Part shown: one piece after another, positions 1 through 64,000 of the stretch | Layout of the letters: every line of letters begins with the position of its first letter | How positions within the stretch are numbered: the stretch's first letter is position 1 | Assembly (NCBI GenBank): GCA_964414715.1 | Contig: CAYPXN010000040.1 | Coordinates: 5,988 to 69,987, forward strand | Length of the DNA stretch: 64,000 nucleotides | Origin: an uncultured Pseudomonadota bacterium | GTDB taxonomy: Bacteria; UBA10199; JADFYH01 | Direction: 5' to 3' | Notes under the pieces: generated by a model | Databases searched by the model: none | Seen by the model: only the letters and a program-made list of their open reading frames with translations | Told to the model about the DNA's origin: nothing | Position numbers and translations under genes: made by a program

Positions 1-8
1 TCACCACG

Positions 9-3000
9 ATGGTGATGAAAGGTAAAGCAGGTGTTTACGAAGGAGCTCGAGCCCGTTTTTTTGGTTTCATGGTGGAAACGGGTCCTGGTTGGCGATTGGA
101 CGGTTACTTGGGCGGCACTGAAAATAATATTTCAGATCAAGATCTCGCAAAAAGTACTCTCAAGCTTGCCCAGTGGTTTGTAAAAGAAGGAAAATACTCC
201 ACCGCTGCTCAAATCGCCTCTCTTATCAGCGAAGATATCTATGTAGGGGCTGAAGCAAAAAAACTCATCGAAGAAGATATTCCCTCAAGCGCGAAGTGGG
301 ACACGATACTCAACGCAGGTCACGGGCTTTTATATTTTACTCCTCTTGCTCCCGCCGTGGCTTTTGCCGATGTTTCTTCTCCTGCAACCATTGGTGAAGA
401 AAGTGGTGATACTCATGCATTGAATGCCTTAAAGGGAGTGGCTATGAATGCTGCCACCACGATAGTCCCCTTTGGCATTGCTCGCTGGGCAAGAGTGGGA
501 GCTGAAGCTGCATTCGTTGCGCGTGCTGCGACTTTAATTGAAAATCCCGCTGCTTTCAAAATTGCTGGATTTCTAGTCGGAACCACTACTGAAGCAGGAG
601 CCTTTACTCTTTCAAACATGACACTTCAATCCATGATGACGGGAAGTACCGCTAATTGGAATATCAAAAATTTTGGAAAAGAATTTGGATCCATGATGGT
701 GACTTTTGTTCTCTTGCATGGCGTGAGCATGAGAATGGAAAAAGTTGGAAAAAGTTTAGAAAAAGCAGGCGCTCTCGATACTTCTATTGGAAAAACTACT
801 TTTGGAGCGGCTAGCTGGGGAGTACGTGTCGGATCTTTTACAGCCACTGAATATATTAATGAAGCTATTGGCTTGAAAGAGCATGAAAATGTTCCTTTAT
901 GGATGCGTTTGCTGAGCTCGGCCATCACCGATGCACAAATGGTCAAAGCCGGAAAAGTGGTAGACATCCTGAGTGGTGGAAAAATTTCTAAAACAGAACA
1001 GGCAACACAATTAAAATACAAAGCTCATGAAATATTACCGACTTTGAAAAAAATAGGTTTCGATTTTAATCCTAATCCTGACCCCGGTAGTGGCCCTGGC
1101 TCTGGAAACATAATTCATACTGACTTTTCTTCACCCTTTCCTCAAAGTCCTGCGGAACTTGTGTTAAGGATCCTTGTTCAGAACTCTGTTCAAACAGGTC
1201 GTTTGGAAACGCCTCCTCAAGATACCATTGATCGTATTCATCAAATAATTAGCGATGGAAAAACAGACCTCCACTCTCCGGAAGGGCAAGCAAAGCTGGC
1301 GCTTTGGGTAACTTATGCACTGAGAGCAGGCGAGGGAGGAAAAAGTTTAACGGGTCCTGAGTTGGAACGCAATTATCATGAGCTCGATACAGGCACAAAA
1401 ACCTTTATTCAACAATGTGGTATAGACGGCGACTCGGCCTTGGGAAAACAGATCCAGGTCGAGTTGATGAATTTTGTTCTCAGCCGAAACATTTCTCCTA
1501 CCGAGTTCGGAAAATATTTGGAACATACTTCTGATATTTATAACACTTTGCACATGATTGCCTCTTCGCTTACCGGAAAGCCTGCGAGCTCTACTCCGGA
1601 AGGTCAAAAAATTATGGCGGGACTCATGCTGAGTCTTGCCCGCTCCGGAGACAATGCAGATCATATCCACGAATTGTGCGAACGATTAAGTGATGTCGAG
1701 CATGACTTAAGGTCTACGAATTTTTTCACACTGTCCGAAGCAAACACGCCGGATCAAAAACTTGCCCTCTTGTACTGGGCGGTGGAAAATGAAGTGTCGC
1801 AGGGAGATCTTGTTAAAATTGCAAATAACATCGAAGCTGGAAAATTGCATTTCGCATGGGAAAACGGGGATGTAAACTTAAGAAAGGGAGAAGGGGTTTT
1901 TGAACTTCGACCTGAAAACATTATTCATCCTGTGAGCGATGAACAAATTATTTCAGAAACACCCATTCCAGATACGGACAAGAAAGTCGCGGACGTTCAA
2001 GCCCCTCCCGTAGATGAAGCGTCTCAACGTGTGGCAGCCAGAGGAAAAGTCCAGGCTTCCCTGGTAAAGTCTGAACCCGTTGAAATATTGAATCGCTTGG
2101 CGAAGTCTTTTGGTATTTCAAAAAATTCGAGCTTTGTTCATGATCTTTCAGGCACAACAGCAGCTCGACATATTGACCCGGCAAAAGTAGAAAGCATTCT
2201 TAAAAAACTCAATCAAGCCCTTCAGGCAACAAAAATAAATCAGCGCTCCTTTAAAAATCCTGAGGCTGTTCGTGAGGAACTTTTCAAGAGAGTGGTGGAG
2301 GGAAAAATTACTGAACCCTTTGCCCAAATGCTTTTCGAAAAATGTAAAAGCCGAGAAATTAGTCCTGAAGATTTGGATTTTGTTTTGGGTTTTGATGCGA
2401 ATGGACGCAACATAGCTCTATTGGAAGCTGTTCCTGAATTGGGAGTCCAGTCCGCTTGGTTGGAAAAACTGGTCGAAAATCCTAAAGCATTTTACGACAA
2501 AGTAAAACGAGTCACCAATACGGACGGACGCCTTTTTAACCTTTTTAATATCATTTCCAAAGGACGAGAACTTAGCAAAGATGAAAAGGCAATTTTGATT
2601 CACAACCTCGAAGAAGCGGGCTTCAAAATTCCTGCTGCAGACAAAGAACAATATTTCGACGGACTGATTAGCATTATCAAAAATTACAATTCCTTAGGGC
2701 TAGAGGAGGTTTTTTCCTCTTCGGATCTTATCACACTCATGGCGGCACTTCACATGCACGGCGCAACCCCCGTCATTTCTGAGGCAAAAATGAAAGCTCT
2801 GGAGGATATTCCAGATCTTCTCCTTCGAAGACAAGCTTTCTTAAAAGTAATTTTAGAAGGCAATATGTCTGGATCGTCAACATTTGATCCTGTACGAGTA
2901 GCAGAAGGAGTAATGAATAATAAATGGGCTAAATCTGTTTTTTTAGATTTTGAGAATTCTTCTCATACACAAGCAAGACATCTTGCAGAAGGCAGCACGC

Positions 3001-6000
3001 CTTTTGCAAAAGCAGCCAAAGATTTCTTGGCAGGTAAAATTTCCGTTAATCAATACCATGAAACCCAGGATGCAATTGCAAAGCAAATGGTAAAAGATCA
3101 TCGTGTTGCGGGGGCTAAAGTTCTCTCATTTTTAAATATTTTAAGTTCGGATCCCTCTCTTAATATCAGTAAAAAACCACCTCCAACTGCTCGAATGAAA
3201 TCTATCACTGATATCGTGCCTAAAATAATACGACGGGGTTATACTCATGATGCAGCTCTTACTGATATTGCCGCTACTCGTGTGATTGTAAAATCAAATT
3301 CCGATGTAGAAGCAGTCATCGCAAAAATTCAGGAAAAATATCCCATTCGTGAGACTTATACCAAAGAGGGAGAAATAGAACTGGATCTCATGGATCCTGC
3401 TGAAGTGAGAGCACGAGGGCTGCCTGAAGTGGAAAATGAAGTTTGGTTGGATGTAAAGCCTGACAAAGACGCCATTCATCGTTTAGTCGAAGGTCATCCA
3501 GCAAGTGGTTATCGAGCTTTGCATGTCGTGGTTGAAATAGACGGAAAGCCCGTAGAAATCCAAATCAAAACCGAAGCGATGAATGAATGGGGAGAGATCG
3601 AACATAAACTCGTTTATAAAAACAAGAATCTTCCCGATGCAGTTATGGAACCCATCAAGGCATTCCGTAAAGCAGCGGCTGATTATTTAAGCAAGGCAGA
3701 ACATCTCAAACCGGGTGAAACTTTGGGAGAAATGCCCAAAGCCCCAGATATCCCGGACAACATTCCCAATGTAGCTGAAATTCGCAAGCAATTGGAAGCC
3801 ATGACAGCGCTAATGGAAAAATACACACCGGCTGTCGATGAATCACAAATCCCGATAGGCACGGGCTACACACAGGATGTAGGACGCAATTCTCCTCAGG
3901 AAATCCAAGAGATTGGACAAAGAGGAATGGATTTTGCTCAAGCTCTTCGGGAAGGAAACGAAAAAGACATTCCGCCTGCCTGGATCAGAAATATCTCTTG
4001 GACAAGTGAATATGGAAAACCTTTCTCTCGTCAGGCAGCTCTTCTTGCACAAACAGCAGCCCGAAACATTCCAATTTTAGTTCAAGAAATCCGTGCAAAA
4101 GAAATTTCTTATAGAAAAACAGGATCCACAGAAGAAAAAGGAAGAATCCTGAATCAACTGGACGATCTGTATATTCGCCTTGATCATCACAGTCAGGACC
4201 TGGAAAGATGGAAAAGGGTTTCTGATGGCGTAACACAATACGCAAAATCAATTTCAGACTTCTCCTTTCCTTATGTTCGTGATTCGGTAAGACACAGTGT
4301 GCGAAAAAATATGATGGAAACTGGTCGAAATAGGGAACACATGCCTGAACCGCCCTTGTCTCCGGTTTCCTTCGATATAGAAAGACCTGACTGGAGTGAA
4401 AACCCTGATCTGCGGGGAAATTTGATGGAAGCAGGTTTTGCCGGGCGAGATGTTTCATTGAATGACTACTCCATTCACTTTACAGTTTCGACTGAAGCGG
4501 AGCGTCGTAGTCTTTTGAACTTTATCGAACAAAACCCTGAAAGTAGAACTTATCGTATTTCTTCCGAAAGCCCTCATGTACTTCGCGTCCGCACCCCGCA
4601 GGGAAAAGATTTTCTGCTTGAAGTTCATCTTGCAAGCGAACGAAGAAATGCGAATACAGTCCCTGCAGAAGAAGATCTCCTCTTGGCTGCGGAGGCAAAA
4701 CCAAAACCAAAAGCCGTAGAACATGTTGAGTCCGAAGCGATGGTAAATCACGACGGGGGAGAGGGAGATGTAAGCAAAAATGTTTCTCCCAACAGATCTG
4801 AAGAAGCTACCAATCCTGGCATCAGAAGAAGAGGGCTTCCGGATGGCAGCTCCGCTCTCGTTTTGGGGATTCTCGCCGGAGGAGCAGCACTTCTTTACGG
4901 TTCAGATGCTCATGCAGCTGTTCATGAAGCAGGGAAAGCGATTTCAGATCCCGGCCACCTGATTTTTGAAGGTCTAAAATATGCAGCAGGATTCATTCCT
5001 GTTTTGGGAATGTTTTTTGGAAAAGGAGGGGGTGATAAAAAAAGTGTCGCACCAAGCATGGAGGTAAAACCCAATCCTCAGGATTCCGTCATTCTAATCG
5101 GCAGGAAGTACGGGCACTTTACAAATGATACTTCTGTATCCGGAACTCACTGCACACTGTATAAAACTTCTACAGGACAATGGGTTTTGCAAGATGGCGA
5201 CGCACAAGCAGGTCAGATCAAAGCAAGTAAAAATGGGGTTAAAATTTTGGATGCCGCAGGTAATGAAACGCCTCTTCCCAGTGGAGGAAGAACTTTTTTG
5301 CAAGACGGACAAGTGATTCTTGTGGGAAAATCAGCATTCATCTTTCGATCTCCGGATGCTCCTTCTCATCTCCAACAAGCTGTTCCCGGAGTTCCGCATA
5401 ATGCTGCCGCACGGGCTAGCGTAAAGCCTGCGCGCCAAAGCCCTGTGCCTGCAATCGATTTTACACAATATCCCTCTCTGACAATCCCTTCGACTTCGAA
5501 TCCTCGTGAAGAATTTATCATTGGAAATGCTGTGTATGAAGCTGGGGGTGGACAGGTGAATCATCTCACGGAGGACGGAGACCCCCATGCACGAGTTTAT
5601 TTTTCACTTCGAACCAACATTCAGGGCAAGTGGTTTGTTTATGATGGGAGAGTTGGGGGAGCTGAAAAAAGTCCTTATGGTATCGAAGTCATGATTTCGT
5701 CCGGAGAACGAAAAAGGGTTAATGGTTTTTCAGAACTTAATCCTGGAGATTTGATTATCTACAAAACACAGCGGGGAGAGCTTGTATATCGTTTTGATGG
5801 CCAAACTTCAGAAACTCCTTCCAGACCCGTAAGCGCAAACCCGGCAGACAAGGCACCAGAACCACCTCGCGTTTTGGCAGTATATGATGTTTCCAAATTT
5901 GCAGATTTAAGCGAAAACAACCCGAACTGGAAAAACAAACAGGGAGCTATTCCTGGGGTCGCTTTTGCCTCTCATGAAGGTGTGGGATACAAAGATCACA

Positions 6001-8948
6001 ACGAAGATCGTTATTACGCGATGAATTTGGGAGATGGTCGTACCATTACTTTTGCAATCGATGGTATGGGAGGGCAGGTGGGAGCAGAAAGGGCTGCCGA
6101 GATTATTCGTTCTTCCCTCGAAAGAGCCTTTGCGGAAGGTGCCAACATTCATGAAGCCATCGATGTAGCGAAGCGCACTCTAAGGGCTGTCAATCAACCC
6201 ATTGTCGATAACTTTGTTGCAAAAGGTAAAAAAGCTTATGAAGCAGATCCTCACTTACCAGGAGCGGTAGCTGTAGGGGTAAGCACAAAGGCCATTGAAG
6301 GTGGAAAATATGAAGCAGAATTTGTCAGCATTGGAGATGCAGAAGCGATTGTCATTCGACCTTCAGCCGATGGACGTTCAGCTCCCACCGTTCCTTTTTA
6401 TACCTCTAGACCTTCTGCCATGAATCTGCTCCTGCCCGATCGTAAAACTCCCACCCTTCAAGATGGCTCAGGTCGCAGACAAAGAAACTATACACTCGTG
6501 GAACGCCTCAACCCGATTGCAAACATCGTGGCTGAAGGACTGGGTCTTTCTTCTTCTGATATTCACTCTGATAAACAGGTATTGGAAAAAGGAGATATTA
6601 TCATTTCGGGTTCCGATGGATTTTTTGAAAACTTTGGCAGCTTTGATGAAATTGCAAAAGTCGTTCAGGCAAGTGGACAAAAAACTCCCCAGGGAATTCG
6701 GGATGCCTTGATGCGGGAAGCTCTTTTGCGTCAACAATTATTGAAAATGAGACAAAGTGGAGAAGTTCTTGAACTTACACACGAGAAATATGCTCTCGCT
6801 TATCAAACACTATTCCAACAGCAAGCCCCTGCAGGATGGCGTGGAATGTATGAATCCTCTCCCTCTCAACGTTTTGTTTTGGATAATAATGGCAATGTGG
6901 GAAGATGGGAAGACGTTGATCCCGCAAGTAAAACACTCAAAGAGCTCAACAATGTCCCACTGGCGATCACACACTTCAAAAGGGATAATACGACAGTGGG
7001 AGTTCAAATCTTGGGAGACAGCACTCCTCCTGTGCCTGAAGCCAAACCTGTTAAAGTAAGTCCTCCTCCACAAGAAGCACCCGTTGCAAAAGCTCCTGTG
7101 GGCGCAAAATTTCCTGATCCCGTTGCTCCAAGAGCAGGCAATGCCTATCATGTAGATTCGAATCCCACGGTCATCATGCCTGCACTTCGTCCCGAAAAAA
7201 TTCCTTGGCAACAAGTCGTAGGCAGCCCTTATCATTCGGTCATTTTAGGAAGACCTGCCAAGCAGGCTGGAGCCTCAAACCCCGCCAATCTTTTTCCTGT
7301 CGATGACCAGGCCATCGGCAGACGTCACGCTGAAATTGTAGTTGGGGCAGATGGCACGCGTTGGTTAAGAGATCTCAGTTATCAGGGAAGCTCGAAGGGA
7401 GAAAATTATGGAACTTGGGTTGCAGAACAGAACGCCTGGAGAAAACTGGCACCTGGAGAAAATTACCCATTAAAGGCAGGACAATCTTTCGCGCTGGGAA
7501 GCGTGATTGAAGAAGGAATGTCTCTGCCTTCGACAGGTGTAGGTCTTCCCAGCAAAAAATATAACCTCGATAACAGCATCGTTTATATATTGGGAACGGA
7601 TGGAAACACCTTGTTTAGCAATTCCCGTCCAACATCGAGAGGAGATCTTCTTCAAAAACCCGCAGCAGATCCTGTTATCGCAGGACGTGCTGCAATACGT
7701 CCTGTTCCGGTGAAGGATCTTCCACACACACCCTTGAATTCTTCCGGAGTAAGAATAGAAGGGAAATTGTATGGTGAAACGCCGGTACAAAATTTTTCTC
7801 TCCAAAATGTTTCTCAAGATCCAAACAAACCCACTTGGATAAGTGTTGCTTTTGGCGATCAACCTCGCTTGATTCAAGGATTTCCGGATACTTCCGGACA
7901 ACCTTTGTTCAAGGTAACCACCCGCAATGGAAAATACTATCTGCAACTGAATGCGGATCTGAGTCATGATGGTTGGAGCATAGACGGAACTCGACGTAGT
8001 ATGGGACAACAAGTGCTGGAAGGTGGAAAAACTTATCAAATTAAGATTGGAACTCATGATTTTAGTTTAACCTTACCTACTGCAAGTCCTGTCGTGGCAG
8101 AAGCAGCTCCTCCGAATACACAAAACCTTCCCAGAGAATGGCCTCCCTTGGGCAGCGCTGATACTATTATAGGAAGGGCAGATGGAAGTATTGCCCCACT
8201 TCATGATGGAAGAGGAATAAACTTTATCGATGATAGCGAAATTCGTACTATTTTTAGCCGCGCTTCAGAAGCAAAGGGTCGAGCAGATGGTGTTCCCTTT
8301 TCTGTTGACCGCTTTGGTCGTCATGTAATTCAGCAACAGGGGCAACGAGGCTGTACCGCTGCTGCAAGCGGAATGCTTATCCTGGATCAAGGTGGAAACT
8401 TAAGTGGAAGAGAAGTAAGAACTAGAAATTTAGGGAATGAAAAAACTACCGCATCGGATATTTATTATGCAGGACTTATTCCTATTCTTCCTCGGGGTGT
8501 GCAAAATCTTGAAACAGCCATCCAAAAACACGGTTCTATGGTTGTAGGTATTGGTGGAGAAATTGGAGGACATGTTATTGTTGTCGATTATTACTCGGAA
8601 GCAGAAGGAGTCGCCAGAATTCGAGATCCTTTTCATGGCTGGAGCATTGAAACCACGACAGATGCATTGAAAAGTCGGGGGGCTCGTGTTGAAGTGGGCG
8701 CTCAAAATTTTCAAACATTTTTTGCAGGTACTGCGCTTGCTGGAGTGCGTAGCCACGAACAGCTCAAGGATCCTGTCGGACTACTGGAACAGTATCTTCA
8801 AAACAGGGGTCAATGGAACAGCAACAAAATTACTATTGATAAGTTGATTGATTATATCAGGGCTCGCAGTTTCGTCATGGATTCTTATAACGACTCCATG
8901 AAGGCAAAATTGGATACTGTTCTCAGAAAATACGCTTATCCCAACTAA
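9..8948 (+). CDS. Giant multidomain protein of at least 2979 aa, probably 5'-truncated by the window edge. Contains a RelA/SpoT-like nucleotidyltransferase domain, a hydrophobic hairpin, FHA x2, a PP2C phosphatase, FHA x2, and a C-terminal papain-like Cys/His region.
   Basis: Uninterrupted ORF of 8940 nt. The frame is also open in the 8 nt upstream of the first ATG, so the true start probably lies outside the window. Motifs read from the translation: DIAATRVIV...GYRALHVVVE...EIQIKTEAMNEWGEIEHKLVYK (Rel/SpoT synthetase signature); NEDRYY...FAIDGMGGQ...SGSDGF (PP2C); G-R / S-R-x-HA / NG-T FHA signatures (VILGRP...IGRRHAEIV...GSSKGENYGTWV). Confidence 0.85.
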   Translation: MVMKGKAGVYEGARARFFGFMVETGPGWRLDGYLGGTENNISDQDLAKSTLKLAQWFVKEGKYSTAAQIASLISEDIYVGAEAKKLIEEDIPSSAKWDTILNAGHGLLYFTPLAPAVAFADVSSPATIGEESGDTHALNALKGVAMNAATTIVPFGIARWARVGAEAAFVARAATLIENPAAFKIAGFLVGTTTEAGAFTLSNMTLQSMMTGSTANWNIKNFGKEFGSMMVTFVLLHGVSMRMEKVGKSLEKAGALDTSIGKTTFGAASWGVRVGSFTATEYINEAIGLKEHENVPLWMRLLSSAITDAQMVKAGKVVDILSGGKISKTEQATQLKYKAHEILPTLKKIGFDFNPNPDPGSGPGSGNIIHTDFSSPFPQSPAELVLRILVQNSVQTGRLETPPQDTIDRIHQIISDGKTDLHSPEGQAKLALWVTYALRAGEGGKSLTGPELERNYHELDTGTKTFIQQCGIDGDSALGKQIQVELMNFVLSRNISPTEFGKYLEHTSDIYNTLHMIASSLTGKPASSTPEGQKIMAGLMLSLARSGDNADHIHELCERLSDVEHDLRSTNFFTLSEANTPDQKLALLYWAVENEVSQGDLVKIANNIEAGKLHFAWENGDVNLRKGEGVFELRPENIIHPVSDEQIISETPIPDTDKKVADVQAPPVDEASQRVAARGKVQASLVKSEPVEILNRLAKSFGISKNSSFVHDLSGTTAARHIDPAKVESILKKLNQALQATKINQRSFKNPEAVREELFKRVVEGKITEPFAQMLFEKCKSREISPEDLDFVLGFDANGRNIALLEAVPELGVQSAWLEKLVENPKAFYDKVKRVTNTDGRLFNLFNIISKGRELSKDEKAILIHNLEEAGFKIPAADKEQYFDGLISIIKNYNSLGLEEVFSSSDLITLMAALHMHGATPVISEAKMKALEDIPDLLLRRQAFLKVILEGNMSGSSTFDPVRVAEGVMNNKWAKSVFLDFENSSHTQARHLAEGSTPFAKAAKDFLAGKISVNQYHETQDAIAKQMVKDHRVAGAKVLSFLNILSSDPSLNISKKPPPTARMKSITDIVPKIIRRGYTHDAALTDIAATRVIVKSNSDVEAVIAKIQEKYPIRETYTKEGEIELDLMDPAEVRARGLPEVENEVWLDVKPDKDAIHRLVEGHPASGYRALHVVVEIDGKPVEIQIKTEAMNEWGEIEHKLVYKNKNLPDAVMEPIKAFRKAAADYLSKAEHLKPGETLGEMPKAPDIPDNIPNVAEIRKQLEAMTALMEKYTPAVDESQIPIGTGYTQDVGRNSPQEIQEIGQRGMDFAQALREGNEKDIPPAWIRNISWTSEYGKPFSRQAALLAQTAARNIPILVQEIRAKEISYRKTGSTEEKGRILNQLDDLYIRLDHHSQDLERWKRVSDGVTQYAKSISDFSFPYVRDSVRHSVRKNMMETGRNREHMPEPPLSPVSFDIERPDWSENPDLRGNLMEAGFAGRDVSLNDYSIHFTVSTEAERRSLLNFIEQNPESRTYRISSESPHVLRVRTPQGKDFLLEVHLASERRNANTVPAEEDLLLAAEAKPKPKAVEHVESEAMVNHDGGEGDVSKNVSPNRSEEATNPGIRRRGLPDGSSALVLGILAGGAALLYGSDAHAAVHEAGKAISDPGHLIFEGLKYAAGFIPVLGMFFGKGGGDKKSVAPSMEVKPNPQDSVILIGRKYGHFTNDTSVSGTHCTLYKTSTGQWVLQDGDAQAGQIKASKNGVKILDAAGNETPLPSGGRTFLQDGQVILVGKSAFIFRSPDAPSHLQQAVPGVPHNAAARASVKPARQSPVPAIDFTQYPSLTIPSTSNPREEFIIGNAVYEAGGGQVNHLTEDGDPHARVYFSLRTNIQGKWFVYDGRVGGAEKSPYGIEVMISSGERKRVNGFSELNPGDLIIYKTQRGELVYRFDGQTSETPSRPVSANPADKAPEPPRVLAVYDVSKFADLSENNPNWKNKQGAIPGVAFASHEGVGYKDHNEDRYYAMNLGDGRTITFAIDGMGGQVGAERAAEIIRSSLERAFAEGANIHEAIDVAKRTLRAVNQPIVDNFVAKGKKAYEADPHLPGAVAVGVSTKAIEGGKYEAEFVSIGDAEAIVIRPSADGRSAPTVPFYTSRPSAMNLLLPDRKTPTLQDGSGRRQRNYTLVERLNPIANIVAEGLGLSSSDIHSDKQVLEKGDIIISGSDGFFENFGSFDEIAKVVQASGQKTPQGIRDALMREALLRQQLLKMRQSGEVLELTHEKYALAYQTLFQQQAPAGWRGMYESSPSQRFVLDNNGNVGRWEDVDPASKTLKELNNVPLAITHFKRDNTTVGVQILGDSTPPVPEAKPVKVSPPPQEAPVAKAPVGAKFPDPVAPRAGNAYHVDSNPTVIMPALRPEKIPWQQVVGSPYHSVILGRPAKQAGASNPANLFPVDDQAIGRRHAEIVVGADGTRWLRDLSYQGSSKGENYGTWVAEQNAWRKLAPGENYPLKAGQSFALGSVIEEGMSLPSTGVGLPSKKYNLDNSIVYILGTDGNTLFSNSRPTSRGDLLQKPAADPVIAGRAAIRPVPVKDLPHTPLNSSGVRIEGKLYGETPVQNFSLQNVSQDPNKPTWISVAFGDQPRLIQGFPDTSGQPLFKVTTRNGKYYLQLNADLSHDGWSIDGTRRSMGQQVLEGGKTYQIKIGTHDFSLTLPTASPVVAEAAPPNTQNLPREWPPLGSADTIIGRADGSIAPLHDGRGINFIDDSEIRTIFSRASEAKGRADGVPFSVDRFGRHVIQQQGQRGCTAAASGMLILDQGGNLSGREVRTRNLGNEKTTASDIYYAGLIPILPRGVQNLETAIQKHGSMVVGIGGEIGGHVIVVDYYSEAEGVARIRDPFHGWSIETTTDALKSRGARVEVGAQNFQTFFAGTALAGVRSHEQLKDPVGLLEQYLQNRGQWNSNKITIDKLIDYIRARSFVMDSYNDSMKAKLDTVLRKYAYPN

Positions 8949-9018
8949 AAATAATTCCCACACATGTTATTGTGAGTCCTTCGAAGCAGGGTCTTGCAAT
9001 TCATTGATTGCATCAGAT

Positions 9019-11157
9019 CTAAGTCCTCCCCAAAATCCTCTTGTTCACTCCCAAATAATAACTTCTGTCTGCACGGTTGCGCAAAAACATGGGAAGATTT
9101 TCTCCAATTCTTGCTGCATCTCTCCATGTGCTTAATTCATAATGGGTCATGGTCCAGCGTTCTTCTTCGAGATAAGCCATCATTTCAGAAACGATCCTGC
9201 TGTGTCGATCCAGTGAGTAAATGACAGGGTCTGCTCCAACCTCCATTTCATCGTAATTTCCCGTCCTGTGTTTCCAGTGCTCCCATTCATGAATCAGCGC
9301 CTGCAATCGCATGACCACTTCGTCTCGAGCACGAGAAATTCCTTCGTGGGTCTGCATGTTGGGCCGAGGAATATTTTTAATTACAATCAAATCCTCAATC
9401 TCTGTTCTGGGAACAAAAAAAGCCACTCCACAGTCACTGGGGGCATGCAGGGAAGAAGCCATTTCCTGAAACTCTGCTTCATCCACAATAAGAATTTGAA
9501 AAGCATGGGAATGCCATGCCCTTTTCAAACTTTCTATATGAGGAGTAGTATTTGCTTCCAGAAGTAAAATCATTTCTTCTTCTGTAAAAGGTCTTCCTGA
9601 TTCCAGAAATGCAAAGACATTATCAAGCACTCTTCTTTTTGCTTCTTCCACCTTATGTGGATTTTTTAGAGATTCTTCCACGTCCATCATCACCGAAACC
9701 ACTTTTCTGGCCAGACGCTCATCATGGATAAAAGCAGTGGCCGAGCTTCCATTCATGAGATGAGCCACCAACTGGGGATCTATTCCATTGTTTACCATCC
9801 AAGCAATGGAGCCCAGTTTATCTTCCGAATGATCTCCTTCCGTGATTTCTTTCAGCTTGTAAGGAGAATCTTCCACTGCAAAAATTTGGCAGGCTCGTCG
9901 GAACACCAACATTCCTGCTGGACTTCGAAGGGCATAGGCGAGAACTTTATAAATATCCTTGGCCTCGTAACGTCCTCCCCTGAGCGCCTGAACAACAAGA
10001 GTAGAGTTTTTGATAAAGTCACGAAGATCCTGAAGGCTCAAACGATTCGAATAAGAAAACTCATCAAACAGCTTGTAAATTTCTGCCCGAGTGATTCCTT
10101 GCCGCATGGCCTCCAAAATTTTTCCCAAACGTTCTTGACGAAGCTGGGGAGCTTCGGAAATCCCTCGACTCAACAACTCATGCAACAACATGCGGTCAAA
10201 ACCACCTGTAGGCGTTTTATCTGCTTCGGTCGTAAAAACTTCCTGTATCCCTCGTAACACATGAAGTTGTTCCAGTGTTCCCGCTTGTGGCATGCGAGAA
10301 CAAATCTCAAGCAAGCTTGTATAATGACCCATTTTTTCAAAGGGAGTTTCCAGAGCGGTTTCAATAATTTCTTGCACATAATTGTCACGATAGGGGAGAT
10401 CGGGAAAACGCGGTTTCCATGTATCTAACCAATGTTGACGCTCGGCAGGATCCTTGAAATCAAACTCGTCTCGAGGGCTTGCAAAAACTTTCAGACCTCT
10501 TTGCATCGTTTCTTCAAAAACAAAGTCTTGCTTTGAAAGTTCCGGGCCTTGAACAAGACTCTCCATGGCTTTTGTTTCACGAGCTGATATTCCCCCGGTA
10601 ACCAGTTCTCCCAAACTCATTCCCACACCCATTGCCGTATTGGTCATTTCGGCGTGGAGATATTGCTGAGTGAGAGATCCTTCAGGAGCAAGAGTCAGGT
10701 GTAGGGCATAGCTGAGATGTTCTCCCGCCACCATTCCCGTATCCTGGATAAAATGATTGAGGAACAAATGGGAGCTGCCCAATTTCCCAAAAAGTTTCAG
10801 ATTGGCAAAGTTCAGGTAAGTGCCCAGAAATTCTTCGCGCGAAAAAACAGAGGAGAGGGAAGCGTTGTTTAAAAGAATTTGACTTCCGCGATAGGCACTC
10901 ACTTCTGTAAAAAGACCCACCAAAGGAGCCAAGACTTTGCCGGCAAGAGGAGCAATGGCATCATTGGCCAAAACAGCCGCTTTTCCAAAGCGATAAGCGA
11001 GCCCGCCTGCCATCATGGAAAGAGTGTTTCTCCAATTGCACGCCTCTTCCATGAACTGGTGATCCAGGGCATCCATTTCCCTTTGTTGGGAAGTCAAGTT
11101 GTGGGAGGAAGGCAAGGATGAGCTCACGCTCATTCTGCGATCCAAGAGGTTCATCAT
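9019..11157 (-). CDS. Hypothetical 712-aa protein with a C-terminal HExxH (HEWEH) zinc-metallopeptidase-like motif. Convergent with the giant gene. No signal peptide.
   Basis: A 2.1-kb ORF cannot be chance. The motif LIHEWEHWKH lies near the C-terminus. The stop codon is TAG. No family recognised by eye. Confidence 0.7.
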   Translation of the reverse strand: MMNLLDRRMSVSSSLPSSHNLTSQQREMDALDHQFMEEACNWRNTLSMMAGGLAYRFGKAAVLANDAIAPLAGKVLAPLVGLFTEVSAYRGSQILLNNASLSSVFSREEFLGTYLNFANLKLFGKLGSSHLFLNHFIQDTGMVAGEHLSYALHLTLAPEGSLTQQYLHAEMTNTAMGVGMSLGELVTGGISARETKAMESLVQGPELSKQDFVFEETMQRGLKVFASPRDEFDFKDPAERQHWLDTWKPRFPDLPYRDNYVQEIIETALETPFEKMGHYTSLLEICSRMPQAGTLEQLHVLRGIQEVFTTEADKTPTGGFDRMLLHELLSRGISEAPQLRQERLGKILEAMRQGITRAEIYKLFDEFSYSNRLSLQDLRDFIKNSTLVVQALRGGRYEAKDIYKVLAYALRSPAGMLVFRRACQIFAVEDSPYKLKEITEGDHSEDKLGSIAWMVNNGIDPQLVAHLMNGSSATAFIHDERLARKVVSVMMDVEESLKNPHKVEEAKRRVLDNVFAFLESGRPFTEEEMILLLEANTTPHIESLKRAWHSHAFQILIVDEAEFQEMASSLHAPSDCGVAFFVPRTEIEDLIVIKNIPRPNMQTHEGISRARDEVVMRLQALIHEWEHWKHRTGNYDEMEVGADPVIYSLDRHSRIVSEMMAYLEEERWTMTHYELSTWRDAARIGENLPMFLRNRADRSYYLGVNKRILGRT

Positions 11158-11398
11158 CGTTGTGCCCCGTATGAGCTATCATCAAAAACCGATAGCTGCC
11201 CCCGTTATGATTTTTTGAACTAAAACTTTTTCGGAGATTTTGCTCAAAAGTTGCCCTAGAAATCAGGGTTTATAAAAACTTTAATTATGACGCAGAGTGT
11301 TGAAATAAGGGCATTTTCACTGCTTTCCTATCGCAACATTTTTTGTTTGCGACCGATAACTATAAATGTATGAGGGCTATAATTTGGGAGGTTTTAAT

Positions 11399-12406
11399 AT
11401 GCAGGATAGGGGAAAAAAATTAAGTCGATGGATTTATAGTGTACTGACGGCTTTGATCTTTACTTTCGGTGCCTTCGCCTGCGGCGGGGGAGATCAAGCT
11501 CAAGTCGGCGGCATTATCGGAACGGTTTCTTTTAATACCCAAGCTTGCGTGCCTCAACAAAAAATCATCAATTTTCGTAACAGCGATACCCAAAATCCCC
11601 AACGTGTAATGGGCGTTTCCTTTGAATTGGGGACGAATGATAATGGTAATTACAAAATTGATAAAGTGGTGGTTGGCGCTACTGAATATCAACCGAGTTC
11701 AAATTTAGCACAAGATGTATTGATACCTGCCGGTGGTATCATGTCTGTATATACTACTTATACTCCTCGAGTAATTACAACAAAAACAGGCCACAATCTT
11801 AGTTATTTAGATCTGTTTTTAAATGGTCCAAAATTGGGAATTCTCCAAATAAAACTAGATGGTGAGTCGGATACGGCAAAAGAAGGTTGTTCTTCTGACA
11901 ATAAAAAAACATTCAAAGTTACCAAAGCAACTTTCATTATGAATCATCAAGATTTTACTTCAGGGCAACCTAGAGAGTTTGATCTCACAATCAAAAAAGG
12001 AGATTTAAATTTAGGCATGGGAAGTGACGGAAGTTTAACTTTAAGTGAAAGTTCAGATTTTCCTACTTTAACATTACCGCTACCTCCTGAATTGGGTGCT
12101 CCAGTGCCCGAATTAGATATTACCATGGATGCTGGAAGCTACACAGGCACACTTGATGACCAAGGAAAAATGGAGCTCCAAAATTTAAATTTAAAAGCAC
12201 TCGTTATCCCAATTCCAAATGTTACTTTAACAACTGAGCCGGCAAGTATTACTCAACCTAAGGGTAGTGTTAGTGTCGAAGGAAAGAGATTAGCTGATAA
12301 TAAAGCAACACTTGTTGCAGCTATACCAGTCCCCGACGATAGCAACTTAGCAAAACTTAAAGATGGTGCTTTTGGCTTAAAAATAGAAATTGAAGCTCAA
12401 CAATAA
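11399..12406 (+). CDS. Putative lipoprotein, paralog 1 of a tandem pair, with a conserved N-terminal domain and divergent C-terminus.
   Basis: GGGAGG RBS 8 nt upstream of the ATG at 11399. N-terminal signal peptide followed by Cys (FAC-GGG). The first ~170 residues are nearly identical to the downstream paralog. Confidence 0.75.
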   Translation: MQDRGKKLSRWIYSVLTALIFTFGAFACGGGDQAQVGGIIGTVSFNTQACVPQQKIINFRNSDTQNPQRVMGVSFELGTNDNGNYKIDKVVVGATEYQPSSNLAQDVLIPAGGIMSVYTTYTPRVITTKTGHNLSYLDLFLNGPKLGILQIKLDGESDTAKEGCSSDNKKTFKVTKATFIMNHQDFTSGQPREFDLTIKKGDLNLGMGSDGSLTLSESSDFPTLTLPLPPELGAPVPELDITMDAGSYTGTLDDQGKMELQNLNLKALVIPIPNVTLTTEPASITQPKGSVSVEGKRLADNKATLVAAIPVPDDSNLAKLKDGAFGLKIEIEAQQ

Positions 12407-12428
12407 AAACAAACAATTATAAATTGTC

Positions 12429-13448
12429 ATGGGGCACCGGAGAAATCTCATGACAAATCAAAATTCTAAATCCATTCGAACTTTATATTATTATCTGATT
12501 GCAATGTTTATTTGCACCTTTGGTGCTCTTTCTTGCGGTGGAGGAGATCAAGCTCAAGTCGGCGGCATTATCGGAACGGTTTCTTTCAATACCCAAGCCT
12601 GCGTACCCCAACAAAAAATCATCAATTTTCGTAACAGCGATACCCAAAACCCCCAACGTGTAATGGGCGTTTCCTTTGAATTGGGGACGAATGATCAAAA
12701 TAAATATAAAATTGATAAAGTGGTAGTGGGTAATACTGAATATCAGCCTTCCGCAAATTTAGCACAAAATGTATTGATCCCTGCAGGGGGCATCATGAGT
12801 GTCTATACTACTTATAAAACTACTAAAGTTACAGGCTCCTCTAACGACACTTCCTATCTCGACCTATTTTTAAATGGCCCTAAACTTGGTATTTTACAAA
12901 TCAGAATGAATGGACAAGCCCCTACTGCAAAAGAAGGCTGTGGAGAAGGGGAAACAATGACCTTTACCGTTAACAAGGCGACCATGGAAATTAGTATGCC
13001 TGGCAGTTCATTTGATGGTTTTAAAAATGAGGTAACTGCAACAGGTAATTTTGTTTTCCTAGTTGCTGGAGATGGTAGTGCTACTATTGATAAAGATGGT
13101 TTTCCAAAGTTAACCTTTGTTTCTGAAGCATTAAGATCCACTCCTGTAAACAGCAATCAACTCGAGATTAAATTGGATAACGACACCTTTACAGGTACAT
13201 TTACCGACAATAAACTATCAATCGATCATTTAAAGTTAAATGCTCTATTGCCTATTGATGGCGTCACGCTCAAATCCGAAGATCTTGCCATCACAGGTGA
13301 CAATGGTGCCTCCTTAACTCTGCATGGATCAGCTTTAACTGATTCAGGAGATATGAAAGTAGTCATAGGTGTAAAAGTACAAGGATTTAATGCTGCTTTA
13401 GACGGTGCAGCAATCGGAGTGACTTTCGAACTTAAAAAACAGAATTAA
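12429..13448 (+). CDS. Putative lipoprotein, paralog 2 of the tandem pair. Alternative start ATG at 12450.
   Basis: Signal peptide with an ALSC lipobox-like motif. The mature N-terminus (GGDQAQVGGIIGTVSFNTQACVPQQKIINFRNSDTQNPQRVMGVSFELGTND) is identical to paralog 1. Confidence 0.75.
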   Translation: MGHRRNLMTNQNSKSIRTLYYYLIAMFICTFGALSCGGGDQAQVGGIIGTVSFNTQACVPQQKIINFRNSDTQNPQRVMGVSFELGTNDQNKYKIDKVVVGNTEYQPSANLAQNVLIPAGGIMSVYTTYKTTKVTGSSNDTSYLDLFLNGPKLGILQIRMNGQAPTAKEGCGEGETMTFTVNKATMEISMPGSSFDGFKNEVTATGNFVFLVAGDGSATIDKDGFPKLTFVSEALRSTPVNSNQLEIKLDNDTFTGTFTDNKLSIDHLKLNALLPIDGVTLKSEDLAITGDNGASLTLHGSALTDSGDMKVVIGVKVQGFNAALDGAAIGVTFELKKQN

Positions 13449-13466
13449 AAAAAATTAAGATTATTT

Positions 13467-13504
13467 AAAACCCCTAATTGGAATTTCCAATTAGGGGTTT
13501 TTTA
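13467..13504. terminator. Bidirectional rho-independent terminator between convergent genes.
   Basis: aaaa-CCCCTAATTGG-aattt-CCAATTAGGGG-tttttt: perfect 11-bp stem, A-run on one side and T-run on the other. Confidence 0.8.
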
Positions 13505-13506
13505 TT

Positions 13507-14070
13507 CTATTCGCGTGGACAGCAGGCTAGAAAAATAGTTATGCTAACATTTGTTGTTGCATTTGGAGTAAGCACACTACAATACCTACCTCTAATAATA
13601 GCCTCCGAATCAGGAATGCCCCCAAAACACAATGCACCAGGAACAATAAAACTTTTTATTGCTGAACTACATGGACCCTCTAGAAACCAAGTAGGAATTG
13701 CACCATTGGTAGAAATACTACAACCTCCACTTACAGCCACTTGACCAGAGCCGCAATCTAATTCACCTGTAACACCTTGCCTGGCAGTGAAACTTCTGTG
13801 CACTTCCCTACAGCCACTCCAAAGAATCCCAGGCCCCCTCGGCCCAGCAGGCCCTTGCAAACCCATCGGACCTATTGGTCCCTGAGGCCCCTGAATTCCT
13901 TGGGGCCCACGCTCTCCCGCTCTCCCTGGAGGGCCTTGAGGACCCGGATCTCCCGTGAAGCCTCTAGGGCCTTCACTTCCATTTTCTCCTCGCGGACCTC
14001 TTTCTCCAGTACAGCTTTCTAATAACAAGCCTGCCAAAGCAACGGCTCCAATAGCAACAATGGGCAGCAT
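13507..14070 (-). CDS. Collagen-like triple-helix repeat protein (about 25 G-X-Y triplets) with an N-terminal hydrophobic anchor or signal and a Cys-rich C-terminal globular domain.
   Basis: Translation [70 protein letters not shown] 7 nt upstream of the second ATG ([10 protein letters not shown]...). The ORF track starts 11 codons earlier. Confidence 0.75.
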
Positions 14071-14191
14071 AAATACCTCCTTGTTTGGTATCCATGTGCC
14101 CACCTAAAGTTTTACTTTCTTAAATTTTAACTCGATAAAATACAAGAAAAGTTGTTAATATTTCTCAAGCGAACACAACACGGAGCGTTAT

Positions 14192-14671
14192 ATGAAAAAG
14201 ACCTTATTCCTGATTCTTTTATTTTGTAGTCTTCCTCTTTTCGCCGCTGACAAAACGCCCGAAACCCCATCTTACAATTATTCTCCCGAACAAATTCTTT
14301 CGGAATCAAAACTCATCGCAAAAATTAAATGGGAAACTTATCCCTCCCCCCACATTATTTCCGTGCTAGTTCAAAAAGTATTTTGGGGCAGGGGAGACTG
14401 GAAAAAGGGGATTGCCGGCTGGATTGAAGGCAAGGACTATGCTTTAGATATTGCTCCGAACGGCTGGGAAAAAACTTGGGAAGGAATGGATCCCAAATAT
14501 GTACCCTTAGATAAAGAAGCCATTCTTTTTATCGATGCTTCCGGAAAACTAGTGGCCATGGGAGAAATCAAGGGAGACAAAATCATGCTCACTTGTTCTC
14601 TCACAGGGCAGAAATGCCTCATAGGCCCAAAAAATGAAATCGCAACATCTTCACTCAAGGAAATTAAATAA
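14192..14671 (+). CDS. Secreted hypothetical protein with a signal peptide.
   Basis: MKKTLFLILLFCSLPLFA signal sequence. ORF of 159 aa. No family recognised. Confidence 0.55.
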   Translation: MKKTLFLILLFCSLPLFAADKTPETPSYNYSPEQILSESKLIAKIKWETYPSPHIISVLVQKVFWGRGDWKKGIAGWIEGKDYALDIAPNGWEKTWEGMDPKYVPLDKEAILFIDASGKLVAMGEIKGDKIMLTCSLTGQKCLIGPKNEIATSSLKEIK

Positions 14672-14680
14672 ACGCTATCA

Positions 14681-14772
14681 AAGGGTTTGCTTCGTCGTCC
14701 CACAAAGTGGGACTCCTCGCAATGACTCCAGCCAGGGTCATCGCGAACCCTGCGAAGCAGGGTGTGGCGATC
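14681..14772. repeat. Palindrome-bearing repeat element, copy 1 (REP/MITE-like), 3' of the GIY-YIG gene.
   Basis: Contains hairpins GTCCCACaaaGTGGGAC, CTCGCAATGAC-n9-GTCATCGCGA and ACCCTGCgaaGCAGGGT. Shares the GGGwTTGCTTCG...CTCGCAATGAC...GTCATCGCGAnCCTG backbone with copy 2. Confidence 0.55.
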
Positions 14773-14775
14773 CCG

Positions 14776-15060
14776 TTAGTATAAGTGAGAACTTAGATCT
14801 TTCCATTCATGGTTAAGAACTTCTATTAAAGCAACTTTCTTTTTTCTGGAACCTGCCTTTATTTGTTTTTCTCTTTGGATTGCATTTTCAGGATCATCGA
14901 ATACTTCGCAGTAAACAAGTTTGTTTAAATTATACTTCTTCACAAATCCAATACTCTCTTTTGACAGATGTTCATTCAATCTGCGTGATAAGTTATTCGT
15001 AACCCCAGTATAGAGAACAGTATTTCTAGAATTTGTGAGAATATAAACGAAATATGGCAT
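14776..15060 (-). CDS. Small GIY-YIG nuclease superfamily protein (COG2827/UPF0213-like).
   Basis: Translation YFVYILTNSRNTVLYTGVTNNLSRRLNEH carries the GIY...YIG motif. Total length 94 aa. Confidence 0.8.
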   Translation of the reverse strand: MPYFVYILTNSRNTVLYTGVTNNLSRRLNEHLSKESIGFVKKYNLNKLVYCEVFDDPENAIQREKQIKAGSRKKKVALIEVLNHEWKDLSSHLY

Positions 15061-15070
15061 ATTGTTTCAA

Positions 15071-15163
15071 CGGGATTGCTTCGCTCCGCTCGCAATGACT
15101 TCAAGTGTTGTCATCGCGAGCCTGGAAAACGCAGAGATACCACAGATAACACAGATAACACAG
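15071..15163. repeat. Palindrome-bearing repeat element, copy 2, 5' of the GIY-YIG gene, plus an adjacent 9-mer tandem repeat (CACAGATAA x2.5).
   Basis: GGGATTGCTTCG...CTCGCAATGACttcaagtgttGTCATCGCGAG, in the same orientation as copy 1. Tandem 9-mer at 15141-15163. Confidence 0.5.
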
Positions 15164-15252
15164 GGATTTCTTGCTCTCCCTAACTTCCGCATGGCAGCCC
15201 GGAAGGCAGCTATGCTAGGGTTCAATCCGTTCAGGATGACAAAGCTCTGTAA

Positions 15253-15720
15253 TTAAATAGAATCCAACACTTCTTTCCAATGTCCGGCGACTTTTACTTT
15301 TGGAAAAATCTTTTTAATTTTTCCATTCGCATCAATCACAAAGGTGGAGCGGACAATGCCCATGAATTTTTTACCGTATAAACTCTTTTGCTGATAAACC
15401 CCGTAAGCCTCGGAAACTTTTTTATCGGTATCTGCCAAAAGAATGTGTTGCAGTTTGTATTTTTCCGCAAACTTTTGATGTCGAAGTTCATCGTCCAGAC
15501 TTACCCCGATGATAACAGCATTCTTTTTTTCGAATTGTTTCAGGTTTGCACTAAAATCACAGGCCTCTGTTGTACAGCCGGGAGTCATGTCTTTGGGGTA
15601 AAAATAAAGGACTACATTCTTGCCCTTAAAATCCGACGAGCTGACAGCTTTACCAGTTTGATCTTTGAGTTTAAAAGCAGGGGCCTTGTCACCTGATTCT
15701 AAAATGATTTCCTTGCTCAT
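15253..15720 (-). CDS. bcp: Peroxiredoxin Bcp/PrxQ (thiol peroxidase).
   Basis: FYPKDMTPGCTTEA active-site motif. Length 155 aa. Confidence 0.85.
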   Translation of the reverse strand: MSKEIILESGDKAPAFKLKDQTGKAVSSSDFKGKNVVLYFYPKDMTPGCTTEACDFSANLKQFEKKNAVIIGVSLDDELRHQKFAEKYKLQHILLADTDKKVSEAYGVYQQKSLYGKKFMGIVRSTFVIDANGKIKKIFPKVKVAGHWKEVLDSI

Positions 15721-16214
15721 ATGGCCGCACCTTGTTCCAAAATTTTGTCAAAATCGGCATGAAAATTTTTAAAAGCTTCTCCAACGCTTGTGTATAAAAA
15801 CAAAACAACTTGTGTTGCATCAAGTTTGCGACACCAAAGCTCCTGCTGCAATCCATCGGGAGTTTCTACACGAATCATTTGCCAATCTTTTCCAAAAAGA
15901 TTTTTAGATTGCGCAGAAGTAATGCGAGCATTGGGATAAGTTTTTTTATCGTTTAACAAATATCCTCGAATTTGGTTCAGGTAGGTTTTGGCATCCATTG
16001 GGATATCATCTGTACGTCCGGAAATGGTTAGGGCTTTTCCCAGCTTAATGGACTCCATCATGAGAAATTCTTTATCCGACATATTGGGGTTATCTTTTTT
16101 CCACTGAGCACTGGGCACCTGAAATTTTTTTCCCAAATCCTGGACGGAAATGTCTGCCCGAAGAGCAGGGGAGAGAAAAAACAAGAAGAGAAAGAAGGAT
16201 AATGTTTTTTTCAT
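15717..16214 (-). CDS. Periplasmic hypothetical protein with a signal peptide, co-transcribed with bcp and the nudix gene.
   Basis: MKKTLSFFLFLFFLSPALRA signal. 4-nt overlaps with both neighbouring genes. Confidence 0.5.
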   Translation of the reverse strand: MKKTLSFFLFLFFLSPALRADISVQDLGKKFQVPSAQWKKDNPNMSDKEFLMMESIKLGKALTISGRTDDIPMDAKTYLNQIRGYLLNDKKTYPNARITSAQSKNLFGKDWQMIRVETPDGLQQELWCRKLDATQVVLFLYTSVGEAFKNFHADFDKILEQGAAI

Positions 16215-16600
16215 GAGAGGTTTCCTTGTGAAAGATCTTCAAGGAGTTGAAGATCAGCGGCCGGAAATTCATAATTTTTTAATTCTTCAGGACTAGCCCA
16301 GGCAATTCCGGCACAATCAATTGCCTTAGGTTCTCCTGAAACAATCTCACAAAGAAAAAAATAAAGGTGCACACTCACTTCGGGATAATCATGTTGAACT
16401 TCACGATAGAGGCGGGTGGGCTTGATTTGAAGATCAATTTCTTCCTGGCATTCCCGAATAATGCAAGCTTCGGGACTTTCATTCACTTCGAGTTTCCCTC
16501 CAGGAAATTCCCAGAGATGTCCCAAATGAGAATGTTTATGACGACGGGTAATGAGATATTTTCCCTCTTTCTGGATGATGGCTGCTGCAACCTTTAGCAT
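16211..16600 (-). CDS. NUDIX hydrolase (MutT-like). The ORF track extends to 16663, but the likely start is the internal Met of MLKVAAAIIQ.
   Basis: Nudix box GKWEFPGGKLEVNESPEACIIRECQEEIDL. Confidence 0.8.
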   Translation of the reverse strand: MLKVAAAIIQKEGKYLITRRHKHSHLGHLWEFPGGKLEVNESPEACIIRECQEEIDLQIKPTRLYREVQHDYPEVSVHLYFFLCEIVSGEPKAIDCAGIAWASPEELKNYEFPAADLQLLEDLSQGNLS

Positions 16601-16682
16601 TTGAATATCATCCAAAAAGAAAAGAAAAAACCCAAGGAAAATCTTAAGAAAATGAATCTTCACTTGGGTTTTTAATTTTTTA

Positions 16683-16979
16683 TTATAAACCGCTTACCAA
16701 ACTGGAAAGTCTGGAAATCTTGCGAGAGGCGTTGCGGGCATGTAAAACGCCTTTGGATGCGGTCTTTTGAATCACGCGAGAAGCTTGTTTCAAAAGTTCT
16801 GCAGCAAGCTTCTTGTCTTTTTGAACCACTGCGTCTTTTACTTTTTTAATGTAGGTTTTTACTTCTGATTTTAAGGCCACATTGCGAGCGTGACGACGAA
16901 TGCTTTGTTTTTCACGCTTGATCTGACTTTGATGTCGACCTTTAGGTAATTTCTTTTTTGCGGAGGCTGCTTCTGCCAT
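16683..16979 (-). CDS. rpsT: 30S ribosomal protein S20.
   Basis: Basic 98-aa protein, KGRHQSQIKREKQSIRRHARN...ASKGVLHARNASRKISRL, matching the S20 family. Confidence 0.85.
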   Translation of the reverse strand: MAEAASAKKKLPKGRHQSQIKREKQSIRRHARNVALKSEVKTYIKKVKDAVVQKDKKLAAELLKQASRVIQKTASKGVLHARNASRKISRLSSLVSGL

Positions 16980-17167
16980 GGTAAATGCTTTATATTAGTC
17001 TTTATTATCATCCCTTACGGGGTGCGCATGGGTAACAAATCCTTTTATTTCTGTCAACCTCGTAAAATTGCTGGCAATTTCCCCTTATTGTGTTAGCAGC
17101 TTCCCTCTATCATCTATATTAAATGTAAGGTGCAATCCTTCAAGAAAGGGATTGCAGAACCTCTTTC

Positions 17168-18814
17168 ATGACCACTCAAATACCTTTTGATTTTGAACAA
17201 GAAGAAAAAGAAGGCGAAGGTTTTTCCCAAAATATTGCAGAAGAAGGGCCTGAAATAGCCCAGGTTTCCAGTAGGGCAGGGATGGTAGGTTTTTACACCT
17301 TCCTTTCACGAATCTTTGGATTGGGTCGAGATACCCTGATTGCCTACTTGTTGGGAGCCAAAGAAGCCGCAGATGCCTTCTATGTGGCATTTCGTATTCC
17401 CAATCTTTTAAGAAGACTTTTAGCCGAGGGTTGCCTGACCATTTCTTTCATTCCTGTTTTCACGGAATATTTAAGAAAAGATAAAAAAGAGGCTAAGCAG
17501 GTGGCGGATTATACCTTTACTCTTTTAACCCTCCTTTTGTTTGTAATCACTCTCATTGGGGTAGTTTTCGCAGGATTCTTTGTAAAATTGACGGCCTTTG
17601 GATTTACCGAAGATCCCCAAAAATATGCGCTTACGGTACAACTCACCCGTATTACCTTTCCCTATATATTCTTGGTAAGCTTGGGGGCCCTTTCAATGGG
17701 CATCCTGAATTCCCTCAAACATTTTTCAACTCCAGCGGCTTCTCCGATTTTTTTAAATGTCGGGATTATCTTGGGGGCGATTCTTCTCAGACATCACACT
17801 TCCCAGCCTTCTGTGGCCCTGGCAATCGGCGTGATTTTGGGGGGAGTGATGCAGATTCTTCTCCAAATTCCCGCGCTCATCAAATTCGGTTTTCTTCCCC
17901 GAATATCCTGGAATCCGCAACATCCTGGGGTACAAAAAATTCTCAAACTGATGCTCCCTTCGATTTATGGATCGGCAGTTTATCAACTCAATCTTTTTGC
18001 CATTACTTTTATGGCTTCATTTTTAACCACAGGCGCGGTGAGTTACCTTTGGTATGCAGATCGAGTGATGGAATTTCCTTTGGGAGTTTTTGCCATCAGT
18101 TTTGCAACGGTTATTTTGCCCCAACTCTCCGATCATGCGGCAGATAAAAACATCCCCAAATTCAAGTCTTCTTTTTTGGAAGGCTTGAGCATGATTTACT
18201 TTATTAATTTTCCCGCGACCGTGGGACTTATCACTTTGGCAAACCTGATTATTTCAGTATTATTTCAACACGGACACTTTTCCGAAAATTCCACGATCAT
18301 GACCGCTCAAACGCTGCAATGCTTTGCCTTGGGTCTTCCCTTTGTATCGGGCACTCGCATTACCTCCTCTGCCTTTTATGCTGTTCAAGATTCCAAAAGC
18401 CCCGTGAAGGCGGCCAATATCGCCGTATTTGCAAACATCATCATGGGAGCAATTCTTCTAAAACCCTTGGGACACAAAGGTTTGGCCTTGGGCGTGGCCT
18501 TCGGTTCCATGACTAATTTCTTGCTGCATATTTTTGACTTTCGAAAAAAGATGGGGGCCTTGGGACTCAAAAAAATGATCCCATCTGTTTTGAAAATGGT
18601 TGCGGCTTCTTTGGGAATGGGGCTTGTTTTGATTTTTTCCCAAGCTTTCATACGCGCTCATCTGGGCACTTCCACCTTGGGACGTTTTTCCGCTCTTTTA
18701 ATCTTGATCGCTTTGGGAGGAGGGACTTATATTCTTTTTGCAAAATTACTTAAGATTCCCGAAACGGAACATTTTTTAAGTATCTTAAAAAGAAAGCTGA
18801 AAAAGAAAAAATGA
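17168..18814 (+). CDS. murJ: Lipid II flippase MurJ (MviN).
   Basis: FLSRIFGLGRDTLIAYLLGAKEAADAFYVAFRIPNLLRRLLAEG with about 14 TM segments. Length 548 aa. Confidence 0.9.
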   Translation: MTTQIPFDFEQEEKEGEGFSQNIAEEGPEIAQVSSRAGMVGFYTFLSRIFGLGRDTLIAYLLGAKEAADAFYVAFRIPNLLRRLLAEGCLTISFIPVFTEYLRKDKKEAKQVADYTFTLLTLLLFVITLIGVVFAGFFVKLTAFGFTEDPQKYALTVQLTRITFPYIFLVSLGALSMGILNSLKHFSTPAASPIFLNVGIILGAILLRHHTSQPSVALAIGVILGGVMQILLQIPALIKFGFLPRISWNPQHPGVQKILKLMLPSIYGSAVYQLNLFAITFMASFLTTGAVSYLWYADRVMEFPLGVFAISFATVILPQLSDHAADKNIPKFKSSFLEGLSMIYFINFPATVGLITLANLIISVLFQHGHFSENSTIMTAQTLQCFALGLPFVSGTRITSSAFYAVQDSKSPVKAANIAVFANIIMGAILLKPLGHKGLALGVAFGSMTNFLLHIFDFRKKMGALGLKKMIPSVLKMVAASLGMGLVLIFSQAFIRAHLGTSTLGRFSALLILIALGGGTYILFAKLLKIPETEHFLSILKRKLKKKK

Positions 18815-19311
18815 CGGAACCCGTCAAGCCGGTATCTAAAGTAGAAAAGGTCACTTCCCTGGAGAAGGGAAAGTCTCCTTCTGTCACATCTTCTGAAAGC
18901 TCATCGAATATTTCTTCTCCAAATCCTTCTTTTCAAATTCCTGTAGCAGATGTTTTTATAAAAGATCAAACTTCCGCTTTTGTAGGACCCGATTCCTTTG
19001 TATCAGGTGAAGAAGTACTTTCTGCCTCCTTGGCTCTTTTTGCACCCGAAACCCAAAAGAAAGAAAACGATTTGACTCCCGCCCAAAAAACAATGGAATT
19101 GACTAATTTGGACTACCTGCTCGGAATTTCCTCGACGCGCGTCGCTCCAAAGAGTGAGGGGAGCTCTGCTGAACTCTCGAAACACCGGGAAGAAATGCTG
19201 GCCTTGTATGCCGCTCATGCCTCCGGACAAGCGCGCTTAGCTGAAAAAAAGAAAAAAAATCTTTGGAAAAGAATTTCTGGATTCTTGAAGTCTATCTTCC
19301 TGAATAGTTGA
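18811..19311 (+). CDS. Ser-rich hypothetical protein, translationally coupled to murJ.
   Basis: ATGA overlap with the murJ stop. 166 aa. No family recognised. Confidence 0.45.
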   Translation: MTEPVKPVSKVEKVTSLEKGKSPSVTSSESSSNISSPNPSFQIPVADVFIKDQTSAFVGPDSFVSGEEVLSASLALFAPETQKKENDLTPAQKTMELTNLDYLLGISSTRVAPKSEGSSAELSKHREEMLALYAAHASGQARLAEKKKKNLWKRISGFLKSIFLNS

Positions 19312-19369
19312 GCTTATTTTACTTCTGTTGCTTGACTTTGTTTATCCCATTTGGGAATAGGCATAAGTT

Positions 19370-20854
19370 ATGGAAGATACAAATATTTATCGCGAACAGC
19401 GCCTCGAAAAAGTCAAAAAAATGCAGTCGGATGGAGTGAATCCCTATCCGAATGGTATCAAGCCTGAACACCTTGCCGGAAAAATTCATCAACAATTCGG
19501 CGACATGTCCAAGGAAGAACTGGAAGCCCGCCCGGATGTTTACTCTCTTGCAGGCCGAGTGATGGCCATCCGTTCTTTCGGAAAAGCTTCTTTCATTCAA
19601 GTTCGCGACCGTAGCGGACAAATCCAGATTTTTATCCAAAAAGATTCTCTTACAGAAGCCGAATTCAATCTTTTTAAAACTTTGGATGTGGGAGACTTTG
19701 TTTTTGTAAAAGGCACTTTGTTTCGCACAAAAACAAATGAACTGACAATCAAAGCTCAAACTTTTTCCATTGCAGTAAAATCGATTCGAAATCTTCCCGA
19801 AAAATGGCACGGTTTATCGGATGTTGAAACACGCTATCGTCAACGCTATGTGGATATGATCGCCAATCCCGAAGTGAAAAATACCTTCGTGATGCGTTCG
19901 AAGATTATCCAGTTTATCCGTGAATTTTTTACCCAACGGGATTTTCTGGAAGTGGAAACTCCCATGATGCATCCCATTCCCGGAGGAGCCACAGCCCGAC
20001 CTTTTATTACGCATCATAATACCTTGGATATGAAATTGTTCTTACGTATTGCTCCCGAACTCTATCTCAAAAGACTTGTGGTGGGGGGCTTGGAACGTGT
20101 TTTTGAAATCAATCGCAATTTCCGTAATGAAGGAATTTCCATCCAGCACAATCCCGAATTTACGATGCTTGAATTCTATCAAGCTTATGCGACCTATGAA
20201 GATTTGATTGAGTTGAGTCAGGAACTTTTGAGTCAGCTCGCACTCAAAGTCTGCGGAAGCACAGAGATCGAATATCAGGGAACTCCGATTAGCTTTAAAG
20301 CTCCCTTCAAGCGTTGCCGTTTCATGGATTCTTTGGTGGAAATCGGGGGAGCTCCCGCTGAAATACTGACTTCCAGGGATGCAGCCTATCAATTCGCCCA
20401 AAAACTTGGGATAAAGTTGAAATATGAAAGCGAAGGACACCTTGCAATTTTGACAGAAATTTTTGAAGAAATCGTAGAACCGAAACTGATCAATCCAACC
20501 TTTATCACTCATTACCCCACGGAAGTTTCACCGCTTTCGCGCAAAAATGATCAGGATCCAAACTTTACCGATCGTTTCGAGCTTTTTATTTATGGTCGTG
20601 AATTGGCCAATGCCTTCTCGGAGCTGAATGACCCCGTCGATCAAAAAGAACGTTTTTTAAAACAGGTGGAATCTCGGGAAAAAGGCGACGACGAAGCCAT
20701 GTTTTTCGATGAAGATTACATCCGTGCTCTGGAGTATGGCATGCCTCCCACCGCAGGGCAGGGAATTGGTATAGATCGTTTAGTCATGCTCTTAACCAAT
20801 CAGGCTTCGATTCGTGATGTCATTTTGTTTCCGCAATTGAGAAAAGAAAAATAG
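19370..20854 (+). CDS. lysS: Lysine--tRNA ligase, class II.
   Basis: N-terminal OB-fold anticodon-binding domain, class II motifs (FRNEGIS..HNPEFTMLEFY; GGQGIGIDRLVM). Length 494 aa. Stop codon TAG. Confidence 0.95.
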   Translation: MEDTNIYREQRLEKVKKMQSDGVNPYPNGIKPEHLAGKIHQQFGDMSKEELEARPDVYSLAGRVMAIRSFGKASFIQVRDRSGQIQIFIQKDSLTEAEFNLFKTLDVGDFVFVKGTLFRTKTNELTIKAQTFSIAVKSIRNLPEKWHGLSDVETRYRQRYVDMIANPEVKNTFVMRSKIIQFIREFFTQRDFLEVETPMMHPIPGGATARPFITHHNTLDMKLFLRIAPELYLKRLVVGGLERVFEINRNFRNEGISIQHNPEFTMLEFYQAYATYEDLIELSQELLSQLALKVCGSTEIEYQGTPISFKAPFKRCRFMDSLVEIGGAPAEILTSRDAAYQFAQKLGIKLKYESEGHLAILTEIFEEIVEPKLINPTFITHYPTEVSPLSRKNDQDPNFTDRFELFIYGRELANAFSELNDPVDQKERFLKQVESREKGDDEAMFFDEDYIRALEYGMPPTAGQGIGIDRLVMLLTNQASIRDVILFPQLRKEK

Positions 20855-20885
20855 GAAAGCTAGGCTGGAGGCCCCAAAGAAATTA

Positions 20886-22118
20886 ATGAAACTCGAAACC
20901 CAAATTGCACAGCGCTATCTCCTGAAAAGTGGCCAGGGAAATTTGGGTTCTTTATTGGCGGTCATTGCTCTATTGGGAGTCATCGTCAGCGTTTTTTCTC
21001 TCCTCAGTATTCAATTTGTCATGACAGCCTTTTCAAAGGATGTCCGAAGTAAAATACTTCACTTTTCATCTCCTTTGGTTCTTACACCGACAGATCCCAC
21101 TTTATTCGCAGGAAAATCCCTCCCTGAAATGCCAAAATCATTTCAATCTCAGAAACTCTTTCCTTATCTTGAAACAGAGGGAGTGATTCGTACGGGAGAC
21201 GAAGCGGTTCAAGGTTTAAAGATCAAGGGACTCGATCTGCAGGATCCTATTCTTACTCAAAAGTTGAAGGTTGATTATGAAGAAGGCTATTCCCTGAACG
21301 ACCTGCCTTCCAAAGAAGAGGTCTTACCCGGAATTATTCTGGGAGTAGAACTCGCAAAACGCCTCAACATCTACCCAAGCCTTAATGAAGAAGTGGATTT
21401 GATTTACCCTTTTGGAGACGTAGATCCTTCCGGCGAGATGAGACCGCGCGTCCGTCGATTTCGGGTGATAGGCACTTTTAAGAGCGGTTATTACGAATAT
21501 GATAACAAGTTTGCCATTCTTGCTTTGGGAGAAGCCCGACGCTTGATACCTGCCACAGAAGTTCCCACCCAATGGGCCTTGCAAGACCTTTCCATTTTTG
21601 AATCTCAAAAAAAAGCCGAAGAACTCAATCAGTTTTTCTCTGGAAAATGGAAGGCCGAAAGTTGGGGGGAACATAACAAAAAACTTCTCACCTCCTTGCA
21701 ATTGGAACGATTTACCATGACCTGCGTCCTAGCCCTCATGATCATCATTGCGACCTTTAATATTTTCAGTTTGATCATGATGATTGTAGTCGATAAGCAA
21801 AAAGAAATTGCGGTCTTTCGGGCCATGGGCTTGGCAAAAAATCGGGTGGTCTCCATTTTTACCCGTATTGCTTTGTTAATAGGAAGCTTGGGAGCTGTGA
21901 TAGGTTCTTCCTTGGCAATACTTGCTGCATTGATTCTGAAATGGCATCCCCTCAAAATGCCGACTCCTTATTATCTGGATAATTTACCCATACAAATTGA
22001 TGTCCCCACACTGATCATTGTTTTATTGCTGGCACCCTTGTTTTCATTTTTGGCAGCCTGGTATCCGGCCTACAGGGGAGGACGTTTCGAAATTTCGGAC
22101 TCTCTACGCTATGAGTAG
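20886..22118 (+). CDS. Lipoprotein-release ABC transporter permease, LolC/E family (FtsX-like).
   Basis: 4-TM FtsX/MacB architecture with a large periplasmic loop. Followed by a paralog and the lolD ATPase. Confidence 0.8.
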   Translation: MKLETQIAQRYLLKSGQGNLGSLLAVIALLGVIVSVFSLLSIQFVMTAFSKDVRSKILHFSSPLVLTPTDPTLFAGKSLPEMPKSFQSQKLFPYLETEGVIRTGDEAVQGLKIKGLDLQDPILTQKLKVDYEEGYSLNDLPSKEEVLPGIILGVELAKRLNIYPSLNEEVDLIYPFGDVDPSGEMRPRVRRFRVIGTFKSGYYEYDNKFAILALGEARRLIPATEVPTQWALQDLSIFESQKKAEELNQFFSGKWKAESWGEHNKKLLTSLQLERFTMTCVLALMIIIATFNIFSLIMMIVVDKQKEIAVFRAMGLAKNRVVSIFTRIALLIGSLGAVIGSSLAILAALILKWHPLKMPTPYYLDNLPIQIDVPTLIIVLLLAPLFSFLAAWYPAYRGGRFEISDSLRYE

Positions 22119-22150
22119 CTTTTTGCGGACTGGAGCATATTTTAATTTTT

Positions 22151-23395
22151 ATGTGGAAACTTAGTTTTCAAATTGCCTTACGTTCTCTTTTTTCACCGAG
22201 GTCGCGCTATGCTCATTCCGCGATTGGCTGGGTCGCTCTCATTGGTTTAATCTTGGGAGTAGCTGCTCAGGTAGTGGCGATTTCAATTCTGGGCGGATTC
22301 GAAAAACAGTTTACAGAATCAATTTTGGGATTCAATGCAGACCTTGTTTTATTGCGTGATGGAGAAATCAGTAATCCTTCGGAAGTTTTGGCTGAATTAA
22401 AAAGCTATGAAAAAGAGGGGGTTCGCGCCATCACCCCCTTCCTTTATAGAGAAGGCTTGGTGGCCCACAAATCGAAAGTAAAAGGCTTTATCATTAAAGG
22501 AATCGATACAAACACATTTTCAAATGTTTACAACTTAACCTTTAAAGGTTTTAATGATTATTCAAATCCTTTTCAAACTTCTTTATTGGAAAAAATCCCC
22601 TCCCAGCCAGAAGAGGGGATTCCCATTGTTTTAGGTTCTGATCTGGCGGAATACTTAGGAGTAAGTCCGGAAGAACCCATGGTTTCCATTCTGCTGCCCA
22701 AGGGAAACCTTCAGAAAATCACGGATTCACATGCCTTCAAAAAATTTCGGGTGATTGCCACTTTTTCGAGCGGCCTTTATGAGTTTGATTCCCAATTTGC
22801 CTTAATGGATCTTTCTCAAGCCCAACAACTCTTTGACCTTCCTAACGTGGTAACCGGTTATGAAATGAAGGTTCGGGATTTAAAAAAAGCCTCTCAAATT
22901 GCAGAAAGCATGGCCAAAGATTTTCACTTTCCCTACCAAGCTTTATCCTGGGATGAACTGAATGCAGAAATATTTCACGCCTTAAAGCTCGAAAAGAAAC
23001 TTTTCTTTATCATTATGGGATTAATTGTGTTAGTAGCCGCAGCCAACTTGATCGGCTTGGTGGTAATTCTGATCTCGGAACAGTCAAAAGAAATATCGAT
23101 TCTCAAGGTTATGGGCATGAAAAACAAGATCCTCAAGAGAATCTTCACGTTACAGGGGCTCATTTTGGCAATTTTGGGTGTGAGCTTGGGATGTCTTTTG
23201 GGTTGGCTCCTCACAAGCTACCTTACTCATCACTCTATAGTAAATATCGCCAAGGAAGTTTATTTGGTGTCTCACTTGCCGATAGAACTTTCACTCAAAA
23301 CGATGGGCTGGATATTCACCTTTGGGATTTTAAGCTCTTATCTCAGTGCAAAACTCGCTTCACGCAAGGTTTTGGGGCTGAAACTGGATTTATAA
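22151..23395 (+). CDS. Lipoprotein-release ABC transporter permease, LolC/E family, second copy.
   Basis: Paralogous to the upstream gene. Same FtsX-like topology. Confidence 0.8.
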   Translation: MWKLSFQIALRSLFSPRSRYAHSAIGWVALIGLILGVAAQVVAISILGGFEKQFTESILGFNADLVLLRDGEISNPSEVLAELKSYEKEGVRAITPFLYREGLVAHKSKVKGFIIKGIDTNTFSNVYNLTFKGFNDYSNPFQTSLLEKIPSQPEEGIPIVLGSDLAEYLGVSPEEPMVSILLPKGNLQKITDSHAFKKFRVIATFSSGLYEFDSQFALMDLSQAQQLFDLPNVVTGYEMKVRDLKKASQIAESMAKDFHFPYQALSWDELNAEIFHALKLEKKLFFIIMGLIVLVAAANLIGLVVILISEQSKEISILKVMGMKNKILKRIFTLQGLILAILGVSLGCLLGWLLTSYLTHHSIVNIAKEVYLVSHLPIELSLKTMGWIFTFGILSSYLSAKLASRKVLGLKLDL

Positions 23396-24067
23396 ATGGA
23401 AAGCATTCTCGAAGCAAAAAACATTCATAAGTCCTATGGAAAAGAAGGGCAGAAGATCGAAGTTTTAAGAGGCATAAGTTTTAGTTTGCAGAAAAGTGAA
23501 CCCGTAGTAATTGAGGGCGCCTCAGGTGCGGGAAAATCCACCTTACTTCATATATTAGGAGCTCTGGATAAGCCCACTGAAGGTTCGGTCTTTTTTAAAA
23601 AAAGTGACCTGTTCGAAAAAACTGAGAAGGAACTTTCAGACTTTCGAAACAAGGAATTGGGTTTTGTATTTCAGTTTCACCATCTTCTTCCATTGTTTAC
23701 AGCTTTGGAGAACGTAATGATGCCGGCCCTGATTGCAGGGATTTCAAAGATGGAAACCCTTGAAATGGCAAAACTCCTTCTGCAACAGGTTGGCCTAGAG
23801 CATCGATTGAGTCATAAAGCAAACGAACTCTCAGGAGGAGAACAACAGCGCGTAGCCATTGCCCGGGCACTGATTATGAAACCCAAATTGTTGCTGGCGG
23901 ACGAACCCACGGGAAACTTGGATGCTGAAAATTCTCGGATGATTTTCGACTTGCTTTTAAAAATGAGTGAGCACTATCAAACGACACTTGTTTTAGTAAC
24001 CCATAATGAAGTATTGGCATCGAGTCTGAAAAAACGAATTCGAATCCAGGATGGAAAAATTGTTTAG
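23396..24067 (+). CDS. lolD: Lipoprotein-release ABC transporter ATP-binding protein LolD.
   Basis: Walker [13 protein letters not shown] signature [15 protein letters not shown], Walker B LLLADEPT. Confidence 0.9.
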
Positions 24068-26015
24068 AAGATTTTGTTCAAAAATAATTTCAATTTCACT
24101 CAACAAAAGAACTTTGGCACTTTGTTGCCTGCTTACTTTTTCCCTTTCTCTTTTTCCTATCAACTCTTGGGCCGCTGAAACCATCACTTCAGTAGACGTG
24201 GAAGGTTTGTCCAAAGTCGACAAAGTCACCGCTCTCAAGGCAATCAAAACAAAGGCGGGAGATTCCTATTCCTTGGAAGCAGTTCACCAAGATCTGAAAA
24301 GCCTTTACGCTTTGGGAATTTTTTCCGATATCGAAGTAAACAAGGAAGCTGCCGGTTCAGGGGTAAAAATCATTTTCAAGGTCAAGGAACGCCCCGTCAT
24401 CACCAAAATTTCTATTCAGGGAGCAAAGGGAGTTTCAGATTCAAAGGTTCGTGAAGTAATCGTTCAGAAAGAAGACCAACCTTTGGATGAAAAGAAGGTA
24501 GGGGAGTCCAAAGAAAAGATCAAAGAACTTTACTCCAAAGAAGGTATGGGCTTGGCGGTTGTAAATACCGAGATAAAAAACCTCAAAAACGATGAAGCTG
24601 AACTGATATTCAAAATTAGCGAAAACAAGAATCTCAAAGTCAAAAAAATCACTTTTGAAGGAAATACCGTTTTTTCTTCGCGCAAACTTCGTAGCTTTAT
24701 GGCTACCAAAGAAAAAGGCTTTCTTTCCTTTTTGACGGGTTCCGGAAAATACCGCGATGAAATGATTGAAAGAGATACTGCTTTTCTGACTTATCAGTAT
24801 CTCAATAAAGGCTACTTAAAGGTTCAAGTCGATAAACCTGAAATCATCCCTTTGGCGAAAGGAAATGGAATTGAAGTTCATTATAAGATCGTTGAAGGGG
24901 AGCGTTATAAAATCAGAAATGTGACCCTTCAAGGAGATGTCCTTACCACCAAAGAAGAACTTCTTTCAAAATTCACCACGCTAAAAGGCAACTATTATTC
25001 TCAAAAGTTATTGGAAGATGATATTCAAAAACTTACAGAACTTTACGGAAACCAAGGTTATGCCTTCGCCAACATCCGTCCACAGCCCAATCCCGATGAT
25101 GCCAGCAAAGAGGTGGACATTAATGTTCTCATCGATAAAGGCGACAAAATTGCAGTCGAAAAAATTAATATCACAGGGAATACCATCACTCGAGACAAGG
25201 TGATTCGTCGCGAATTAAAAATCACCGAGAACAGTTTTTACAATGAAGAACTCGTTCAACAATCCAAGAAAAAACTGGAAGCCTTGGGTTATTTTGAAAA
25301 AGTTGAAATTTCTACCCCCAAAGGGACCGCAGACGACAAACTCAATCTCAATATTAATGTGAAAGAAAAGCCGACCGGCTCTTTTTCTGTGGGAGCAGGT
25401 TACAGCTCGGTAGAAAGTTTCCTGGTCACGGCATCTATCACCAAGCAAAACTTCATGGGTTTGGGAATCAGCGGATCCGTGTTGGCTGAAGTTTCAAAAC
25501 TCCGACAACAATTTTCTCTTCAATATGCAGACCCATACTTCCTAGACACGAAATGGATCTTTTCAGGAAACGTTTCCAAACTATTGACTCGTTTCGACGA
25601 CTTCGACCGTGATGCCCTCAGTGGCGAAGTAAATATGGGACGACATCTCTTTGACAATTCTTCTGCAACCCTGGGATACCGTATTGAAAAAGTGAAAGTA
25701 GACAATTTCTCTCTCGTTGTTCCCCAATTCTTTCAACAAGACACGAGTGGGGTAACCTCCAGCGCCCTTGTTGCAATGGAAAGAGACACGCGTAACAATC
25801 GTTTGGCAGCGACCAAGGGGGATTATGAGCAGGTCGTCGCAGAATATGCGGGCTTGGGTGGGAACAACCACTTTTTCCGAGTAAATGCCAATGCCCGCTA
25901 CTTTTTGCCGGTCCCAGTTCCCTTTTTAAAATCTTCGGTCTTTAAAGCCAATTTAAGAATTGGTTATATTAAATCTCTTGAAAACGGCACTCCCGTTCCC
26001 TTGTTTGAACGCTAG
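24051..26015 (+). CDS. bamA: Outer-membrane protein assembly factor BamA, major N-terminal part (signal peptide, POTRA repeats, most of the barrel), ending at an in-frame TAG.
   Basis: POTRA-like repeats followed by beta-barrel sequence. The ORF stops at ...PVPLFER* while the conserved BamA motif continues in the same frame downstream. Confidence 0.85.
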   Translation: MEKLFRRFCSKIISISLNKRTLALCCLLTFSLSLFPINSWAAETITSVDVEGLSKVDKVTALKAIKTKAGDSYSLEAVHQDLKSLYALGIFSDIEVNKEAAGSGVKIIFKVKERPVITKISIQGAKGVSDSKVREVIVQKEDQPLDEKKVGESKEKIKELYSKEGMGLAVVNTEIKNLKNDEAELIFKISENKNLKVKKITFEGNTVFSSRKLRSFMATKEKGFLSFLTGSGKYRDEMIERDTAFLTYQYLNKGYLKVQVDKPEIIPLAKGNGIEVHYKIVEGERYKIRNVTLQGDVLTTKEELLSKFTTLKGNYYSQKLLEDDIQKLTELYGNQGYAFANIRPQPNPDDASKEVDINVLIDKGDKIAVEKINITGNTITRDKVIRRELKITENSFYNEELVQQSKKKLEALGYFEKVEISTPKGTADDKLNLNINVKEKPTGSFSVGAGYSSVESFLVTASITKQNFMGLGISGSVLAEVSKLRQQFSLQYADPYFLDTKWIFSGNVSKLLTRFDDFDRDALSGEVNMGRHLFDNSSATLGYRIEKVKVDNFSLVVPQFFQQDTSGVTSSALVAMERDTRNNRLAATKGDYEQVVAEYAGLGGNNHFFRVNANARYFLPVPVPFLKSSVFKANLRIGYIKSLENGTPVPLFER

Positions 26016-26390
26016 TTCACTGGGGGTGTAAACTCTTTGAGAGGTTTTGCCCCTCGAACCATTGGTCCCAAACTTCAAATTCCACCCAGCACCACGGCAG
26101 GAGATCAAACCTTCGTCTATGGGGGGGATAAGTTACTGGTATTCAATATGGAATATGAATTCCCCATTTATGATCCCGCCAACTTTAGAGGAGTTATTTT
26201 CATTGATGCCGGTAATGCTTATGCTGAGAATCAGGACTTAAACCCATTGAAAGTCCGCACAGATTGGGGTTTTGGAGTCCGTTGGGTTTCTCCATTTGGA
26301 CCTTTACGATTTGAATGGGGTTTACCTTTCCATAAGCAACCTGGAGAACAAAGCATCGTCTTCAACTTCACAATTGGTACTTTCTTTTAA
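26016..26390 (+). CDS. bamA: C-terminal barrel segment of BamA, in the same frame as 24051..26015 and separated from it only by the TAG at 26013-26015.
   Basis: FTGGVNSLRGFAPRTIGPK...ends ...TIGTFF, with a C-terminal aromatic residue. 26037-24051 = 1986 = 3x662, so the frames are identical. Confidence 0.8.
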   Translation, partial: FTGGVNSLRGFAPRTIGPKLQIPPSTTAGDQTFVYGGDKLLVFNMEYEFPIYDPANFRGVIFIDAGNAYAENQDLNPLKVRTDWGFGVRWVSPFGPLRFEWGLPFHKQPGEQSIVFNFTIGTFF

Positions 26391-26511
26391 TTTTTCACAA
26401 AATTCATAACACCCATATCCTGATTTCAGCGTTGCTGAACGAATTGTGCTTGTTTTTAAAAAAATATTCTTATAGAAAAACAAAAACATTCCTTTAAGGA
26501 GGCAATATAAA

Positions 26512-27039
26512 ATGAAAAAGATTCTGATTTCTGTAGCAGTGTTAGGTTCACTTTTTTTGGGTCATGCCGTGATGGCTCAGGAAAAAGTAGGTTTGATTGA
26601 TCTTCAAAAAGCTCTCAATGAAGTGGAAGAAGGTAAAGCTGCAAAGGCACGTTTGAAAGCCGAATTTGATGCAAAACAAAAAACTTTGGATGCATTGCAA
26701 AATGATCTCAAAGCGATGAAAGACAACTTGGAAAAACAAAAACTTGTTTTAAGTCAGGATGCTCTCAAACAAAAAGAAATTGAATACCGCGATAAATTTA
26801 TCGAACTCCAAAAGAAGCTGGCAGAATTCCGAGGAGAGCTTCAACAAAAAGAAGCCCAGTACACAGGAGACATCATCATTGCTTTAAAGCAATTAGTCAG
26901 TGAAGTTGGGGCAAAAGACAAATACACTCTTATTTTCGAAAAAGGACAAGACGTGGTTTTGTATGCACCTAATGCAACCGATCTGACTCCTGCATTAATT
27001 CAGCTGTACAACTCCAAACCCCATCCTGCAAAAAAATAG
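26512..27039 (+). CDS. skp: Periplasmic chaperone Skp/OmpH.
   Basis: Signal peptide followed by a coiled-coil Lys/Glu-rich sequence. Sits immediately after bamA, as in many Gram-negatives. Confidence 0.8.
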   Translation: MKKILISVAVLGSLFLGHAVMAQEKVGLIDLQKALNEVEEGKAAKARLKAEFDAKQKTLDALQNDLKAMKDNLEKQKLVLSQDALKQKEIEYRDKFIELQKKLAEFRGELQQKEAQYTGDIIIALKQLVSEVGAKDKYTLIFEKGQDVVLYAPNATDLTPALIQLYNSKPHPAKK

Positions 27040-27050
27040 ATTAAAGCTTC

Positions 27051-27707
27051 ATGGCTATAAGCACTGAACTTCTGAAACTACTTGTTTGCCCCAAGTGCAA
27101 AAAGGCTCTTCAGTATCAATCTAAAGAAGATGCTTTGCTATGTTCTTCTTGTTCACTTTTGTACCCTATACAGGAAGGCGTTCCTGTGATGAGCGAAGAA
27201 GAAGCTTTTGAAATCGGAAAGGGAGGGGAACTTATGACCAAAGCTACAAAGTCACCGGTAGCTATTTTCAAAATCAAAGAGGGTCCCAACCAAGGTGAGT
27301 CTCTTAAGCTCCCTCTCGATTCTTGTCGAGCCATTGGAAGAAGCATCGACGATGTGAACAAAACCCAAATCTTCAACATGGAGCCTATTGTTCCACTGGA
27401 TGACTTTACCAAAAAACTCGTCTTGAATTATCTTTCCAAGAAAAAGGGTAAAGCAGCTCCTGCAAAAGCAAACACTGAAAATGCCTTTGGAAGTTTTAAA
27501 AGACTTCCAGACTTGGTCCTCAACGATCCAGCCATTTCCAGACTTCATGCCATGCTTTTTTATGATGAGAGTGGGGCGGGAATATTAGATTTGGTTTCCA
27601 GAAATGGTACTTTTGTAAATGGTCAAGAAGTGGAGTCTCGTACTTTAAAAGAAGGGGACCTCATTGAAATTGGTGCCACTAAAATTGCATTTTCAATGTC
27701 GAACTAG
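27051..27707 (+). CDS. Trm112-like zinc-ribbon domain fused to an FHA domain.
   Basis: N-terminus LLKLLVCPKCKKALQY...LLCSSCSLLYPIQEGVPVM (Trm112/UPF0434). C-terminus AIGRS...ISRLHAML...SRNGTFVNGQ (canonical FHA motifs). Confidence 0.7.
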   Translation: MAISTELLKLLVCPKCKKALQYQSKEDALLCSSCSLLYPIQEGVPVMSEEEAFEIGKGGELMTKATKSPVAIFKIKEGPNQGESLKLPLDSCRAIGRSIDDVNKTQIFNMEPIVPLDDFTKKLVLNYLSKKKGKAAPAKANTENAFGSFKRLPDLVLNDPAISRLHAMLFYDESGAGILDLVSRNGTFVNGQEVESRTLKEGDLIEIGATKIAFSMSN

Positions 27708-27722
27708 AAACGTGGTAATCCT

Positions 27723-28592
27723 ATGAAAAGCATGACAGGTTATGGAACGGGTGAATATAAAGGAAAATACAAACATTTTTCTTTTGAGGTCAAAACCGTC
27801 AATCATCGATTTTGTGAAGTGAACATCAGACTTCCACAGCGTTTTTATCATTTCGAAGGAGAGCTTACCGAATTTACCAAGAAGCATTTTAAAAGAGGAA
27901 GGATTGATATTTTCATTCGAGAGCTCGGTTCTAATGTCCGTGGAAAAGTAAAAATCGACGAAGAACAGCTTAAACATTATTTAAAGCTTATTCGAAAAAT
28001 CAATAAACAAGTAAAACTCCCTGAAAGCATAAAAATCGAACATCTTCTCAATCTTCCTCATGTTGTTTTACTGGAAGACGATGAAGAAGATTTAAAACTT
28101 CTTCTCTCACATCTCAAAAAAAACCTTTCCGAAGTATTTCAAAAAGTTGAAAAAATGAGAGAAAAAGAAGGGGCTGGTGTCCGCAAAGACCTTGAAGAAA
28201 GGTTGGATTTGATTCAAGAACATGTGGCATTGGTCCAAAAAAAGGTTCCCGAAGTAATCTCCGATTACCAAAAACGCCTGAAGGAACGCATTGAAAAATT
28301 AAGCCAACAAAGTCCTGACGAATGGAGACTTGCCCAGGAAGTAGCTTACTTCGTAGATCGCACCGATGTTTCTGAAGAACTTCAAAGATTACAAAGCCAC
28401 CTCAAACATTTCAGGGAAGTCACAAAAGAAAAAGATGCGGTGGGAAGAAAGTTAGATTTCATTCTTCAGGAAATTAATCGTGAGATCAACACTCTCGGCG
28501 CAAAATCACAACACAGTGATATTTCAAAGCATGTGGTTGCATGCAAACATGAACTTGAAAAAATGAGAGAACAAGTTCAAAACGTAGAATAG
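27723..28592 (+). CDS. yicC: YicC-family protein.
   Basis: MKSMTGYG N-terminus. 289 aa. Sits upstream of gmk, as is typical. Confidence 0.85.
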   Translation: MKSMTGYGTGEYKGKYKHFSFEVKTVNHRFCEVNIRLPQRFYHFEGELTEFTKKHFKRGRIDIFIRELGSNVRGKVKIDEEQLKHYLKLIRKINKQVKLPESIKIEHLLNLPHVVLLEDDEEDLKLLLSHLKKNLSEVFQKVEKMREKEGAGVRKDLEERLDLIQEHVALVQKKVPEVISDYQKRLKERIEKLSQQSPDEWRLAQEVAYFVDRTDVSEELQRLQSHLKHFREVTKEKDAVGRKLDFILQEINREINTLGAKSQHSDISKHVVACKHELEKMREQVQNVE

Positions 28593-28636
28593 ACCCTGTT
28601 AAAGTCTAAATATTCCAAACTTAAAAGGGAACTTGA

Positions 28637-29212
28637 ATGACCAAGAAGGGAATCTTATTTGTAGTCTCTGGCCCCTCCGGTAGTGGAAAAACTACTCTAT
28701 GTCGCCAAGTAGAACAACACTTGAGAATCCCTCACTCTGTTTCTTACACCACACGAGCTCCCCGTAAGGGTGAGATTGAGGGAAAAGATTATCATTTTTT
28801 AAGTCTGGAAAAATTTGAGGAAATGGAAAAAAGGGGAGAGTTTCTGGAAAGTGCCTGGGTACATGGCAATCGATATGGTACCGCCCTTCAATACACCCAA
28901 GACATTATCAACAAGGGAAATGACCTGATTCTGGATCTGGACACACAGGGAGCTCTCGCTGTAAAATCAAAAATTAAAGATGCTGTCCTGATTTTTATCG
29001 ATGCTCCTGATGACGAAAGCTTGGCAAATCGCTTGGGGCAAAGAGGCACTGAAGATCCAGAAATAAAAGCAAAACGCCTTGCCCAAGCAAGTCACGAAAG
29101 AAGCTTTAAAGAAGAATATCACTACCACGTAACAAACGACTCGCTAGAAAAAACTTTACAGTTCATAATTCATGTTATTGAAAATGAAAGGAAAATAAAA
29201 AGGTCTACCTAA
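28637..29212 (+). CDS. gmk: Guanylate kinase.
   Basis: P-loop GPSGSGKTT plus YHFLSLEKFEEM... Confidence 0.9.
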   Translation: MTKKGILFVVSGPSGSGKTTLCRQVEQHLRIPHSVSYTTRAPRKGEIEGKDYHFLSLEKFEEMEKRGEFLESAWVHGNRYGTALQYTQDIINKGNDLILDLDTQGALAVKSKIKDAVLIFIDAPDDESLANRLGQRGTEDPEIKAKRLAQASHERSFKEEYHYHVTNDSLEKTLQFIIHVIENERKIKRST

Positions 29213-29223
29213 GCAATCCCTCT

Positions 29224-31383
29224 ATGGTCACTCTCGAAAAGATCATTCAGAACATCAAATCCTACAACCCCCAAGGGGATTTTTCTCTCATTCAAAAAGC
29301 AGGGGATTTTGCCAGTAAGGTTCATAAAGGCCAAGAAAGGCAATCCGGAGAACCTTATATTATTCATCCTCTCGAAGTTGCTGAAATTCTTGTTCAAATG
29401 AAACTCGATGTTCCGTCTATTGTTGCAGCACTGCTTCACGATACGATAGAAGATACTTCTGCAACTCTCGACGAAATCAAAAAAGAATTCGGACCTGAAA
29501 TTGCCCACTTGGTAGATGGCGTAACCAAACTCAGCAAAATTCAATTTTCGAGCGCACAAGAAAAACAGGCCGAAAATTTTCGCAAAATGATCATGGCTAT
29601 GGCGAAAGACATCCGGGTTATTCTGATCAAGCTTGCGGATCGCCTCAACAACATGAGAACTCTGAAACACCTCTCCGAAGAAAGACAACAAAACATTGCC
29701 CGCGAAACCATGGATATCTATGCTCCTTTAGCAAACCGTTTGGGAATCCAGTGGATGAAGGTTGAACTCGAGGAGTTATCTTTCAAATATCTTAAACCTG
29801 AAGCCTATAAAGATATTGATGAAAAAATGAGGCAGGTTAAAAAAGAATCTGCTCCTTATATTGAGAAAGTGCTCCAGGAAGTTTCAAGCAAGCTGAATGA
29901 GTATAAAGTTCCCCATCAAATTTATGGTCGCCTCAAACATTATTTTAGTATTTACAGAAAAATGGCGGCCCAAAACATTTCTTTTGAACAAGTAAATGAC
30001 TTGATTGCTTTCCGAATTATCGTGGACAACATTACACAGTGTTATACTGCCCTAGGAATTATTCACGAACTTTGGACCCCCATCCCCGGGCGATTCAAGG
30101 ATTACATTGCCATGCCCAAGGCAAACAACTATCAATCACTCCATACCACTGTAGTATGCATGGAAGGAGAGCGTGCAGAATTCCAGATTCGAACGAAAGA
30201 AATGAATGAAGTGGCGGAAAAAGGGATCGCTGCACACTGGAACTACAAAGAAAATGGTTCGATCGACGACAAAGATCAGCAAAAATTTCAGTGGGTACAG
30301 GAACTGCTAAAATGGCAAAACGAACTCAAAGACCCGGCCGAATTTCTCGATACCGTCAAACTTGATTTATTTGCCACAGATGTTTATGTTTTTACACCCA
30401 ATGGTGATGTGAAAGAACTTCCTCACGGAGCCACTCCTATTGATTTTGCCTATTCCATTCACTCTGACGTGGGAAATCGCTGTGTGGGTGCAAAAGTAAA
30501 TGAAAAGATTGTCCCTCTTAATTATCGCTTACGAAGCGGTGACACCATAGAAATTCTCACAAGTGCCCATCACAAACCCTCCAAAGACTGGCTTAAATTC
30601 GCCGTCACTTCCCGGGCAAAATCCAGGATTCGCCAAGTAATTCAACACGAACAACGAGAAAAAAGTATTATCCTGGGAAAAGAGTTAATTGAAAAGGAAT
30701 TCGAAAAATTCAAACTTTCCCCCTCAAAATACATGAAAGGGGAAGAACTCAAGCACGCCATTCAGGAAATGGGCTATCAAAATCTTGAAACCTTACAAAT
30801 GCACGTGGGTTATGGAAAAATTTCTCCCTTACAATTTATTTCAAAACTCGTTCCACGTGAACTTCTTGCAGAAAAAGCTTCAGAAGAAACAAAAGCCGAA
30901 AGTACTCTTTCCAGAATTTTCAAAAAGGTAAAAGAACGTGGTAAGAGCATTGTAAAAGTAGGTGGCTACGACGACATCATGGTATCTTTGGGGCGTTGCT
31001 GCTCCCCTCTACCTGGAGATCCTATCATAGGATTTATTACGCGAGGCAGGGGAGTTGTGGTTCACATTATGGACTGTGCCAAGGTTCTTTCCACAGACCC
31101 CGAACGAAGAGTGGAGGTTGCTTGGGACAAACACAGTGAAGCTTCTCATCAGGCAAAACTGAAAATTGTAAGTGCAGACAGACCTGGCCTCTTAGCATCC
31201 ATGAGTAAAACTATTGCCAATGAAGGGGTCAATATCTCTCAGGCTTCCATACGAACCACGAGTGACGAAAAAGCAGTAAATATCTTTGAAGTGGAAATCA
31301 AAAACATCTCCCAATTAAAAGGAGTATTACGGGCCTTGGAAAAATTGGGAGGAGTAATCAGCGTGGAGAGAATAAGGAATTAA
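29224..31383 (+). CDS. spoT: Bifunctional (p)ppGpp synthetase/hydrolase, Rel/SpoT long RSH.
   Basis: HD hydrolase domain (HPLEVAEIL..HDTIED), synthetase domain, and TGS plus ACT C-terminal domains. Length 719 aa. Confidence 0.9.
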   Translation: MVTLEKIIQNIKSYNPQGDFSLIQKAGDFASKVHKGQERQSGEPYIIHPLEVAEILVQMKLDVPSIVAALLHDTIEDTSATLDEIKKEFGPEIAHLVDGVTKLSKIQFSSAQEKQAENFRKMIMAMAKDIRVILIKLADRLNNMRTLKHLSEERQQNIARETMDIYAPLANRLGIQWMKVELEELSFKYLKPEAYKDIDEKMRQVKKESAPYIEKVLQEVSSKLNEYKVPHQIYGRLKHYFSIYRKMAAQNISFEQVNDLIAFRIIVDNITQCYTALGIIHELWTPIPGRFKDYIAMPKANNYQSLHTTVVCMEGERAEFQIRTKEMNEVAEKGIAAHWNYKENGSIDDKDQQKFQWVQELLKWQNELKDPAEFLDTVKLDLFATDVYVFTPNGDVKELPHGATPIDFAYSIHSDVGNRCVGAKVNEKIVPLNYRLRSGDTIEILTSAHHKPSKDWLKFAVTSRAKSRIRQVIQHEQREKSIILGKELIEKEFEKFKLSPSKYMKGEELKHAIQEMGYQNLETLQMHVGYGKISPLQFISKLVPRELLAEKASEETKAESTLSRIFKKVKERGKSIVKVGGYDDIMVSLGRCCSPLPGDPIIGFITRGRGVVVHIMDCAKVLSTDPERRVEVAWDKHSEASHQAKLKIVSADRPGLLASMSKTIANEGVNISQASIRTTSDEKAVNIFEVEIKNISQLKGVLRALEKLGGVISVERIRN

Positions 31384-31389
31384 CTCCTC

Positions 31390-31415
31390 CATCTCACTTC
31401 GTGAGATGCCTCCTC
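31390..31415 (+). terminator. Stem-loop with a UUCG tetraloop immediately after the spoT stop codon. Weak U-tract.
   Basis: CATCTCAC-ttcg-GTGAGATG followed by cctcctcttt. Confidence 0.4.
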
Positions 31416-31452
31416 TTTAAGTTAAAAGGAAGCAAGAGGAATGGAAATTATC

Positions 31453-31641
31453 TTAAGCTTTCTGAACGTGACCTGAACGAATACAACGGGTGCAAGCCAA
31501 AATACTCTTCACTTTACCTGCCACAATTGCCTTCACTTTTTGCAAATTTGGGAAATTACGTGTGTGAGACTTGTTGTTGGCATGACTCACTGTATTGCCA
31601 GCTTGGGGTGTTTTTTCACAAACAAAACATTTTCTCGACAT
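31453..31641 (-). CDS. rpmB: 50S ribosomal protein L28.
   Basis: MSRKCFVCEKTPQAGNTVSHANNKSHTRNFPNLQKVKA matches the L28 family. Confidence 0.85.
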   Translation of the reverse strand: MSRKCFVCEKTPQAGNTVSHANNKSHTRNFPNLQKVKAIVAGKVKSILACTRCIRSGHVQKA

Positions 31642-31717
31642 AATAAAACTCCTTAAAAAGAGGGGCTTCTCTACACAAGATATTGAAACTATGCAAGATT
31701 TTTAATAAACAGGAGAC

Positions 31718-32095
31718 ATGAAAAAGCCTTCAGAACAAACAAAGGGGCAACAGGGCGAAGAATGGGCCGCCGAATATTTAAAGCAAAAAGGCCTTAAAAT
31801 CATTGAAAAAAACTGGAAATGTCGCTGGGGAGAAGTGGATTTAATCGCTCAAACGGGAAATAAAATTGTTTTTGTAGAGGTTAAAAGCCGTCAAAGTCCC
31901 GAGTTCGGATCAGGCTTTGAGGCGGTCAATAAGCGCAAACAGGAGAAAATTCTTCGAAGTGCCTTAAGCTATCTTCAGAAAAAATCGAATAATTCAAATA
32001 TCCATTTTGGAGTCATTCAGGTCAATTTGAAAGAGGGTAAAAACTCCATTGAATATCTCGAGTTTCCACTGGACGGATTGGGTGGTTATTATTAG
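31718..32095 (+). CDS. yraN: YraN-family endonuclease (UPF0102).
   Basis: GEEWAAEYLKQKGLKIIEKNWKCRWGEVDLIAQ...VFVEVKSR. Confidence 0.8.
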   Translation: MKKPSEQTKGQQGEEWAAEYLKQKGLKIIEKNWKCRWGEVDLIAQTGNKIVFVEVKSRQSPEFGSGFEAVNKRKQEKILRSALSYLQKKSNNSNIHFGVIQVNLKEGKNSIEYLEFPLDGLGGYY

Positions 32096-32125
32096 AAAGG
32101 TTCAATTTTTAATGGAGTCAATAGA

Positions 32126-33895
32126 ATGAAATACCAAAACGTAATCGCCCAGTTCGCACAAAAAGCCCAAGAAATGGGAGCTAAACCCTGTTTTAAATAT
32201 AAATCCAAAGATAAATGGAAAACTCTCGATTGGTTTGAAGTAAAGGATGCCGTTGAAAAACTTGCCTCGGCTTTGGACGAAAAAGGGGTAAAAACAGGAG
32301 ACAAAGTAGCCATTTTTTCCACCACACGCTACGAGTGGACGATTTGTGATTTGGCCATCCTTTCCTTGGGAGCTGTCACAGTTCCCATTTACCACTCCAC
32401 ACTCCCCAATGAAGCAGAGTTTATTCTCAATCATTCTGAAGCAAAGCTGCTGTTTGTGGAAGATAAAAACCAATTAAAAAAAATTGAGAGCATTCGCAAA
32501 AATCTTTCTTCCTTAAAAGATATTATTCTCTTCGAAGGACAAGCTCCCAACACCACTTCATTTCAAAAACTGCTTGAAGGGGATGCAGCAGATGCTTTGA
32601 GTCTCGAAGTCAGAACCGACAAAATACCCTTGGATGCCATTGCCACCATTGTTTACACCAGTGGAACCACCGGAAAGCCCAAAGGAGTGGTTCTTACTCA
32701 TAAAAACCTGGCTTCCGAAATGGATGCTTTGCAAAAAATATTTATTTTTCCTTCCGATCAAGAAGCTTTGATCTTTTTGCCTCTGGCCCATATTTTTGCG
32801 AGAGCTTTTCAGTTCTATCAGCTTTGTACCGGATTTATTCAGGTTTATGCCGAGAGCATCGATAAACTTCTGGATAATATTTCAGAAGTACGTCCTCATT
32901 TCATTGCCTGTGTTCCCAGAATTTTTGAAAAAATTCACTCCAAAATCTTGCACGACGTTCATTCATCCAGTCCTCTTAAACAAAAAATATTCCATTGGGC
33001 AGTCAAAGTGGGCGCTGAAGTTAGCCGCTTAAAACAAGCTAACAAAGGCATTTCACCGATTCTTGCGGCTCAATATCAAATCGCCAAAAATTTGGTATTT
33101 TCAAAACTCCATAAAAAACTCGGGGGCAGAATACGCTTCTTCCTTTCCGGAGGAGCGCCCTTGGCTGCAGAAGTTGCAGAGTTTTTTCATGCCGCGGACA
33201 TCCTGATTTTGGAAGGTTATGGACTTACAGAAACCACCGCTGCCATTAATGTAAATCTTCCCACTCACTACAAGTTTGGAACCGTAGGGCCCATCGTGGC
33301 TCATACAGAAGAAAAGCTGGGGGCTGACGGTGAAATTTTGGTCAGGGGAGACCATGTATTCAAGGAATACTATCGAGATCCCGAAGCGACAAAAGAAGTA
33401 TTTACCGCAGATGGTTTTTTCCACACGGGAGATATTGGAGTTTATGACAAAGAAGGATTCTTGAAAATCACGGATCGTAAAAAAGATATTATTGTGACCG
33501 CTGCCGGAAAAAACATTGCTCCTCAATATATTGAAAACCTTTTAAAAATGGATAGCATTATCAGCCAAGTCATGGTTCATGGTGATCGCCGTAAGTTTCT
33601 TTCTGCTTTAATCACCCTGAATATGGATGAGGTAAAAAAGATTGCTCAGCATCAAAAAATTGAAACAAGCGACCATGGCGAGCTTGCAAAACATCCCAAA
33701 ATTCATGAGCATGTTCGAAAGAAAATTGAAGAAAAAAACAAACAGCTTCCGAGCTATGAAACCATTAAACGATTTGCCATTCTGGAAAAAGATTTCAGCA
33801 TTGAAGGTGGGGAACTTACTCCAACCCTGAAAGTAAAAAGAAAGTTGGTCACGGAACGCTACAAAGAAATTCTGGATTCTTTCTACAATGAATAG
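32126..33895 (+). CDS. Long-chain fatty-acid--CoA ligase (AMP-binding family).
   Basis: AMP-binding motif YTSGTTGKPKGV. Adenylate-forming enzyme architecture. Length 589 aa. Confidence 0.85.
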   Translation: MKYQNVIAQFAQKAQEMGAKPCFKYKSKDKWKTLDWFEVKDAVEKLASALDEKGVKTGDKVAIFSTTRYEWTICDLAILSLGAVTVPIYHSTLPNEAEFILNHSEAKLLFVEDKNQLKKIESIRKNLSSLKDIILFEGQAPNTTSFQKLLEGDAADALSLEVRTDKIPLDAIATIVYTSGTTGKPKGVVLTHKNLASEMDALQKIFIFPSDQEALIFLPLAHIFARAFQFYQLCTGFIQVYAESIDKLLDNISEVRPHFIACVPRIFEKIHSKILHDVHSSSPLKQKIFHWAVKVGAEVSRLKQANKGISPILAAQYQIAKNLVFSKLHKKLGGRIRFFLSGGAPLAAEVAEFFHAADILILEGYGLTETTAAINVNLPTHYKFGTVGPIVAHTEEKLGADGEILVRGDHVFKEYYRDPEATKEVFTADGFFHTGDIGVYDKEGFLKITDRKKDIIVTAAGKNIAPQYIENLLKMDSIISQVMVHGDRRKFLSALITLNMDEVKKIAQHQKIETSDHGELAKHPKIHEHVRKKIEEKNKQLPSYETIKRFAILEKDFSIEGGELTPTLKVKRKLVTERYKEILDSFYNE

Positions 33896-33962
33896 AGCTT
33901 TTTATCTAAAATAATTTTACTTGAAACTCTTTCAGTATTTTCTTTTAATCATTGCAATAAAT

Positions 33963-33995
33963 CTGTAAATTACTCAAAATATTGAGTAAATTCCT
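33963..33995. promoter_or_regulatory. Candidate operator: perfect 8-4-8 palindrome flanked by CTGTAA direct repeats, upstream of the DUF4870 gene.
   Basis: ctgtaaaTTACTCAAaataTTGAGTAAattcctgtaa. Confidence 0.3.
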
Positions 33996-34027
33996 GTAAC
34001 CCCATCTATATTAAAAGGAGATGAAAC

Positions 34028-34408
34028 ATGGCAGATCAAAACACACAAGGCTCAGGCGGATCCGGCTTGGCTCCCAATGTTGCCTCACTACTTTGCTATC
34101 TTTGTACATTTATTACCGGTATTATCTTTTTGCTCATCGAAAAAGATAACAAGCAGGTGAAATTCCATGCTTGGCAGGCCATTTTTCTCGGGGCAGGCTC
34201 CATTGTCATTCAAATTGCAGTGGCCATTCTTACCGCCATTATGGGAGCAATCTCAGGTGCTTTAGCAACTATCATTAGCCTCCTAGGAACCTTGGTGTAT
34301 CTTGGAATTTTCGTAATCTGGATTGTTGCCATGGTAAAAGCCTATCAAGGTCAACAATGGAAAATTCCATTCATTGGTGATCTGGCTGAAAAACAAGCTG
34401 CAAAATAA
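34028..34408 (+). CDS. DUF4870-like small membrane protein.
   Basis: Translation ...KFHAWQAIFLG... with 3 TM segments. Confidence 0.6.
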   Translation: MADQNTQGSGGSGLAPNVASLLCYLCTFITGIIFLLIEKDNKQVKFHAWQAIFLGAGSIVIQIAVAILTAIMGAISGALATIISLLGTLVYLGIFVIWIVAMVKAYQGQQWKIPFIGDLAEKQAAK

Positions 34409-34442
34409 TCTGCCTCAGGCGGATCATTCTGAGCAAAGTTGA

Positions 34443-34838
34443 ATGATTTATATGAATTCCACAAAGAGGAATTCGCTCCTTGCTGTGTTGGTGCTGATAG
34501 GAATATTTAGCTTCAGCGCTTTTTTAAAAATCAACAGCATCGAACGGATTCCTCTTTGTTTTTTTAAATACCTTACTCATTTAGATTGCCCAGGATGTGG
34601 CTTAACTCGTTCTTTCATTGCTATTTCCCATGGTGATTGGAAAGGAGCTCTTCACTTTAATGTTTTGGGTCCCTTGATTTATCTTTATCTTCTTTTTTAT
34701 CTTATTAAGCATTTGATTTTTCTCATTTGGAATCAGCAGCTTTCTTGGCAAATGCCTCTTTGGTTTCAATGGAGCTTCGGACTTCTCTTCCTTGGACAAT
34801 GGATTTGGAAGCTCATGATTGGCCTGAATATTGTTTGA
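34443..34838 (+). CDS. DUF2752-like membrane protein.
   Basis: LDCPGCGLTRS motif plus TM helices. Confidence 0.6.
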   Translation: MIYMNSTKRNSLLAVLVLIGIFSFSAFLKINSIERIPLCFFKYLTHLDCPGCGLTRSFIAISHGDWKGALHFNVLGPLIYLYLLFYLIKHLIFLIWNQQLSWQMPLWFQWSFGLLFLGQWIWKLMIGLNIV

Positions 34839-34942
34839 ATTTCTTGACCTGCTCAAAAATCTTGTGTTAGCAGAAAAATTCACCGTGTATCTTTTCTTCA
34901 TAGGGAGGGAAGGGTAGCTGCGGAAACCAAAGGAGGAACACC

Positions 34943-35269
34943 ATGGCTCTTACGCCGACTGAGATTTTTACCGAACGTTTACCTGCTAGACTTCAAAAAC
35001 GCGCAGACAAAATCGCCAACATCAAGGCAATTTACCAATTCAACATCACCGGCGACAATGGAGGGACATGGGTATTGGATCTTACCCAACCAGGTGGAAA
35101 AATCACTGAAGGTCCTTCTGAAAGTGCAAAATGTACCGTCATTATGGATTCTGCCAAATTCTCCGATCTCATCGAAGGCAAACTGAATCCCCAAATGGCT
35201 TTCATGACAGGTAAATTAAAAGTAAAAGGTGACATGGGACTTGCCCTGAAATTAGGGTCTATCCTCTAA
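34943..35269 (+). CDS. SCP2 sterol-binding-domain protein.
   Basis: 108-aa SCP-2-like sequence ending ...MAFMTGKLKVKGDMGLALKLGSIL. Confidence 0.75.
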   Translation: MALTPTEIFTERLPARLQKRADKIANIKAIYQFNITGDNGGTWVLDLTQPGGKITEGPSESAKCTVIMDSAKFSDLIEGKLNPQMAFMTGKLKVKGDMGLALKLGSIL

Positions 35270-35300
35270 GAAATCCTTTACAAATTTCCGATTATTTTCC

Positions 35301-35331
35301 AAAAGGGACCTTACACAAGGTCCCTTTTTTT
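35301..35331 (+). terminator. Rho-independent terminator abutting the start codon of the next gene.
   Basis: aaaaGGGACCTTacacAAGGTCCCttttttt. Confidence 0.7.
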
Positions 35332-36201
35332 ATGAAAAAAAACATTCTACCTCTCAGAGGCATTCAAATTCTGGATTTCAGTCGCCACTTACCCGGACCC
35401 TTCGCCACTTTTCTTCTTCAAAAATGGGGCGCAAAAGTAATCCGGGTCGTAAAACCGGAGGATGACGAAGTCTTAAGCTTTCCCAATGTCATGAAGGGAA
35501 AAAACAAAATCGAAGCAGACCTGAAAAATCCCCAAACACTTCTTCAAATCAAAATGCTCTCAAAAAAAGCCGACGTGCTCATCGAAAGCTTCCGCCCCGG
35601 AGTGATGGACAAACTTGGCATGGGTTTTCGGGACATTTCAAAACTCAATTCCCGAATTATTTATGCTTCCCTGAACAGCTATGGTTCAAAAGACAAAAGA
35701 GCAGGGCACGACTTGAATTATCTCGCAGACTCCGGAATGCTGCGTGCTATTTTTCCTGAACATACAAAAGTCCCAGGCCTTCCTCTGGCAGACTTGATCG
35801 GTGGACTGAGTGCCGCTTTTCAAATAAGTACTTTTTTAAATATCCCAAAAATGAAAAGAAAAGCCGTTTACCTCGATATTCCTATTACTGAAACAGTTTC
35901 AGAGTTTGTCCATACCCTGGATCCTGCCGTCAAACAAACCATGAAAAAAGTAGCAGCGGGACATTTGGCACGTTATCATGTCTATCAATGCAAGGATAAA
36001 AAAGAATTGGTGGTAGCTTGTCTGGAAGAAAAATTTTGGAAAAAATTTGTTCACCATCTCAAGATCCCCTCCAAGATTCTAGGCGGCCAGGAAAACCAAA
36101 TTGTTCAGCACTTAAGTAAGCGCTTCAAATCCAAAACACAGAAAGAATGGTTGAAAATTCTCTCAGATCCTGATTTGTGTGTAAGTCCGGTAAACACATG
36201 A
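35332..36201 (+). CDS. CoA-transferase family III (CaiB/BaiF-like) protein. Shorter than typical family members.
   Basis: N-terminus LRGIQILDFSRHLPGPFATFLLQKWGAKVIRV is typical of the family. 289 aa. Confidence 0.65.
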   Translation: MKKNILPLRGIQILDFSRHLPGPFATFLLQKWGAKVIRVVKPEDDEVLSFPNVMKGKNKIEADLKNPQTLLQIKMLSKKADVLIESFRPGVMDKLGMGFRDISKLNSRIIYASLNSYGSKDKRAGHDLNYLADSGMLRAIFPEHTKVPGLPLADLIGGLSAAFQISTFLNIPKMKRKAVYLDIPITETVSEFVHTLDPAVKQTMKKVAAGHLARYHVYQCKDKKELVVACLEEKFWKKFVHHLKIPSKILGGQENQIVQHLSKRFKSKTQKEWLKILSDPDLCVSPVNT

Positions 36202-37832
36202 AAATTGCCCTTGCACAAATTAATACCCAGATCGGTAATTTTGCACTGAATCTTGAAAAAATTACCCAAGCCATCGACAAAGCAAAACAGAAGGGCGCTC
36301 AACTGATCATATTTCCCGAACTGACTCTTACCGGTTATCCTCCTCGGGATTTGCTCGAAAAAACACAGTTCGTAGATAAAAACCTGAACCTTCTAAACCA
36401 GCTTGCCAAAAAAGTTAAAAATATTGTGTGTGTGGTAGGCTTTGTGGAACCCAACCTGGAAGACAAGGGAAAACCGCTTTATAATGCCGCCGCCTTTTTA
36501 CAAGATGGCCACATTGAAAAAATTATTCGGAAGCGACTTCTTCCCACCTACGATGTTTTTGATGAAAACAGATATTTTGAACCCGGCCATGAAAGCTGTG
36601 TCTTTTATTACAAGGGATACAATATTGGATTATCTATCTGCGAAGATATCTGGAATGATGAAAGTATTTTGGGCAGGAAACTTTACGCAGAAGATCCCAT
36701 TGATGACCTTTCGCGCAAGGGCGCCAATCTTTTCATCAACATTTCCGCATCACCTTATTCCATGGGGAAAAGAAGTATCCGTGAAAAACTTCTTTCTCAG
36801 GTAGCGCGCTCCAAGAAAGCACCTTTGGTTTATGTAAATCTTGTCGGTGGTAATGACGACCTTATTTTTGATGGAAGCAGCCTGGTCTTTAACGAAGAAG
36901 GTGAAATCTGTACTCGCTTAAAAAGTTTCGAGGAAGATTTTTCCATCGTGGATCTCCAAAGTCTGAAACCAGAACCTTTTTATCAGGTTCACGAAATGGA
37001 AAAAGTCCGCAAGGCCCTGGTTTTGGGTATTCGGGATTACATGGCAAAATCAGGTTTTAAAAAAGCGATTTTGGGCCTTTCAGGAGGCATCGATTCCTGT
37101 CTTGTGGCCAATCTGGCAGCAGAAGCTTGTGGTGCAAAAAATGTTCTCGGAGTTTCTCTTCCTTCTCCTTACTCCAGTCAAAGCAGCCTGACGGATGCCA
37201 AGGCTCTTGCCAAAAATTTGGGGATTCAACACCGTACGATTCCTATCGGAGATATCTACAAAGCATATCCCTTGGCACTCGAATGGGATAGCAAGCCCAG
37301 AAAAGTTGATGTCGCCTTGCAAAATATTCAGGCCCGTATTCGTGGCAATATTCTCATGGCGCTTTCAAACCGTGAGGGCTATCTCTTGTTAAGCACTGGA
37401 AACAAATCTGAAATGGCAGTGGGTTATTGTACGCTCTACGGAGATATGGCAGGAGGATTGGCGGTAATTTCCGACCTCCCCAAAACCCTTGTCTACCAAC
37501 TCTCTCGTTATTTGAATAAAAAACACCGGGCAATTCCGGAATCTGTGTTCCGCAAAGCTCCTTCAGCGGAGCTGGCACCCAATCAGAAAGACCAGGATGA
37601 TCTTCCTCCCTATGAAACCCTGGATGAAATCTTAAGACTTTATATTGAAGAAAATAAAAGCAGTGCCCAAATCATCAAAGCAGGATTTGCAAAAAAGACA
37701 GTTTTAGATGTGATTCAACGGGTTGACCGCAACGAATACAAAAGACAACAAGCTCCTCCGGGTCTGCGCATCACTTCTAAAGCCTTTGGTTTTGGGCGAC
37801 AAATCCCCCTCACAAACGGATTTAAGGAATGA
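36198..37832 (+). CDS. nadE: Glutamine-dependent NAD+ synthetase (nitrilase domain plus NAD synthase domain).
   Basis: MKIALAQIN nitrilase N-terminus. SGGIDS PP-loop. About 544 aa from the ATG at 36198 (ORF track starts at 36177). Confidence 0.9.
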   Translation: MKIALAQINTQIGNFALNLEKITQAIDKAKQKGAQLIIFPELTLTGYPPRDLLEKTQFVDKNLNLLNQLAKKVKNIVCVVGFVEPNLEDKGKPLYNAAAFLQDGHIEKIIRKRLLPTYDVFDENRYFEPGHESCVFYYKGYNIGLSICEDIWNDESILGRKLYAEDPIDDLSRKGANLFINISASPYSMGKRSIREKLLSQVARSKKAPLVYVNLVGGNDDLIFDGSSLVFNEEGEICTRLKSFEEDFSIVDLQSLKPEPFYQVHEMEKVRKALVLGIRDYMAKSGFKKAILGLSGGIDSCLVANLAAEACGAKNVLGVSLPSPYSSQSSLTDAKALAKNLGIQHRTIPIGDIYKAYPLALEWDSKPRKVDVALQNIQARIRGNILMALSNREGYLLLSTGNKSEMAVGYCTLYGDMAGGLAVISDLPKTLVYQLSRYLNKKHRAIPESVFRKAPSAELAPNQKDQDDLPPYETLDEILRLYIEENKSSAQIIKAGFAKKTVLDVIQRVDRNEYKRQQAPPGLRITSKAFGFGRQIPLTNGFKE

Positions 37833-38527
37833 ACTTTGGAACCCTCTACATTGTTGCTACTCCTATTGGAAATCTGGCAGACATCACCTATCGAGCGGTT
37901 CAAGTATTAAAAGAAGTGGATTGCATTGCCTGCGAAGACACACGGCATAGTTTAAAACTTCTTAACCACTATCAAATTTCAAAACCTCTTTTAAGTTTTT
38001 ACGCCCACAATCAACAGGGACGCATTCCTCAAATCATCGAAAAACTCAAAGCTGGGGAAAGTATTGCCTTGATTAGCGATGCGGGAACCCCAGGCATTTC
38101 AGATCCGGGTGCTTTGCTCATTTCAAAATGTATTCAAGAAGAAATTAAAGTAGTTCCCATTCCCGGCGCCTGCGCTGCGATTACCGCACTTTGCGCCTCA
38201 GCTTTGCCGACGGATCGTTTTTACTTTCAGGGTTTTCTCCCTCTCAAACCCGGCAAAAAAAGGAAAGTATTGGAAAATCTCAAAACTCTTGAAGCAACGA
38301 TTATTATTTATGAAGCAGGCAACCGAATGTCCGGTCTCATGAAAGAAATTGCCCAGATTTATCCTGAAGCCCAAGTGGTGATTGGTCGCGAGCTGACAAA
38401 AATGTATGAAGAATTCCTTCGCGGAAAAGCTGCAGATCTCTCGGAAAAAATCCCCCGAGAAGGTCTCAAGGGAGAGTGTGTGGTTTTGATTCACTCTTAT
38501 TTTTCAAAAGAAGAAGAAAAGGAATGA
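37829..38527 (+). CDS. rsmI: 16S rRNA (cytidine1402-2'-O)-methyltransferase RsmI.
   Basis: LYIVATPIGNLADIT...ACEDTRHS. Stop codon TGA. Confidence 0.85.
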   Translation: MNFGTLYIVATPIGNLADITYRAVQVLKEVDCIACEDTRHSLKLLNHYQISKPLLSFYAHNQQGRIPQIIEKLKAGESIALISDAGTPGISDPGALLISKCIQEEIKVVPIPGACAAITALCASALPTDRFYFQGFLPLKPGKKRKVLENLKTLEATIIIYEAGNRMSGLMKEIAQIYPEAQVVIGRELTKMYEEFLRGKAADLSEKIPREGLKGECVVLIHSYFSKEEEKE

Positions 38528-38528
38528 T

Positions 38529-39764
38529 TTACTGCTCCATAAATTCCACAATTTCTTCGTGACGGGATTTCATGTCTTCAAAACCCAATTGCAATAAACG
38601 TTGGAGGTAACTGGGTAAAAAGCTGATATAAGACAACATATCAATACCGCCTTTTGTATCAGCATCCAAAAATCGGATCAAAAACTTCTCAAAAGAAGTG
38701 AAATGCTCGCTGCCTTCATGCCGAAAACACTGGCTAAAAATATTTCCAATATCTTGGGAAGGTCGAATACGAAATACCGATATTTTCTTAAGACCTCTTT
38801 CTCCAAAAGCGCCCACATCTTTCTTTTTTCCCAAAAAGGAGTTCATTTTCGAAAGGAAACTTTTTCCCTGCATTTCTTCGCACCATTCTATTATTTTGTT
38901 GATGCGTTCGAGTTGTTCCATGTCGTTCTGAATTTTATCCAGAAACATCGCATTCATCACGCGACCCAAAACCTGACCCAAGGCAGGCGGTTCTCCTTTT
39001 ACACCTTGAACCGGAACTTTTTCTCCCGGCTTGGCACGATGATTCAAACCAATCACCAAAATTGCATCTGCACCCAAGTGAATAGCGGGAGAGAGAGGGG
39101 TATTCAAGCGCAAACCTCCATCGGTATAAGCGACATCATTGATCATCACGCTGGGGAAAATCACAGGGATGGCAGCAGAGGCAGCGGCATGAACGGGTTG
39201 AATAGGTCCGTTATGAATAATCGCTTCTCCCCGGTAAGGAACTTTTTCATTTTTTTGAACAAAGAGTTCCAGGCGTCCGGTAAAAACATTTGTCGTCACA
39301 ATCGAAATAGCATCTAAAAAACCTTCCTGAATATTGCGTCCAATTCTTTTCCAGGGGATTGCCTGTTCGATAAAGGGAAGAAAAGGGGAGGTGTCCAAGA
39401 AGCCCGGAAAGTGCGGTGATTCCGTTCCCGAACGCCGAAGAAACTTCATCATCATTCCCTTTGAATTCTTACCCAAAAATTCAAATAGAGCTTTCAGATT
39501 TCTCTTATAAATATTTTCTTCGCGAACGTTTTCCCAGAGACGATAAATTTCATTTCCCTGAAGCTCGGGTACATGGGCTGTAGAAGCCATAAAGCAACTA
39601 TTCAGGGCGCCCACAGAAGCCCCACAAATAATCTCAAAATTTCTGTTTTTGCAAGAAGGGGGGAGTTGGGTGCGCAGATAATGCAAAACGCCCGCTTCAT
39701 AGGCACCTCGCGCACCTCCACCTGACAAAACCAAGGCCAACTTCTTTTTGGATTTTCCTCCCAT
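38529..39764 (-). CDS. Patatin-like phospholipase, paralog A.
   Basis: GGGARGAYEAGV plus GASVGALN (G-x-S-x-G) plus DGG motif. Confidence 0.85.
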   Translation of the reverse strand: MGGKSKKKLALVLSGGGARGAYEAGVLHYLRTQLPPSCKNRNFEIICGASVGALNSCFMASTAHVPELQGNEIYRLWENVREENIYKRNLKALFEFLGKNSKGMMMKFLRRSGTESPHFPGFLDTSPFLPFIEQAIPWKRIGRNIQEGFLDAISIVTTNVFTGRLELFVQKNEKVPYRGEAIIHNGPIQPVHAAASAAIPVIFPSVMINDVAYTDGGLRLNTPLSPAIHLGADAILVIGLNHRAKPGEKVPVQGVKGEPPALGQVLGRVMNAMFLDKIQNDMEQLERINKIIEWCEEMQGKSFLSKMNSFLGKKKDVGAFGERGLKKISVFRIRPSQDIGNIFSQCFRHEGSEHFTSFEKFLIRFLDADTKGGIDMLSYISFLPSYLQRLLQLGFEDMKSRHEEIVEFMEQ

Positions 39765-39858
39765 GTTTTTAGATTATAGCGGCAGTTATGATCAAGCGCA
39801 CCTAAGATTTATCATTCACCCCAAGAAAATGAGTGATTTTAACAACAAAATACAAGTT

Positions 39859-40743
39859 TTAACTTCCCGACAAAACTCTCTGGTCAGAAAGCTCATTTAA
39901 ATATACCTCGAGATTACTATAACCCTCCGAAGAAAGACTCGTTTCATTGTGATCTTGAACATGAGGATTGAGCCCGTGAGCCACTTCCCAATCATCCGGC
40001 ATTCCATCTTGATCTGTATCTGTGAGCGTCGTTCCTGAAAGAGAAGGGTAGGCATCATTGGCGGGGTTTGTCCCTGCCGTTCCCCGAGTAATTGTGGGAG
40101 TAGCTTCCACACTGCCTGACAAATATCCCATCAAACGAGCATCCATATTATCGCGAGGAAAAGCCCCATTGTTTGAACGAACATAAGAATTTAAAGTCGC
40201 TGTACTTGTATTCGTAATTTCGGGAAAATCTAATCGAGTGGAGGAGGGACTTGCAATACTGGGGTTCACATCTTCCAAACTTCCATTTCCAATCATTCTC
40301 TGATTTCCCGATGCATAAACCAGATTACCACTGGTTTCATTCAAATCTGCAAGCATCATCAAAGGATCACTTCCTGATTTGAATACATCCAGGTTTCCTA
40401 TCCAATTTAGGTTTAAATATTGAGAATTCGAATCACTAGAACTGCAATTATTTCCGTCATTATTTCCCGTGCAACGATTGTAATAAAGGGGATTTTGCGC
40501 ATCCCACACTAAATTATGTGACACTTCTACATTCAGATGATGTGCATTACAATTTGGAGTTAAACCACCATCGGTATTGAGTTCGCAACTCAGCTCTGCC
40601 GGAGTGCGGCCCCCCAAACGAACATATACATTATGATGAAGAGAAATATTTTGCAGATCATGCTCGCTTGTTGAATAGTTGACGAGCAAGCCACCATTTT
40701 CATTATGGTCTGTAAGGGTTTCAGCCAAAATTGAGTTTTGCAA
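39859..40743 (-). CDS. Pectate lyase (PL1, right-handed beta-helix), C-terminal part. In the same frame as 40876..41385.
   Basis: The frame is open from 40875 down to 40744 (RGDSGAVQGDAIRVGGSSIFIGDHLSLENATDEATEISRSKNVTLQNSILAE), which is the PL1 vWIDH / DAI core. Confidence 0.7.
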   Translation of the reverse strand: MQNSILAETLTDHNENGGLLVNYSTSEHDLQNISLHHNVYVRLGGRTPAELSCELNTDGGLTPNCNAHHLNVEVSHNLVWDAQNPLYYNRCTGNNDGNNCSSSDSNSQYLNLNWIGNLDVFKSGSDPLMMLADLNETSGNLVYASGNQRMIGNGSLEDVNPSIASPSSTRLDFPEITNTSTATLNSYVRSNNGAFPRDNMDARLMGYLSGSVEATPTITRGTAGTNPANDAYPSLSGTTLTDTDQDGMPDDWEVAHGLNPHVQDHNETSLSSEGYSNLEVYLNELSDQRVLSGS

Positions 40744-40875
40744 AGTGACATTCTTCGATCGAGATATTTCTGTTGCTTCATCGGTGGCATTCTCAAGTGA
40801 AAGATGATCTCCTATGAAAATTGAAGAACCACCTACTCTGATAGCATCACCCTGAACAGCCCCAGAATCTCCTCG

Positions 40876-41385
40876 TCACATCCTTAAGTGACGAACGATA
40901 ATATTCTGGCAATCGTAAGGGTCATAGACATTGTCGCAAATCAAACCTCCATGAATCACAATGCCACCAGGAGAAGTTTGACCTGCAATAGTCATATTGG
41001 GTTCTTTGATGATAATATCCGAGTTGATGACGCCACTGGTTGCAAAAACAATATATTTATTTCCCACGACATCAACCGCTGCCTGCAGGGAACCAGGTCC
41101 ATCGGCATTTGTATTCGTCACATAAACTACCTGAGCTGAATTGGAACGTGCTCCGCTAGAACAAGCTCCAAAACCTTCCGCGCCTGGGAAAGAAGGGATG
41201 CTGCCCGTACAACTTGTCAGGCCCTCTAATCCCGTTCCTCCTCCGCCGTGATCTCCGGTATTGCCACCGCCTCCGGATCCGTCACTATTTCCAGATCCAT
41301 TTCCGGACGAGCCTCCACAGGAAATCGTTCCCAGACTTAAAAGAAGAAATAAAATGTTAAGGAAAGTGAAAAGACGTTTACACAT
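40876..41385 (-). CDS. Pectate lyase N-terminal part (lipoprotein-type signal, Gly-rich linker, first beta-helix turns), terminated by an in-frame TGA.
   Basis: MCKRLFTFLNILFLLLSLGTISCGG...AGQTSPGGIVIHGG...IIVRHLRM*. Same reading frame as the downstream segment. Confidence 0.7.
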   Translation of the reverse strand: MCKRLFTFLNILFLLLSLGTISCGGSSGNGSGNSDGSGGGGNTGDHGGGGTGLEGLTSCTGSIPSFPGAEGFGACSSGARSNSAQVVYVTNTNADGPGSLQAAVDVVGNKYIVFATSGVINSDIIIKEPNMTIAGQTSPGGIVIHGGLICDNVYDPYDCQNIIVRHLRM

Positions 41386-41460
41386 AATGACCTCTCTTCA
41401 TCATGTGTCCCCAGGCAGACTTAATATCATCTCATAAAAGAAAGTCTAAAGCCATACCCA

Positions 41461-42099
41461 TTATAAATCTGACAAAAAAGGATTTTCTTTGCGCTCATAA
41501 CCAATCGAAGTGGAAGGACCGTGTCCGGGATGGACGATTGTGTCGTCATCGAATTGCAATATTTTATCCTGAATGGACTTGAGAATCAGGTTGTAATCTC
41601 CGCCCCACAAATCTGTACGCCCGATACTTTGCATAAACAAAGTATCCCCCGTAAAAAGAAGCGGAATCTCCGCATTCAAATGAAAAGTCAAACTTCCCGG
41701 GGTATGACCCGGTGTGTGCAAGATTTCTACTTTATGTTCTCCGAACTTCAATTCATCCCCTTGCTGGAGAAAATGTGTTACTTGAGGAACTGCTTTGGGA
41801 GCAAATCCAAAAAGGGCACATTGCATGGGAACATTTTCATAAAGAAACATATCTTCTTTATGTAAACATACTTCCGACTTTGTTTTATCGTAAACAGCTT
41901 GGGTAGCTCCCAGATGATCAAAATGTGCATGGGTATGAAGAATGTATTTCACCTTCAAATCATGTTGTTTCAAAACAGCGATAATCTTTTCTGCTTCGTC
42001 ACCCGGATCGATTACAATTGCTTCGCCTGATTTTTTATCTCCCAGTATTGTGCAAGTGCATTGGAGAGGACCGAGAGGCATTTGTTCAATAATCATATT
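41461..42099 (-). CDS. MBL-fold metallo-hydrolase (hydroxyacylglutathione hydrolase-like).
   Basis: HTHAHFDHLGA metal-binding motif. Likely start at MNMIIEQ. Confidence 0.8.
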   Translation of the reverse strand, partial: NMIIEQMPLGPLQCTCTILGDKKSGEAIVIDPGDEAEKIIAVLKQHDLKVKYILHTHAHFDHLGATQAVYDKTKSEVCLHKEDMFLYENVPMQCALFGFAPKAVPQVTHFLQQGDELKFGEHKVEILHTPGHTPGSLTFHLNAEIPLLFTGDTLFMQSIGRTDLWGGDYNLILKSIQDKILQFDDDTIVHPGHGPSTSIGYERKENPFLSDL

Positions 42100-42227
42100 C
42101 ATTCCTAAAATAAGTGATGAGACCCTAATCAATAATCTAAAAAACAATAGACAGCAACCCCTTCTTTGCCCTTAAAATAGTGGAATTCCGAGGAGCGGGA
42201 CTTTTTTTCACACTTCAGGGGAGGCTT

Positions 42228-43484
42228 ATGGGACATTTGGGATTGGTATTATCAGCAGGAGGCGCTCGCGCTGCTTATGAAGCGGGAGTTTTACATTATA
42301 TTCGCACAGGACTTCCCAAACATATTGCGGCAAAACCCTTTGATGTTCTCTGTGGCAGCTCCGCGGGAGCTATCAACACTGTAGGACTTGCGGCTCTGGC
42401 ACACGACCCCGTTTATCAGGGAGAACAAATCAAAAATCTTTGGCTGAACCTCACCCAAGACAATATCTATAAAAGAGATTTTTCAACCACTGCAGGATTT
42501 GTCATGAGTTCTTTGGGAGGAATTGTTCGAAACCTCACCACACTCAGTCCTTTTGATTTGGGAAATAAAAAAGGACCTCACCTGACTGCTTTTTTCGACA
42601 CCAGCCCCTTAAAAGAACTTCTCAAGAAAATTATCCCTTTTGATCAAATCCAGAAAAATATTGATAACAATCTCATCAAGGCAATTAGCGTTACCACGAC
42701 AAATACTCGCAGTGGTCGCAGTGAACTCTTCATGCAAAAACGGAAAGATGTGGAATACACGGGAGAATATATTCATCATCTGGGTCCCTTGAAGGTTGAC
42801 CACGTTATGGCTTCGGCTGCCATTCCGGTAATTTTTCCCTCTGTAAAAATCGGCAAAGTATACTACACGGACGGGGGACTGCGTTTGTTTACGCCCATGT
42901 CTCCTGCAATACAGTTGGGGGCAGACCGCATCATCATTATCGGACTTCGTCATCGTCCCACACCGGAAGAAATGATTGAATATGATAGCAAGGAAATGAC
43001 CCATCCTCCTTCTGTGGCAGAACTGATGGGACGAGTAATGAACGGAATTTTTCTGGATCGTATCCAGTTCGATTTGGAACAGGCCCAACGCATTAATAAA
43101 ATCATTGATTGGAGCCAGAAAGTTTTTGGAGACGATTACCTTGATCAAATCAACCGTTTCCTGAAAAAGCAGGGCATTATTGGAGACATTGCCAGCCGAG
43201 GATTAAGGAAATTACGCTATGTAGAAATTTTACCTTCTGAATTCGTAAGCAATCTTTTTGAACGTTGGTTCAAAAAAGCCAGAAAAGACGGTTCGATTGA
43301 TTTCTCCAGCATGGAAAAACTTCTCACCCGACTTTTGGATGTCAATACGGATGGCGCGATCGAACTTCTGAGCTACCTGACTTTTTCAAAAGATTACCTA
43401 AAAGAACTCATTGACTTGGGCTACGAGGATGCCAAAAGACAGAGAAATCGATTGATAGACTTAATGGATGATGATGAGGAATAA
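42228..43484 (+). CDS. Patatin-like phospholipase, paralog B.
   Basis: LVLSAGGARAAYEAGV plus GSSAGAIN plus DGG. The C-terminal region is also paralogous to 38529..39764. Confidence 0.85.
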   Translation: MGHLGLVLSAGGARAAYEAGVLHYIRTGLPKHIAAKPFDVLCGSSAGAINTVGLAALAHDPVYQGEQIKNLWLNLTQDNIYKRDFSTTAGFVMSSLGGIVRNLTTLSPFDLGNKKGPHLTAFFDTSPLKELLKKIIPFDQIQKNIDNNLIKAISVTTTNTRSGRSELFMQKRKDVEYTGEYIHHLGPLKVDHVMASAAIPVIFPSVKIGKVYYTDGGLRLFTPMSPAIQLGADRIIIIGLRHRPTPEEMIEYDSKEMTHPPSVAELMGRVMNGIFLDRIQFDLEQAQRINKIIDWSQKVFGDDYLDQINRFLKKQGIIGDIASRGLRKLRYVEILPSEFVSNLFERWFKKARKDGSIDFSSMEKLLTRLLDVNTDGAIELLSYLTFSKDYLKELIDLGYEDAKRQRNRLIDLMDDDEE

Positions 43485-44240
43485 ATGAAACTTATTTCCT
43501 GGAATGTAAATGGTATCCGAGCCGTCCTTCAAAAAGGATTTTTGGATTGGCTTAAGAAAGAAAATCCGGATGTACTTGCCCTTCAAGAAACCAAGGCAAA
43601 GCCTTCCCAACTCACAGAAGAAATTCTCAATCCTGTGGGTTATAAAACTTATTGGTCCGCTGCAAAAAAACCAGGCTATAGTGGTGTTGCTTTATTTATC
43701 AAAGATGGCGGAAAAGAAATCCAAGAAGGCTTGGGAATTCAAAAATTCGATGACGAAGGAAGAACTCTCATTGCAGAGTTTGACGATTTTTTTCTCATGA
43801 ATGGATATTACCCCAATGGACGGGATGACCTCTCTCGTGTCGATTTCAAACTCGAATACAGTGATGAAGCTCTCAGTTTCGCTAACAAGTTAAAGAAAAA
43901 CAAACCCGTCATTCTCTGTGGTGATTTCAATACCGCACACAAAGAAATCGACTTGGCACGACCCAAAGAAAATGTGGAAAATACGGGCTTTCTTCCCATT
44001 GAGCGTGCATGGATTGATAAATTTCTTTCACAGGGTTACGTAGATATTTTTAGAAATTTTGAAAAAAGTGGGGGATGGTATTCTTGGTGGTCTTATCGGG
44101 CAGGTGCTCGCCCCCGAAATGTGGGTTGGAGAATTGACTATTTTTTCGTAACAGAAGACATTCAACATTCTGTTAAAAACTCTTATTATCAAACCCAAGT
44201 GATGGGATCGGATCATTGCCCAGTAGTTTTAGAATTGTAG
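43485..44240 (+). CDS. xth: Exodeoxyribonuclease III.
   Basis: MKLISWNVNGIRA...; EEP-family motifs. Confidence 0.9.
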   Translation: MKLISWNVNGIRAVLQKGFLDWLKKENPDVLALQETKAKPSQLTEEILNPVGYKTYWSAAKKPGYSGVALFIKDGGKEIQEGLGIQKFDDEGRTLIAEFDDFFLMNGYYPNGRDDLSRVDFKLEYSDEALSFANKLKKNKPVILCGDFNTAHKEIDLARPKENVENTGFLPIERAWIDKFLSQGYVDIFRNFEKSGGWYSWWSYRAGARPRNVGWRIDYFFVTEDIQHSVKNSYYQTQVMGSDHCPVVLEL

Positions 44241-44246
44241 GTTTTT

Positions 44247-45002
44247 ATGTTCGGAAACAAAAAAGACGTCGAAAATCTTGAAGTAGAAATTCAAAAACTT
44301 CACAAAAAGATCGAAAATCTTGAAAAAACTCACGAAGAAGAGCTCAAGGTTTTAAAAAACCAAATCGCTTTTCTTGTAAAAGGTTTACCTCTTAACACTC
44401 AAAGTGTTTTTTCTGGCTTGGCTTATTCAGAAGTTCCCAAAGAAAAAGTTCCCAGCTTCATTCAGGAAACACCGAACTTACTGGTTTTGGATGTCAGAAG
44501 CGATGAAGGTTGGATGAATGGTCATATTCCCAACGCGAAACATATACCTGCACAACAAGTATTCTCACGTCTTGTAGAACTCTCAGATAAGAATCGCCCC
44601 TTATTAACCATCTGTGCAAATGGAAACACAGCCCTCACAGTTGCCCAACTGCTGGTCAAAGAAGGTTATCGTTATGTCTTCAATGCTTTGGGAGGTATGG
44701 CAGGTTACAATGGACCTTTGGAACTTCCTTCGATTGAAAAAACAGATGAAGCTTTTATCAAAGGGGATAACCGTGACTTAATCCAAAAAGTTATTGAAAT
44801 TTTGGATCGCGATGTAAGACCTGGCTTGAAACGCGATGGGGGAGACCTCAAGCTTTTGGCGGTAGAACAAGGAATCGTAAAAGTAAAAATGACGGGTGCC
44901 TGCTTGGGTTGCGGTTCTCAAAAAAGAACTGTTGAAGATGGAATTAAAACTCACTTAATGAAACTGATTCCTGAAATAAAAGGAATAGAGGATCATAGCT
45001 AA
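44247..45002 (+). CDS. Coiled-coil, rhodanese and Nfu/NifU-C fusion protein.
   Basis: Rhodanese segment LVLDVRSDEGW..HIPNAKHIP...ICANGNTA. C-terminal KLLAVEQGIVKVKMTGACLGCGS (Nfu CxxC). Confidence 0.7.
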   Translation: MFGNKKDVENLEVEIQKLHKKIENLEKTHEEELKVLKNQIAFLVKGLPLNTQSVFSGLAYSEVPKEKVPSFIQETPNLLVLDVRSDEGWMNGHIPNAKHIPAQQVFSRLVELSDKNRPLLTICANGNTALTVAQLLVKEGYRYVFNALGGMAGYNGPLELPSIEKTDEAFIKGDNRDLIQKVIEILDRDVRPGLKRDGGDLKLLAVEQGIVKVKMTGACLGCGSQKRTVEDGIKTHLMKLIPEIKGIEDHS

Positions 45003-45082
45003 AGAACACAAGGCCCCCTGGCCCCCTCTTAAAATTAAGAGGAGCTTGGGAGGAGTTGTGATATGAAAAAGAAAGGAAATTT

Positions 45083-45628
45083 ATGAAAAAATTGATTTAT
45101 CTTCTCTCTGCTTCTTTTTTATTTTTTACCCTTCCTACTCATGCCAAACAAAAGAAAGAAGCTCCCCCTAATTATCAAGCAAAAGCAGAAATTTTTAATG
45201 CCGATGGCCAACAGGTAGGACGTGCTGTTTTTTTTGAAAACGGAGACAGTGTTCGCATGATCGTAGAAACAATCGGTCTACCTGCGGGAAATCACGGAAT
45301 TCATATCCACGAATTTGGTGTTTGCGAAAGACCTGAATTTAAAACTGCAGGAAACCATTTCAATCCCAAATCCAAACATCATGGTCTTCAAAACAAATCG
45401 GGCGCCCATGGAGGCGACATGCCCAATTTGAAAGTGGAAGATGGAAGTATGGCTGGCCGATTGGAATATATCCTGCCTGACGTGAATTTGGGATCCGGCA
45501 AAGATGGGCTTCTGAAAAAAGACGGTACCAGTATTGTGATTCATGCTTCTTATGACGATCAAACCTCGGACCCCTCGGGAAATTCTGGAGCACGCATCGC
45601 CTGTGGGGTAATTGAATCAAGCCGATAA
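45083..45628 (+). CDS. sodC: Periplasmic Cu/Zn superoxide dismutase.
   Basis: Signal peptide followed by GIHIHEFG...GGDMPNL... Confidence 0.9.
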   Translation: MKKLIYLLSASFLFFTLPTHAKQKKEAPPNYQAKAEIFNADGQQVGRAVFFENGDSVRMIVETIGLPAGNHGIHIHEFGVCERPEFKTAGNHFNPKSKHHGLQNKSGAHGGDMPNLKVEDGSMAGRLEYILPDVNLGSGKDGLLKKDGTSIVIHASYDDQTSDPSGNSGARIACGVIESSR

Positions 45629-46338
45629 TGGAAATCCTTGAACTTTTACAAGCAGAGAAGGGATATCGTTACAACATCGACTCCATGCTTCTCGCCCGCT
45701 TCGCGAATTTTAAAGAATCGGAAAAAGTTTGTGACCTAGGAAGTGGCGTAGGAATCCTGGCCATCCTCGCTCTCCTTCGAGGTAAAGCTTCAAAAGTCTG
45801 GGCGATAGAAGTTCAAGAAGAGCTTTCAAAATATCTCCATAAAAACATTGAAAAATATAGCTTAAAAGACAGCCTAACTGTTTTGGAAACAAACTGGAAA
45901 GAAGTCAAAAAGCATCTCAAAGCTGCAAGTATGGATCTGCTCATCAGCAATCCTCCTTACCGCAAAGCACAGAGTGGAAAAATTCCGCAACATTCGGTCA
46001 AAGCAATCGCAAAACAAGAAATTGAAGGCTGTATGAGCGATTTAATTGCAGCAGCTTCCTATTTAATGAAACCCAAAGGCAGATTTGTAGTCATTTATCC
46101 CTGCTTGCGTCTGGAAGAATTCATGCTCGAAATCGCCAAGAAAAAACTTAAAATTCAAAGGATGCAATTCATTCATCCTTTTTTAGAAAAGAAGGCCACT
46201 CACTTTATGGCGGAAACCGTAAGGTCTGTCGCGGGAGAAATCACTCTCGAAAAACCCCTCATCATTTACAAAGATCCTGATCATTATATGCCGGAAATTG
46301 AAAATTGGTTGGGGAGTAAGAAAACTAAATCCCTTTAA
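45628..46338 (+). CDS. SAM-dependent N6-adenine methyltransferase (TrmN6/YfiC-like).
   Basis: DLGSGVGILAI SAM-binding site. NPPY motif. Confidence 0.7.
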   Translation: MEILELLQAEKGYRYNIDSMLLARFANFKESEKVCDLGSGVGILAILALLRGKASKVWAIEVQEELSKYLHKNIEKYSLKDSLTVLETNWKEVKKHLKAASMDLLISNPPYRKAQSGKIPQHSVKAIAKQEIEGCMSDLIAAASYLMKPKGRFVVIYPCLRLEEFMLEIAKKKLKIQRMQFIHPFLEKKATHFMAETVRSVAGEITLEKPLIIYKDPDHYMPEIENWLGSKKTKSL

Positions 46339-47119
46339 AAACAGGCGGTCTTTTCTCCTGTATCGCCGCAATTCCTTCCTTCAGATCAGCAGTTTGAAAG
46401 CACTGTGCCTGCCCGGAAGATTCATAATCAAAGACTTCATGCAAATCTGCAATCACGGCTTTTTGAATCCCTTTTTTCATGATTTTGATCGCTAAAGGCG
46501 CATTGGCGGCAATTTGTTCGGCAAAATCCATCGTCACTTTTTCTAAATCAGAAAGAGGACAGAGTTTGTTCAGCAAGCCCAACTCTTTTGCCTCGGCGGC
46601 ATCCAGTGTTCGACCTGTAAAAAGAAGATCCGCTGCTCCCGCAGGGCCCAACAACTTCGTAATAAAATACAAGCCACCCATTCCGGAACTTAAGCCCAAT
46701 TTTGCAAAATTGGCCCCCATCTTGGCATTATCTGAAGCAATTCTCAGATCACAAGCCAAAGCCACACAAAATCCGGCTCCAATCGCAGGGCCGTTGATCA
46801 TCGCGATAGTGGGCATCTCCAAATTTCGAACCGAAAGAAATTTGGAATAAAACTCAATCATGTCTTGTTTGTTTTGTTCCGCATTACGTTGGGTACGATC
46901 CAAAATAAATTGAAGATTTCCTCCCGCAGAAAAGGCCTTTCCCGCGCCGGTAATGATAACGACTTTTAAATCTTTTTTCTGATTCAAGGTTGGAATCAAG
47001 GCTTTGAGCTCATCTCCCATTTCAGGATTAATCGCGTTGAGCTGTTCGGGTTTGTTTAAAGTAATTTTTCCAATCGGGCCTTGTTGTTCAAATAAAACTA
47101 AAGACATATTTTTCTCCAT
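46325..47119 (-). CDS. Enoyl-CoA hydratase/isomerase (crotonase family).
   Basis: Crotonase-fold motifs ITGAGKAFSAGGNL...INGPAIGAG. Confidence 0.85.
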   Translation of the reverse strand: MEKNMSLVLFEQQGPIGKITLNKPEQLNAINPEMGDELKALIPTLNQKKDLKVVIITGAGKAFSAGGNLQFILDRTQRNAEQNKQDMIEFYSKFLSVRNLEMPTIAMINGPAIGAGFCVALACDLRIASDNAKMGANFAKLGLSSGMGGLYFITKLLGPAGAADLLFTGRTLDAAEAKELGLLNKLCPLSDLEKVTMDFAEQIAANAPLAIKIMKKGIQKAVIADLHEVFDYESSGQAQCFQTADLKEGIAAIQEKRPPVFKGI

Positions 47120-47165
47120 TGTTATAATTATCCCCTCTCTTTATCTAAGGAGAGGGGAAATTGCT

Positions 47166-48116
47166 ATGAACAAAATTGGCATTTTACAAGATCCTCATTA
47201 TCTCGAACATCTCACAGGCCCCATGCATCCAGAGCGGCCAGAACGCTTGAAGGCTATTCAGAAGATGCTCGAAAATTCGGGTTTAGCAAACAAAGCCCAT
47301 TCACTCATCCCTCGTGAAGCAACAGAGGATGAAATTGCTCTGATACACACACGCGATCTTATTGAAGAAGTAAAACATACAGAAGGACACACCTCTACTT
47401 ACCTTGATGGAGATACCCATGCGTCGGCACATTCCTGGAAAGCCGCAAAACTTGCGGTGGGAGGCCTTCTTGTTGCCAGCGATGAATTGCTCCAAGGGAC
47501 ACTAGACGAAGCTTTCGCCTTTCCCCGTCCTCCGGGACATCATGCCGAACGGGATCATGCCATGGGTTTTTGTCTTTTTAACAATGTTGCAATTGCTGCA
47601 GAATATGCACTCAAAAAATACGGTCTCAAAAAAATAGTCATTCTCGATTTCGATGTTCACCATGGAAATGGCACTCAACATATCTTCGAAAACCGCTCGG
47701 ATGTATTTTATATTTCTACCCATCAATATCCTTTTTATCCGGGAACAGGCGCTTTCTCTGAACGAGGAAAGGGAGCAGGGGAGGGTTACACTCTCAACTT
47801 TCCACTGCCCGCAGGCAGTGATGATGCCATCTACGCTGACATTTTCAAGGAACGCATCGAAGGAGAAGTCATTCAGTATAAACCAGACTTCTTGATTATT
47901 TCTGCCGGATTTGATGCCCACAAGAGAGACCCACTCGGTGGTATGGAAGTCAGTCGTTTTGGATTTAAGGCAATGGCCGAGTCGATTGAAAAAATGAAAA
48001 AAGCTTGTGGGAATATTCCGGTATTGTATGCTCTCGAAGGCGGTTATGACTTAGAAGGCTTATCGGAATCCGTAAAGGAAGTCGTAGACGTCATGCTAAA
48101 AGGAGAAAACAAATGA
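47166..48116 (+). CDS. Histone deacetylase-family protein (AcuC/AphA-like).
   Basis: GGAG RBS before the ATG at 47166. PPGHHAE...DFDVHHGNGTQ... Confidence 0.85.
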   Translation: MNKIGILQDPHYLEHLTGPMHPERPERLKAIQKMLENSGLANKAHSLIPREATEDEIALIHTRDLIEEVKHTEGHTSTYLDGDTHASAHSWKAAKLAVGGLLVASDELLQGTLDEAFAFPRPPGHHAERDHAMGFCLFNNVAIAAEYALKKYGLKKIVILDFDVHHGNGTQHIFENRSDVFYISTHQYPFYPGTGAFSERGKGAGEGYTLNFPLPAGSDDAIYADIFKERIEGEVIQYKPDFLIISAGFDAHKRDPLGGMEVSRFGFKAMAESIEKMKKACGNIPVLYALEGGYDLEGLSESVKEVVDVMLKGENK

Positions 48117-48676
48117 AAAAAATCATTTTGAGCGCCGTAATGGCTCTCAGTTTAATCTATACAGGAGAAGTTATGTCAAAAGCAGTCAATGTGTCTGAAC
48201 CTAAAAAAATTACCATCGATGTAAACAAACATTACGAAGCCATTATTGAAACCAATAAAGGAGATATCAAAGTAAGTCTGGATGCCAAAAAAGCTCCCTG
48301 GTCTGTTAACAACTTCGTGTATCTTGCGAAAGCAGGTTACTATGATGGGCTTACCTTTCATCGTGTAGAACCTGGATTTGTCATTCAAGGGGGAGATCCC
48401 AAAGGAGATGGAACCGGCGGACCGGGCTATACGGTTGTCAGTGAAGCCACCAACGGTTTAAAACATGACAAAGGTGCTTTGGCTTGGGCACGTTTGGGAG
48501 ACCAGATGAACCCTCAGCGTCGATCGAGCGGCTCTCAATTCTACATCACTCTTGCACCCACCCCTTTCCTCGATGGAGCTTATACGGTTTTTGGTCATAC
48601 CCTCGCGGGACAAGATGTCGCCGAAAAAATTAGTCGGGGAGATACAATCAAGAAGATTACAATTGTAGAAAAGTAA
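48113..48676 (+). CDS. Peptidyl-prolyl cis-trans isomerase, cyclophilin type, secreted.
   Basis: FHRVEPGFVIQGGDP motif. Signal peptide. Confidence 0.85.
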   Translation: MKKIILSAVMALSLIYTGEVMSKAVNVSEPKKITIDVNKHYEAIIETNKGDIKVSLDAKKAPWSVNNFVYLAKAGYYDGLTFHRVEPGFVIQGGDPKGDGTGGPGYTVVSEATNGLKHDKGALAWARLGDQMNPQRRSSGSQFYITLAPTPFLDGAYTVFGHTLAGQDVAEKISRGDTIKKITIVEK

Positions 48677-48687
48677 GTTTTACCAAA

Positions 48688-48733
48688 AACCTCGCCAGAT
48701 AATTTTGTAAGATTGATCTGGTGAGGTTTTTTA
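48688..48733. terminator. Bidirectional terminator between convergent genes.
   Basis: AACCTCGCCAGAT-n15-ATCTGGTGAGGTT-ttttt. Confidence 0.65.
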
Positions 48734-50056
48734 TTCTAAATCAAGCCTCAGAATATGATCCGATCCGTAGAGAGAAACTCCGTATAAAAATCCATCTGGG
48801 CCTTCTTGAAGTGAAGTGAGACCTGTCAAATGTCCCAGATGAGAATCGCTCAACACATTGTTACTGGAATCCAGATGTAAAGCACGCACCCATCCCTGAT
48901 AAAACTCGCTGTAAATCAGACGATTCGAAAGAAATCCATTGTATTGGGAACCTTGATACAAGATTCCCAACATGATTGCTTCTCCATCACCCAGTCCTCC
49001 TGGATTGTCTTGAGGATCTTCATTGTTATGATTTGTAATGTCGGATCCGTGGTTATAACCTCCGATGGGATTTACAAAACTAGCTCCCGGACCTTCCTCC
49101 AAAGGCCAGCCAAAATTCATACCTGCGCTAGTCGCTCGATCAATTTCTTCATAAGTATCCAAACCCACGTCTCCAATAAAAAGGGCCCCATTTCCATAAA
49201 AGAGCGTAAAAGGATTTCTTAAACCCAAGGCATAAATTTCTGACAGATTACTTCCGGCATTATTTCCAGAAGAGGGGATGGAATAGCCTCCTTGTCCTGC
49301 CGTATGCGAAGGAACAATTCTCAAAATTTTTCCCAGACGTGTTTGACCATTTTGAGCAATGGCTTCTGTCGTATCAGAGCTGGCAGATCCTCCTCCATCA
49401 CCCACACCTATGAATAAATTATTATCATCTTCAAAAAAGAGAGAACCTCCATTGTGATTATCTCCCGGGCTGGAGGAAAAGTTTTTGTTAAAATCAATAA
49501 TTGTCTGCTGATCAGAAAGTGAGAAGCTATTGTTTTGTAAATTCACAGCCACGGTGGCCCGTATCACACGATTCACACCTCCTCCAGAAACCGTATGATA
49601 AAAATAAACCATGCAATTCGATGCGTAAGAAGGATCCGCGACAACATTCAACAAACCTTGTTCTCCTGAATATTCTACATCCAAGGTCACAGAAGAGGAG
49701 AGGTGAGTAAAATCATTTTTCATGTAGTACACAGCACCACTTTGCCCAATTACAAGAGCATCTCCGTTTTGATGGGGAAGAAACTCCAGATCAATCAAGT
49801 CATTATTAGGGAAGGTTGAGCCCACTTCTGTAAATTTTATCCCCGTAGGAGAAGAAGGCTGTGTCACAGATGAGGAAAAGCTACTCGTACTTCCCGCACA
49901 GGCTGTATTCTGCTGAAGAATATCTGTTTTTTGATTTCCACCCTGATTATTGGAAGTAGTAGAGTTACTGCATTGAAATAAAAACCAAACTACTTGAAGT
50001 GACAATACTAAAAATAATATTTTGATTTTTTTATTGGGGTAAATGAAGGGCTTCAT
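48731..50056 (-). CDS. PQQ-dependent sugar (glucose/sorbosone) dehydrogenase, beta-propeller.
   Basis: GDNHNGGSLFFEDDNNLFIGVGDGGG motif. Secreted. Length 441 aa. Confidence 0.75.
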   Translation of the reverse strand: MKPFIYPNKKIKILFLVLSLQVVWFLFQCSNSTTSNNQGGNQKTDILQQNTACAGSTSSFSSSVTQPSSPTGIKFTEVGSTFPNNDLIDLEFLPHQNGDALVIGQSGAVYYMKNDFTHLSSSVTLDVEYSGEQGLLNVVADPSYASNCMVYFYHTVSGGGVNRVIRATVAVNLQNNSFSLSDQQTIIDFNKNFSSSPGDNHNGGSLFFEDDNNLFIGVGDGGGSASSDTTEAIAQNGQTRLGKILRIVPSHTAGQGGYSIPSSGNNAGSNLSEIYALGLRNPFTLFYGNGALFIGDVGLDTYEEIDRATSAGMNFGWPLEEGPGASFVNPIGGYNHGSDITNHNNEDPQDNPGGLGDGEAIMLGILYQGSQYNGFLSNRLIYSEFYQGWVRALHLDSSNNVLSDSHLGHLTGLTSLQEGPDGFLYGVSLYGSDHILRLDLE

Positions 50057-50903
50057 AGATTCTTTTAATCGGCCCTGGTTGATTCAAAATATAAAAATGA
50101 AGACCAGGCGCGCCTCTCTCTAAAAGATTTTTGCACTGTTGAATGGCATACGCAATGCCATACTCACGCACCTGCTTTGAATTGTTTTTAAATTCTAACA
50201 GATCCTGACTCATCTTATCAGGTATCTTCGCCCCACACATTTTTGTAAAAGTACTCAATTGAGAATAGCTTGTCACGGGCATAATTCCCGGAAGCACAGG
50301 AATTTTGATTCCTGCCTTTCGAACTTTCTCCAGAAAGTTGAAATAATCCTCGTTATTAAAAAACAATTGGGTAATCATGAAGTCTGCACCCGCATCCACT
50401 TTTCTTTTGAGATTAATCAGATCTGCATGTTTGTTGGGACTTTCAATGTGTGCTTCAGGATAAGCTGCAATTCCCAAGGTAAAATGATCACCCGTTTCTT
50501 TTCGGATAAACTCCACCAATTCATTTGCATAGTGAAAACCATCTTCTGGAGGCACATAATTTGGATCTTTAGGAGGATCTCCTCTTAAACACAAAAGGTG
50601 AATAATATTCTTTTTTCGAAGTTCCTCCAAAGATTCCCGAATTTTATTTTTACTCGCTCCTATACAAGTGAGATGGGCAACTCCGGCAATATCGTGTTTA
50701 CTCTGTATGTGTTCAACAATTTCAAAAGTATTACGCTGATTAGAACCCATGGCTCCCATCGTCACTGAAATAAAGTCCGGTCTTAACTTTTCTAATTCTT
50801 CAAGGTTTTGAAAAAGCTGAACCTGAGCTTCAGGGGTTTTAGGGGGAAAAATTTCAAAGGAAAATATTTTTTGTTTAGGCAATATCTGACGAATAGATTT
50901 CAT
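50031..50903 (-). CDS. metF: 5,10-methylenetetrahydrofolate reductase.
   Basis: FSFEIFPPKT...TMGAMGS... TIM-barrel MetF motifs. Confidence 0.85.
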   Translation of the reverse strand: MKSIRQILPKQKIFSFEIFPPKTPEAQVQLFQNLEELEKLRPDFISVTMGAMGSNQRNTFEIVEHIQSKHDIAGVAHLTCIGASKNKIRESLEELRKKNIIHLLCLRGDPPKDPNYVPPEDGFHYANELVEFIRKETGDHFTLGIAAYPEAHIESPNKHADLINLKRKVDAGADFMITQLFFNNEDYFNFLEKVRKAGIKIPVLPGIMPVTSYSQLSTFTKMCGAKIPDKMSQDLLEFKNNSKQVREYGIAYAIQQCKNLLERGAPGLHFYILNQPGPIKRIYEALHLPQ

Positions 50904-51669
50904 GATTTTGTTCCAAGACCACTCCAGAAACGATAGGCAGAGTTTTACGAGAAGATTGACGTACCTGTTTTAATTTATTTCTCAGATTCCAAGTTTTCAA
51001 AAAGGCTTCAACGATGATTCCTTTGGACATTTTTGAATGTCCTGCAACACGATCCACAAACAAAAAGGGAATTTCGTGGTATTGAAATCCCGCAGCTCGG
51101 GCAAAGCTCGTTGTTTCAATTTGAAAAGAATAACCACTCGAATCCAAGGGACAATTCAAAAGAAATGCAACGACTTCTTTGCGAAATGCCTTGAAGCCAC
51201 CCGTTAAATCTTTGATCGGTGTATTTAGAACCCATCTTGCATAGAAATTACCCCCTCGACTGATGAGTTTTCTCATGAAGCCCCAATTTTGGGTTCCACC
51301 TCCCGAAATATAACGAGAAGCAAGTGCGAAATCATGCGTTTCCAGAGAATTCAAAAGGGAAGGGATTAAGGAAACCGGATGGGAAAAATCACAATCCATT
51401 TGGATTACAAAGTCCGCTCCCAAATCGAGAGCCTTACGAAAGCCTTCCAAATAGGCTTTTCCCAAACCTTCTTTGCGTGGACGATGACACACAAACACTT
51501 TGTCAGGATAGGCTTGAGAAAGTTGATCCGCCAACTTACCCGTTCCATCTGGCGAATTATCGTCTACAATGAGTATCTGCAAAGGAGATTGTTGGGCCAA
51601 AAGACTTTCAACCATCCTCTTTAAATTACTCATTTCATTATAAGTCGGCAAAACGACCATTGCTTTCAT
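50875..51669 (-). CDS. Family 2 glycosyltransferase (polyprenol-phosphate mannose/glucose synthase-like).
   Basis: VVLPTYNEMSNL...IVDDNSPDGT (GT2 DxD region). Confidence 0.8.
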   Translation of the reverse strand: MKAMVVLPTYNEMSNLKRMVESLLAQQSPLQILIVDDNSPDGTGKLADQLSQAYPDKVFVCHRPRKEGLGKAYLEGFRKALDLGADFVIQMDCDFSHPVSLIPSLLNSLETHDFALASRYISGGGTQNWGFMRKLISRGGNFYARWVLNTPIKDLTGGFKAFRKEVVAFLLNCPLDSSGYSFQIETTSFARAAGFQYHEIPFLFVDRVAGHSKMSKGIIVEAFLKTWNLRNKLKQVRQSSRKTLPIVSGVVLEQNHEIYSSDIA

Positions 51670-51759
51670 AAGGCTGTCCTTTTTATAGGAAAGAAGGGGG
51701 AAAGAAAAGAGTAAATTTATAATGAATTCTCGAGCCTTTTATGCCAGAAAAGGGCCAAA

Positions 51760-52377
51760 ATGGAGGATACAATGATTGCTTGCCTTGATTTAGAAGGGGT
51801 TTTGGTCCCCGAAATATGGATTAATGTCGCTGAAAAAACCGGAATAAAGGAATTACGTCTCACCACCCGAGACATTTCAGACTATGATGTTTTAATGAAA
51901 AAACGCCTGAAAATCTTGGAAGAAAACAAACTCAAGATCAAAGATATTCAGGATGTAATCGCAACACTCAATCCCCTTGAAGGAGCCAAACAGTTTGTCG
52001 ATTGGTTGAGAACTGAGTTTCAAGTCATTATTTTATCGGATACTTTTTATGAGTTTGCTCATCCCTTGATGCAACAACTCGATTTTCCCTGTTTGTTTTG
52101 CCATTCTCTTGAAATTAGTCCCCAGGGTCAAATCACAAACTATCGTCTACGTATGAGCGATCAAAAAACAAAATCCGTAAAAGCTTTACAAGATTTGAAC
52201 TTCAAAGTTATTGCCGCAGGGGATTCGTACAACGACACAGGGATGCTTCAACAGGCAAACCGTGGAATTCTTTTCAAACCTCCCCAGAATGTGATTGATG
52301 AATTTCCACAATTTCAAGTCACCACCAACTATCAGGAATTGAAGGACGCTTTTTTAAAAGGAAAAAAAGAATTGTAA
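51760..52377 (+). CDS. HAD-family phosphoserine phosphatase-like protein (ThrH type).
   Basis: MIACLDLEGVLVPEIW...AAGDSYNDTGML. Confidence 0.75.
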   Translation: MEDTMIACLDLEGVLVPEIWINVAEKTGIKELRLTTRDISDYDVLMKKRLKILEENKLKIKDIQDVIATLNPLEGAKQFVDWLRTEFQVIILSDTFYEFAHPLMQQLDFPCLFCHSLEISPQGQITNYRLRMSDQKTKSVKALQDLNFKVIAAGDSYNDTGMLQQANRGILFKPPQNVIDEFPQFQVTTNYQELKDAFLKGKKEL

Positions 52378-52380
52378 AAA

Positions 52381-54282
52381 TTAAGCGTGACGATGTGCTC
52401 TATTACTATAAACCCAAATAAGAGCAATAAGCGCCAAAATCATGCACTGTGGAATTAAAGTTTCCATACTGGGGAACAACCCCAACAAAGGAAACTGAAA
52501 AGGAATTGAGAGGGAAGTAGTGGGTAAATAACCTGCACTTTGCAAGGCATGCAATCCCTTGCCAGTCAAAATCACAGCCAAAATCACCATCATCCCGGCG
52601 GAGAGATTAAAGAGTTTTCCAATCGGTAACTTGACACTCCATCTTAAAAAAACATTTGCGAGAAAAAAAATGACTGCAAAAGAAGTCAGAATTCCCATCA
52701 TTAAGGCATTTTTATCGGAAGACCCGCCTTCCAACCAAAGAGCTCGCAAGAATAAAACGGTTTCAAAGACTTCGCGGAACACCGCCACGAAAGAAATGGC
52801 CCATATTCCAAACAACTTGCTTCCTTGTAAGGCTGAATCCATCTGTTGTTTGATAAAGGAAGTCCATTTTCCAATTTCACTTTTATTGTGTAACCAAAAA
52901 CCGACATAGAGCAGGACTAAAACCGCAAATAAAGAAGTAAAACCTTCCATGCTTTCGCGACTTGCACCGCTCATCCCTAACAACCATCCAGAAAAAAACC
53001 AGGCCAGCACACCACAAAGAAGGGCGCTTATCCATCCTGCATGGGTCCAAAGCACTGCTTTTTTGGCCCCCAACATTTTTACTACACCTAAAATAGTTAC
53101 CAGAATCAATACGGCTTCAAAACCTTCTCGAAGGATAATCGAAAAGGCCATCAAGAAAACAAAACCACGAGTTTGGGCATAAGAAGAAGCTAAAAGTTCC
53201 TCTGCTTTACTGAGCAATCCTTTTACTTCTAAAATCTTTTGATCGATAAGTTCCACTGAGGCTGAAGTTCCCATTTGAGTTCTCAAGTCAGCCATTTTCC
53301 CTTCAATTTGAGTTACTAAATTCAAATCCAAACTTCTGAGTTTTTGTTCTATGGGTTCAACGCCTTCTAAATAAGAAGTGAGGGCGTAAGCTTTGGCCTG
53401 AGCAAAATCACCTTGATGATAAGCATCTTGGGCAAGCTGTAAATTCTGATGAGCAAGTTCCAAGCTATTACCATCTGAATGAGGCTGATATAATCTCAAA
53501 TAAGCAAGTTCGGAGTTTGCATTTTGTGAATTCAAATGCAATTTTTTAAACAAGGCATCATCTGAAAGGGAAGAAAGTTGATCGAGAGAAAGATTTTCTA
53601 AATCTCCAGATACAGGCCTCTGAAAATCAGAGTAGCGTAAAGACTGAATATAAAAAGCAAGATCCCAAACTTCCTTGTCACTCAACTTTTCAAACGCAGG
53701 CATTGAAGTTCCCGTAACTCCCAAACGAATCGTATTGAATATTTGGAAAGAAGAAAGCTGTTTCATGCGATCGACGTTCCAAAAATTTGTGGGGGGAGGA
53801 GTAATATTTTTTGCCAAAGCCCCGTCTCCTTTTCCCAAGGCTCCGTGACAAGACACACAGTTTTGCTCAAACAAAGCTTGTCCTTTTGCCAAACGAGGCC
53901 ACTCTTTGGGAGCTAGCTCTATTTTAGAAGCCTGGATTAACTGAGACTGAATCTGTCTCGCTTTCTGAGAAACCACTTCTGCAGATTCTTTATTCAAAAT
54001 GGATTGTTGAAGACGAGAGAGTTCTTCCAATAGTGGAACATTATTCTTCGTTTCATCCAAATTATGGGCAATCCGCAAGGCAGAGGCTACAAACTCGGTC
54101 TGTTCTTGATATTCATAAGCATTGATTATCTTTCCCTGAGAAACAGCCCCTGAATAATCTTGGGCCAAATAATCCAGTATATGAATGAGCATGCGAGGAT
54201 TGTTTTCCTGGGCCCGTAAAAATAATGAAAAGATGCTCAAAAGAAGAAAGGAAACTAGCAAAGTCAGTCTTTTTTTACCCAT
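52381..54282 (-). CDS. Fusion of a periplasmic class-I cytochrome c with an FTR1-family high-affinity iron permease.
   Basis: Signal peptide. CVSCHG heme site and GTSMPAF Met ligand. Two RExxE motifs (REGFEAV, REVFETV) in 7 TM helices. Confidence 0.8.
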   Translation of the reverse strand: MGKKRLTLLVSFLLLSIFSLFLRAQENNPRMLIHILDYLAQDYSGAVSQGKIINAYEYQEQTEFVASALRIAHNLDETKNNVPLLEELSRLQQSILNKESAEVVSQKARQIQSQLIQASKIELAPKEWPRLAKGQALFEQNCVSCHGALGKGDGALAKNITPPPTNFWNVDRMKQLSSFQIFNTIRLGVTGTSMPAFEKLSDKEVWDLAFYIQSLRYSDFQRPVSGDLENLSLDQLSSLSDDALFKKLHLNSQNANSELAYLRLYQPHSDGNSLELAHQNLQLAQDAYHQGDFAQAKAYALTSYLEGVEPIEQKLRSLDLNLVTQIEGKMADLRTQMGTSASVELIDQKILEVKGLLSKAEELLASSYAQTRGFVFLMAFSIILREGFEAVLILVTILGVVKMLGAKKAVLWTHAGWISALLCGVLAWFFSGWLLGMSGASRESMEGFTSLFAVLVLLYVGFWLHNKSEIGKWTSFIKQQMDSALQGSKLFGIWAISFVAVFREVFETVLFLRALWLEGGSSDKNALMMGILTSFAVIFFLANVFLRWSVKLPIGKLFNLSAGMMVILAVILTGKGLHALQSAGYLPTTSLSIPFQFPLLGLFPSMETLIPQCMILALIALIWVYSNRAHRHA

Positions 54283-54397
54283 AGATGAAAATCACTTTCA
54301 TTTTTGAAATATCCCTTTCTTCTTCTTTTGTCAAGAAGGGGAGTGATTTTGAGGAGATGGCCTTGACAATTTATGCCGCTCATTCAATAAGAGAAAC

Positions 54398-55345
54398 ATG
54401 TCAAAATCATCTTATAAGCCATTGGAAGTGATTGTAGCCCGCAGCTCAGGGACTTGTTTTGGAGTCGAAGCAGCCATTGATTTGGCTCAAAAACATCGTA
54501 AACCTATTTTGGGTCCTATTGTCCACAACCCTAAAATTGTTCAAGATCTGGCCAATGATGGAATTCCTATTCTGGAAAGATATCAAGATCTCAGCACCTT
54601 GGAAAACAAGGGAATTAATCAGGTGGTAATCACCGCTCACGGCTATCCCAAAGAACTCAAAGATGATCTTTTGACCCGAGGTATTGAATTTCACGATGCT
54701 ACTTGTCCGGTATTACTCAAATGGGTTTATCGTAAAATTAGTACTTTTGAATCACAAGGTTACAATATTATCCTCGTAGGAAACCCTCACCACGCTGAAA
54801 TCATCGCCAGTCGAAGTTATGGGAAGAATATTCATGTTGTTTATTCTGAGGAAGAAGTTGATCAACTTCCCACAAATCTCGGAAAAACCATTGCGATTTG
54901 CCAAACCACCATTACGCGTGAAAAATTTCAAAAGCTTGTCGATTATATCCGCAAAACCAAATATGCTGATATGAAGGCTGTAGATACGCGCTGCAAACCG
55001 GTTAAAAACCAACAACAAGCGGTAAGTGACTTGGCTCAGTGGGTAGATGCCATGCTGATTATTGGAGGCTACGATTCTTCCAATACCACTAACCTGGCAA
55101 AACTTGCCCAGAAATATCTTCCTGAAAAGACCTACCATATCGATTCCCCGAATTTGGTAAAACTTGAGTGGTTGGAAGGAATTTCAAACTTGGGTATCGG
55201 CGCTGGAACTTCCACTCCAAAATCCCAAATCGACGATGTCCAAAGGAAAGTCGCCGAAATTTATCCCGGAGAAGTCTTTTTCAGAAAAGAAAGTACCGCT
55301 GGAGAAATTCTGGATGGAGACTTTTCGATATCCGATGAATTTTAA
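54398..55345 (+). CDS. ispH: 4-hydroxy-3-methylbut-2-enyl diphosphate reductase.
   Basis: LytB family: VIVARSSGTCFGVEAAI and conserved Cys residues. Length 315 aa. Confidence 0.9.
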   Translation: MSKSSYKPLEVIVARSSGTCFGVEAAIDLAQKHRKPILGPIVHNPKIVQDLANDGIPILERYQDLSTLENKGINQVVITAHGYPKELKDDLLTRGIEFHDATCPVLLKWVYRKISTFESQGYNIILVGNPHHAEIIASRSYGKNIHVVYSEEEVDQLPTNLGKTIAICQTTITREKFQKLVDYIRKTKYADMKAVDTRCKPVKNQQQAVSDLAQWVDAMLIIGGYDSSNTTNLAKLAQKYLPEKTYHIDSPNLVKLEWLEGISNLGIGAGTSTPKSQIDDVQRKVAEIYPGEVFFRKESTAGEILDGDFSISDEF

Positions 55346-56151
55346 TGTGATTTAAAGAGAAAATATACCACCAGGATCATTATTGAAAAAACAAAACGGT
55401 ATATTACAAAAACGCGGTAACTATACTTCTGCACATAAGCCAACATGTATTTGATACTCAGTAGACCAAACAAGGCAGAAACCCCAATCCCAATCAAAGA
55501 TTCTTTTGTCAAACCTGAATGAATAAAAGTTTTTGCCTTCAACAATGCAGCCCCAGCAATAATGGGAGTAGAAAGCAAAAAGGAAAATCGAGCTGCTGCA
55601 ACCCGAGATAAGCCTAAACCCAGACCGGTAGTAATGGTAACACCCGATCGAGACACGCCTGGAATAATTGCAAAAGCCTGAGACAAGCCAATCAAAAAAC
55701 TCTCTTTTAAGCCAATTTGCTCAATACTTTTGTTCTTTTTAGAAACAGTGTCTACCCACCACAACAAAAAACCCATAACCGTCATACTCCCTGCAATAAG
55801 AAGAGGGGAGCGAAAGGCTTCTTCCGCATATTTTTCTAGCATATAGCCAACAGCTGCTCCGGGAACCGAAGCAATTACCAAATACCAAAAGAGTTTTTCT
55901 TCATGAGTAGCAGGACGATTTTTTTTGTTAAAGGAGTTAAAAGCTGCCTTAAAAAGTAAAAGCCAATCCTTCCAAAAATAAGCCAAAATCGCGATAAGAG
56001 TTCCAAAATGAAGAGCCACATCAAAAGTTAAGCCAGGATCTTCAAAATTAAACAACCAAGGGATAATCACCAAATGAGCAGAACTTGAGATCGGAAGAAA
56101 TTCGCCCAAACCTTGAACAATTCCTAACAACACTGACTGCCATAGCAACAT
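55342..56151 (-). CDS. uppP: Undecaprenyl-diphosphatase.
   Basis: BacA family, 8 TM helices, GVSRSG motif. Confidence 0.9.
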   Translation of the reverse strand: MLLWQSVLLGIVQGLGEFLPISSSAHLVIIPWLFNFEDPGLTFDVALHFGTLIAILAYFWKDWLLLFKAAFNSFNKKNRPATHEEKLFWYLVIASVPGAAVGYMLEKYAEEAFRSPLLIAGSMTVMGFLLWWVDTVSKKNKSIEQIGLKESFLIGLSQAFAIIPGVSRSGVTITTGLGLGLSRVAAARFSFLLSTPIIAGAALLKAKTFIHSGLTKESLIGIGVSALFGLLSIKYMLAYVQKYSYRVFVIYRFVFSIMILVVYFLFKSH

Positions 56152-56258
56152 GAATCACCTCATTTGACGATAAAAGTTAGAAGAAGAAAAAAAGATTGGG
56201 ATTTTTTTAAATGAAATTGTTAAAATTAGGAAGTACTTTTTGGGAAAAGGAGAAAATC

Positions 56259-56468
56259 ATGAAGCGTTTTTTGTTTATTTCTTTGATGCTCACCTTAGGA
56301 CTCTCTGGAGCAATTTCATGTGGTGAGTCTGCAAATCAAGAAGGGGGTAGTCCTGTAGTCACAGACCAAAATACTCCCACGAATCCTCCCTCAAATAATG
56401 CAACGGATGTACCTGCAGATTTAGAGGGAACCAACCTCAACCCACCCCCTGCGCCTCCCAGCCATTAA
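56259..56468 (+). CDS. Small secreted/lipoprotein-like protein. The ORF track starts at 56211.
   Basis: AAGGAG RBS before the ATG at 56259. MKRFLFISLMLTLGLSGAISC signal. Confidence 0.45.
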   Translation: MKRFLFISLMLTLGLSGAISCGESANQEGGSPVVTDQNTPTNPPSNNATDVPADLEGTNLNPPPAPPSH

Positions 56469-57040
56469 AGAGCATCTTCTGCTGTACTTGAAGTTTTTGG
56501 TTTAGACTTAGCAGGAGTCGTTGGCTTTACCGCCGTTGTTTGATTTGATTTAGAAGAAGTTATTTGAGAGTTTTCCTGCGTAGATTTTGAAGACTTTGCA
56601 TTAGACCCATTGTTTTTTTCAGTGGGTTTTTCTTTTTCTTTTAACTTCTCATTTTTAGCCGCTTCTGCGTCCAACTTTTCCCGGTTATAACCTGACTTGT
56701 AACCCTTTAAAAATCCCCCCTGATATCCATTGATAAAGTTGGCCCGACTTCCATACTCATAGCGGTATTTCTTTTCCCCCATTTTATATTCTTCATGAGA
56801 AGACGGATTTTCTTTTTTACCCACTTTTTTATCTTCTTTGCCCGCCTTGACACCTTCGTCATAACCCAGAACAAATCCTCGTTTAGCAGAAGGATCTCCC
56901 ATGTAAGGCTTTCTGGTTCCTTCGGCAGCATTGGATTTGTCTGATTTTGCTGACTTTGCAGAACTATCTGCTGAAAAGAGCATAAAAGGATGGGAGAAGA
57001 ATGCAACGACACAAGTCCAAAAGATTATTTTTTTCATCAT
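56465..57040 (-). CDS. Secreted Lys-rich hypothetical protein.
   Basis: Signal peptide MMKKIIFWTCVVAFFSHPFMLFSA. Low-complexity K/S-rich C-terminus. Confidence 0.5.
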   Translation of the reverse strand: MMKKIIFWTCVVAFFSHPFMLFSADSSAKSAKSDKSNAAEGTRKPYMGDPSAKRGFVLGYDEGVKAGKEDKKVGKKENPSSHEEYKMGEKKYRYEYGSRANFINGYQGGFLKGYKSGYNREKLDAEAAKNEKLKEKEKPTEKNNGSNAKSSKSTQENSQITSSKSNQTTAVKPTTPAKSKPKTSSTAEDAL

Positions 57041-57280
57041 ATAAAAATTTGTTAACAGAAGTGAGTTTTTTTATGGATCCCCGATATAAAAAGTAATAAT
57101 ATGTTTTTACTTTTCTCACAAGAGAAAGCAAGAAAATTACGCTTCCATTTTGGGGTCAGTTTTACTATCCCTCTCTTTTATTAACAGATTCTGATGTCAG
57201 GGCTTGGCACCTAACATTATAAAATCTTGATAGAGGAAAGGTGATAAAGCAACCTTTTCAAAACTTAACCGATAAACTCA

Positions 57281-57302
57281 TTAAGAGGTTCACACCTCTT
57301 AA
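57281..57302. promoter_or_regulatory. Perfect 9-4-9 palindrome abutting the ORF start. Candidate operator or RBS-sequestering hairpin.
   Basis: TTAAGAGGTtcacACCTCTTAA directly before ATG 57303. An alternative GTG start at 57324 has an AAGGAAAGGG RBS. Confidence 0.3.
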
Positions 57303-57716
57303 ATGAAAGGAAAGGGCGTACCTGTGATCAATCAAATTGAACACACCAAGCTTCTTATCAACCGCATCATCAAGGATTACCAAACAGAAGGTCCTTTACC
57401 CTCTATCAAAGACTTGAATGTCTGTCTCGAACACATGGACCCTCAAGAGCTTGCACAAGCTATCTACTGTCTTGAATATAAAGATTATCTTAAAAACAGC
57501 CTCGAAACCCCAGTCTTCAATACAGGAAAATTTGAAAATCTCATGAATAATTCTCTCGATGTAAAAAATGACATCGAAAAGATTTTCATGGCTGTTGCAG
57601 AACACTTCCGCAGAGTTCCTTCAGAAGCAGCTCCTATGGTTGATCAAATGTTCCAATACTTTTACAAGACTTTGGTGCATCTTTCCAGCAACCGTCGCTT
57701 AACCAGTCTAAATTAA
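57303..57716 (+). CDS. Hypothetical protein, possible GTG start at 57324.
   Basis: ORF of 137 aa. No family recognised. Confidence 0.45.
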   Translation: MKGKGVPVINQIEHTKLLINRIIKDYQTEGPLPSIKDLNVCLEHMDPQELAQAIYCLEYKDYLKNSLETPVFNTGKFENLMNNSLDVKNDIEKIFMAVAEHFRRVPSEAAPMVDQMFQYFYKTLVHLSSNRRLTSLN

Positions 57717-57718
57717 AA

Positions 57719-58951
57719 TTATTTTTTATTAATTTTTAAAACCTTTGAAGATGCAGGAAGCATTTCTTGCACTCGATCAAGAATGATTCCTGCAATAGTT
57801 TTTTTGGAGGCAAGGGGAGTTTCAATCTTTTGACCGTCCTTCAGAAAAAGAGTCATCTGGTTTTCATCTGAAGCAAAGCCGATCCCGGCAGTTGAGACAT
57901 CATTCGCACAGATCATGCTCAGGTTTTTGTTTTTAAGCTTCTTTAAAGCCTCATCTTCAAGCTTTTGAGTTTCAGCGGCAAAACCTACCAAAATCTGAGA
58001 GGGCTTCTTCTGTTTACCCAATTCTGCGAGGATATCCGGATTCTGAACCAGCTCGACAGTCAAATCCGCATCTTTCTTTTTTTCTTTTTGAGGGAGCACT
58101 TTTTTGGGGCGAAAGTCAGAAACGGCCGCACTCGAAATAAAAATATCAGAATTTGAAAATTCTTTCAAAACAGCTTCTTTCATTTCCAAAGCTGTCTTTA
58201 CTTTCAAGAGTTTAATTCCTGGAGGAGGTGTTAAATACGTAGGTCCAGACACTAAAATAACCTCGGCACCTCGTTTGCGGGCTTCTTCAGCCAAAGCATA
58301 ACCCATTTTACCCGTCGAAGGATTCGAAATGTAACGAACCGGATCGATCGCTTCCCAAGTAGGGCCTGCTGTAATCAAAACTTTCTTACCCTGAAGAGGG
58401 CTTTCTTTAAAATGAATCAAAACTTCCCGGACAATCTCCTCAACTTCTGGGAGACGGCCGGTACCTTCCCAACCACAAGCCAATGAGCCTGATGCAGGCG
58501 AAATCACCTGATGCCCACGTTCCTGCAAAATTTTCACATTACTTTGTGTGGCAGGATGCTTCCACATATTCACATTCATCGAAGGACAAATCATAATCGG
58601 TGAGCGAGTTGCACAGAGAAGGGTAGTTAAAAGGTCATCACAGTTCCCTTGAACCATCTTTGCCATCAAGTCTGCTGTTGCCGGGGCAAGAATGATCAAA
58701 TCAGGCATGTCTGCCAATTGAATATGACTAATTTTGGATTCCTGTTCCAAATCAAAGAGGTCAATATGGACCTCATGACCCGAAAGAACTTGGAGAGTAA
58801 AAGGAGTAATAAATTGGGTAGCAGCCTTGGTCATTACCACATAAACATCCGCGCCTTGATCCTGAAGGCGACGTACAAGATCGCATGATTTGTAAGCAGC
58901 AATTCCACCTGAGACACCCAAGAGTATCTTTTTATCTGAAAGAGGGAGCAT
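57719..58951 (-). CDS. coaBC: Bifunctional phosphopantothenoylcysteine decarboxylase/phosphopantothenate-cysteine ligase.
   Basis: N-terminal flavoprotein domain (GVSGGIAAYK) plus C-terminal DFP domain. Length 410 aa. Confidence 0.9.
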   Translation of the reverse strand: MLPLSDKKILLGVSGGIAAYKSCDLVRRLQDQGADVYVVMTKAATQFITPFTLQVLSGHEVHIDLFDLEQESKISHIQLADMPDLIILAPATADLMAKMVQGNCDDLLTTLLCATRSPIMICPSMNVNMWKHPATQSNVKILQERGHQVISPASGSLACGWEGTGRLPEVEEIVREVLIHFKESPLQGKKVLITAGPTWEAIDPVRYISNPSTGKMGYALAEEARKRGAEVILVSGPTYLTPPPGIKLLKVKTALEMKEAVLKEFSNSDIFISSAAVSDFRPKKVLPQKEKKKDADLTVELVQNPDILAELGKQKKPSQILVGFAAETQKLEDEALKKLKNKNLSMICANDVSTAGIGFASDENQMTLFLKDGQKIETPLASKKTIAGIILDRVQEMLPASSKVLKINKK

Positions 58952-59021
58952 AGATCTCTAATGTAAATGATAGGATGGGCATAAGGCAATGACAGATATT
59001 TGGATGTGTTGTGCTGGCTGA

Positions 59022-59064
59022 ATATTATGTTATATTTTGCAATTAGCAAAATATAACATAATAT
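59022..59064. promoter_or_regulatory. Perfect 19-bp inverted repeat with a 5-nt spacer (43 bp total) in the coaBC/shc divergent region.
   Basis: ATATTATGTTATATTTTGC-aatta-GCAAAATATAACATAATAT. Confidence 0.5.
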
Positions 59065-59094
59065 ATCTTATACGACATTATATAAAAGGTCAGC

Positions 59095-59122
59095 TTGACA
59101 CTTGTAAGGCCCAGACTATATT
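59095..59122 (+). promoter_or_regulatory. Sigma70-like promoter for shc.
   Basis: TTGACA, 16 nt, TATATT. AAGGAG RBS before the ATG at 59164. Confidence 0.45.
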
Positions 59123-59163
59123 CCTTTTCATTCTACTCAATTTAAAAGCCCTTAAGGAGTTCT

Positions 59164-61218
59164 ATGCTGAGTGACGCTGCCCAGAATATCAGTTCCCTAC
59201 GTAGTCCCGAAAACCTACTACTTCGGGTCGATCATGCTATTCACAAATCCCAGAATTTAATCCTTTCCCAACAATTCAAGGAAGGCTTTTGGTGGTATAC
59301 CCTGGAGGCAAATGAATCCATTTGCGCAGAATACATCATGATGCTCCATATATTGGATATCGTCAAAGATCATAAAAAAATTCAGGAAGGTCTTTTAAAA
59401 CGCATTCTTAAAAAACAACAAGCGGACGGATCCTGGTTGCTCTTTCACGAAGGTCCTGGAGATATTTCTACCACGGTGGAATGTTACTTCGCCTTAAAAC
59501 TTGCCGGGCACTCCATTCAAGAACCTTACATGCTTAAAGCCAAGGACTTCATCCTAAAACATGGAGGCATCACCCAAACCCGCGTGTTTACCAAAATTCA
59601 TCTGGCTCTTTTCGGAATCGTTCCCTGGAGCGCCTGCCCGGTAATGCCAATTAGTTTTGTTTTATTTCCCGACTGGCTTCCCTTGAACATTTATGAATTT
59701 TCAAGTTGGGCCCGAGCCTGCATTGTACCTTTACTTGTGGTTCTCGAGAAAAAACCTCTGTACAAATTACCACTCGCAAACCTTGAAGAGCTCTTTGTTG
59801 AAAAACCTGAAAAACGCGATTATTCCTACAAAACCAGCAAAGGTTTCTTTTCTCTGGAAAACCTCTTTATCCAACTCAATAAAATTTTAAAAATCGCAGT
59901 TCCACTAATCCCTTCCTCAAATCCCATTACCTCCAAAGCTCTCTCAAAAGCTGGAAAATGGATTGAGGAACATATTCAAAAAACTGAGGATATATACCCT
60001 GCCCTTGCCTACTCTTTGCTTGCCATGACTCTATTGGGCAAAAAAATCTCCGACCCACTTCCCCAAAAATGTTTGAAAGGTTTACAACTTTTTCAACAAT
60101 ACTGTATTGAAGATCTCCCTGAAATTCCCAGCACTCTTTATACAAAAGACAAAAAAATCAAGGCTCCCGATCATTACCTCATTCCCGAAGAACAGGCTCA
60201 ATACATACACCAACAATGCTGCATTTCACCGGTATGGGATACCCCCTGGACTTCTATTGCTCTTTTGGAATCCGGTCTTGCCAACAATCACCCCGCTCTT
60301 CTCAAGGCTGCTCGCTGGCTCATCTCCAAGCAAATCATGGACACCAAAGGTGATTGGAATATCAAAAACAAAAAAACTCAAGCAGGCGGTTGGTCTTTCG
60401 AATTTGAAAATGATTATTTTCCTGATGTCGACGATAGCATCGAAGTCCTTCATTTACTTTTCAAAGTGGACTTGCCTCGTCAAGAAATGATGGAGTCATT
60501 CCAACGCGGTTTGGATTGGAGTCTCTCCATGCAATCTAAAAATGGAGGCTGGGCCGCTTTTGATGTAGACAATACAGCACAATGGGTAAACAAAATTCCT
60601 TTTTCAGATCATGGTGCCTGCCTGGACCCTCCTACTCCAGACATCACTGGCAGAATGTTGGAACTTCTTGCTCTCATTGGACACTCCAAAGACTACCCTC
60701 CTTGCGAAAAAGCTCTTCAATTTATATTCAAGCATCAGGAAAAAAATGGTTCCTGGGAAGGACGCTGGGGTGTGAATTACATCTATGGTACTTGGTGTGT
60801 GCTTCAAGGTTTACATCAAATGGGAATTTCCAATAACGACACTCGTATACGAAAAGCTGCTAAATGGTTGAAGTCCGTTCAAAATGAGGATGGAGGCTGG
60901 TCAGAATCCTGTAATAGTTATATCCAGAAAAAACATGTCCCCCTGAAAGAATCCACTGCCTCCCAAACTGCCTGGGCTCTCATGGGGCTCATTGCTGCCG
61001 GAGAACATGATTCTGAAGAGGTTCATAAGGGCATTGAATATCTTTTAAAACAACAAGCGGCATTCGGTGGATGGAATGAAGAAGCTTATACTGGAACGGG
61101 TTTCCCTGGACATTTCTATATTCGTTATCACGGTTACAGACATTATTTCCCTTTATTGGCTTTGGGGAAATTTAAAAATGCCTATCAACTAAAAAACAAG
61201 ACTTCTGCTGCCTTTTAA
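59164..61218 (+). CDS. shc: Squalene-hopene cyclase.
   Basis: Multiple QW repeats (QxxxGxW). DVDDS aspartate-rich catalytic motif. Length 684 aa. Confidence 0.9.
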   Translation: MLSDAAQNISSLRSPENLLLRVDHAIHKSQNLILSQQFKEGFWWYTLEANESICAEYIMMLHILDIVKDHKKIQEGLLKRILKKQQADGSWLLFHEGPGDISTTVECYFALKLAGHSIQEPYMLKAKDFILKHGGITQTRVFTKIHLALFGIVPWSACPVMPISFVLFPDWLPLNIYEFSSWARACIVPLLVVLEKKPLYKLPLANLEELFVEKPEKRDYSYKTSKGFFSLENLFIQLNKILKIAVPLIPSSNPITSKALSKAGKWIEEHIQKTEDIYPALAYSLLAMTLLGKKISDPLPQKCLKGLQLFQQYCIEDLPEIPSTLYTKDKKIKAPDHYLIPEEQAQYIHQQCCISPVWDTPWTSIALLESGLANNHPALLKAARWLISKQIMDTKGDWNIKNKKTQAGGWSFEFENDYFPDVDDSIEVLHLLFKVDLPRQEMMESFQRGLDWSLSMQSKNGGWAAFDVDNTAQWVNKIPFSDHGACLDPPTPDITGRMLELLALIGHSKDYPPCEKALQFIFKHQEKNGSWEGRWGVNYIYGTWCVLQGLHQMGISNNDTRIRKAAKWLKSVQNEDGGWSESCNSYIQKKHVPLKESTASQTAWALMGLIAAGEHDSEEVHKGIEYLLKQQAAFGGWNEEAYTGTGFPGHFYIRYHGYRHYFPLLALGKFKNAYQLKNKTSAAF

Positions 61219-61256
61219 CTTTCAATAAATAGTTTGGAGTTAAAAACGTTGGATTT

Positions 61257-61634
61257 TTATTGGTCTTTTTCCCGAACATTCACATTCACTTCGTGTGAGG
61301 TCGCCTTACCTTTGGGAGTAAAAGAAAATTTTGCATCGATGTGAATTTGCAATCGACTCAAAGCTTTCACAATTTCTTCATGGACGTTGATCTTGGAAAA
61401 AAAATTTGAAAACTCACTCGCCAAAACAGCCATCATGTCATCTTTTTGTTTTTTAGCCTGGTCTACCACATAACCCATGGCATCTTTGGGAAGCTTCAAA
61501 TCTCCCAAGGTAGAACGAATCGACTCTTCCGTCATAAAAATGGCTCCGATACCCGTCAAAAGCAGCTTACGAGCCATATCTGTCAGAAGGCCCCCCTTCC
61601 CCTCTTTCGTTTCTTTTTTTTCTTTATTAGCCAT
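61257..61634 (-). CDS. Phasin-family (PHA granule-associated)-like protein.
   Basis: 125-aa helical protein. ARKLLLTGIGAIFMT resembles the TIGR01837 phasin N-terminus. Confidence 0.45.
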   Translation of the reverse strand: MANKEKKETKEGKGGLLTDMARKLLLTGIGAIFMTEESIRSTLGDLKLPKDAMGYVVDQAKKQKDDMMAVLASEFSNFFSKINVHEEIVKALSRLQIHIDAKFSFTPKGKATSHEVNVNVREKDQ

Positions 61635-62052
61635 GCTCGATTCGTTTTTTAAACTCCTTCATCATGACAGGCAAATTCTTGCCAATCAAAACTGAAGAAA
61701 TCGATTTGGGCACCAAAAGACCAAAACCCACCTCAATTTCATAGGTAGCTTCTGTAATCCCTTTTTTACTTTCTTCCAATTTCCAAGAACCTTTATTCGA
61801 TTTCATAAAATCCCCTTCTACCAAAGTCCAATGAAGCCCATGAGGGGGATCTAAAGTGATATCGAGAGTGTAATGGATTGTTTTGATCATATCCATCTCA
61901 AATTCAACCTGAACTTTTTTTCCGCTTTTTTTGAGAATCTTTGCCCCTTTACTGCCCGTCAAAAACTCATGATAACTCTCAAAGTCTGAAATCACTTCAT
62001 ATACTTTTTTAAGTGGGGCTTTAATTTCAATAGAAGTCGACGTTGCTGACAT
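61627..62052 (-). CDS. SRPBCC (polyketide cyclase/CoxG/RatA-like) domain protein.
   Basis: 141-aa START/Bet v1-like sequence. Confidence 0.65.
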   Translation of the reverse strand: MSATSTSIEIKAPLKKVYEVISDFESYHEFLTGSKGAKILKKSGKKVQVEFEMDMIKTIHYTLDITLDPPHGLHWTLVEGDFMKSNKGSWKLEESKKGITEATYEIEVGFGLLVPKSISSVLIGKNLPVMMKEFKKRIEHG

Positions 62053-62085
62053 ATCTTTGCTCTCTCCAATAAATTTTAATGAATT

Positions 62086-63039
62086 TTAGTAAACTGGCTT
62101 TGTTTTGAAATGATGGGTGGCATGAATAAAACGAATGGTTTTTGTTTTGGATCGCATCACGATGGAATGGGTTTCTGCACCTCCTCCATAAAAACGTACC
62201 CCTTGGAGAAAATCGCCTGTGGTCACACCGGTAGCCGCAAACATCACATCGCCTTTAGCCAAATCTTCAATACCAAAAATCTGATCCAGATTTTTGATTC
62301 CCATTTTTTTCGCGCGTTCTTTTTCTTCCTCATTGCGGAACTTTAAACGCCCCTGCATATCCCCATCCACACAACGCAATGCTGCAGCAGCCAAAACTCC
62401 TTCCGGAGCCCCACCAATACCAAAGAGAATATCCACTCCCGTTTCGGGTTTGCAGGTTGCAATGGCTGCCGAAACATCTCCATCCGGAATCAACTTGATA
62501 CGCGCACCCGCTTTACGAACTTCTTTAATCAATTCTTCATGACGGGGACGATCCAAAATAATCGCCGTAAGGTCCGATACATTACACTCTTTTGCTTTAG
62601 CTAATGACTCTAAATTCCAGGTGGGAGATTTTGTAATATCAATCTTTCCCTTGCCCGCAGGTCCTACTGCCACTTTTTCCATATAGGTATCAGGGGCATG
62701 AAGAAAATTTCCATGTTCGGCAATTGCAATCACCGCCAAGGCATTGGGAGCACCTTGAGCGCACAAATTCGTACCTTCCAGGGGATCTAAAGCTATATCT
62801 ACTTTATACCCATTCCCCTTCCCTACTTTTTCCCCGATATAGAGCATCGGGGCTTCATCCCTCTCCCCTTCTCCAATTACTACCGTTCCTTCAAAAGGGA
62901 TGGAATTCAAGGCACGTCGCATGGCATCTACTGCAGCTTGATCTGCCGCATGATTATCGCCACGACCCATCAAACGGGCGCACTCCAAAGCTGCAGACTC
63001 CGTAACACGAACCATCTCAAGAGCTAGATTTCTATCCAT
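62086..63039 (-). CDS. glpX: Fructose-1,6-bisphosphatase class II.
   Basis: MDRNLALEMVRVTESAALE N-terminus and the GlpX family pattern. Length 317 aa. Confidence 0.9.
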   Translation of the reverse strand: MDRNLALEMVRVTESAALECARLMGRGDNHAADQAAVDAMRRALNSIPFEGTVVIGEGERDEAPMLYIGEKVGKGNGYKVDIALDPLEGTNLCAQGAPNALAVIAIAEHGNFLHAPDTYMEKVAVGPAGKGKIDITKSPTWNLESLAKAKECNVSDLTAIILDRPRHEELIKEVRKAGARIKLIPDGDVSAAIATCKPETGVDILFGIGGAPEGVLAAAALRCVDGDMQGRLKFRNEEEKERAKKMGIKNLDQIFGIEDLAKGDVMFAATGVTTGDFLQGVRFYGGGAETHSIVMRSKTKTIRFIHATHHFKTKPVY

Positions 63040-63176
63040 ACATTTTCTCTCATAAAATAAGCAGGATGATTTTGAAAAACTTTCAGCCGTAATATTCAGA
63101 TCTCAACACCCAACAAAAACATCAAAGGAGGATCTGAAAGTTTTGAGAAATTATCCTGATTGTTTCTTTTGAAGAT

Positions 63177-64000
63177 TTACAATTTGAGTGCTTGCCTGAG
63201 TTCTTCGGTATTCGCATTAATCACGGTGGGCTGAGGCGACACCCGAATTGCATTGTCAGGATCCTTTAACCCATGTCCTGTTAATGTGCAAACTAATATG
63301 TCACCGCTTTTGAAGAATTTTTTCTTCGCTAATTTCAAAGCACCTGCCACCGAAGCCGCAGAAGCAGGCTCGCAGAAATAACCTTCAGATCGCGCAATCC
63401 ATTGGTAAGCTTCCAGAATTTCTTCATCGGTCACACTATCAATCAAACCTTTTGATTCAGACAAGGCCGCCAAAGCACCGTCTTTGTTTGCAGGATTTCC
63501 AATTCGAATTGCAGTCGCAATGGTTTCAGGATTCTTTACTGTTTGGCCCAAAACGAGAGGAGCCGCACCTGCCGCCTGAAAGCCGAGCATCGCTGGTAAA
63601 CGTGTAGAATTTTTAGCATCCAGATAATCTTTATAACCCGCCCAGTAAGCAGTAATATTCCCTGCATTTCCCACCGGAAGTGCATGATAGGTAGGAGCAT
63701 CTCCCAGAGCTTCCACCACTTCATAGGCCGCAGATTTTTGACCAATCAATCGATAAGGATTTACGGAATTCACAAGGGTAATTTTTCCACCCTGTGCAAT
63801 TTCTTTCACCATCTTGAGTGCATCGTCAAAATTTCCTTTTACCTGAAAAACTTTTGCTCCATGCATCATCGCTTGAGAAAGCTTTCCCAGGGCAATTTTA
63901 CCTTCAGGAATCAAAACCGCAGCTTCAATTCCCGCACGTGCAGCATAGGCAGCTGCCGCAGCAGAAGTATTTCCCGTTGAGGCACAAATAATCGCTTTGG
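63177..64000 (-). CDS. thrC: Threonine synthase, 3' portion. The gene continues beyond the window end.
   Basis: The frame stays open to position 64000. Translation ...[40 protein letters not shown] (PLP-binding region). Confidence 0.85.

Follow-up and report, generated by a model that had tools for sequence, protein, structure and literature searches.

What is a single bacterial polypeptide that joins an alarmone-synthetase-type domain, a phospho-signalling array and a papain-like end, and would it act inside the cell that makes it or be delivered elsewhere? The question is raised by an open reading frame (ORF) at the edge of the window, the whole 64,000-nucleotide stretch of DNA that was analysed. 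The original prediction, made from the sequence, had described one frame of about 9 kb, open at the window edge and of an architecture without a counterpart, and had offered two readings of it, a secreted effector or polymorphic toxin, or a signalling scaffold.

Extent and integrity of the open reading frame

The frame 9-8948 (+) is uninterrupted and holds 2,979 codons within the window. From the window edge to the ATG at position 9 the frame runs on without a stop, and the ORF (1-8948, +) is 5'-truncated, as had been predicted. A contig designated L023 (Logan SRR6837549) matches the window with full identity over 11,518 nt, every domain junction included; L023 and the window assembly may descend from the same reads. 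Obtained by exact-sequence look-up through a partner protein (P0060), this contig adds 982 nt upstream of the window, with the frame still open, so that the extension toward the N-terminus gained sequence but did not reach the true start. The window and L023 together give a protein of at least 3,309 aa. The first residue of the L023 extension aligns with aa 642-768 of full-length homologues, and the complete protein is therefore estimated at 3,950-4,080 aa, i.e., about 4,000. Metagenome contigs searched for an exact DNA match to the opening 55 nt of the window gave none.

An assembly chimera, or separate genes read as one ORF, was weighed as an explanation of the unusual architecture. The point at which the B4 domain meets the peptidase domain, near aa 2705-2712, was found in the window protein alone, and the metagenome-assembled genome (MAG) STL-UBA2 has equivalent units divided among several consecutive ORFs. 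Against a chimera, the homologues P0001-P0003 are collinear with the window protein by BLAST (core-HEL1, HEL2-SAS, MID-hairpin-FHA, FHA-PP2C and FHA3-B4), the 8.9 kb are free of stops, base composition is even along the ORF, and L023 is identical across all the junctions, the possible same-read origin notwithstanding. Misassembly, which the original prediction had named as what could undo it, was rejected on these grounds and is considered extremely improbable.

Domain architecture

The domain reading of the original prediction was essentially right: the small-alarmone-synthetase-type (SAS) module, the PP2C-type phosphatase, the two-helix hydrophobic hairpin, the papain-like end and three FHA domains were all recovered (Table 1), and in profile searches RelA_SpoT, FHA1, FHA3 and PP2C exceeded the Pfam cut-offs. 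No characterised family fits the whole, and the homologues carry either no name or the label 'hypothetical protein'. All of the recognisable catalytic domains belong to common types, in keeping with the earlier remark that each domain is individually common.

Table 1. Positions of the features discussed, numbered by residue of the giant protein and by nucleotide of the window
Feature	Residues (aa)	Nucleotides	Strand	Basis or remark
Giant ORF		1-8948	+	2,979 codons in window; at least 3,309 with L023; about 4,000 aa estimated
Family-defining core	1-350	9-1058	+	TPR-like unit, then bundle of six long helices
HEL1	360-660	1086-1988	+	Helical repeats with recurring (S/T)PEGQ motif; family-internal jackhmmer, BLAST collinearity with P0001-P0003
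HEL2	700-1040	2106-3128	+	Helical, differs among lineages; no Pfam match
SAS-type module	981-1282	2949-3854	+	Pfam RelA_SpoT at aa 1062-1207, nt 3192-3629
MID domain	1290-1590	3876-4778	+	Conserved in P0001-P0003; no Pfam match
Hairpin module	1613-1631 and 1651-1669 (hydrophobic helices)	4845-5015	+	Predicted cleavage site after A1636 (nt 4908-4916)
FHA1	1695-1790	5091-5378	+	Canonical GR...SxxH...NG; Pfam
FHA2	1830-1935	5496-5813	+	Divergent; reciprocal FHA1/FHA2 family-profile matches
PP2C-type Ser/Thr phosphatase	1985-2335	5961-7013	+	Pfam and motifs (aa 1997-2002, 2018-2022, 2108-2113, 2200-2205, 2324-2329); WW-like segment at aa 2270-2318 (nt 6816-6962)
Proline-rich linker	2336-2395	7014-7193	+	18 Pro per 100 aa (tile 2301-2400)
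FHA3	2405-2505	7221-7523	+	Pfam and family profiles
B4 domain	2570-2705	7716-8123	+	hhalign against family FHA profile
Papain-like (C39/C70-like) cysteine peptidase domain, predicted	2712-2895	8142-8693	+	Q2776, C2782 (nt 8352), H2855 (nt 8571), D2873 (nt 8625)
C-terminal helical tail	2896-2979	8694-8945	+	Missing in stand-alone peptidase-domain homologues
Convergent partner gene (712 aa)		9019-11157	-	N-terminal amphipathic helical domain and C-terminal zincin-like domain
Two paralogous lipoprotein-like genes		11366-13448		N-terminal hydrophobic stretch ending in Cys

The six helices of the core bundle are 24-41 residues long each, with conserved polar residues; structural neighbours were sought for this core of approximately 350 aa and none were found. 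In most family members the core is followed by HEL1, which is present 1-5 times. The MID domain gave no usable Pfam or PDB match, and also stands as a separate ORF in MAG STL-UBA2.

The alarmone synthetase module

The RelA/SpoT-type assignment was borne out by a Pfam score (PF04607) of 69.1 bits, the cut-off being 27. The motifs RMKSITDIVPK, DIAATR, GYRALH, EIQIKT and EHKLVYK of the window protein align with RxKxxxSxxxK, DIAxxR, GYRxxH, EIQI(K)T and EHxxxYK in the RelP/RelQ structures 2be3, 6fgk and 3l9d (E 5e-10 to 2e-6) and, judged by these residues, the motif set is intact for catalysis. Among the solved structures, matches with E<1 named only RelP, RelQ or long RelA/Rel, and RelA/SpoT-type chains other than RelP/RelQ gave nothing below E of approximately 0.1.

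RelP and RelQ are thus the best solved relatives of the module, with which they have in common the RelA_SpoT domain and the synthetase motifs (R-K-S-K substrate loop, D-x-x-x-x-R, GYRxLH, EIQI[R/K]T and EHxxxYK). They are proteins of approximately 200-250 aa, whereas the module of the window protein is embedded in approximately 4,000 aa, has an insertion of approximately 50 aa between the conserved halves, and bears a conserved N-terminal extension of approximately 70 aa (aa 981-1050), which accompanies the module within the family. The module recurs in P0003, P0012, P0013, P0018, P0019 and P0040. Unlike toxSAS toxin-antitoxin modules, it showed no small antitoxin gene beside it and no fused antitoxin domain; the sole adjacent gene is the convergent gene of 712 aa.

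The phospho-signalling array

An FHA-FHA-PP2C-FHA-FHA order had been predicted. FHA1 passed the Pfam threshold (E 2.4e-6) and shows the residues IGR...SGTH...KNG. FHA3 also passed, with the Ser that contacts phospho-threonine replaced by Gly (IGRRH). FHA2 was not recovered by Pfam and was identified by the family profiles. The fourth FHA did not hold up: B4 has no Pfam FHA match, and hhalign against the family FHA profile gave a probability of 48% (E 1.9e-4) over the C-terminal two-thirds of the FHA only. FHA3 and B4 are both without the canonical phospho-threonine contacts, and B4 is probably a degenerate FHA-like beta domain lacking the phosphopeptide-binding residues.

The PP2C domain scored 26.9 bits with the SpoIIE model against a cut-off of 25 when the segment was excised, and was also matched by PP2C_2 (E 4e-4) and Stp1 (E 1.7e-6). 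By reading, HNEDRY, DGMGG, IGDAEA, SGSDGF and KRDNTT make up the complete metal-binding set (NED, DGMGG, GD, SDG and DN), and the domain is interrupted by a WW-like segment. Within the window, neither Pfam (10 largest ORFs, 31-64 kb) nor the translations of 9-31 kb revealed a Hanks kinase; a Hanks-type kinase domain is present within the same polypeptide in the family member P0005. The canonical FHA1 residues, the full PP2C metal motifs and the P0005 kinase recall the FHA, PP2C and Hanks-kinase modules of the PpkA-PppA-Fha1 pathway of type VI secretion (T6SS). The modules of the window protein differ in being fused in one giant, predicted to be membrane-tethered, and T6SS genes were not found nearby.

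The hydrophobic hairpin

The hairpin comprises a basic flank (IRRRG), helix 1, the residues SD-AHA/A, a 19-aa loop, helix 2 and a second basic flank. Its sequence, IRRRGLPDGSS-ALVLGILAGGAALLYG-SDAHA/A (the slash marking the predicted site), has a basic n-region, a hydrophobic h-region and small residues at -3 and -1, with a predicted signal-peptidase-I-type site between A1636 and A1637. Summed over 19 family hairpins, the N-flank holds 48 Lys and Arg residues, the loop 20 and the C-flank 49; this pattern obeys the positive-inside rule, which would place both flanks in the cytoplasm. By hand count, AxA or VxA stands directly past helix 1 in 18 of the 19, and in the window protein as well, over a background of 1.4% per position. 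The Ala at -1 is the sole invariant column of the hairpin alignment.

The element looks like two parts in series, an internal Sec signal peptide whose AxA is conserved and then a stop-transfer helix. FbcH, the cytochrome b/c1 polyprotein of Bradyrhizobium japonicum, has an internal signal peptide that is cut by signal peptidase and is an earlier bacterial case of a membrane polyprotein split at such a sequence. It is an unrelated protein, and cleavage in the giant family is predicted from the n-region, the h-region and the AxA pattern. A PEP-CTERM/sortase-type sorting signal was rejected on account of the internal position of the hairpin and of a spacing that does not fit.

The C-terminal papain-like domain

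The Cys/His peptidase-like end that had been predicted shows Gln, Cys, His and Asp in the catalytic arrangement of an alpha+beta papain fold (clan CA, C39/C70-like) in a structural model of low confidence (pLDDT 52). The nearest fold was the CdiA-CT toxin of Citrobacter rodentium (8ssm). The domain gave no usable Pfam or PDB sequence match, its matches to C39/C70-type profiles were not significant (E 0.056-0.27), and the only three homologues known by sequence are small proteins that stand alone, one of which comes from a Parachlamydia MAG. The assignment to a papain-like, C39/AvrRpt2-like cysteine peptidase, of predicted activity, was upheld. The order Gln-(x5)-Cys...His...Asp, with the Cys opening a helix, is common to the bacteriocin-processing C39 peptidases, AvrRpt2 (C70) and 8ssm. 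The domain differs from all of these in the lack of a significant sequence match, and from the C39 peptidases in carrying no ABC transporter fusion.

The locus and the partner gene

The position of the locus is the same in four lineages, with hemC-hemD upstream and the partner, a lipoprotein, Bcp, NUDIX and MurJ genes downstream, and the giant locus is predicted to be inherited vertically. The lipoprotein and collagen-like neighbours named in the original prediction were found: two paralogous genes are lipoprotein-like by reading, and the collagen-like gene is supported by Pfam. The 10 largest ORFs of the 31-64 kb region are housekeeping genes by Pfam. Neither that region (Pfam, 10 largest ORFs) nor the stretch at 9-31 kb (translations read) yielded any secretion or mobile-element genes, and none showed at three homologous loci by precomputed Pfam labels; no same-strand immunity-type gene lies 3' of the giant ORF, the next gene being convergent.

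This convergent partner adjoins giant paralogues at several independent loci and is kept whatever C-terminal domain the giant carries. Its C-terminal domain is zincin-like, with an invariant HEWEHWxH (HExxH) motif and conserved Glu residues downstream. The partner has no usable Pfam or PDB match, a single match to a designed helical repeat being treated as compositional, and PADLOC returned nothing for it or the other neighbours. Its N-terminal domain was not significant against the core in a plain HMM search, and gave a weak profile-profile match (probability 15%, E 0.0018). A partner-related 904-aa neighbour of P0008 matched the core profile with E 5e-8, in a two-sequence target set and not as database-wide significance. 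The N-terminal domain of the partner may be a core copy that has diverged.

Chassis and cargo in the giant family

The family is very rare, with 54 cluster representatives among 1.84 billion proteins, and a scan of metagenomes with the A1 alignment added only 5 loci. The genome matches are all MAGs, assigned to the candidate phylum UBA10199 or to "Deltaproteobacteria". The host of the window protein is an uncultured groundwater bacterial lineage. Genomes carry several giant paralogues, at times clustered. Common to the family is a chassis of a TPR-rich N-terminus, the long-helix core and PEGQ helical repeats, which is followed by highly variable cargo. Searched by tblastn against 50,697 phage and 72,556 plasmid records, the chassis had no match. 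The full-length homologues have no signal peptide, and in the N-terminal portions of those homologues that were scanned Pfam recognised TPR alone, with no known trafficking domain. N-myristoylation of the frequent 'MG' N-termini was not upheld, as the residues at position 6 are off consensus.

The cargo of the window protein consists of the SAS module, the hairpin, FHA-FHA-PP2C-FHA, the degenerate FHA-like domain and the papain-like peptidase. The recognisable enzymes of the family are RelA_SpoT, PP2C, Pkinase, ResIII/DEAD helicase, methyltransferase and 2H-SAK (the last in P0045), alongside FHA; on these assignments the enzymatic cargo is nucleotide- or SAM-dependent and of a cytoplasmic type. 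A family-internal profile scan of 56 family proteins and the window protein counted PP2C in 13, FHA in 17 and the SAS module in 7, with partial BLAST backing for their co-occurrence. Of the same-locus orthologues, P0003 shares the SAS module with the window protein, P0001 and P0002 have none, and P0004 is without both SAS and PP2C. The C-terminal domains differ among all of them, and the entire C-terminal half varies, not the tip alone. For a signalling protein with a housekeeping role, such swapping of cargo at one locus is out of the ordinary; conflict systems typically show it.

Comparison with other giant and multidomain proteins

Polyvalent proteins (Iyer et al. 2017, PMC5512222) resemble the giant in bearing many unrelated enzymatic domains on very long polypeptides, with RelA/SpoT, 2H phosphoesterase, SNF2-type helicase, methyltransferase and peptidases as common cargo. 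The giant gene differs in being chromosomal and in housekeeping synteny, with no MuF, relaxase, T4SS or packaging context, and in having its own conserved chassis, absent from the phage and plasmid collections; the text of PMC5512222 makes no mention of FHA, PP2C or transmembrane. The Omnitrophota giants (West-Roberts et al. 2023, 10.1101/2023.11.21.568195) are predicted proteins of >30,000 aa (maximum 85,804 aa), predicted to be extracellular and preceded by secretion-system genes, and their C39-like peptidase was proposed to cleave a larger propeptide. They share with the present family a mostly unannotated sequence, TPR, transmembrane anchors and a C-terminal C39-like peptidase; they belong to another phylum, the present protein has approximately 4,000 aa, and no sequence relationship was found.

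Polymorphic toxin systems combine an N-terminal trafficking module with a same-strand immunity gene, neither of which was found for the giant. Their C-terminus varies on a conserved body; the C-termini of the giant vary too, and the peptidase model resembles CdiA-CT, but the variation spans the whole half. Of the RTX repeats, C80 protease and adjacent T1SS of MARTX toxins, none were found here (Pfam, window genes), and the peptidase is C39/C70-like.

Proposed function and alternative explanations

We tentatively propose, at somewhat less than even probability, that the giant is an inner-membrane-tethered cytoplasmic signalling hub, which may be processed like a polyprotein. Both large flanks of the hairpin would remain cytoplasmic, and signal peptidase I may cut the periplasmic loop, which would leave two membrane-anchored pieces, one with the TPR, core and SAS module and the other with the FHA, PP2C and peptidase domains. 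The FHA domains may dock phospho-threonine proteins generated by Hanks kinases, for which the kinase of P0005 is a family example in cis, and the PP2C domain would reset these marks. The output would be (pp)pGpp or a related nucleotide made by the SAS module. The cysteine peptidase and the HExxH partner, which may dock through its core-like N-terminal domain, could be responsible for additional proteolytic processing or for cleaving substrates. The turnover of cargo among orthologues suggests stress or conflict sensing as the input. Of the two readings first offered, the scaffold is tentatively favoured; the secreted effector or polymorphic toxin found no support in a signal peptide, trafficking domain, immunity gene or secretion genes, and the hairpin is positive-inside. 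One conflict-related sign persists, namely the differing cargo of same-locus orthologues. Also weighing against the hub are the likeness of the peptidase model, itself of low confidence, to CdiA-CT, the stand-alone nature of the homologues of that domain, the failure to identify a Hanks kinase among the window genes covered, and the missing phospho-threonine contacts of FHA3 and B4.

A membrane polyprotein strategy, with the precursor threaded into the inner membrane at one or more such hairpins, cut at AxA by signal peptidase I and trimmed by the peptidase and the HExxH partner, is a more doubtful proposition. It would yield stoichiometric membrane-tethered enzymes (SAS, FHA, PP2C and others) organised by the helical core.

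Two conflict-related explanations were weighed against the signalling hub. In a delivered multi-effector toxin, of MARTX-, polyvalent- or chlamydial Inc-like logic, the chassis and hairpins would be exported or inserted into a target, where the papain-like domain would free the SAS, PP2C and FHA effectors. Inc proteins have bilobed hydrophobic hairpins, which those of the giant may be said to recall. The differing cargo of the orthologues and the stand-alone peptidase homologue in Parachlamydia are also consistent with delivery, as are the toxic role that RelA/SpoT domains play in polymorphic-toxin, toxin-antitoxin and polyvalent systems (PMC5512222) and the processing of Omnitrophota giants proposed for C39-like C-termini (10.1101/2023.11.21.568195). 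We nevertheless consider this explanation unlikely: in addition to the lack of a signal peptide in full-length homologues, Pfam found no PAAR, RHS, TPS, LXG or RTX modules in those scanned, secretion-system genes were not found in the window (Pfam or translations) or at the three homologous loci, and in place of a small same-strand immunity gene there is the 712-aa convergent gene, independent of the C-terminal domain type. Positive-inside hairpins are expected for the producer's own membrane, FHA and PP2C are typically endogenous regulators, and the position of the gene is conserved amid housekeeping genes.

A cell-autonomous anti-phage or anti-invader defence protein was judged equally improbable. 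Here the TPR and core would sense the invader, the SAS module (growth-arresting or tRNA-modifying) and the peptidase would mount an abortive response, and FHA and PP2C would act as a phosphorylation-controlled safety catch. CapRel, a fused sensor-toxSAS defence protein, offers an analogy. The fast turnover of cargo, the several and sometimes clustered paralogues per genome and a weak PADLOC candidate match (PDC-S33, aa 1010-1110) fit this explanation, and the cargo overlaps the conflict repertoires of RelA/SpoT, 2H phosphoesterase (2H-SAK in P0045), ResIII/DEAD/SNF2 helicases, methyltransferase, zincin and papain-like peptidases (PMC5512222). It is opposed by the failure to detect a STAND, NACHT or other NTPase switch, by a locus that lies outside defence islands among heme, envelope and lipoprotein neighbours conserved across lineages, and by the PADLOC null for the partner and other neighbours. 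The SAS module is, among solved structures, nearest by sequence to housekeeping RelP/RelQ, and FHA arrays with multiple membrane hairpins are atypical of known defence proteins.

Implications

With the secreted polymorphic toxin unsupported and the catalytic domains of common types, the finding has less weight than was first hoped. What is new comes from the family: a domain without a structural relative, a recurrent metalloprotease-like partner, and a conserved hairpin similar to an internal signal peptide, through which cleavage between A1636 and A1637 becomes directly testable. If the polyprotein strategy is true, it would place an expression logic like that of viral polyproteins on a bacterial chromosome. 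The signalling hub, if true, would be an undescribed coupling of Ser/Thr phospho-signalling to alarmone synthesis in a single membrane-tethered giant of an uncultured candidate phylum. The swapping of cargo at an orthologous, vertically inherited locus could reveal how very large modular proteins evolve off mobile elements.

Extent and Integrity of the Giant Gene

The giant gene was a single open frame of 2,979 codons (9–8948, + strand), cut by the 5′ edge of the window. No in-frame stop separates the edge from the ATG at position 9, which places the true start outside the window. Through an exact-sequence look-up with the adjacent 712-aa protein, a 12.5 kb Logan contig (SRR6837549) was found that matches the window without a difference along 11,518 nt and may derive from the same reads. 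This contig added 982 bases to the frame upstream, with no start in them, and the open frame thus encodes at least 3,309 aa. The original prediction of a giant ORF of at least 2979 aa was therefore borne out; the upstream extension that it called for was gained in part, but the N-terminus was still not reached. As the first residue of the extension aligned at aa 642–768 of the full-length homologues, a total length of about 3,950–4,080 aa is expected. The homologues were collinear with the giant over almost every domain junction and, together with the identical contig, this makes a chimeric assembly very unlikely, to the point that we regard misassembly as a nearly negligible explanation of the ORF.

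Domain Anatomy

The features of the giant protein and its partner gene are listed in the table, with residues numbered from the ATG at position 9. The predicted RelA/SpoT-type domain, two-helix hydrophobic hairpin and Cys/His peptidase-like end were all recovered. The predicted FHA-FHA-PP2C-FHA-FHA array held for FHA1, FHA3 and PP2C by Pfam and for FHA2 by family profiles, but not for the fourth FHA domain, which gave only a partial profile match.

Features of the giant protein and the neighbouring partner gene
Feature	Position	Strand	Evidence
RelA_SpoT	aa 1062–1207		Pfam 69 bits (cut-off 27); aligned to RelP/RelQ structures over all synthetase motifs
Hydrophobic hairpin	aa 1613–1631 and 1651–1669		
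FHA1	aa 1695–1790		Above Pfam threshold
FHA2	aa 1830–1935		No Pfam match; reciprocal matches of family FHA profiles
PP2C	aa 1985–2335		SpoIIE 26.9 bits (cut-off 25); Stp1 match; five Asp-containing motifs seen on reading
FHA3	aa 2405–2505		Above Pfam threshold
B4 (fourth "FHA")	aa 2570–2705		Profile match, 48% probability, to the C-terminal two-thirds of FHA only; without binding residues
Papain-like peptidase	aa 2712–2895		Invariant Q2776, C2782, H2855 and D2873
Partner gene (712 aa)	9019–11157	−	Convergent to the giant; recurrent

The C-terminal peptidase domain had no sequence match in Pfam or the PDB. Only three homologues were found among 5.8 billion proteins, all of them small stand-alone proteins (one from a Parachlamydia MAG), and the Gln, Cys, His and Asp residues were unchanged throughout their alignment. 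Within the phosphatase domain, the segment PAGWRGMYESSPSQRFVLDNNGNVGRWEDVDP (6816–6962; aa 2270–2318) matched the WW domain of YAP1 weakly (E 0.13–0.2). The segment has two Trp residues 22 residues apart and a Pro at +5, not +3, and may represent a WW-like insertion.

Conserved Pattern of the Hairpin

One pattern was common to 19 hairpins of 14 family proteins and to the window's own. A basic flank is followed by a Gly/Ala/Leu-rich helix of ~17 residues, a helix breaker and then Asp/Glu, and A-x-A; a loop of 14–30 residues, a second hydrophobic helix and another basic flank come next. Counted together, Lys and Arg residues came to 48 for the N-flank and 49 for the C-flank, against 20 for the loop. 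AxA had a background frequency of 1.4% per position, and the −1 Ala was the sole invariant column in an alignment of 17 hairpins. Judged by its sequence, the hairpin is built like an internal Sec signal peptide with a putative signal-peptidase-I site, followed by a stop-transfer helix. We infer a cut between A1636 and A1637.

Rarity, Chassis and Cargo of the Family

A word-indexed search returned only eight relatives (2,070–4,314 aa), unnamed or annotated as "hypothetical protein". An exhaustive profile search of 1.84 billion proteins with window aa 1–350, the long-helix core, yielded 54 cluster representatives, nearly all of which are very large (maximum 7,998 aa). All 11 genome loci were from MAGs labelled UBA10199, STL-UBA or "Deltaproteobacteria bacterium", with up to four paralogues per genome. 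Full-length members start in TPR-rich helical sequence, without a signal peptide; the core lies roughly 200–1,700 residues from the N-terminus and is followed by helical repeats with a (S/T)PEGQ motif. Behind this chassis, the Pfam cargo across the family included FHA, PP2C/SpoIIE, RelA_SpoT, protein kinase, ResIII/DEAD/SNF2 helicases, methyltransferase and 2H-SAK phosphoesterase. When 56 family proteins and the window protein were scanned with family-internal profiles, PP2C was placed in 13, FHA in 17 and the small-alarmone-synthetase-type (SAS) module in seven, partly backed by BLAST.

The N-terminus was Met-Gly in 13/43 full-length members (e.g., MGNG..., MGSE..., MGGS...). N-myristoylation was considered and rejected, the subsequent residues being off consensus. 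The largest protein, P0045 (7,998 aa), carries a 2H-SAK ("Swiss Army Knife") 2H phosphoesterase domain at residues about 4900–5020 (E 3.7e-13), flanked by HD-motif-like sequences, which suggests cargo of the RNA-repair or cyclic-nucleotide-phosphodiesterase type. In P0036 (7,126 aa), a putative zincin-like HEMGH motif (LGFLVHEMGHS) was noted by reading at residues about 2470–2480; the surrounding cargo is unannotated.

In the MAG STL-UBA2 (contig JAXMHI010000004.1; loci L005, L006 and L007), three giant family genes lie in about 50 kb, with two additional copies of the partner's N-domain. Here the family units are split among ORFs that follow one another on one strand: ORFs of 279, 642 and 198 aa together encode the N-terminal region of P0005, and after P0006 come ORFs of 1,335 and 1,200 aa with downstream modules. 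This could be real gene fission, compatible with the parts acting as separate polypeptides, or could equally reflect frameshift errors. In locus L022 (Logan SRR13076556 contig, 10001–32036), P0008 (4,011 aa) is followed by a same-strand 904-aa gene with a weak core-like domain and a partner-like C-terminal domain, and then by a second giant gene with a RelA_SpoT domain, which likewise begins Met-Gly and extends past the fetched locus end (at least 3,559 aa).

Partner Gene and Genomic Neighbourhood

Homologues of the partner adjoin giant paralogues in loci L004, L001/L016, L015 and L007, with a related form in L022; at several more distant loci, no partner was found in the flanking sequence available. 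It had no match in Pfam, PADLOC or the PDB. Its sequence has an invariant HEWEHWxH (HExxH) motif, with conserved Glu residues further downstream. The N-terminal domain is amphipathic and, on a weak resemblance, could have diverged from a copy of the core.

The locus of the window gene is also that of homologues P0001, P0004 and P0006. Upstream of them lies hemC-hemD; the window begins inside the giant gene, so that its own upstream side is not visible. Downstream, the homologous loci carry the convergent partner gene (~740 aa; 712 aa in the window), one or more lipoprotein genes and the MurJ region, as the window also does, and collagen-like, Bcp and NUDIX genes recur at some of the homologous loci. 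The cargo differs among orthologues at this shared locus. Searches of phage and plasmid collections returned no match to the chassis.

Several neighbouring genes were also noted. Tandem paralogous lipoprotein-like genes (11366–12406 and 12429–13448, both +) have Cys-containing N-terminal hydrophobic stretches; their N-terminal parts share 88% DNA identity over 301 aligned nt, the C-terminal halves have diverged, and L004 and L001 have homologues in the equivalent position. A small collagen-triple-helix repeat protein (13507–14103, −; Pfam Collagen, E 4.7e-9), with a hydrophobic N-terminal segment and a Cys-rich C-terminal domain, is conserved in L004. An FHA domain fused to a Trm112p-like zinc ribbon (27051–27707, +) is a further phospho-threonine reader of the region. 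On reading of its translation, a 719-aa ORF (29224–31383, +) resembles a long bifunctional Rel/SpoT-type protein; if it is one, the SAS module of the giant would be an additional, not the sole, alarmone synthetase. Two patatin-like phospholipase genes (38529–39764, −; 42180–43484, +) lie less than 4 kb apart.

Proposed Function and Alternatives

We tentatively favour, at somewhat less than even confidence, an inner-membrane-tethered cytoplasmic signalling hub, whose precursor is perhaps cut at the hairpin in the manner of a polyprotein. The two large flanks would lie in the cytoplasm, anchored at the inner membrane, with the TPR/core region as the scaffold of the assembly. The FHA domains would recruit phospho-threonine proteins, which PP2C would reset; the SAS domain would provide a nucleotide output, and the papain-like domain and the HExxH partner would provide proteolysis.

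The original prediction of a secreted effector or polymorphic toxin was not upheld. Cargo turnover, a CdiA-CT/AvrRpt2-like peptidase and the toxin precedents for RelA/SpoT domains (PMC5512222) would fit a delivered multi-effector toxin, but no trafficking module, immunity gene or secretion context was found, and we consider this unlikely. No secretion or mobile-element genes were found between 31 and 64 kb, where the 10 largest ORFs gave housekeeping families alone in Pfam, or between 9 and 31 kb, where translations were read. Cell-autonomous defence, to which the conflict-type cargo and a weak PADLOC match could point, is similarly doubtful, with no NTPase switch detected and no defence-island context. 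Polyvalent proteins, MARTX-type multi-effector proteins and FHA/PP2C/kinase modules are each somewhat similar to the giant in working, but it lacks defining features of each.

The individual catalytic domains of the giant are of ordinary types. What is undescribed is the chassis, the partner gene, the hairpin with its conserved AxA, and the swapping of cargo at a vertically inherited locus.

Follow-up and report, generated by a model that had tools for sequence, protein, structure and literature searches.

The window analyzed, a stretch of 64,000 nucleotides, opens inside a giant gene spanning positions 1..8948 of the plus strand, which the window truncates at the 5' end, as no stop codon lies upstream. 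Counted from an internal ATG at window position 9, the open reading frame (ORF) measures 2979 codons, and the frame is open back to nucleotide 3. Residue numbers of the giant protein are all relative to this ATG. In contig L039 of the same assembly the ORF is at least 264 codons longer upstream, and is still open there; the full protein is at least 3243 aa long. The ortholog P0003 carries about 970 extra N-terminal residues, and the window protein aligns to it from residue 972 (BLASTP). The true length is probably about 4000 aa. A RelA/SpoT synthetase domain (RSD) resides in the middle of the ORF, as a sequence-only reading of the same DNA had noticed. Its assignment of the domain to residues 1063–1208 holds for the location, not for the numbering, which starts at the internal ATG of an ORF having no upstream stop.

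Modules of the giant protein and neighboring genes

The region following the RSD (aa 1231–1631) has no Pfam match at E≤10. A hydrophobic helical hairpin (4848..5021, plus strand; aa 1614–1671), marked by an A-H-A-A motif after the first helix, was identified by a Kyte-Doolittle scan. The helix, A-x-A, helix pattern is found once or twice in at least 9 paralogs. The hairpin is presumed to be a membrane anchor having both flanks on one side of the membrane, as hydropathy suggests. Pfam counts two FHA stretches (E=4.6e-10), the coordinates of the second not being printed. The first FHA domain (5085..5354, plus strand) has its best Pfam stretch at aa 1706–1773; the second FHA-like domain is placed at 7230..7514 (plus strand; aa 2408–2502) from the reading of the translation. 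A PP2C-type Ser/Thr phosphatase module (5955..7016, plus strand; aa ~1983–2336) is denoted by sub-threshold matches to Pfam PP2C_2 and SpoIIE and to NCBIfam Stp1. Nearly all members of the protein family described below have this module, which scores above threshold in relatives.

The ORF ends with a variable domain (8100..8945, plus strand), classified from its homologs as a C39-like papain-fold cysteine peptidase. The domain gave no direct Pfam match (E≤10), and only chance matches in a PDB sequence search. Homologs are stand-alone proteins of 270–430 aa, four of them with precomputed Peptidase_C39 matches, and the candidate catalytic residues Q2776, C2782, H2855 and D2873 are invariant in their alignment (A2). 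No counterpart was found in P0003 or in other giants. The C-terminal domain differs between orthologs, as in polymorphic toxins, an observation counting against a signaling role.

The convergent gene downstream (9019..11157, minus strand) encodes a 712-aa protein which has no Pfam family and features a HEWEH motif. Its counterpart in L007 (15369–17903, minus strand; 29% over 777 aa, E=9e-83, tblastn) directly follows a 5111-aa giant ORF, and the pairing is thus kept beside a distant paralog. The three downstream genes have no Pfam match at E≤10, and no small ORF on the same strand lies downstream of the giant gene. Antitoxin, immunity, SAH, HD or pZFD functions were not detected in the giant protein or in the downstream genes, nor secretion-system genes within the 64-kb window. 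The chromosomal surroundings are housekeeping. Horizontal acquisition was not retained, given this context and a gene GC content (0.42–0.47) near that of the window (~0.41). PADLOC returned only a weak, partial match of the RSD module to the candidate PDC-S33, which was not taken for a defense system.

A housekeeping bifunctional long RSH (Rel/SpoT) is encoded at 29224..31383 (plus strand), in a yicC-gmk-spoT arrangement. It features HD_4 (3.4e-56) and RelA_SpoT (1.3e-41) domains, in addition to TGS, AH-RIS and ACT, as well as the motifs HDTIEDT, RFKD and EFQIRT. The RSD of the giant protein is therefore an additional copy, as had been proposed. The HMM of the RSD clade does not detect the SpoT of the window at E≤1. 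The long RSH could hydrolyze (p)ppGpp made by the giant protein.

The synthetase domain and its active site

The catalytic core of the RSD (SYNTH; 3192..3629, plus strand; aa 1062–1207) matches Pfam RelA_SpoT PF04607 at E=4.9e-19, with 69.1 bits against a GA cut-off of 27, over profile positions 2–112 of 113. The same stretch is matched by NCBIfam GTP diphosphokinase YjbM and spoT_relA. The sequence-only reading had set the domain at 3195–3632 (plus strand), and its translation is exact. The core is part of an extended module (2979..3830, plus strand; aa 991–1274), in which helices flank it on the N-terminal (HLAEGSTPFAKAAK...) and the C-terminal side. This module is 58–59% identical over ~290 aa to P0003, P0004 and P0005 (BLASTP); identity to relatives is 26–47% elsewhere in the giant protein, so that the RSD module is its best-conserved block. 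Alignment A1 has 20 invariant columns. The AF2 model (pLDDT 91.6) has two or three C-terminal helices after the core, and the domain shows the five-stranded beta-sheet/alpha-helix SYNTH fold. RSD modules are acidic (pI 5–6), with net charges of -5 to -13 in most members.

ATP-site and catalytic residues of SaRelP (PMC5794853) were used as reference. Nine of the ten are identical in the RSD, the exception being a Ser replaced by D1068. Of these nine, eight do not vary among 20 clade sequences (35–63% identity), and the ninth, the G-loop Tyr, is nearly invariant. The alignment check suggested earlier for the G-loop and the catalytic Asp/Glu thus finds Y1168, D1086 and E1183 kept. The donor-ATP phosphate-binding helix Syn1 (R1062-x-K1064-x3-D1068-x3-K1072-x2-R1075; 3192..3233, plus strand) was mapped by HMMER alignment on SaRelP R78, K80, S84, K88, R91 and FaRel2 S70. 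D1068 (nt 3210–3212) stands where the canonical Ser, which contacts the ATP alpha-phosphate (PMC5794853, PMC11782079), would be. Asp occupies this position in 19 of 22 clade members and in 1 of 98 other SAS. The donor-site residues R1062, K1064, K1072, R1075, R1091 and H1199 are present. The Ser-to-Asp change could alter donor, metal use or activity.

In Syn2 (D1086-I-A-A-T-R1091; 3264..3281, plus strand) the clade keeps D and R throughout; they correspond to SaRelP D107, a Mg2+ ligand, and R112, which stacks on the adenine (PMC5794853). An insertion of ~35 aa (3360..3464, plus strand; aa 1118–1152) separates strand beta2 (IRETY) from a K-D-A-I stretch, which takes the position of the RxKD motif upstream of the G-loop. 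The insertion, in which the AF2 model puts a short strand, a helix and a strand, is specific to the clade and found in most members, but is absent from P0028, P0053 and canonical SAS. In the G-loop, or Syn3 (H1163-P-A-S-G-Y1168-R1169-A-L-H1172; 3495..3524, plus strand), G, R and H are invariant; Y is found in 21 of 23 aligned sequences, and is His in P0020 and P0022. Y1168 is equivalent to SaRelP Y151 and BsRelQ Y116, the Tyr stacking on the acceptor base (PMC5794853). In Syn4/5 (E1183-I-Q1185-I-K-T...W1194-G-E-I-E-H1199-x3-Y-K; 3555..3620, plus strand) residues E, Q, T, W, H, Y and K are invariant, with SaRelP E174 (Mg2+ ligand) and H190 (ribose contact) as equivalents (PMC5794853). Both catalytic Mg2+-binding residues, Asp of Syn2 (D1086) and Glu of Syn4 (E1183), are invariant in the 20 clade sequences.

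The conserved catalytic pattern recognized in the sequence-only reading is present, with four conservative deviations, all within natural variation: A stands for G in DIAATR, A for S in GYRALH, K for R in EIQIKT, and G for A in EWG. Of 126 other SAS-like representatives, 91 have GYRA and 19 have K at the EIQI(R)T position; R to Q/K is typical of the clade. Ala at the Syn2 G position is also found in the SpoT of the window (DLIAFR). Inactivity due to the G-to-A, S-to-A and R-to-K deviations was rejected, as such residues are frequent among ordinary RSH/SAS and occur in the window SpoT. The syn2/3/4 signatures ATR, AxH and IK are of the RSH/guanosine type, in contrast to the Apk2-type RYT, GxN and YH; such signatures separate the guanosine/RSH from the Apk (ppApp) type (PMC12226406). 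Acceptor specificity is not readable from the motifs, since syn-motif swaps failed to convert Apk2 (PMC12226406).

Relatives of the domain and of the giant protein

Searched against PDB sequences, the profile scores RelQ/RelP at 4e-19 to 1e-15, FaRel2 at 1.7e-5, SaSAS at 0.73 and CapRel at 1.4. Judged from these profiles, the closest relatives of the RSD are RelQ/RelP (SAS1/SAS2 of Firmicutes; PDB 5DED, 6EWZ, 6FGK, 2BE3), whose donor-site and catalytic residues it largely shares, along with the G-loop Tyr and the Arg that follows. The His found five residues before the G-loop Tyr is shared with RelQ. RelQ/RelP form homotetramers via a C-terminal helical bundle, and RelQ has an allosteric cleft for pppGpp. 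In contrast to these stand-alone tetramers of ~210-aa subunits, the window RSD lies mid-protein in more than 3,200 aa, has Asp for the Ser contacting the ATP alpha-phosphate, a 35-aa insertion before the G-loop region and, in the model, fewer C-terminal helices; R of EIQIRT is K/Q in its clade. The giant ORF is multidomain with a SYNTH domain, as long RSHs (Rel/SpoT/RelA) are, and shares with them the K-D of RxKD and an Ala in place of the Syn2 G, but lacks their HD hydrolase, TGS, AH-RIS and ACT domains.

Different from toxSAS (FaRel, FaRel2, PhRel, PhRel2, CapRel), to which profile similarity is marginal, the window RSD is acidic rather than basic, lacks a bicistronic antitoxin, pZFD and SAH, and is part of a protein ~10–30 times larger. 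An RSD within a large multidomain protein is featured also by exported or toxin RSDs (Tas1/Apk1, Apk2-MuF, LXG-EAS, XopAD/SKWP), and XopAD-type effectors are, like the window protein, very large with internal RelA/SpoT-like domains (PMC3482391, PMC12691689). RelA/SpoT-like toxin domains were reported in 2012 from T3SS effectors of large size (XopAD, with two copies), from polymorphic toxins of the T7SS and from MuF fusions (PMC3482391); a description of ~600 exported alarmone synthetases followed in 2025 (PMC12691689). The claim that such a module inside a giant effector had not been described was therefore mistaken, XopAD, MuF, LXG and PAAR fusions being known (PMC3482391, PMC12691689). The window protein, in contrast to these, has no recognized trafficking domain, signal peptide or immunity gene, and its syn signatures are not of the Apk type. 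The exported RSD is a swappable C-terminal cassette, the window RSD a conserved core.

The RSD clade is rare, accounting for ~20 clusters in a set of 1.84 billion representatives. In almost every member the RSD lies mid-protein, the proteins being 2,300–7,300 aa long and from the candidate phylum UBA10199, and 2–3 paralogs coexist in 4 of 6 MAGs. A word-indexed homolog search returned two fragments only, and an exhaustive HMMER search was needed. Similarly, relatives on genome contigs were missed by a single-protein scan and found by a profile scan. TPR, RSD, hydrophobic hairpin, FHA and PP2C are common to the family, FHA and PP2C accompanying the RSD throughout; one paralog adds a kinase-like module. 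Pfam identifies only TPR, RSD, FHA, PP2C and kinase-like domains in the window protein, L004 (5909 aa, full-length), L007 (5111 aa), P0004 and P0009. Full-length members have no hydrophobic N-terminal signal; the N-terminus of the window protein itself is missing. The relative P0001/L002 stops ~70 aa past the RSD module, which is thus C-terminal there. Paralogs feature changing enzymatic modules, as multi-effector toxins do, and this also counts against a signaling role. Current annotation of the giant genes goes no further than 'FHA domain-containing' or 'hypothetical'. Literature searches for a giant protein joining an alarmone synthetase to FHA or PP2C, for FHA/PP2C control of an RSH domain, and on UBA10199 and toxSAS with FHA retrieved no precedent and no account of the megaprotein family.

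Possible roles of the megaproteins

RSH enzymes are the central stress-signaling enzymes of bacteria, and are known as long ribosome-associated factors, small stand-alone synthetases and toxin cassettes. The RSD resembles a regular signal-producing enzyme more than it does a toxin. The account favored here, in which confidence falls just short of even, is that the RSD is an apparently active nucleotide 3'-pyrophosphokinase of the RelQ/RelP type, acting in cis and wired to phospho-threonine signaling. Most probably it would transfer pyrophosphate from ATP to GDP/GTP, yielding (p)ppGpp; G, rather than A or tRNA, is the putative acceptor. The domain is not a stand-alone SAS, but the conserved core of lineage-specific megaproteins (2,300–7,300 aa) of UBA10199-type bacteria. 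These have no N-terminal signal peptide, and the hydrophobic hairpins probably anchor them in the inner membrane, so that, with the topology predicted, all large domains would remain in the cytoplasm of the producer. TPR, RSD, FHA phospho-threonine readers, PP2C phosphatase and, in some paralogs, kinase-like modules are combined on one protein; alarmone synthesis at the membrane would be gated by Ser/Thr phosphorylation via FHA/PP2C, and the bifunctional Rel/SpoT of the genome would clear the product.

The toxSAS-like activity suggested by the sequence-only reading fits poorly with guanosine-type signatures and with a module which is acidic, internal and conserved rather than polymorphic, and for which antitoxin, immunity, SAH and trafficking domains were not found. 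Delivery to other cells nevertheless deserves weight, though it seems rather unlikely. The protein would then be a secreted multi-effector megaprotein like MARTX, XopAD or polymorphic toxins, its RSD flooding the target cell with (p)ppGpp or (p)ppApp, its hairpins serving translocation and its C39-like peptidase processing. RSDs are well known as toxin parts of large secreted proteins (PMC3482391, PMC12691689), and the C-terminal variation between orthologs (here a papain-fold peptidase with invariant Q/C/H/D), the diverse enzymatic modules of paralogs, the C-terminal RSD of P0001/L002 and the weak PDC-S33 match are in line with delivery. The internal RSD is, however, the most conserved part of the protein, FHA and PP2C are typically cytoplasmic signaling modules, and the nearest relatives, RelQ/RelP, are non-toxic. 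Neither the window protein nor full-length relatives showed PAAR, Rhs, LXG, MuF, XopAD, DUF4157 or Sec signals, and the locus lacks a same-strand immunity gene and SAH, as well as secretion-system genes over 64 kb.

A tRNA 3'-CCA pyrophosphokinase like FaRel2, PhRel2 or CapRel, halting translation either in a cis-regulated switch for abortive infection or stress or in the role of a toxin, is very improbable, since tRNA-targeting toxSAS use basic patches (PMC11782079) and the modules here are acidic. The conserved N-terminal helical extension before the core recalls that anchoring tRNA in FaRel2 (PMC11782079), the clade-specific insertion adjoins the G-loop, and the CapRel RSD is held inactive in cis by a fused domain; but profile similarity to FaRel2 and CapRel is poor compared with RelQ, and no pZFD or antitoxin-like domain was detected. 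There is likewise a small chance that the RSD is non-catalytic or re-purposed, serving nucleotide binding, scaffolding, or another donor or chemistry, because the clade-wide Ser-to-Asp change would disturb binding of the ATP alpha-phosphate (PMC5794853, PMC11782079). Asp is nearly fixed in the clade and nearly absent elsewhere, and the R to Q/K change in EIQI(R)T is typical of the clade; K at this position is, however, found in ordinary SAS too, and an acidic residue beside the triphosphate can work via an extra metal ion. D1086, E1183, R/K1062/1064/1072/1075, R1091, H1199 and Q1185 are invariant, and Y1168 nearly so, over deep divergence, which is not expected of a pseudoenzyme.

More tentative than the signaling role itself is the full picture of inner-membrane-anchored UBA10199 megaproteins in which an alarmone-synthetase core, remodeled by the Ser-to-Asp change and endowed with a private insertion, is fused to FHA, PP2C and kinase-like parts. 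If true, it would be the first example in which (p)ppGpp-type synthesis and Ser/Thr phosphorylation are directly coupled on one giant scaffold; the A-x-A hairpin might in addition be processed internally in a signal-peptidase-like manner. The core of membrane-tethered megaproteins with FHA and PP2C would be a fourth context for RSH enzymes, joining alarmone signaling to eukaryote-like Ser/Thr phospho-signaling. Should the protein be a delivered effector instead, the repertoire of exported alarmone synthetases would gain a new architecture. The megaprotein family would open a way into the biology of this uncultured phylum, and what the Ser-to-Asp change seen across the clade at the ATP alpha-phosphate contact means for structure and function can be tested directly.

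The synthetase domain and its active site

The stretch 3195–3632 (+), taken in the sequence-only reading for an embedded RelA/SpoT synthetase domain (RSD), translates exactly as quoted there, and lies in an unbroken frame listed as 9..8948 (2979 codons). A Pfam search with the window protein bears out the assignment: RelA_SpoT (PF04607) matches aa 1062–1207 (E=4.9e-19; 69 bits, cut-off 27) over 111 of 113 profile positions, and the NCBIfam models YjbM and spoT_relA match the same stretch. The earlier residue numbers hold for an ORF starting from the ATG at position 9, but the ORF is truncated. No stop codon precedes this ATG in the window, a second contig of this assembly (ENA ERZ27282891) carries the identical gene, 264 codons longer and still open, and the orthologue P0003 has ~970 additional N-terminal residues. 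The full-length protein probably measures ~4,000 aa. The phage-defence candidate model PDC-S33 of PADLOC weakly matches aa 1010–1110 (nt 3036–3338; E=2e-8, profile positions 18–119 of 349), covering the N-terminal half of the RSD module.

For S. aureus RelP (SaRelP), ten ATP-site and catalytic residues are published (R78, K80, S84, K88, R91, D107, R112, Y151, E174, H190; PMC5794853). HMMER alignments map them to R1062, K1064, D1068, K1072, R1075, D1086, R1091, Y1168, E1183 and H1199, and 9 out of 10 are identical. At D1068 (window 3210–3212) Asp replaces the Ser known to contact the donor alpha-phosphate (S84 in SaRelP, S70 in FaRel2; PMC5794853, PMC11782079). Asp is found at this position in 19/22 members of the clade formed by sequences like the window RSD, against 1/98 other sequences like small alarmone synthetases (SAS), and the change extends to P0028 and P0053, giant proteins that are more distant. 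Little or no variation is seen in the clade at catalytic positions, despite pairwise identities to the window of 34–63%; the G-loop Tyr is changed to His in P0020 and P0022. An insertion of ~35 aa, specific to the clade, separates beta2 from a K-D-A-I stretch sitting at the RxKD position. The synthetase motif noted earlier is present, with four deviations (DIAATR, GYRALH, EIQIKT, EWG), which are not warning signs: the Ala at the G position of DIAATR occurs also in the SpoT encoded in the window, and GYRA and the K of EIQIKT are found in 91/126 and 19/126 other SAS-like representatives, respectively. That the RSD is a non-catalytic or re-purposed domain is quite improbable.

A clade of giant proteins

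Searched exhaustively with HMMER, 1.84 billion representative proteins gave 557 matches to the RSD (23 at E<=1e-10, 11 at E<=1e-30). The top 20 are nearly all internal segments of proteins of 2,273–7,232 aa; a gap follows, and then ordinary SAS of 200–450 aa. When representative genomes of GTDB were scanned with a profile, the clade hosts proved to be MAGs labelled UBA10199 or "Deltaproteobacteria bacterium". Two to three paralogous loci reside in 4 of the 6 MAGs carrying the clade, one of which features ORFs of 5,909 and 3,654 aa. Since the lysyl-tRNA synthetase of the window is 74–79% identical to proteins of "Deltaproteobacteria bacterium" MAGs, and 68% to another LysRS, we infer that the window derives from the lineage of these clade hosts.

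Pfam domains recur in family members in the order TPR, RSD, hydrophobic hairpin, FHA, PP2C; an APH/Pkinase/RIO-like module is present in addition in one paralogue. The RSD block (~290 aa, aa 988–1280) is the best-conserved part relative to three relatives (58–59% identity, against 26–47% elsewhere), and much of the family also shares the PP2C module and an N-terminal region. Public annotation reads just "FHA domain-containing protein" or "hypothetical protein". The hairpin (4848–5021 (+), aa 1614–1671) is made by two helices ~20–35 residues apart, with a signal-peptidase-like A-x-A motif right after the first (LLYGSDAHAAV in the window). This pattern is found once or twice in at least nine paralogous megaproteins, including P0003–P0006, P0012–P0014 and P0019. 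The hairpin may act as an internal signal-anchor or be a site of cleavage, splitting the RSD-bearing half from the FHA/PP2C half.

The last ~280 aa of the window protein (8100–8945, aa 2698–2979) form a C39-like papain-fold domain, which the closest orthologue and every other family member sampled lack. Its homologues stand alone, as proteins of 270–430 aa, one from a Parachlamydia MAG; four have precomputed Peptidase_C39 matches, and Q2776, C2782, H2855 and D2873 are invariant in the alignment. Judging from sequence, this looks like an active peptidase on a polymorphic C-terminus. Other paralogues, among them P0006, P0007, P0012, P0013 and P0020, feature, on reading their sequences, further enzyme-like segments, such as HDxGK-type HD domains, an adenosine-deaminase-like segment (P0012), and HExxH metallopeptidase-like (P0009, P0010, P0018) or transglutaminase-like (P0012, P0028) C-termini. 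Pfam bears out none of these segments, its one supporting match being the kinase-like one in L007, the locus of a 5111-aa paralogue. In L002 (1–729, JGI 3300045955), a 62% identical relative of the RSD module lies at the C-terminal end of an ORF running off the contig. The protein ends ~70 aa past the module, and so is devoid of the hairpin, FHA and PP2C that would follow; next to it, on the opposite strand, come an ORF of 45 aa and a gene for an HTH_20 protein.

Toxin or signal generator

The RSD had been proposed as a candidate toxSAS-like (toxic SAS) activity, and six observations weigh against a toxSAS or an effector. Its nearest relatives are the non-toxic RelQ/RelP, and its syn2/3/4 motifs (ATR, AxH, IK) are nearer to guanosine-type enzymes (AVR, SxH, IR) than to the adenosine-type Apk2 (RYT, GxN, YH), although syn motifs alone are insufficient to set acceptor specificity (PMC12226406). 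Most members have an acidic module (pI 5–6), whereas tRNA-targeting toxSAS need basic patches (PMC11782079); that the RSD is a tRNA pyrophosphokinase is very improbable. The domain is internal and conserved, rather than a swappable C-terminal cassette. No trafficking domain or signal (PAAR, Rhs, LXG, MuF, XopAD, DUF4157, Sec signal), antitoxin-like or SAH gene, or secretion-system gene was found in the window, full-length relatives or neighbouring genes. Lastly, the hairpin, if membrane-spanning, would leave both flanks on one side, which should be the cytoplasm, the usual place of action of ATP, FHA and PP2C. An effector would in turn suit the polymorphic C-terminus, with its peptidase-like domain and invariant Q, C, H and D, the changing cast of enzymatic modules among paralogues, the relative stopping shortly after the RSD, and the published occurrence of toxic RSDs in secreted proteins of large size (PMC3482391, PMC12691689). 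Weighing the six points with these four, we tentatively favour a cis-acting alarmone synthetase within the giant protein, in which synthesis would be gated by phospho-threonine signalling; a delivered toxin seems unlikely.

The notion that nucleotide-synthesising modules in giant effectors are undescribed fails in general: a catalogue of 2012 lists RelA/SpoT-like domains in XopAD-type T3SS effectors, in polymorphic toxins of the T7SS and in fusions with MuF (PMC3482391). A 2025 study, whose search was expressly ended before "large, multidomain RSH proteins" turned up, reported about 600 exported alarmone synthetases (PMC12691689). Our literature search found no description of the clade, in which UBA10199 megaproteins with FHA and PP2C have the RSD as their conserved core, and nothing on its Ser-to-Asp donor-site change or private insertion.

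Neighbouring genes

The RSD is indeed extra to a housekeeping long RSH, as proposed. The gene at 29224–31383 is complete and encodes HD_4, RelA_SpoT, TGS, AH-RIS and ACT domains, with the hydrolase motif HDTIEDT and a bifunctional-type RFKD motif. Directly upstream of yicC-gmk-spoT, 27051–27707 (+) encodes a small Trm112p-like and FHA (Yop-YscD_cpl) protein, the second FHA module adjoining an RSH gene in the window.

The gene at 9019–11157 (-), downstream of the giant gene and convergent with it, encodes a 712-aa product with a HEWEH zincin-like motif, a hydrophobic N-terminal region and no Pfam family. A counterpart (29% over 777 aa, E=9e-83) occupies the same position at L007 15369–17903 (-), next to the distant 5111-aa paralogue, making this gene a candidate functional partner. 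NUDIX enzymes include some that break down (p)ppGpp; the window encodes a MutT-like NUDIX hydrolase (NUDIX_4) at 16211–16663 (-), ~7 kb away from the giant gene. The window also encodes a short protein featuring repeats of the collagen triple-helix type (13507–14103 (-); Pfam Collagen, 4.7e-9), and two patatin-like phospholipases (38529–39764 (-) and 42180–43484 (+)) less than 5 kb apart.

Follow-up and report, generated by a model that had tools for sequence, protein, structure and literature searches.

A giant ORF from an uncultured bacterium of the UBA10199 lineage raised the question of whether four FHA-like segments around a PP2C phosphatase form an array of phosphothreonine readers, and what such an array would do on one very long chain. 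The locus was analysed within a window, which here means the whole stretch of 64,000 nucleotides of DNA. The reading that we favoured, with a probability of about 0.55, was that the ORF carries a genuine FHA-FHA-PP2C-FHA-FHA cassette in a lineage-specific giant protein, where it would act as a KAPP-like, membrane-tethered phosphatase on a signalling scaffold.

The giant protein and its carrier family

The whole cassette was spanned by one ORF, of which 2979 aa were encoded in the window without an in-frame upstream stop. The homologues P0001-P0003 (3515-3965 aa) could be aligned to it from their own residues ~970-1100. This meant that ~1000 N-terminal aa of the giant protein lie beyond the window, and the full-length protein probably has ~4000 aa. 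When metagenome contigs were searched with exact 50-mers for the missing 5' part of the gene, no match was obtained. The modules were ordered as RelA/SpoT-like, hydrophobic hairpin, FHA1, FHA2, PP2C, FHA3, FHA4 and C39-like cysteine peptidase, and Pro-rich linkers joined the enzyme modules. The features of the locus were as follows.

9..8948, plus strand: giant ORF, 5' end open at the left window edge, at least 2979 aa; syntenic locus in L012 and L013
9..1058, plus strand: family-defining conserved core, aa 1-350; Ala/Gly-rich hydrophobic helices, 30-66% identity to 8 homologues (alignment A5)
3192..3629, plus strand: RelA/SpoT-like nucleotidyltransferase of the small-alarmone-synthetase type, aa 1062-1207 (Pfam PF04607, 73.9 bits)
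4845..5021, plus strand: putative membrane hairpin, aa 1613-1631 and 1655-1671 (hydropathy scan and sequence reading)
5076..5363, plus strand: FHA1, canonical, aa 1690-1785 (Pfam FHA, 27.9 bits, E 3.2e-6)
5511..5813, plus strand: FHA2, degenerate FHA fold (hhalign to the FHA1 profile, 95.6%, E 1.1e-8; AF2)
5961..7022, plus strand: PPM/PP2C phosphatase domain, aa 1985-2338 (SpoIIE, PP2C_2, subfamily profile against the PDB)
7236..7508, plus strand: FHA3, distinct 'LGRP...GTW[VI]' subtype (Pfam FHA, 23.5 bits, E 7.5e-5)
7749..8078, plus strand: FHA4, FHA-like on its predicted fold alone (AF2, pLDDT 81.8, pTM 0.75, 10 strands)
8127..8678, plus strand: C-terminal C39-like cysteine peptidase, papain fold (26 homologues; Q2776, C2782, H2855 and D2860 conserved)
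9019-11157, strand opposite to the giant ORF: downstream gene, 712 aa; synteny conserved, no Pfam match

The conserved core (aa 1-350) had no match in the PDB or Pfam. When it was used as a search probe, it retrieved UBA10199-type MAGs only, and the best match among GTDB representatives had 52% identity. The members of this previously unannotated family were roughly 2000-4300 aa long. Several paralogues were found per genome, three of them in tandem, and they carried kinase, metalloprotease-like and other modules; Pkinase/APH-like domains were found in the paralogue P0005 of a related MAG. The locus itself was a conserved housekeeping neighbourhood (hemC/hemD ... murJ), in which the adjoining genes were housekeeping ones or unknown. 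A BLAST module map and conserved synteny showed that the enzymatic modules were shuffled among positional orthologues at this same chromosomal locus, so that close relatives combined one conserved N-terminal chassis with variable modules. The window copy had RelA/SpoT, PP2C, FHA3 and C39. In their place, P0001 had a non-homologous segment of ~560 aa with an 'LLHDAGKWD' motif and a different C-terminal domain. P0004 was without PP2C, and its FHA3 was duplicated. The 712-aa downstream gene was considered as a paralogue of the core and ruled out (hhalign 0.3%). The window also encoded a second, small FHA protein, which was canonical.

In the case of the RelA/SpoT-like region, a partial NCBIfam match to GTP diphosphokinase was also obtained. 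This domain occurred together with the PP2C subtype of the window in 9 other giant proteins. A scan with PADLOC defence models gave a weak match only, PDC-S33, at the same region. The C39-like domain was recognised through its homologues, of which P0084 (26.2 bits) and P0052 (25.1 bits) were above the Pfam Peptidase_C39 cut-off of 22. The window copy had no Pfam match, and a single-sequence PDB search with the C-terminal domain found none. Five of eight homologues started with Met-Gly; myristoylation-like N-termini were ruled out because the residues after Met-Gly did not fit the consensus.

The scaffold reading is weakened by modules shuffled in this way, by paralogues in tandem and by the cysteine peptidase at the C-terminus, which are all seen more often in toxins and effectors that are delivered than in signalling proteins with housekeeping roles. 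Bilobed hydrophobic hairpins are also typical of translocated Inc-type effectors, and the hairpin of the window protein resembles them. These features suggest a different function, in which a prey or host cell would receive the exported giant protein, or pieces freed from it, in the manner of MARTX or polymorphic toxins. PP2C would erase host Ser/Thr phosphorylation, the RelA/SpoT-like module would make toxic nucleotides, the C39-like module would process the chain and the core would translocate it. Tas1 is reportedly a toxin of the RelA/SpoT type delivered by a secretion system. The likeness to MARTX and polymorphic toxins lies in the very large size, the swappable enzymatic modules, here exchanged at the C-terminal side among the window protein, P0001 and P0004 and extended by the kinase and metalloprotease-like paralogues, and the embedded cysteine peptidase with its intact Q/C/H/D set. 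However, the window protein differs from them in having no RTX repeats, known delivery domain, immunity-like gene or secretion neighbours, and its modules are typical signalling enzymes. When the window protein, P0001, P0004, P0005, P0008 and P0024 were scanned with Pfam, delivery domains such as RTX, Rhs or LXG were absent from all of them. An N-terminal hydrophobic signal peptide was absent from the full-length homologues, and no secretion system was adjacent. Neither a secretion-system gene nor an immunity-like gene was found in the four loci examined. Immediately downstream there was no small immunity-type protein, the next gene being the 712-aa one on the opposite strand. The conserved housekeeping neighbourhood also argues against delivery, and the UBA10199 literature gave no information on function or lifestyle and names no host or prey. 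An A-[AG]-R motif recurred in the inter-module linkers and could serve as a cleavage site; its enrichment was real but modest (p=0.03) and confounded by Ala-rich helices, and it was set aside in this role. Taken together, we regarded export as a serious but rather unlikely function.

A broader form of this idea, which we hold with still less confidence, is that the ~4000-aa proteins of UBA10199 are "enzyme polyproteins" used against other cells. They would form an undescribed class and combine a conserved chassis of TPR and hydrophobic core, acting as a new device for membrane insertion or delivery, with swappable FHA-guided PP2C, RelA/SpoT-like, HD, kinase and C39-like cargo that is set free or rearranged at A-[AG]-R sites of the linkers. 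If this were true, the cassette would be a delivered eraser of phospho-signalling, and the degenerate FHA folds would recognise targets without phosphorylation.

FHA folds and phosphothreonine pockets

Four FHA-fold modules bracketed PP2C on one chain, as the sequence-only reading had proposed. FHA1, FHA3 and the phosphatase were recognised by Pfam, FHA2 by hhalign, and FHA2 and FHA4 by AF2 and Foldseek. In the case of the Pfam FHA scan (PF00498, curated cut-off 20.7 bits), FHA1 and FHA3 scored above the threshold, and FHA2 and FHA4 gave no match at E≤10. FHA2 was tied to FHA1 by hhalign, and FHA4 was tied to neither FHA1 nor FHA3. The same reading had seen the G-R / S-x-x-H / N-G signature in all four segments. 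It was complete in FHA1 only.

The pocket of FHA1 comprised G1698-R1699, S1711-x-x-H1714 and S1740-x-N1742-G1743. Its profile matched the FHA domains 3hx1 and RNF8 in the PDB, and the FHA domain of KAPP (PDB 1mzk) was among its weak matches. Comparison of the pocket residues (Arg of G-R, Ser/His of S-x-x-H, Ser/Thr-x-Asn in the loop between β6 and β7) showed that FHA1 is the sole module of the four with the full residue set predicted to bind phosphothreonine. In the closest orthologues, P0001 and P0002, Lys replaced the Arg of FHA1, which meant that even this pocket is not strictly conserved.

The other three modules were shown to be FHA folds in which part or all of this residue set is lost. 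The canonical columns of FHA2 read G-N, A x x Y and S x Y G, with changes of Arg to Asn, Ser to Ala, His to Tyr and Asn to Tyr, and these replacements were conserved among orthologues. The AF2 model of FHA2 had a pLDDT of 77.3, and the top 14 PDB matches in Foldseek were all FHA domains. Rad53 FHA1 was among its fold matches. A profile search of the PDB with FHA2 found nothing. The hhalign result marks FHA2 as a diverged copy of FHA1. FHA3 had been called textbook. Its columns read G R G x H / E x Y G; G-R and His were retained, and the window copy had Gly2437 (codon GGC) in place of Ser and Tyr2467 in place of Asn. Its orthologues retained the Ser. Against the PDB, FHA3 gave a weak match to 3gqs.

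In the case of FHA4, FHA domains made up ~45 of the 50 best PDB matches in Foldseek. The best was 3gqs (E 2.8e-3, probability 1.0), and YscD (4a0e) was also present. A sequence signal was absent from Pfam on the isolated segment, from profile comparisons with FHA1 and FHA3 in hhalign and from a profile search of PDB sequences. Weak matches to the cell-wall-binding repeats of toxin A were dismissed as chance. The pocket columns of FHA4 were G-D and D-G without S-x-x-H, in a register inferred from the strands of the model, and just three homologues were found among 1.84 billion representatives. The models of FHA2 and FHA4 both had the β-sandwich fold of solved FHA domains. They were built on alignments of 4-5 sequences, and their Foldseek matches had modest E-values (2.8e-3 to 0.1) and TM-scores of 0.35-0.63.

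These results bear on the proposal of four readers and one eraser, in which four functional modules would make a tetravalent phosphothreonine scaffold around the phosphatase and could cluster upon phosphorylation as in Rv1747, which has two FHA domains and is reported to cluster in this way. All four modules adopted or matched the FHA fold, FHA3 kept Arg and His with Ser present in its orthologues, and the 2+1+2 order was conserved in the distant relative P0027. However, the residues of the pocket were intact in FHA1 only: FHA2 had lost Arg, Ser, His and Asn to replacements that its orthologues conserve, FHA4 had lost every one, and FHA3 of the window protein was partial, without Ser and Asn. 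We therefore considered four functional readers very unlikely, since degenerate FHA folds elsewhere fail to bind phosphothreonine (PMC4925161).

The PP2C domain and its FHA neighbours

The Pfam scan for a PP2C phosphatase was positive with SpoIIE (27.1 bits, cut-off 25), and PP2C_2 fell short of its threshold (20.6 bits, cut-off 24). NCBIfam gave a partial match to Stp1 (E 1.7e-6). A single-sequence search of the PDB gave marginal matches only. With the subfamily profile, tPphA was matched at E 3.8e-11, followed by Stp1, PppA and PstP, and the motifs lined up. Each of the four motifs whose Asp coordinates metal in PPM enzymes, (R/K)xxNED, DGxGG, SDG and DN, had its counterpart, namely NED (D2000), IDGMGG (D2018), GSDG (D2203) and RDN (D2326). 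The residues N34, E35, D36, D54, G55, G57, G58, D239, G240, D362 and N363 were invariant in alignment A6, and they aligned with the tPphA motifs NQD / DGMGGH / SDG / RDN. Among 11-26 family members that shared 30-60% identity, the four Asp motifs did not vary. This conservation across distant giant proteins suggested selection on the catalytic residues. The domain retains its catalytic metal ligands and looks like an active enzyme.

The catalytic core and the four motifs were thus shared with tPphA, PstP, Stp1 and PppA. However, the window PP2C belonged to a separate subfamily with a conserved, helical insert of ~80 aa between the SDG and DN motifs. This subtype, which barely reached the Pfam thresholds, was found mostly in giant or FHA-fused proteins.

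An FHA domain was located at most 450 aa upstream of the PP2C subtype in 19 of the 44 copies with enough upstream sequence, and most of these upstream domains were canonical (G R S x H S N G). In P0027, a distant protein of 7278 aa, the same order of two FHA, PP2C and two FHA was found. These results showed that FHA and this PP2C subtype, side by side, form a unit that has recurred in evolution. Since the unit recurs and the metal ligands are kept, it is reasonable to propose that the phosphatase docks in a phosphorylation-dependent way. A decayed array, in which a pseudo-phosphatase and pseudo-FHA modules are mere spacers in a giant structural protein, would fit the three degenerate FHA modules of four, the PP2C scores close to the Pfam thresholds and the large insert, but it is hardly credible beside Asp motifs that stay invariant across distant giant proteins and align with those of active enzymes, and beside a fully canonical FHA1.

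A phosphatase proposed to be aimed by one FHA domain

The favoured reading, a membrane-tethered and FHA-targeted phosphatase, begins at the hairpin. A His-rich loop of 23 aa separated its two hydrophobic segments, RRR flanked it upstream and KGGGDKK downstream, and it was conserved in P0001-P0004. Arg/Lys on both outer flanks would fit a cytoplasmic, membrane-tethered protein. The order of anchor (aa 1613-1671), FHA1, FHA2 and PP2C was found on the chain, the anchor being a putative one called from hydropathy alone. The two-helix hairpin would hold the cassette in the membrane with both flanks in the cytoplasm. FHA1 would bind a Thr-phosphorylated partner, which may be a kinase of the Hanks type or a substrate of one, and perhaps a paralogous giant protein that bears kinase domains. 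As in plant KAPP and Deinococcus DRA0334, docking of FHA1 would deliver PP2C to neighbouring pSer/pThr sites. The degenerate FHA folds may be modules for phospho-independent interaction or spacers, as in EssC and YscD. The cassette would be one enzyme module among several, beside the RelA/SpoT-like synthetase and the C39-like peptidase. With several enzyme modules on one chain, the whole protein may best be read as a membrane-associated signalling scaffold that acts in the cytoplasm of the cell that makes it. FHA, PP2C and RelA/SpoT domains all depend on cytoplasmic substrates.

The absence of a Ser/Thr kinase from the window, stated earlier from the letters alone, was consistent with the scans, with no Pkinase match in Pfam among the 31 ORFs scanned and no Hanks catalytic-loop motif in the ORFs of 200 aa or more. 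It means little. The paralogue P0005 bears kinase-like domains, and with the small canonical FHA protein of the window it speaks for phospho-signalling in the lineage.

In Arabidopsis, KAPP consists of a membrane anchor, a KI-FHA domain and PP2C; its FHA docks on a phosphorylated kinase, which PP2C then dephosphorylates. The window protein has anchor, FHA and PP2C in the same order on a single chain. However, KAPP has ~580 aa and one FHA domain, whereas the window protein has at least 2979 aa, four FHA folds of which three are degenerate, the PP2C insert of ~80 aa and, as the only one of the two, RelA/SpoT-like and C39-like modules. The resemblance is architectural, with no close sequence kinship detected. 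In proteins of the Rad53/Chk2 type, a catalytic domain of phospho-signalling is likewise flanked by FHA domains on one chain. There, two functional FHA readers flank a kinase, whereas the window protein has a phosphatase and one canonical FHA. The bacterial protein DRA0334 of Deinococcus radiodurans combines KI-FHA with PP2C, and its FHA gives substrate specificity towards Ser/Thr kinases (bioRxiv 10.64898/2026.01.23.701218). It shares the fusion of FHA and PP2C on a single chain with the window protein. However, it is small, has two domains and lies in an operon with a kinase and an FHA partner, whereas the window protein is a giant with extra degenerate FHA folds and no kinase gene found in the window. 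The N-terminal tandem FHA folds of EssC are without phosphothreonine-binding residues and have structural or protein-interaction roles (PMC4925161). Such β-sandwiches are shared with EssC and YscD/EscD. Those proteins are components of T7SS and T3SS, whereas the window protein was found in no secretion context and its degenerate folds lie beside a canonical FHA and a phosphatase.

The count of readers at this locus shows that functional FHA readers are overcounted by motif-spotting. The core logic of the cassette is not new, since fusions of FHA and PP2C are already established as a means to direct a phosphatase to phosphorylated partners. What is new is a distinct PP2C subtype surrounded by a single canonical reader and three FHA folds that are degenerate, a layout that recurs in distant giants. 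Also new is a carrier family that is limited to the poorly known candidate phylum UBA10199 and swaps whole enzyme modules at the same locus. These results make it testable whether degenerate FHA folds play a role in targeting, why the RelA/SpoT-like domain and PP2C travel together, and whether the giant proteins of this lineage are scaffolds or delivered effectors.

FHA folds and phosphothreonine pockets

The FHA/PP2C array (nt 5083-8073) was located inside a single plus-strand ORF (9..8948, 2979 codons), in which residue i = nt 9+3(i-1). No in-frame stop was found 5' of this ORF within the window, and the closest homologues (3515-3965 aa) matched it only from their residues ~970-1100 on. The giant gene is thus cut by the window edge. 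The full protein probably has ~4000 aa, with ~1000 N-terminal residues outside the window, and this part is TPR-rich in homologues. The source contig was not recovered when metagenome contigs were searched for exact 50-mer matches. The chain was organized as follows.

Module order: RelA/SpoT-like, conserved unknown region, hydrophobic hairpin, FHA1, FHA2, PP2C, FHA3, FHA4, C39-like peptidase
3192-3629, plus strand (aa 1062-1207): RelA/SpoT-like nucleotidyltransferase domain (PF04607, 73.9 bits)
8127-8678, plus strand (aa 2707-2890): C-terminal C39-like domain, outside the FHA/PP2C range on the same chain

A Pfam scan was performed on the whole giant protein and on isolated segments, with an FHA cut-off of 20.7 bits. 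FHA1 (aa ~1706-1773) gave 27.9 bits (E 3.2e-6) and FHA3 (aa ~2413-2497) gave 23.5 bits (E 7.5e-5). The FHA2 and FHA4 segments gave no Pfam match even at E≤10, and their alignments, built from the few available homologues, were shallow. In hhalign, the profile of FHA2 matched that of FHA1 (95.6%, E 1.1e-8, 78 columns). The AF2 model of FHA2, made from its shallow alignment, had a pLDDT of 77.3, and its 14 best PDB matches were FHA domains (KIF1A, ArnA, KIF13B, RNF8, Rad53 FHA1; prob 0.92-1.0). FHA4 had no sequence relationship to FHA1, FHA3 or any PDB sequence. Its AF2 model, also made from a shallow alignment, was confident (pLDDT 81.8, pTM 0.75, ten β-strands), and FHA domains made up ~45 of its 50 top Foldseek PDB matches. 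The best was the Chlamydia CT664 FHA (3gqs; E 2.8e-3, prob 1.0, TM 0.50/0.62), and YscD (4a0e) was also among the fold matches. The Foldseek E-values for both models were modest. In sum, all four modules belong to the FHA family by fold, and two of them by HMM score.

The phosphothreonine (pThr) pocket was read from an alignment with canonical FHA domains of related proteins. FHA1 was complete (G1698-R1699, S1711-x-x-H1714, S1740-x-N1742-G1743) and each of its motifs aligned with its counterpart in the solved FHA of Slr1951. FHA3, a member of the distinct LGRP...GTW[VI] subtype, retained G-R and His. Its phosphate-contacting Ser, kept in FHA3 orthologues and canonical FHAs, was replaced by Gly2437 (codon GGC), and Tyr occupied the canonical Asn column, where relatives have His or Gln. 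FHA2 showed Arg->Asn, Ser->Ala, His->Tyr and Asn->Tyr, all conserved among orthologues. FHA4, in the register set by the strands of its model, had G-D and D-G without S-x-x-H. By column, the pocket residues indicated one putative canonical reader (FHA1), one partly degenerate module (FHA3) and two fully degenerate ones (FHA2, FHA4). FHA folds without pThr residues are known from the tandem FHA domains of EssC, where their use is structural (PMC4925161).

The sequence-only reading was right that FHA-like modules bracket PP2C on one chain, in the order FHA1, FHA2, PP2C, FHA3, FHA4. However, it had given all four the G-R / S-x-x-H / N-G signature, which was complete only in FHA1 by the aligned columns, and the Ser and Asn substitutions mean that the third module is not the textbook case it was taken for. 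Its formula of four readers and one eraser held for the intact PP2C motifs and for canonical FHA1, but failed on the degenerate pockets of FHA2-FHA4.

The PP2C core and its pairing with FHA

PP2C-clan Pfam matches were found at aa ~1996-2240, with SpoIIE at 27.1 bits (cut-off 25) and PP2C_2 at 20.6 bits, under its cut-off of 24. With aa 1600-2799 as the query, HMMER was run exhaustively against 1.84 billion representatives and retrieved 105 proteins, ~40 of which contained this PP2C subtype at full length. NEDR, IDGxGG, PGAV, GDxEA, GSDGxFENF and FKxDNxT were invariant or nearly so in alignments of 26 and 11 members. The subfamily profile matched the solved bacterial PPM phosphatases tPphA (E 3.8e-11), Stp1, PppA and PstP, and D2000, D2018, D2203 and D2326 aligned with their motifs NQD, DGMGGH, SDG and RDN. 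The profile match and the full set of metal-binding motifs place the predicted enzyme in the PPM/PP2C family, and since these motifs are invariant and match solved PPMs, it looks catalytically competent. It carries ~80 extra residues between SDG and DN (123 aa vs ~40 in solved enzymes), and this segment has conserved positions of its own.

FHA and PP2C were mapped in all retrieved proteins using a local FHA profile and the PP2C profile. An FHA was present ≤450 aa upstream in 19 of the 44 PP2C copies with ≥150 aa of upstream sequence, and most of these FHAs were canonical (G R S x H S N G). One homologue (P0033) has an FHA on either side of PP2C. In P0027 (7278 aa, ~29% identity), the order of two FHA-like modules, PP2C and two FHA-like modules is repeated at residues ~5890-7021, and of these FHAs only the last is canonical. 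The 2+1+2 cassette thus predates the lineage of the window. This map showed that an FHA adjoining the PP2C subtype is a conserved unit, to which the window's lineage has added degenerate copies.

A giant family at a fixed locus

When 5.8 billion proteins were searched with a word index, only eight whole-protein homologues (2070-4314 aa) were found. Common to them are an N-terminus rich in TPRs and a hydrophobic core of ~350 aa, rich in Ala and Gly, that had no match in Pfam or PDB. Beyond the core, they diverge module by module. P0001 has a non-homologous ~560-aa segment with 'LLHDAGKWD' instead of RelA/SpoT, lacks FHA3 and ends in another C-terminal domain. P0004 lacks PP2C and has a duplicated FHA3, and P0005 has Pkinase/APH-like domains. 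The genes of P0001 (locus L012, 10001-21898) and P0004 (locus L013, 10001-17992) lie at the same chromosomal locus as window 9-8948, with the shared order hemC, hemD, giant gene, ~740-aa opposite-strand gene, two ~330-aa genes, collagen-repeat gene, murJ. Judged by gene order, these and the window gene are positional orthologues with shuffled modules. Two of the neighbors in the window were as follows.

9019-11157, minus strand: 712-aa gene immediately downstream of the giant gene; no Pfam match; HEWEH (HExxH-like) near the C-terminus
13507-14103, minus strand: collagen triple-helix repeat protein (PF01391, 36.3 bits)

The former is syntenic with the giant gene and encodes 739 and 784 aa at orthologous loci; the latter has a syntenic counterpart in L012 (27172-28122). 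The 9019-11157 product was rejected as a relative of the giant protein's core (hhalign 0.3%). Elsewhere in the window, two patatin-like phospholipase genes, 38529-39764 (minus) and 42180-43484 (plus), lie <4 kb apart.

A core probe against 185,579 species genomes gave 11 loci, all in UBA10199, STL-UBA or "Deltaproteobacteria bacterium" MAGs. Giant paralogues numbered up to four per genome, with three in tandem. The literature on UBA10199 gave no functional information. In related MAGs (loci L015, JAXMHI010000004.1, and L016), giant paralogues lie in islands of large genes without Pfam annotation. One such island includes a SIR2-domain gene, and in L016 the giant paralogue is followed directly downstream by another giant gene that has a RelA_SpoT domain.

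The RelA/SpoT-like domain and the PP2C subtype occur together in at least nine other giants (P0010, P0024, P0025, P0027, P0030, P0031, P0033, P0037, P0038), and where a source is named for them, it is a MAG of the same kind. This co-occurrence suggests a functional link between the modules. The C-terminal region (aa 2707-2890) had 26 homologues, mostly small stand-alone proteins, and some pass Pfam Peptidase_C39; in P0052 it is fused to PP2C. Q2776, C2782, H2855 and D2860 were conserved in ≥92% of members, which makes the domain a predicted cysteine peptidase of papain fold whose catalytic set is intact.

Proposed mechanism and alternatives

FHA1 sits ~200 aa upstream of PP2C, and the linkers between modules are Pro-rich. 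The hydrophobic segments 1613-1631 and 1655-1671, which are conserved in orthologues, have RRR on one flank and KGGGDKK on the other. From hydropathy, they may cross the membrane as a hairpin whose two flanks are both cytoplasmic. By docking at a pThr site, FHA1 would hold a partner for dephosphorylation by PP2C. We give a probability of about 0.55 to such a FHA1-docked, membrane-tethered PP2C acting in the producer's own cytoplasm, with a logic like that of KAPP and DRA0334. The plant protein KAPP has an anchor-FHA-PP2C logic, and its FHA (1mzk) was a weak profile match of FHA1. Deinococcus DRA0334 has an FHA + PP2C logic (bioRxiv 10.64898/2026.01.23.701218). The cassette resembles each in working logic and is homologous only in the shared domains. 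Rad53 has a similar FHA-enzyme-FHA layout, but its enzyme is a kinase, whereas that of the window is a phosphatase.

FHA, PP2C and RelA/SpoT domains require cytoplasmic substrates. The homologues had no signal peptide, and no secretion genes were found near the giant gene at the examined loci. This makes the cytoplasm of the producer the more likely place for the protein to act. The earlier statement that the window holds no Ser/Thr kinase gene agreed with a negative Hanks catalytic-loop motif screen of window ORFs (≥200 aa) and with an HMM scan of 31 ORFs, which gave no Pkinase match. Two other signalling genes were present.

27051-27707, plus strand: small FHA protein, Trm112p-like zinc ribbon and canonical FHA (56.7 bits)
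29224-31383, plus strand: regular long RSH enzyme, 719 aa (HD_4, RelA_SpoT, TGS, ACT)

The former, between skp/ompH and the yicC-gmk-rel genes, is a predicted second pThr reader. With the long RSH as the housekeeping enzyme, the RelA/SpoT-like domain of the giant protein is an additional copy. These genes indicate that pThr signalling and normal alarmone control exist independently of the giant protein.

A delivered multi-effector is a possible but clearly less probable explanation. It is supported by the exchange of modules between positional orthologues, by paralogues in tandem, by a cysteine peptidase in the chain, by an Inc-like hairpin and by an A-[AG]-R motif recurring in linkers; however, the homologues and examined loci showed neither a delivery determinant nor an immunity gene or secretion system. 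AAR occurred 35 times vs 15.0±3.9 in shuffles (~2.3-fold). A-[AG]-R fell in Pro-rich windows in 11/53 cases vs 11% expected, a weak excess (p=0.03), and ARA and RAA were also elevated. The motif lies at module junctions in the window protein (aa 676, 1800, 2558; nt ~2034, 5406, 7680), P0001 (aa 2916, 3514) and P0004 (aa 1408, 1637, 2015, 2340), and could be a processing site or junction scar. Four functional FHA readers are unlikely, as the pocket residues contradict them. An inactive PP2C/FHA remnant is very improbable given the invariant catalytic motifs.

The interest of the cassette lies less in four readers and one eraser, which was unsupported, and more in an unannotated, lineage-restricted giant family whose signalling enzymes are shuffled while the locus stays fixed.
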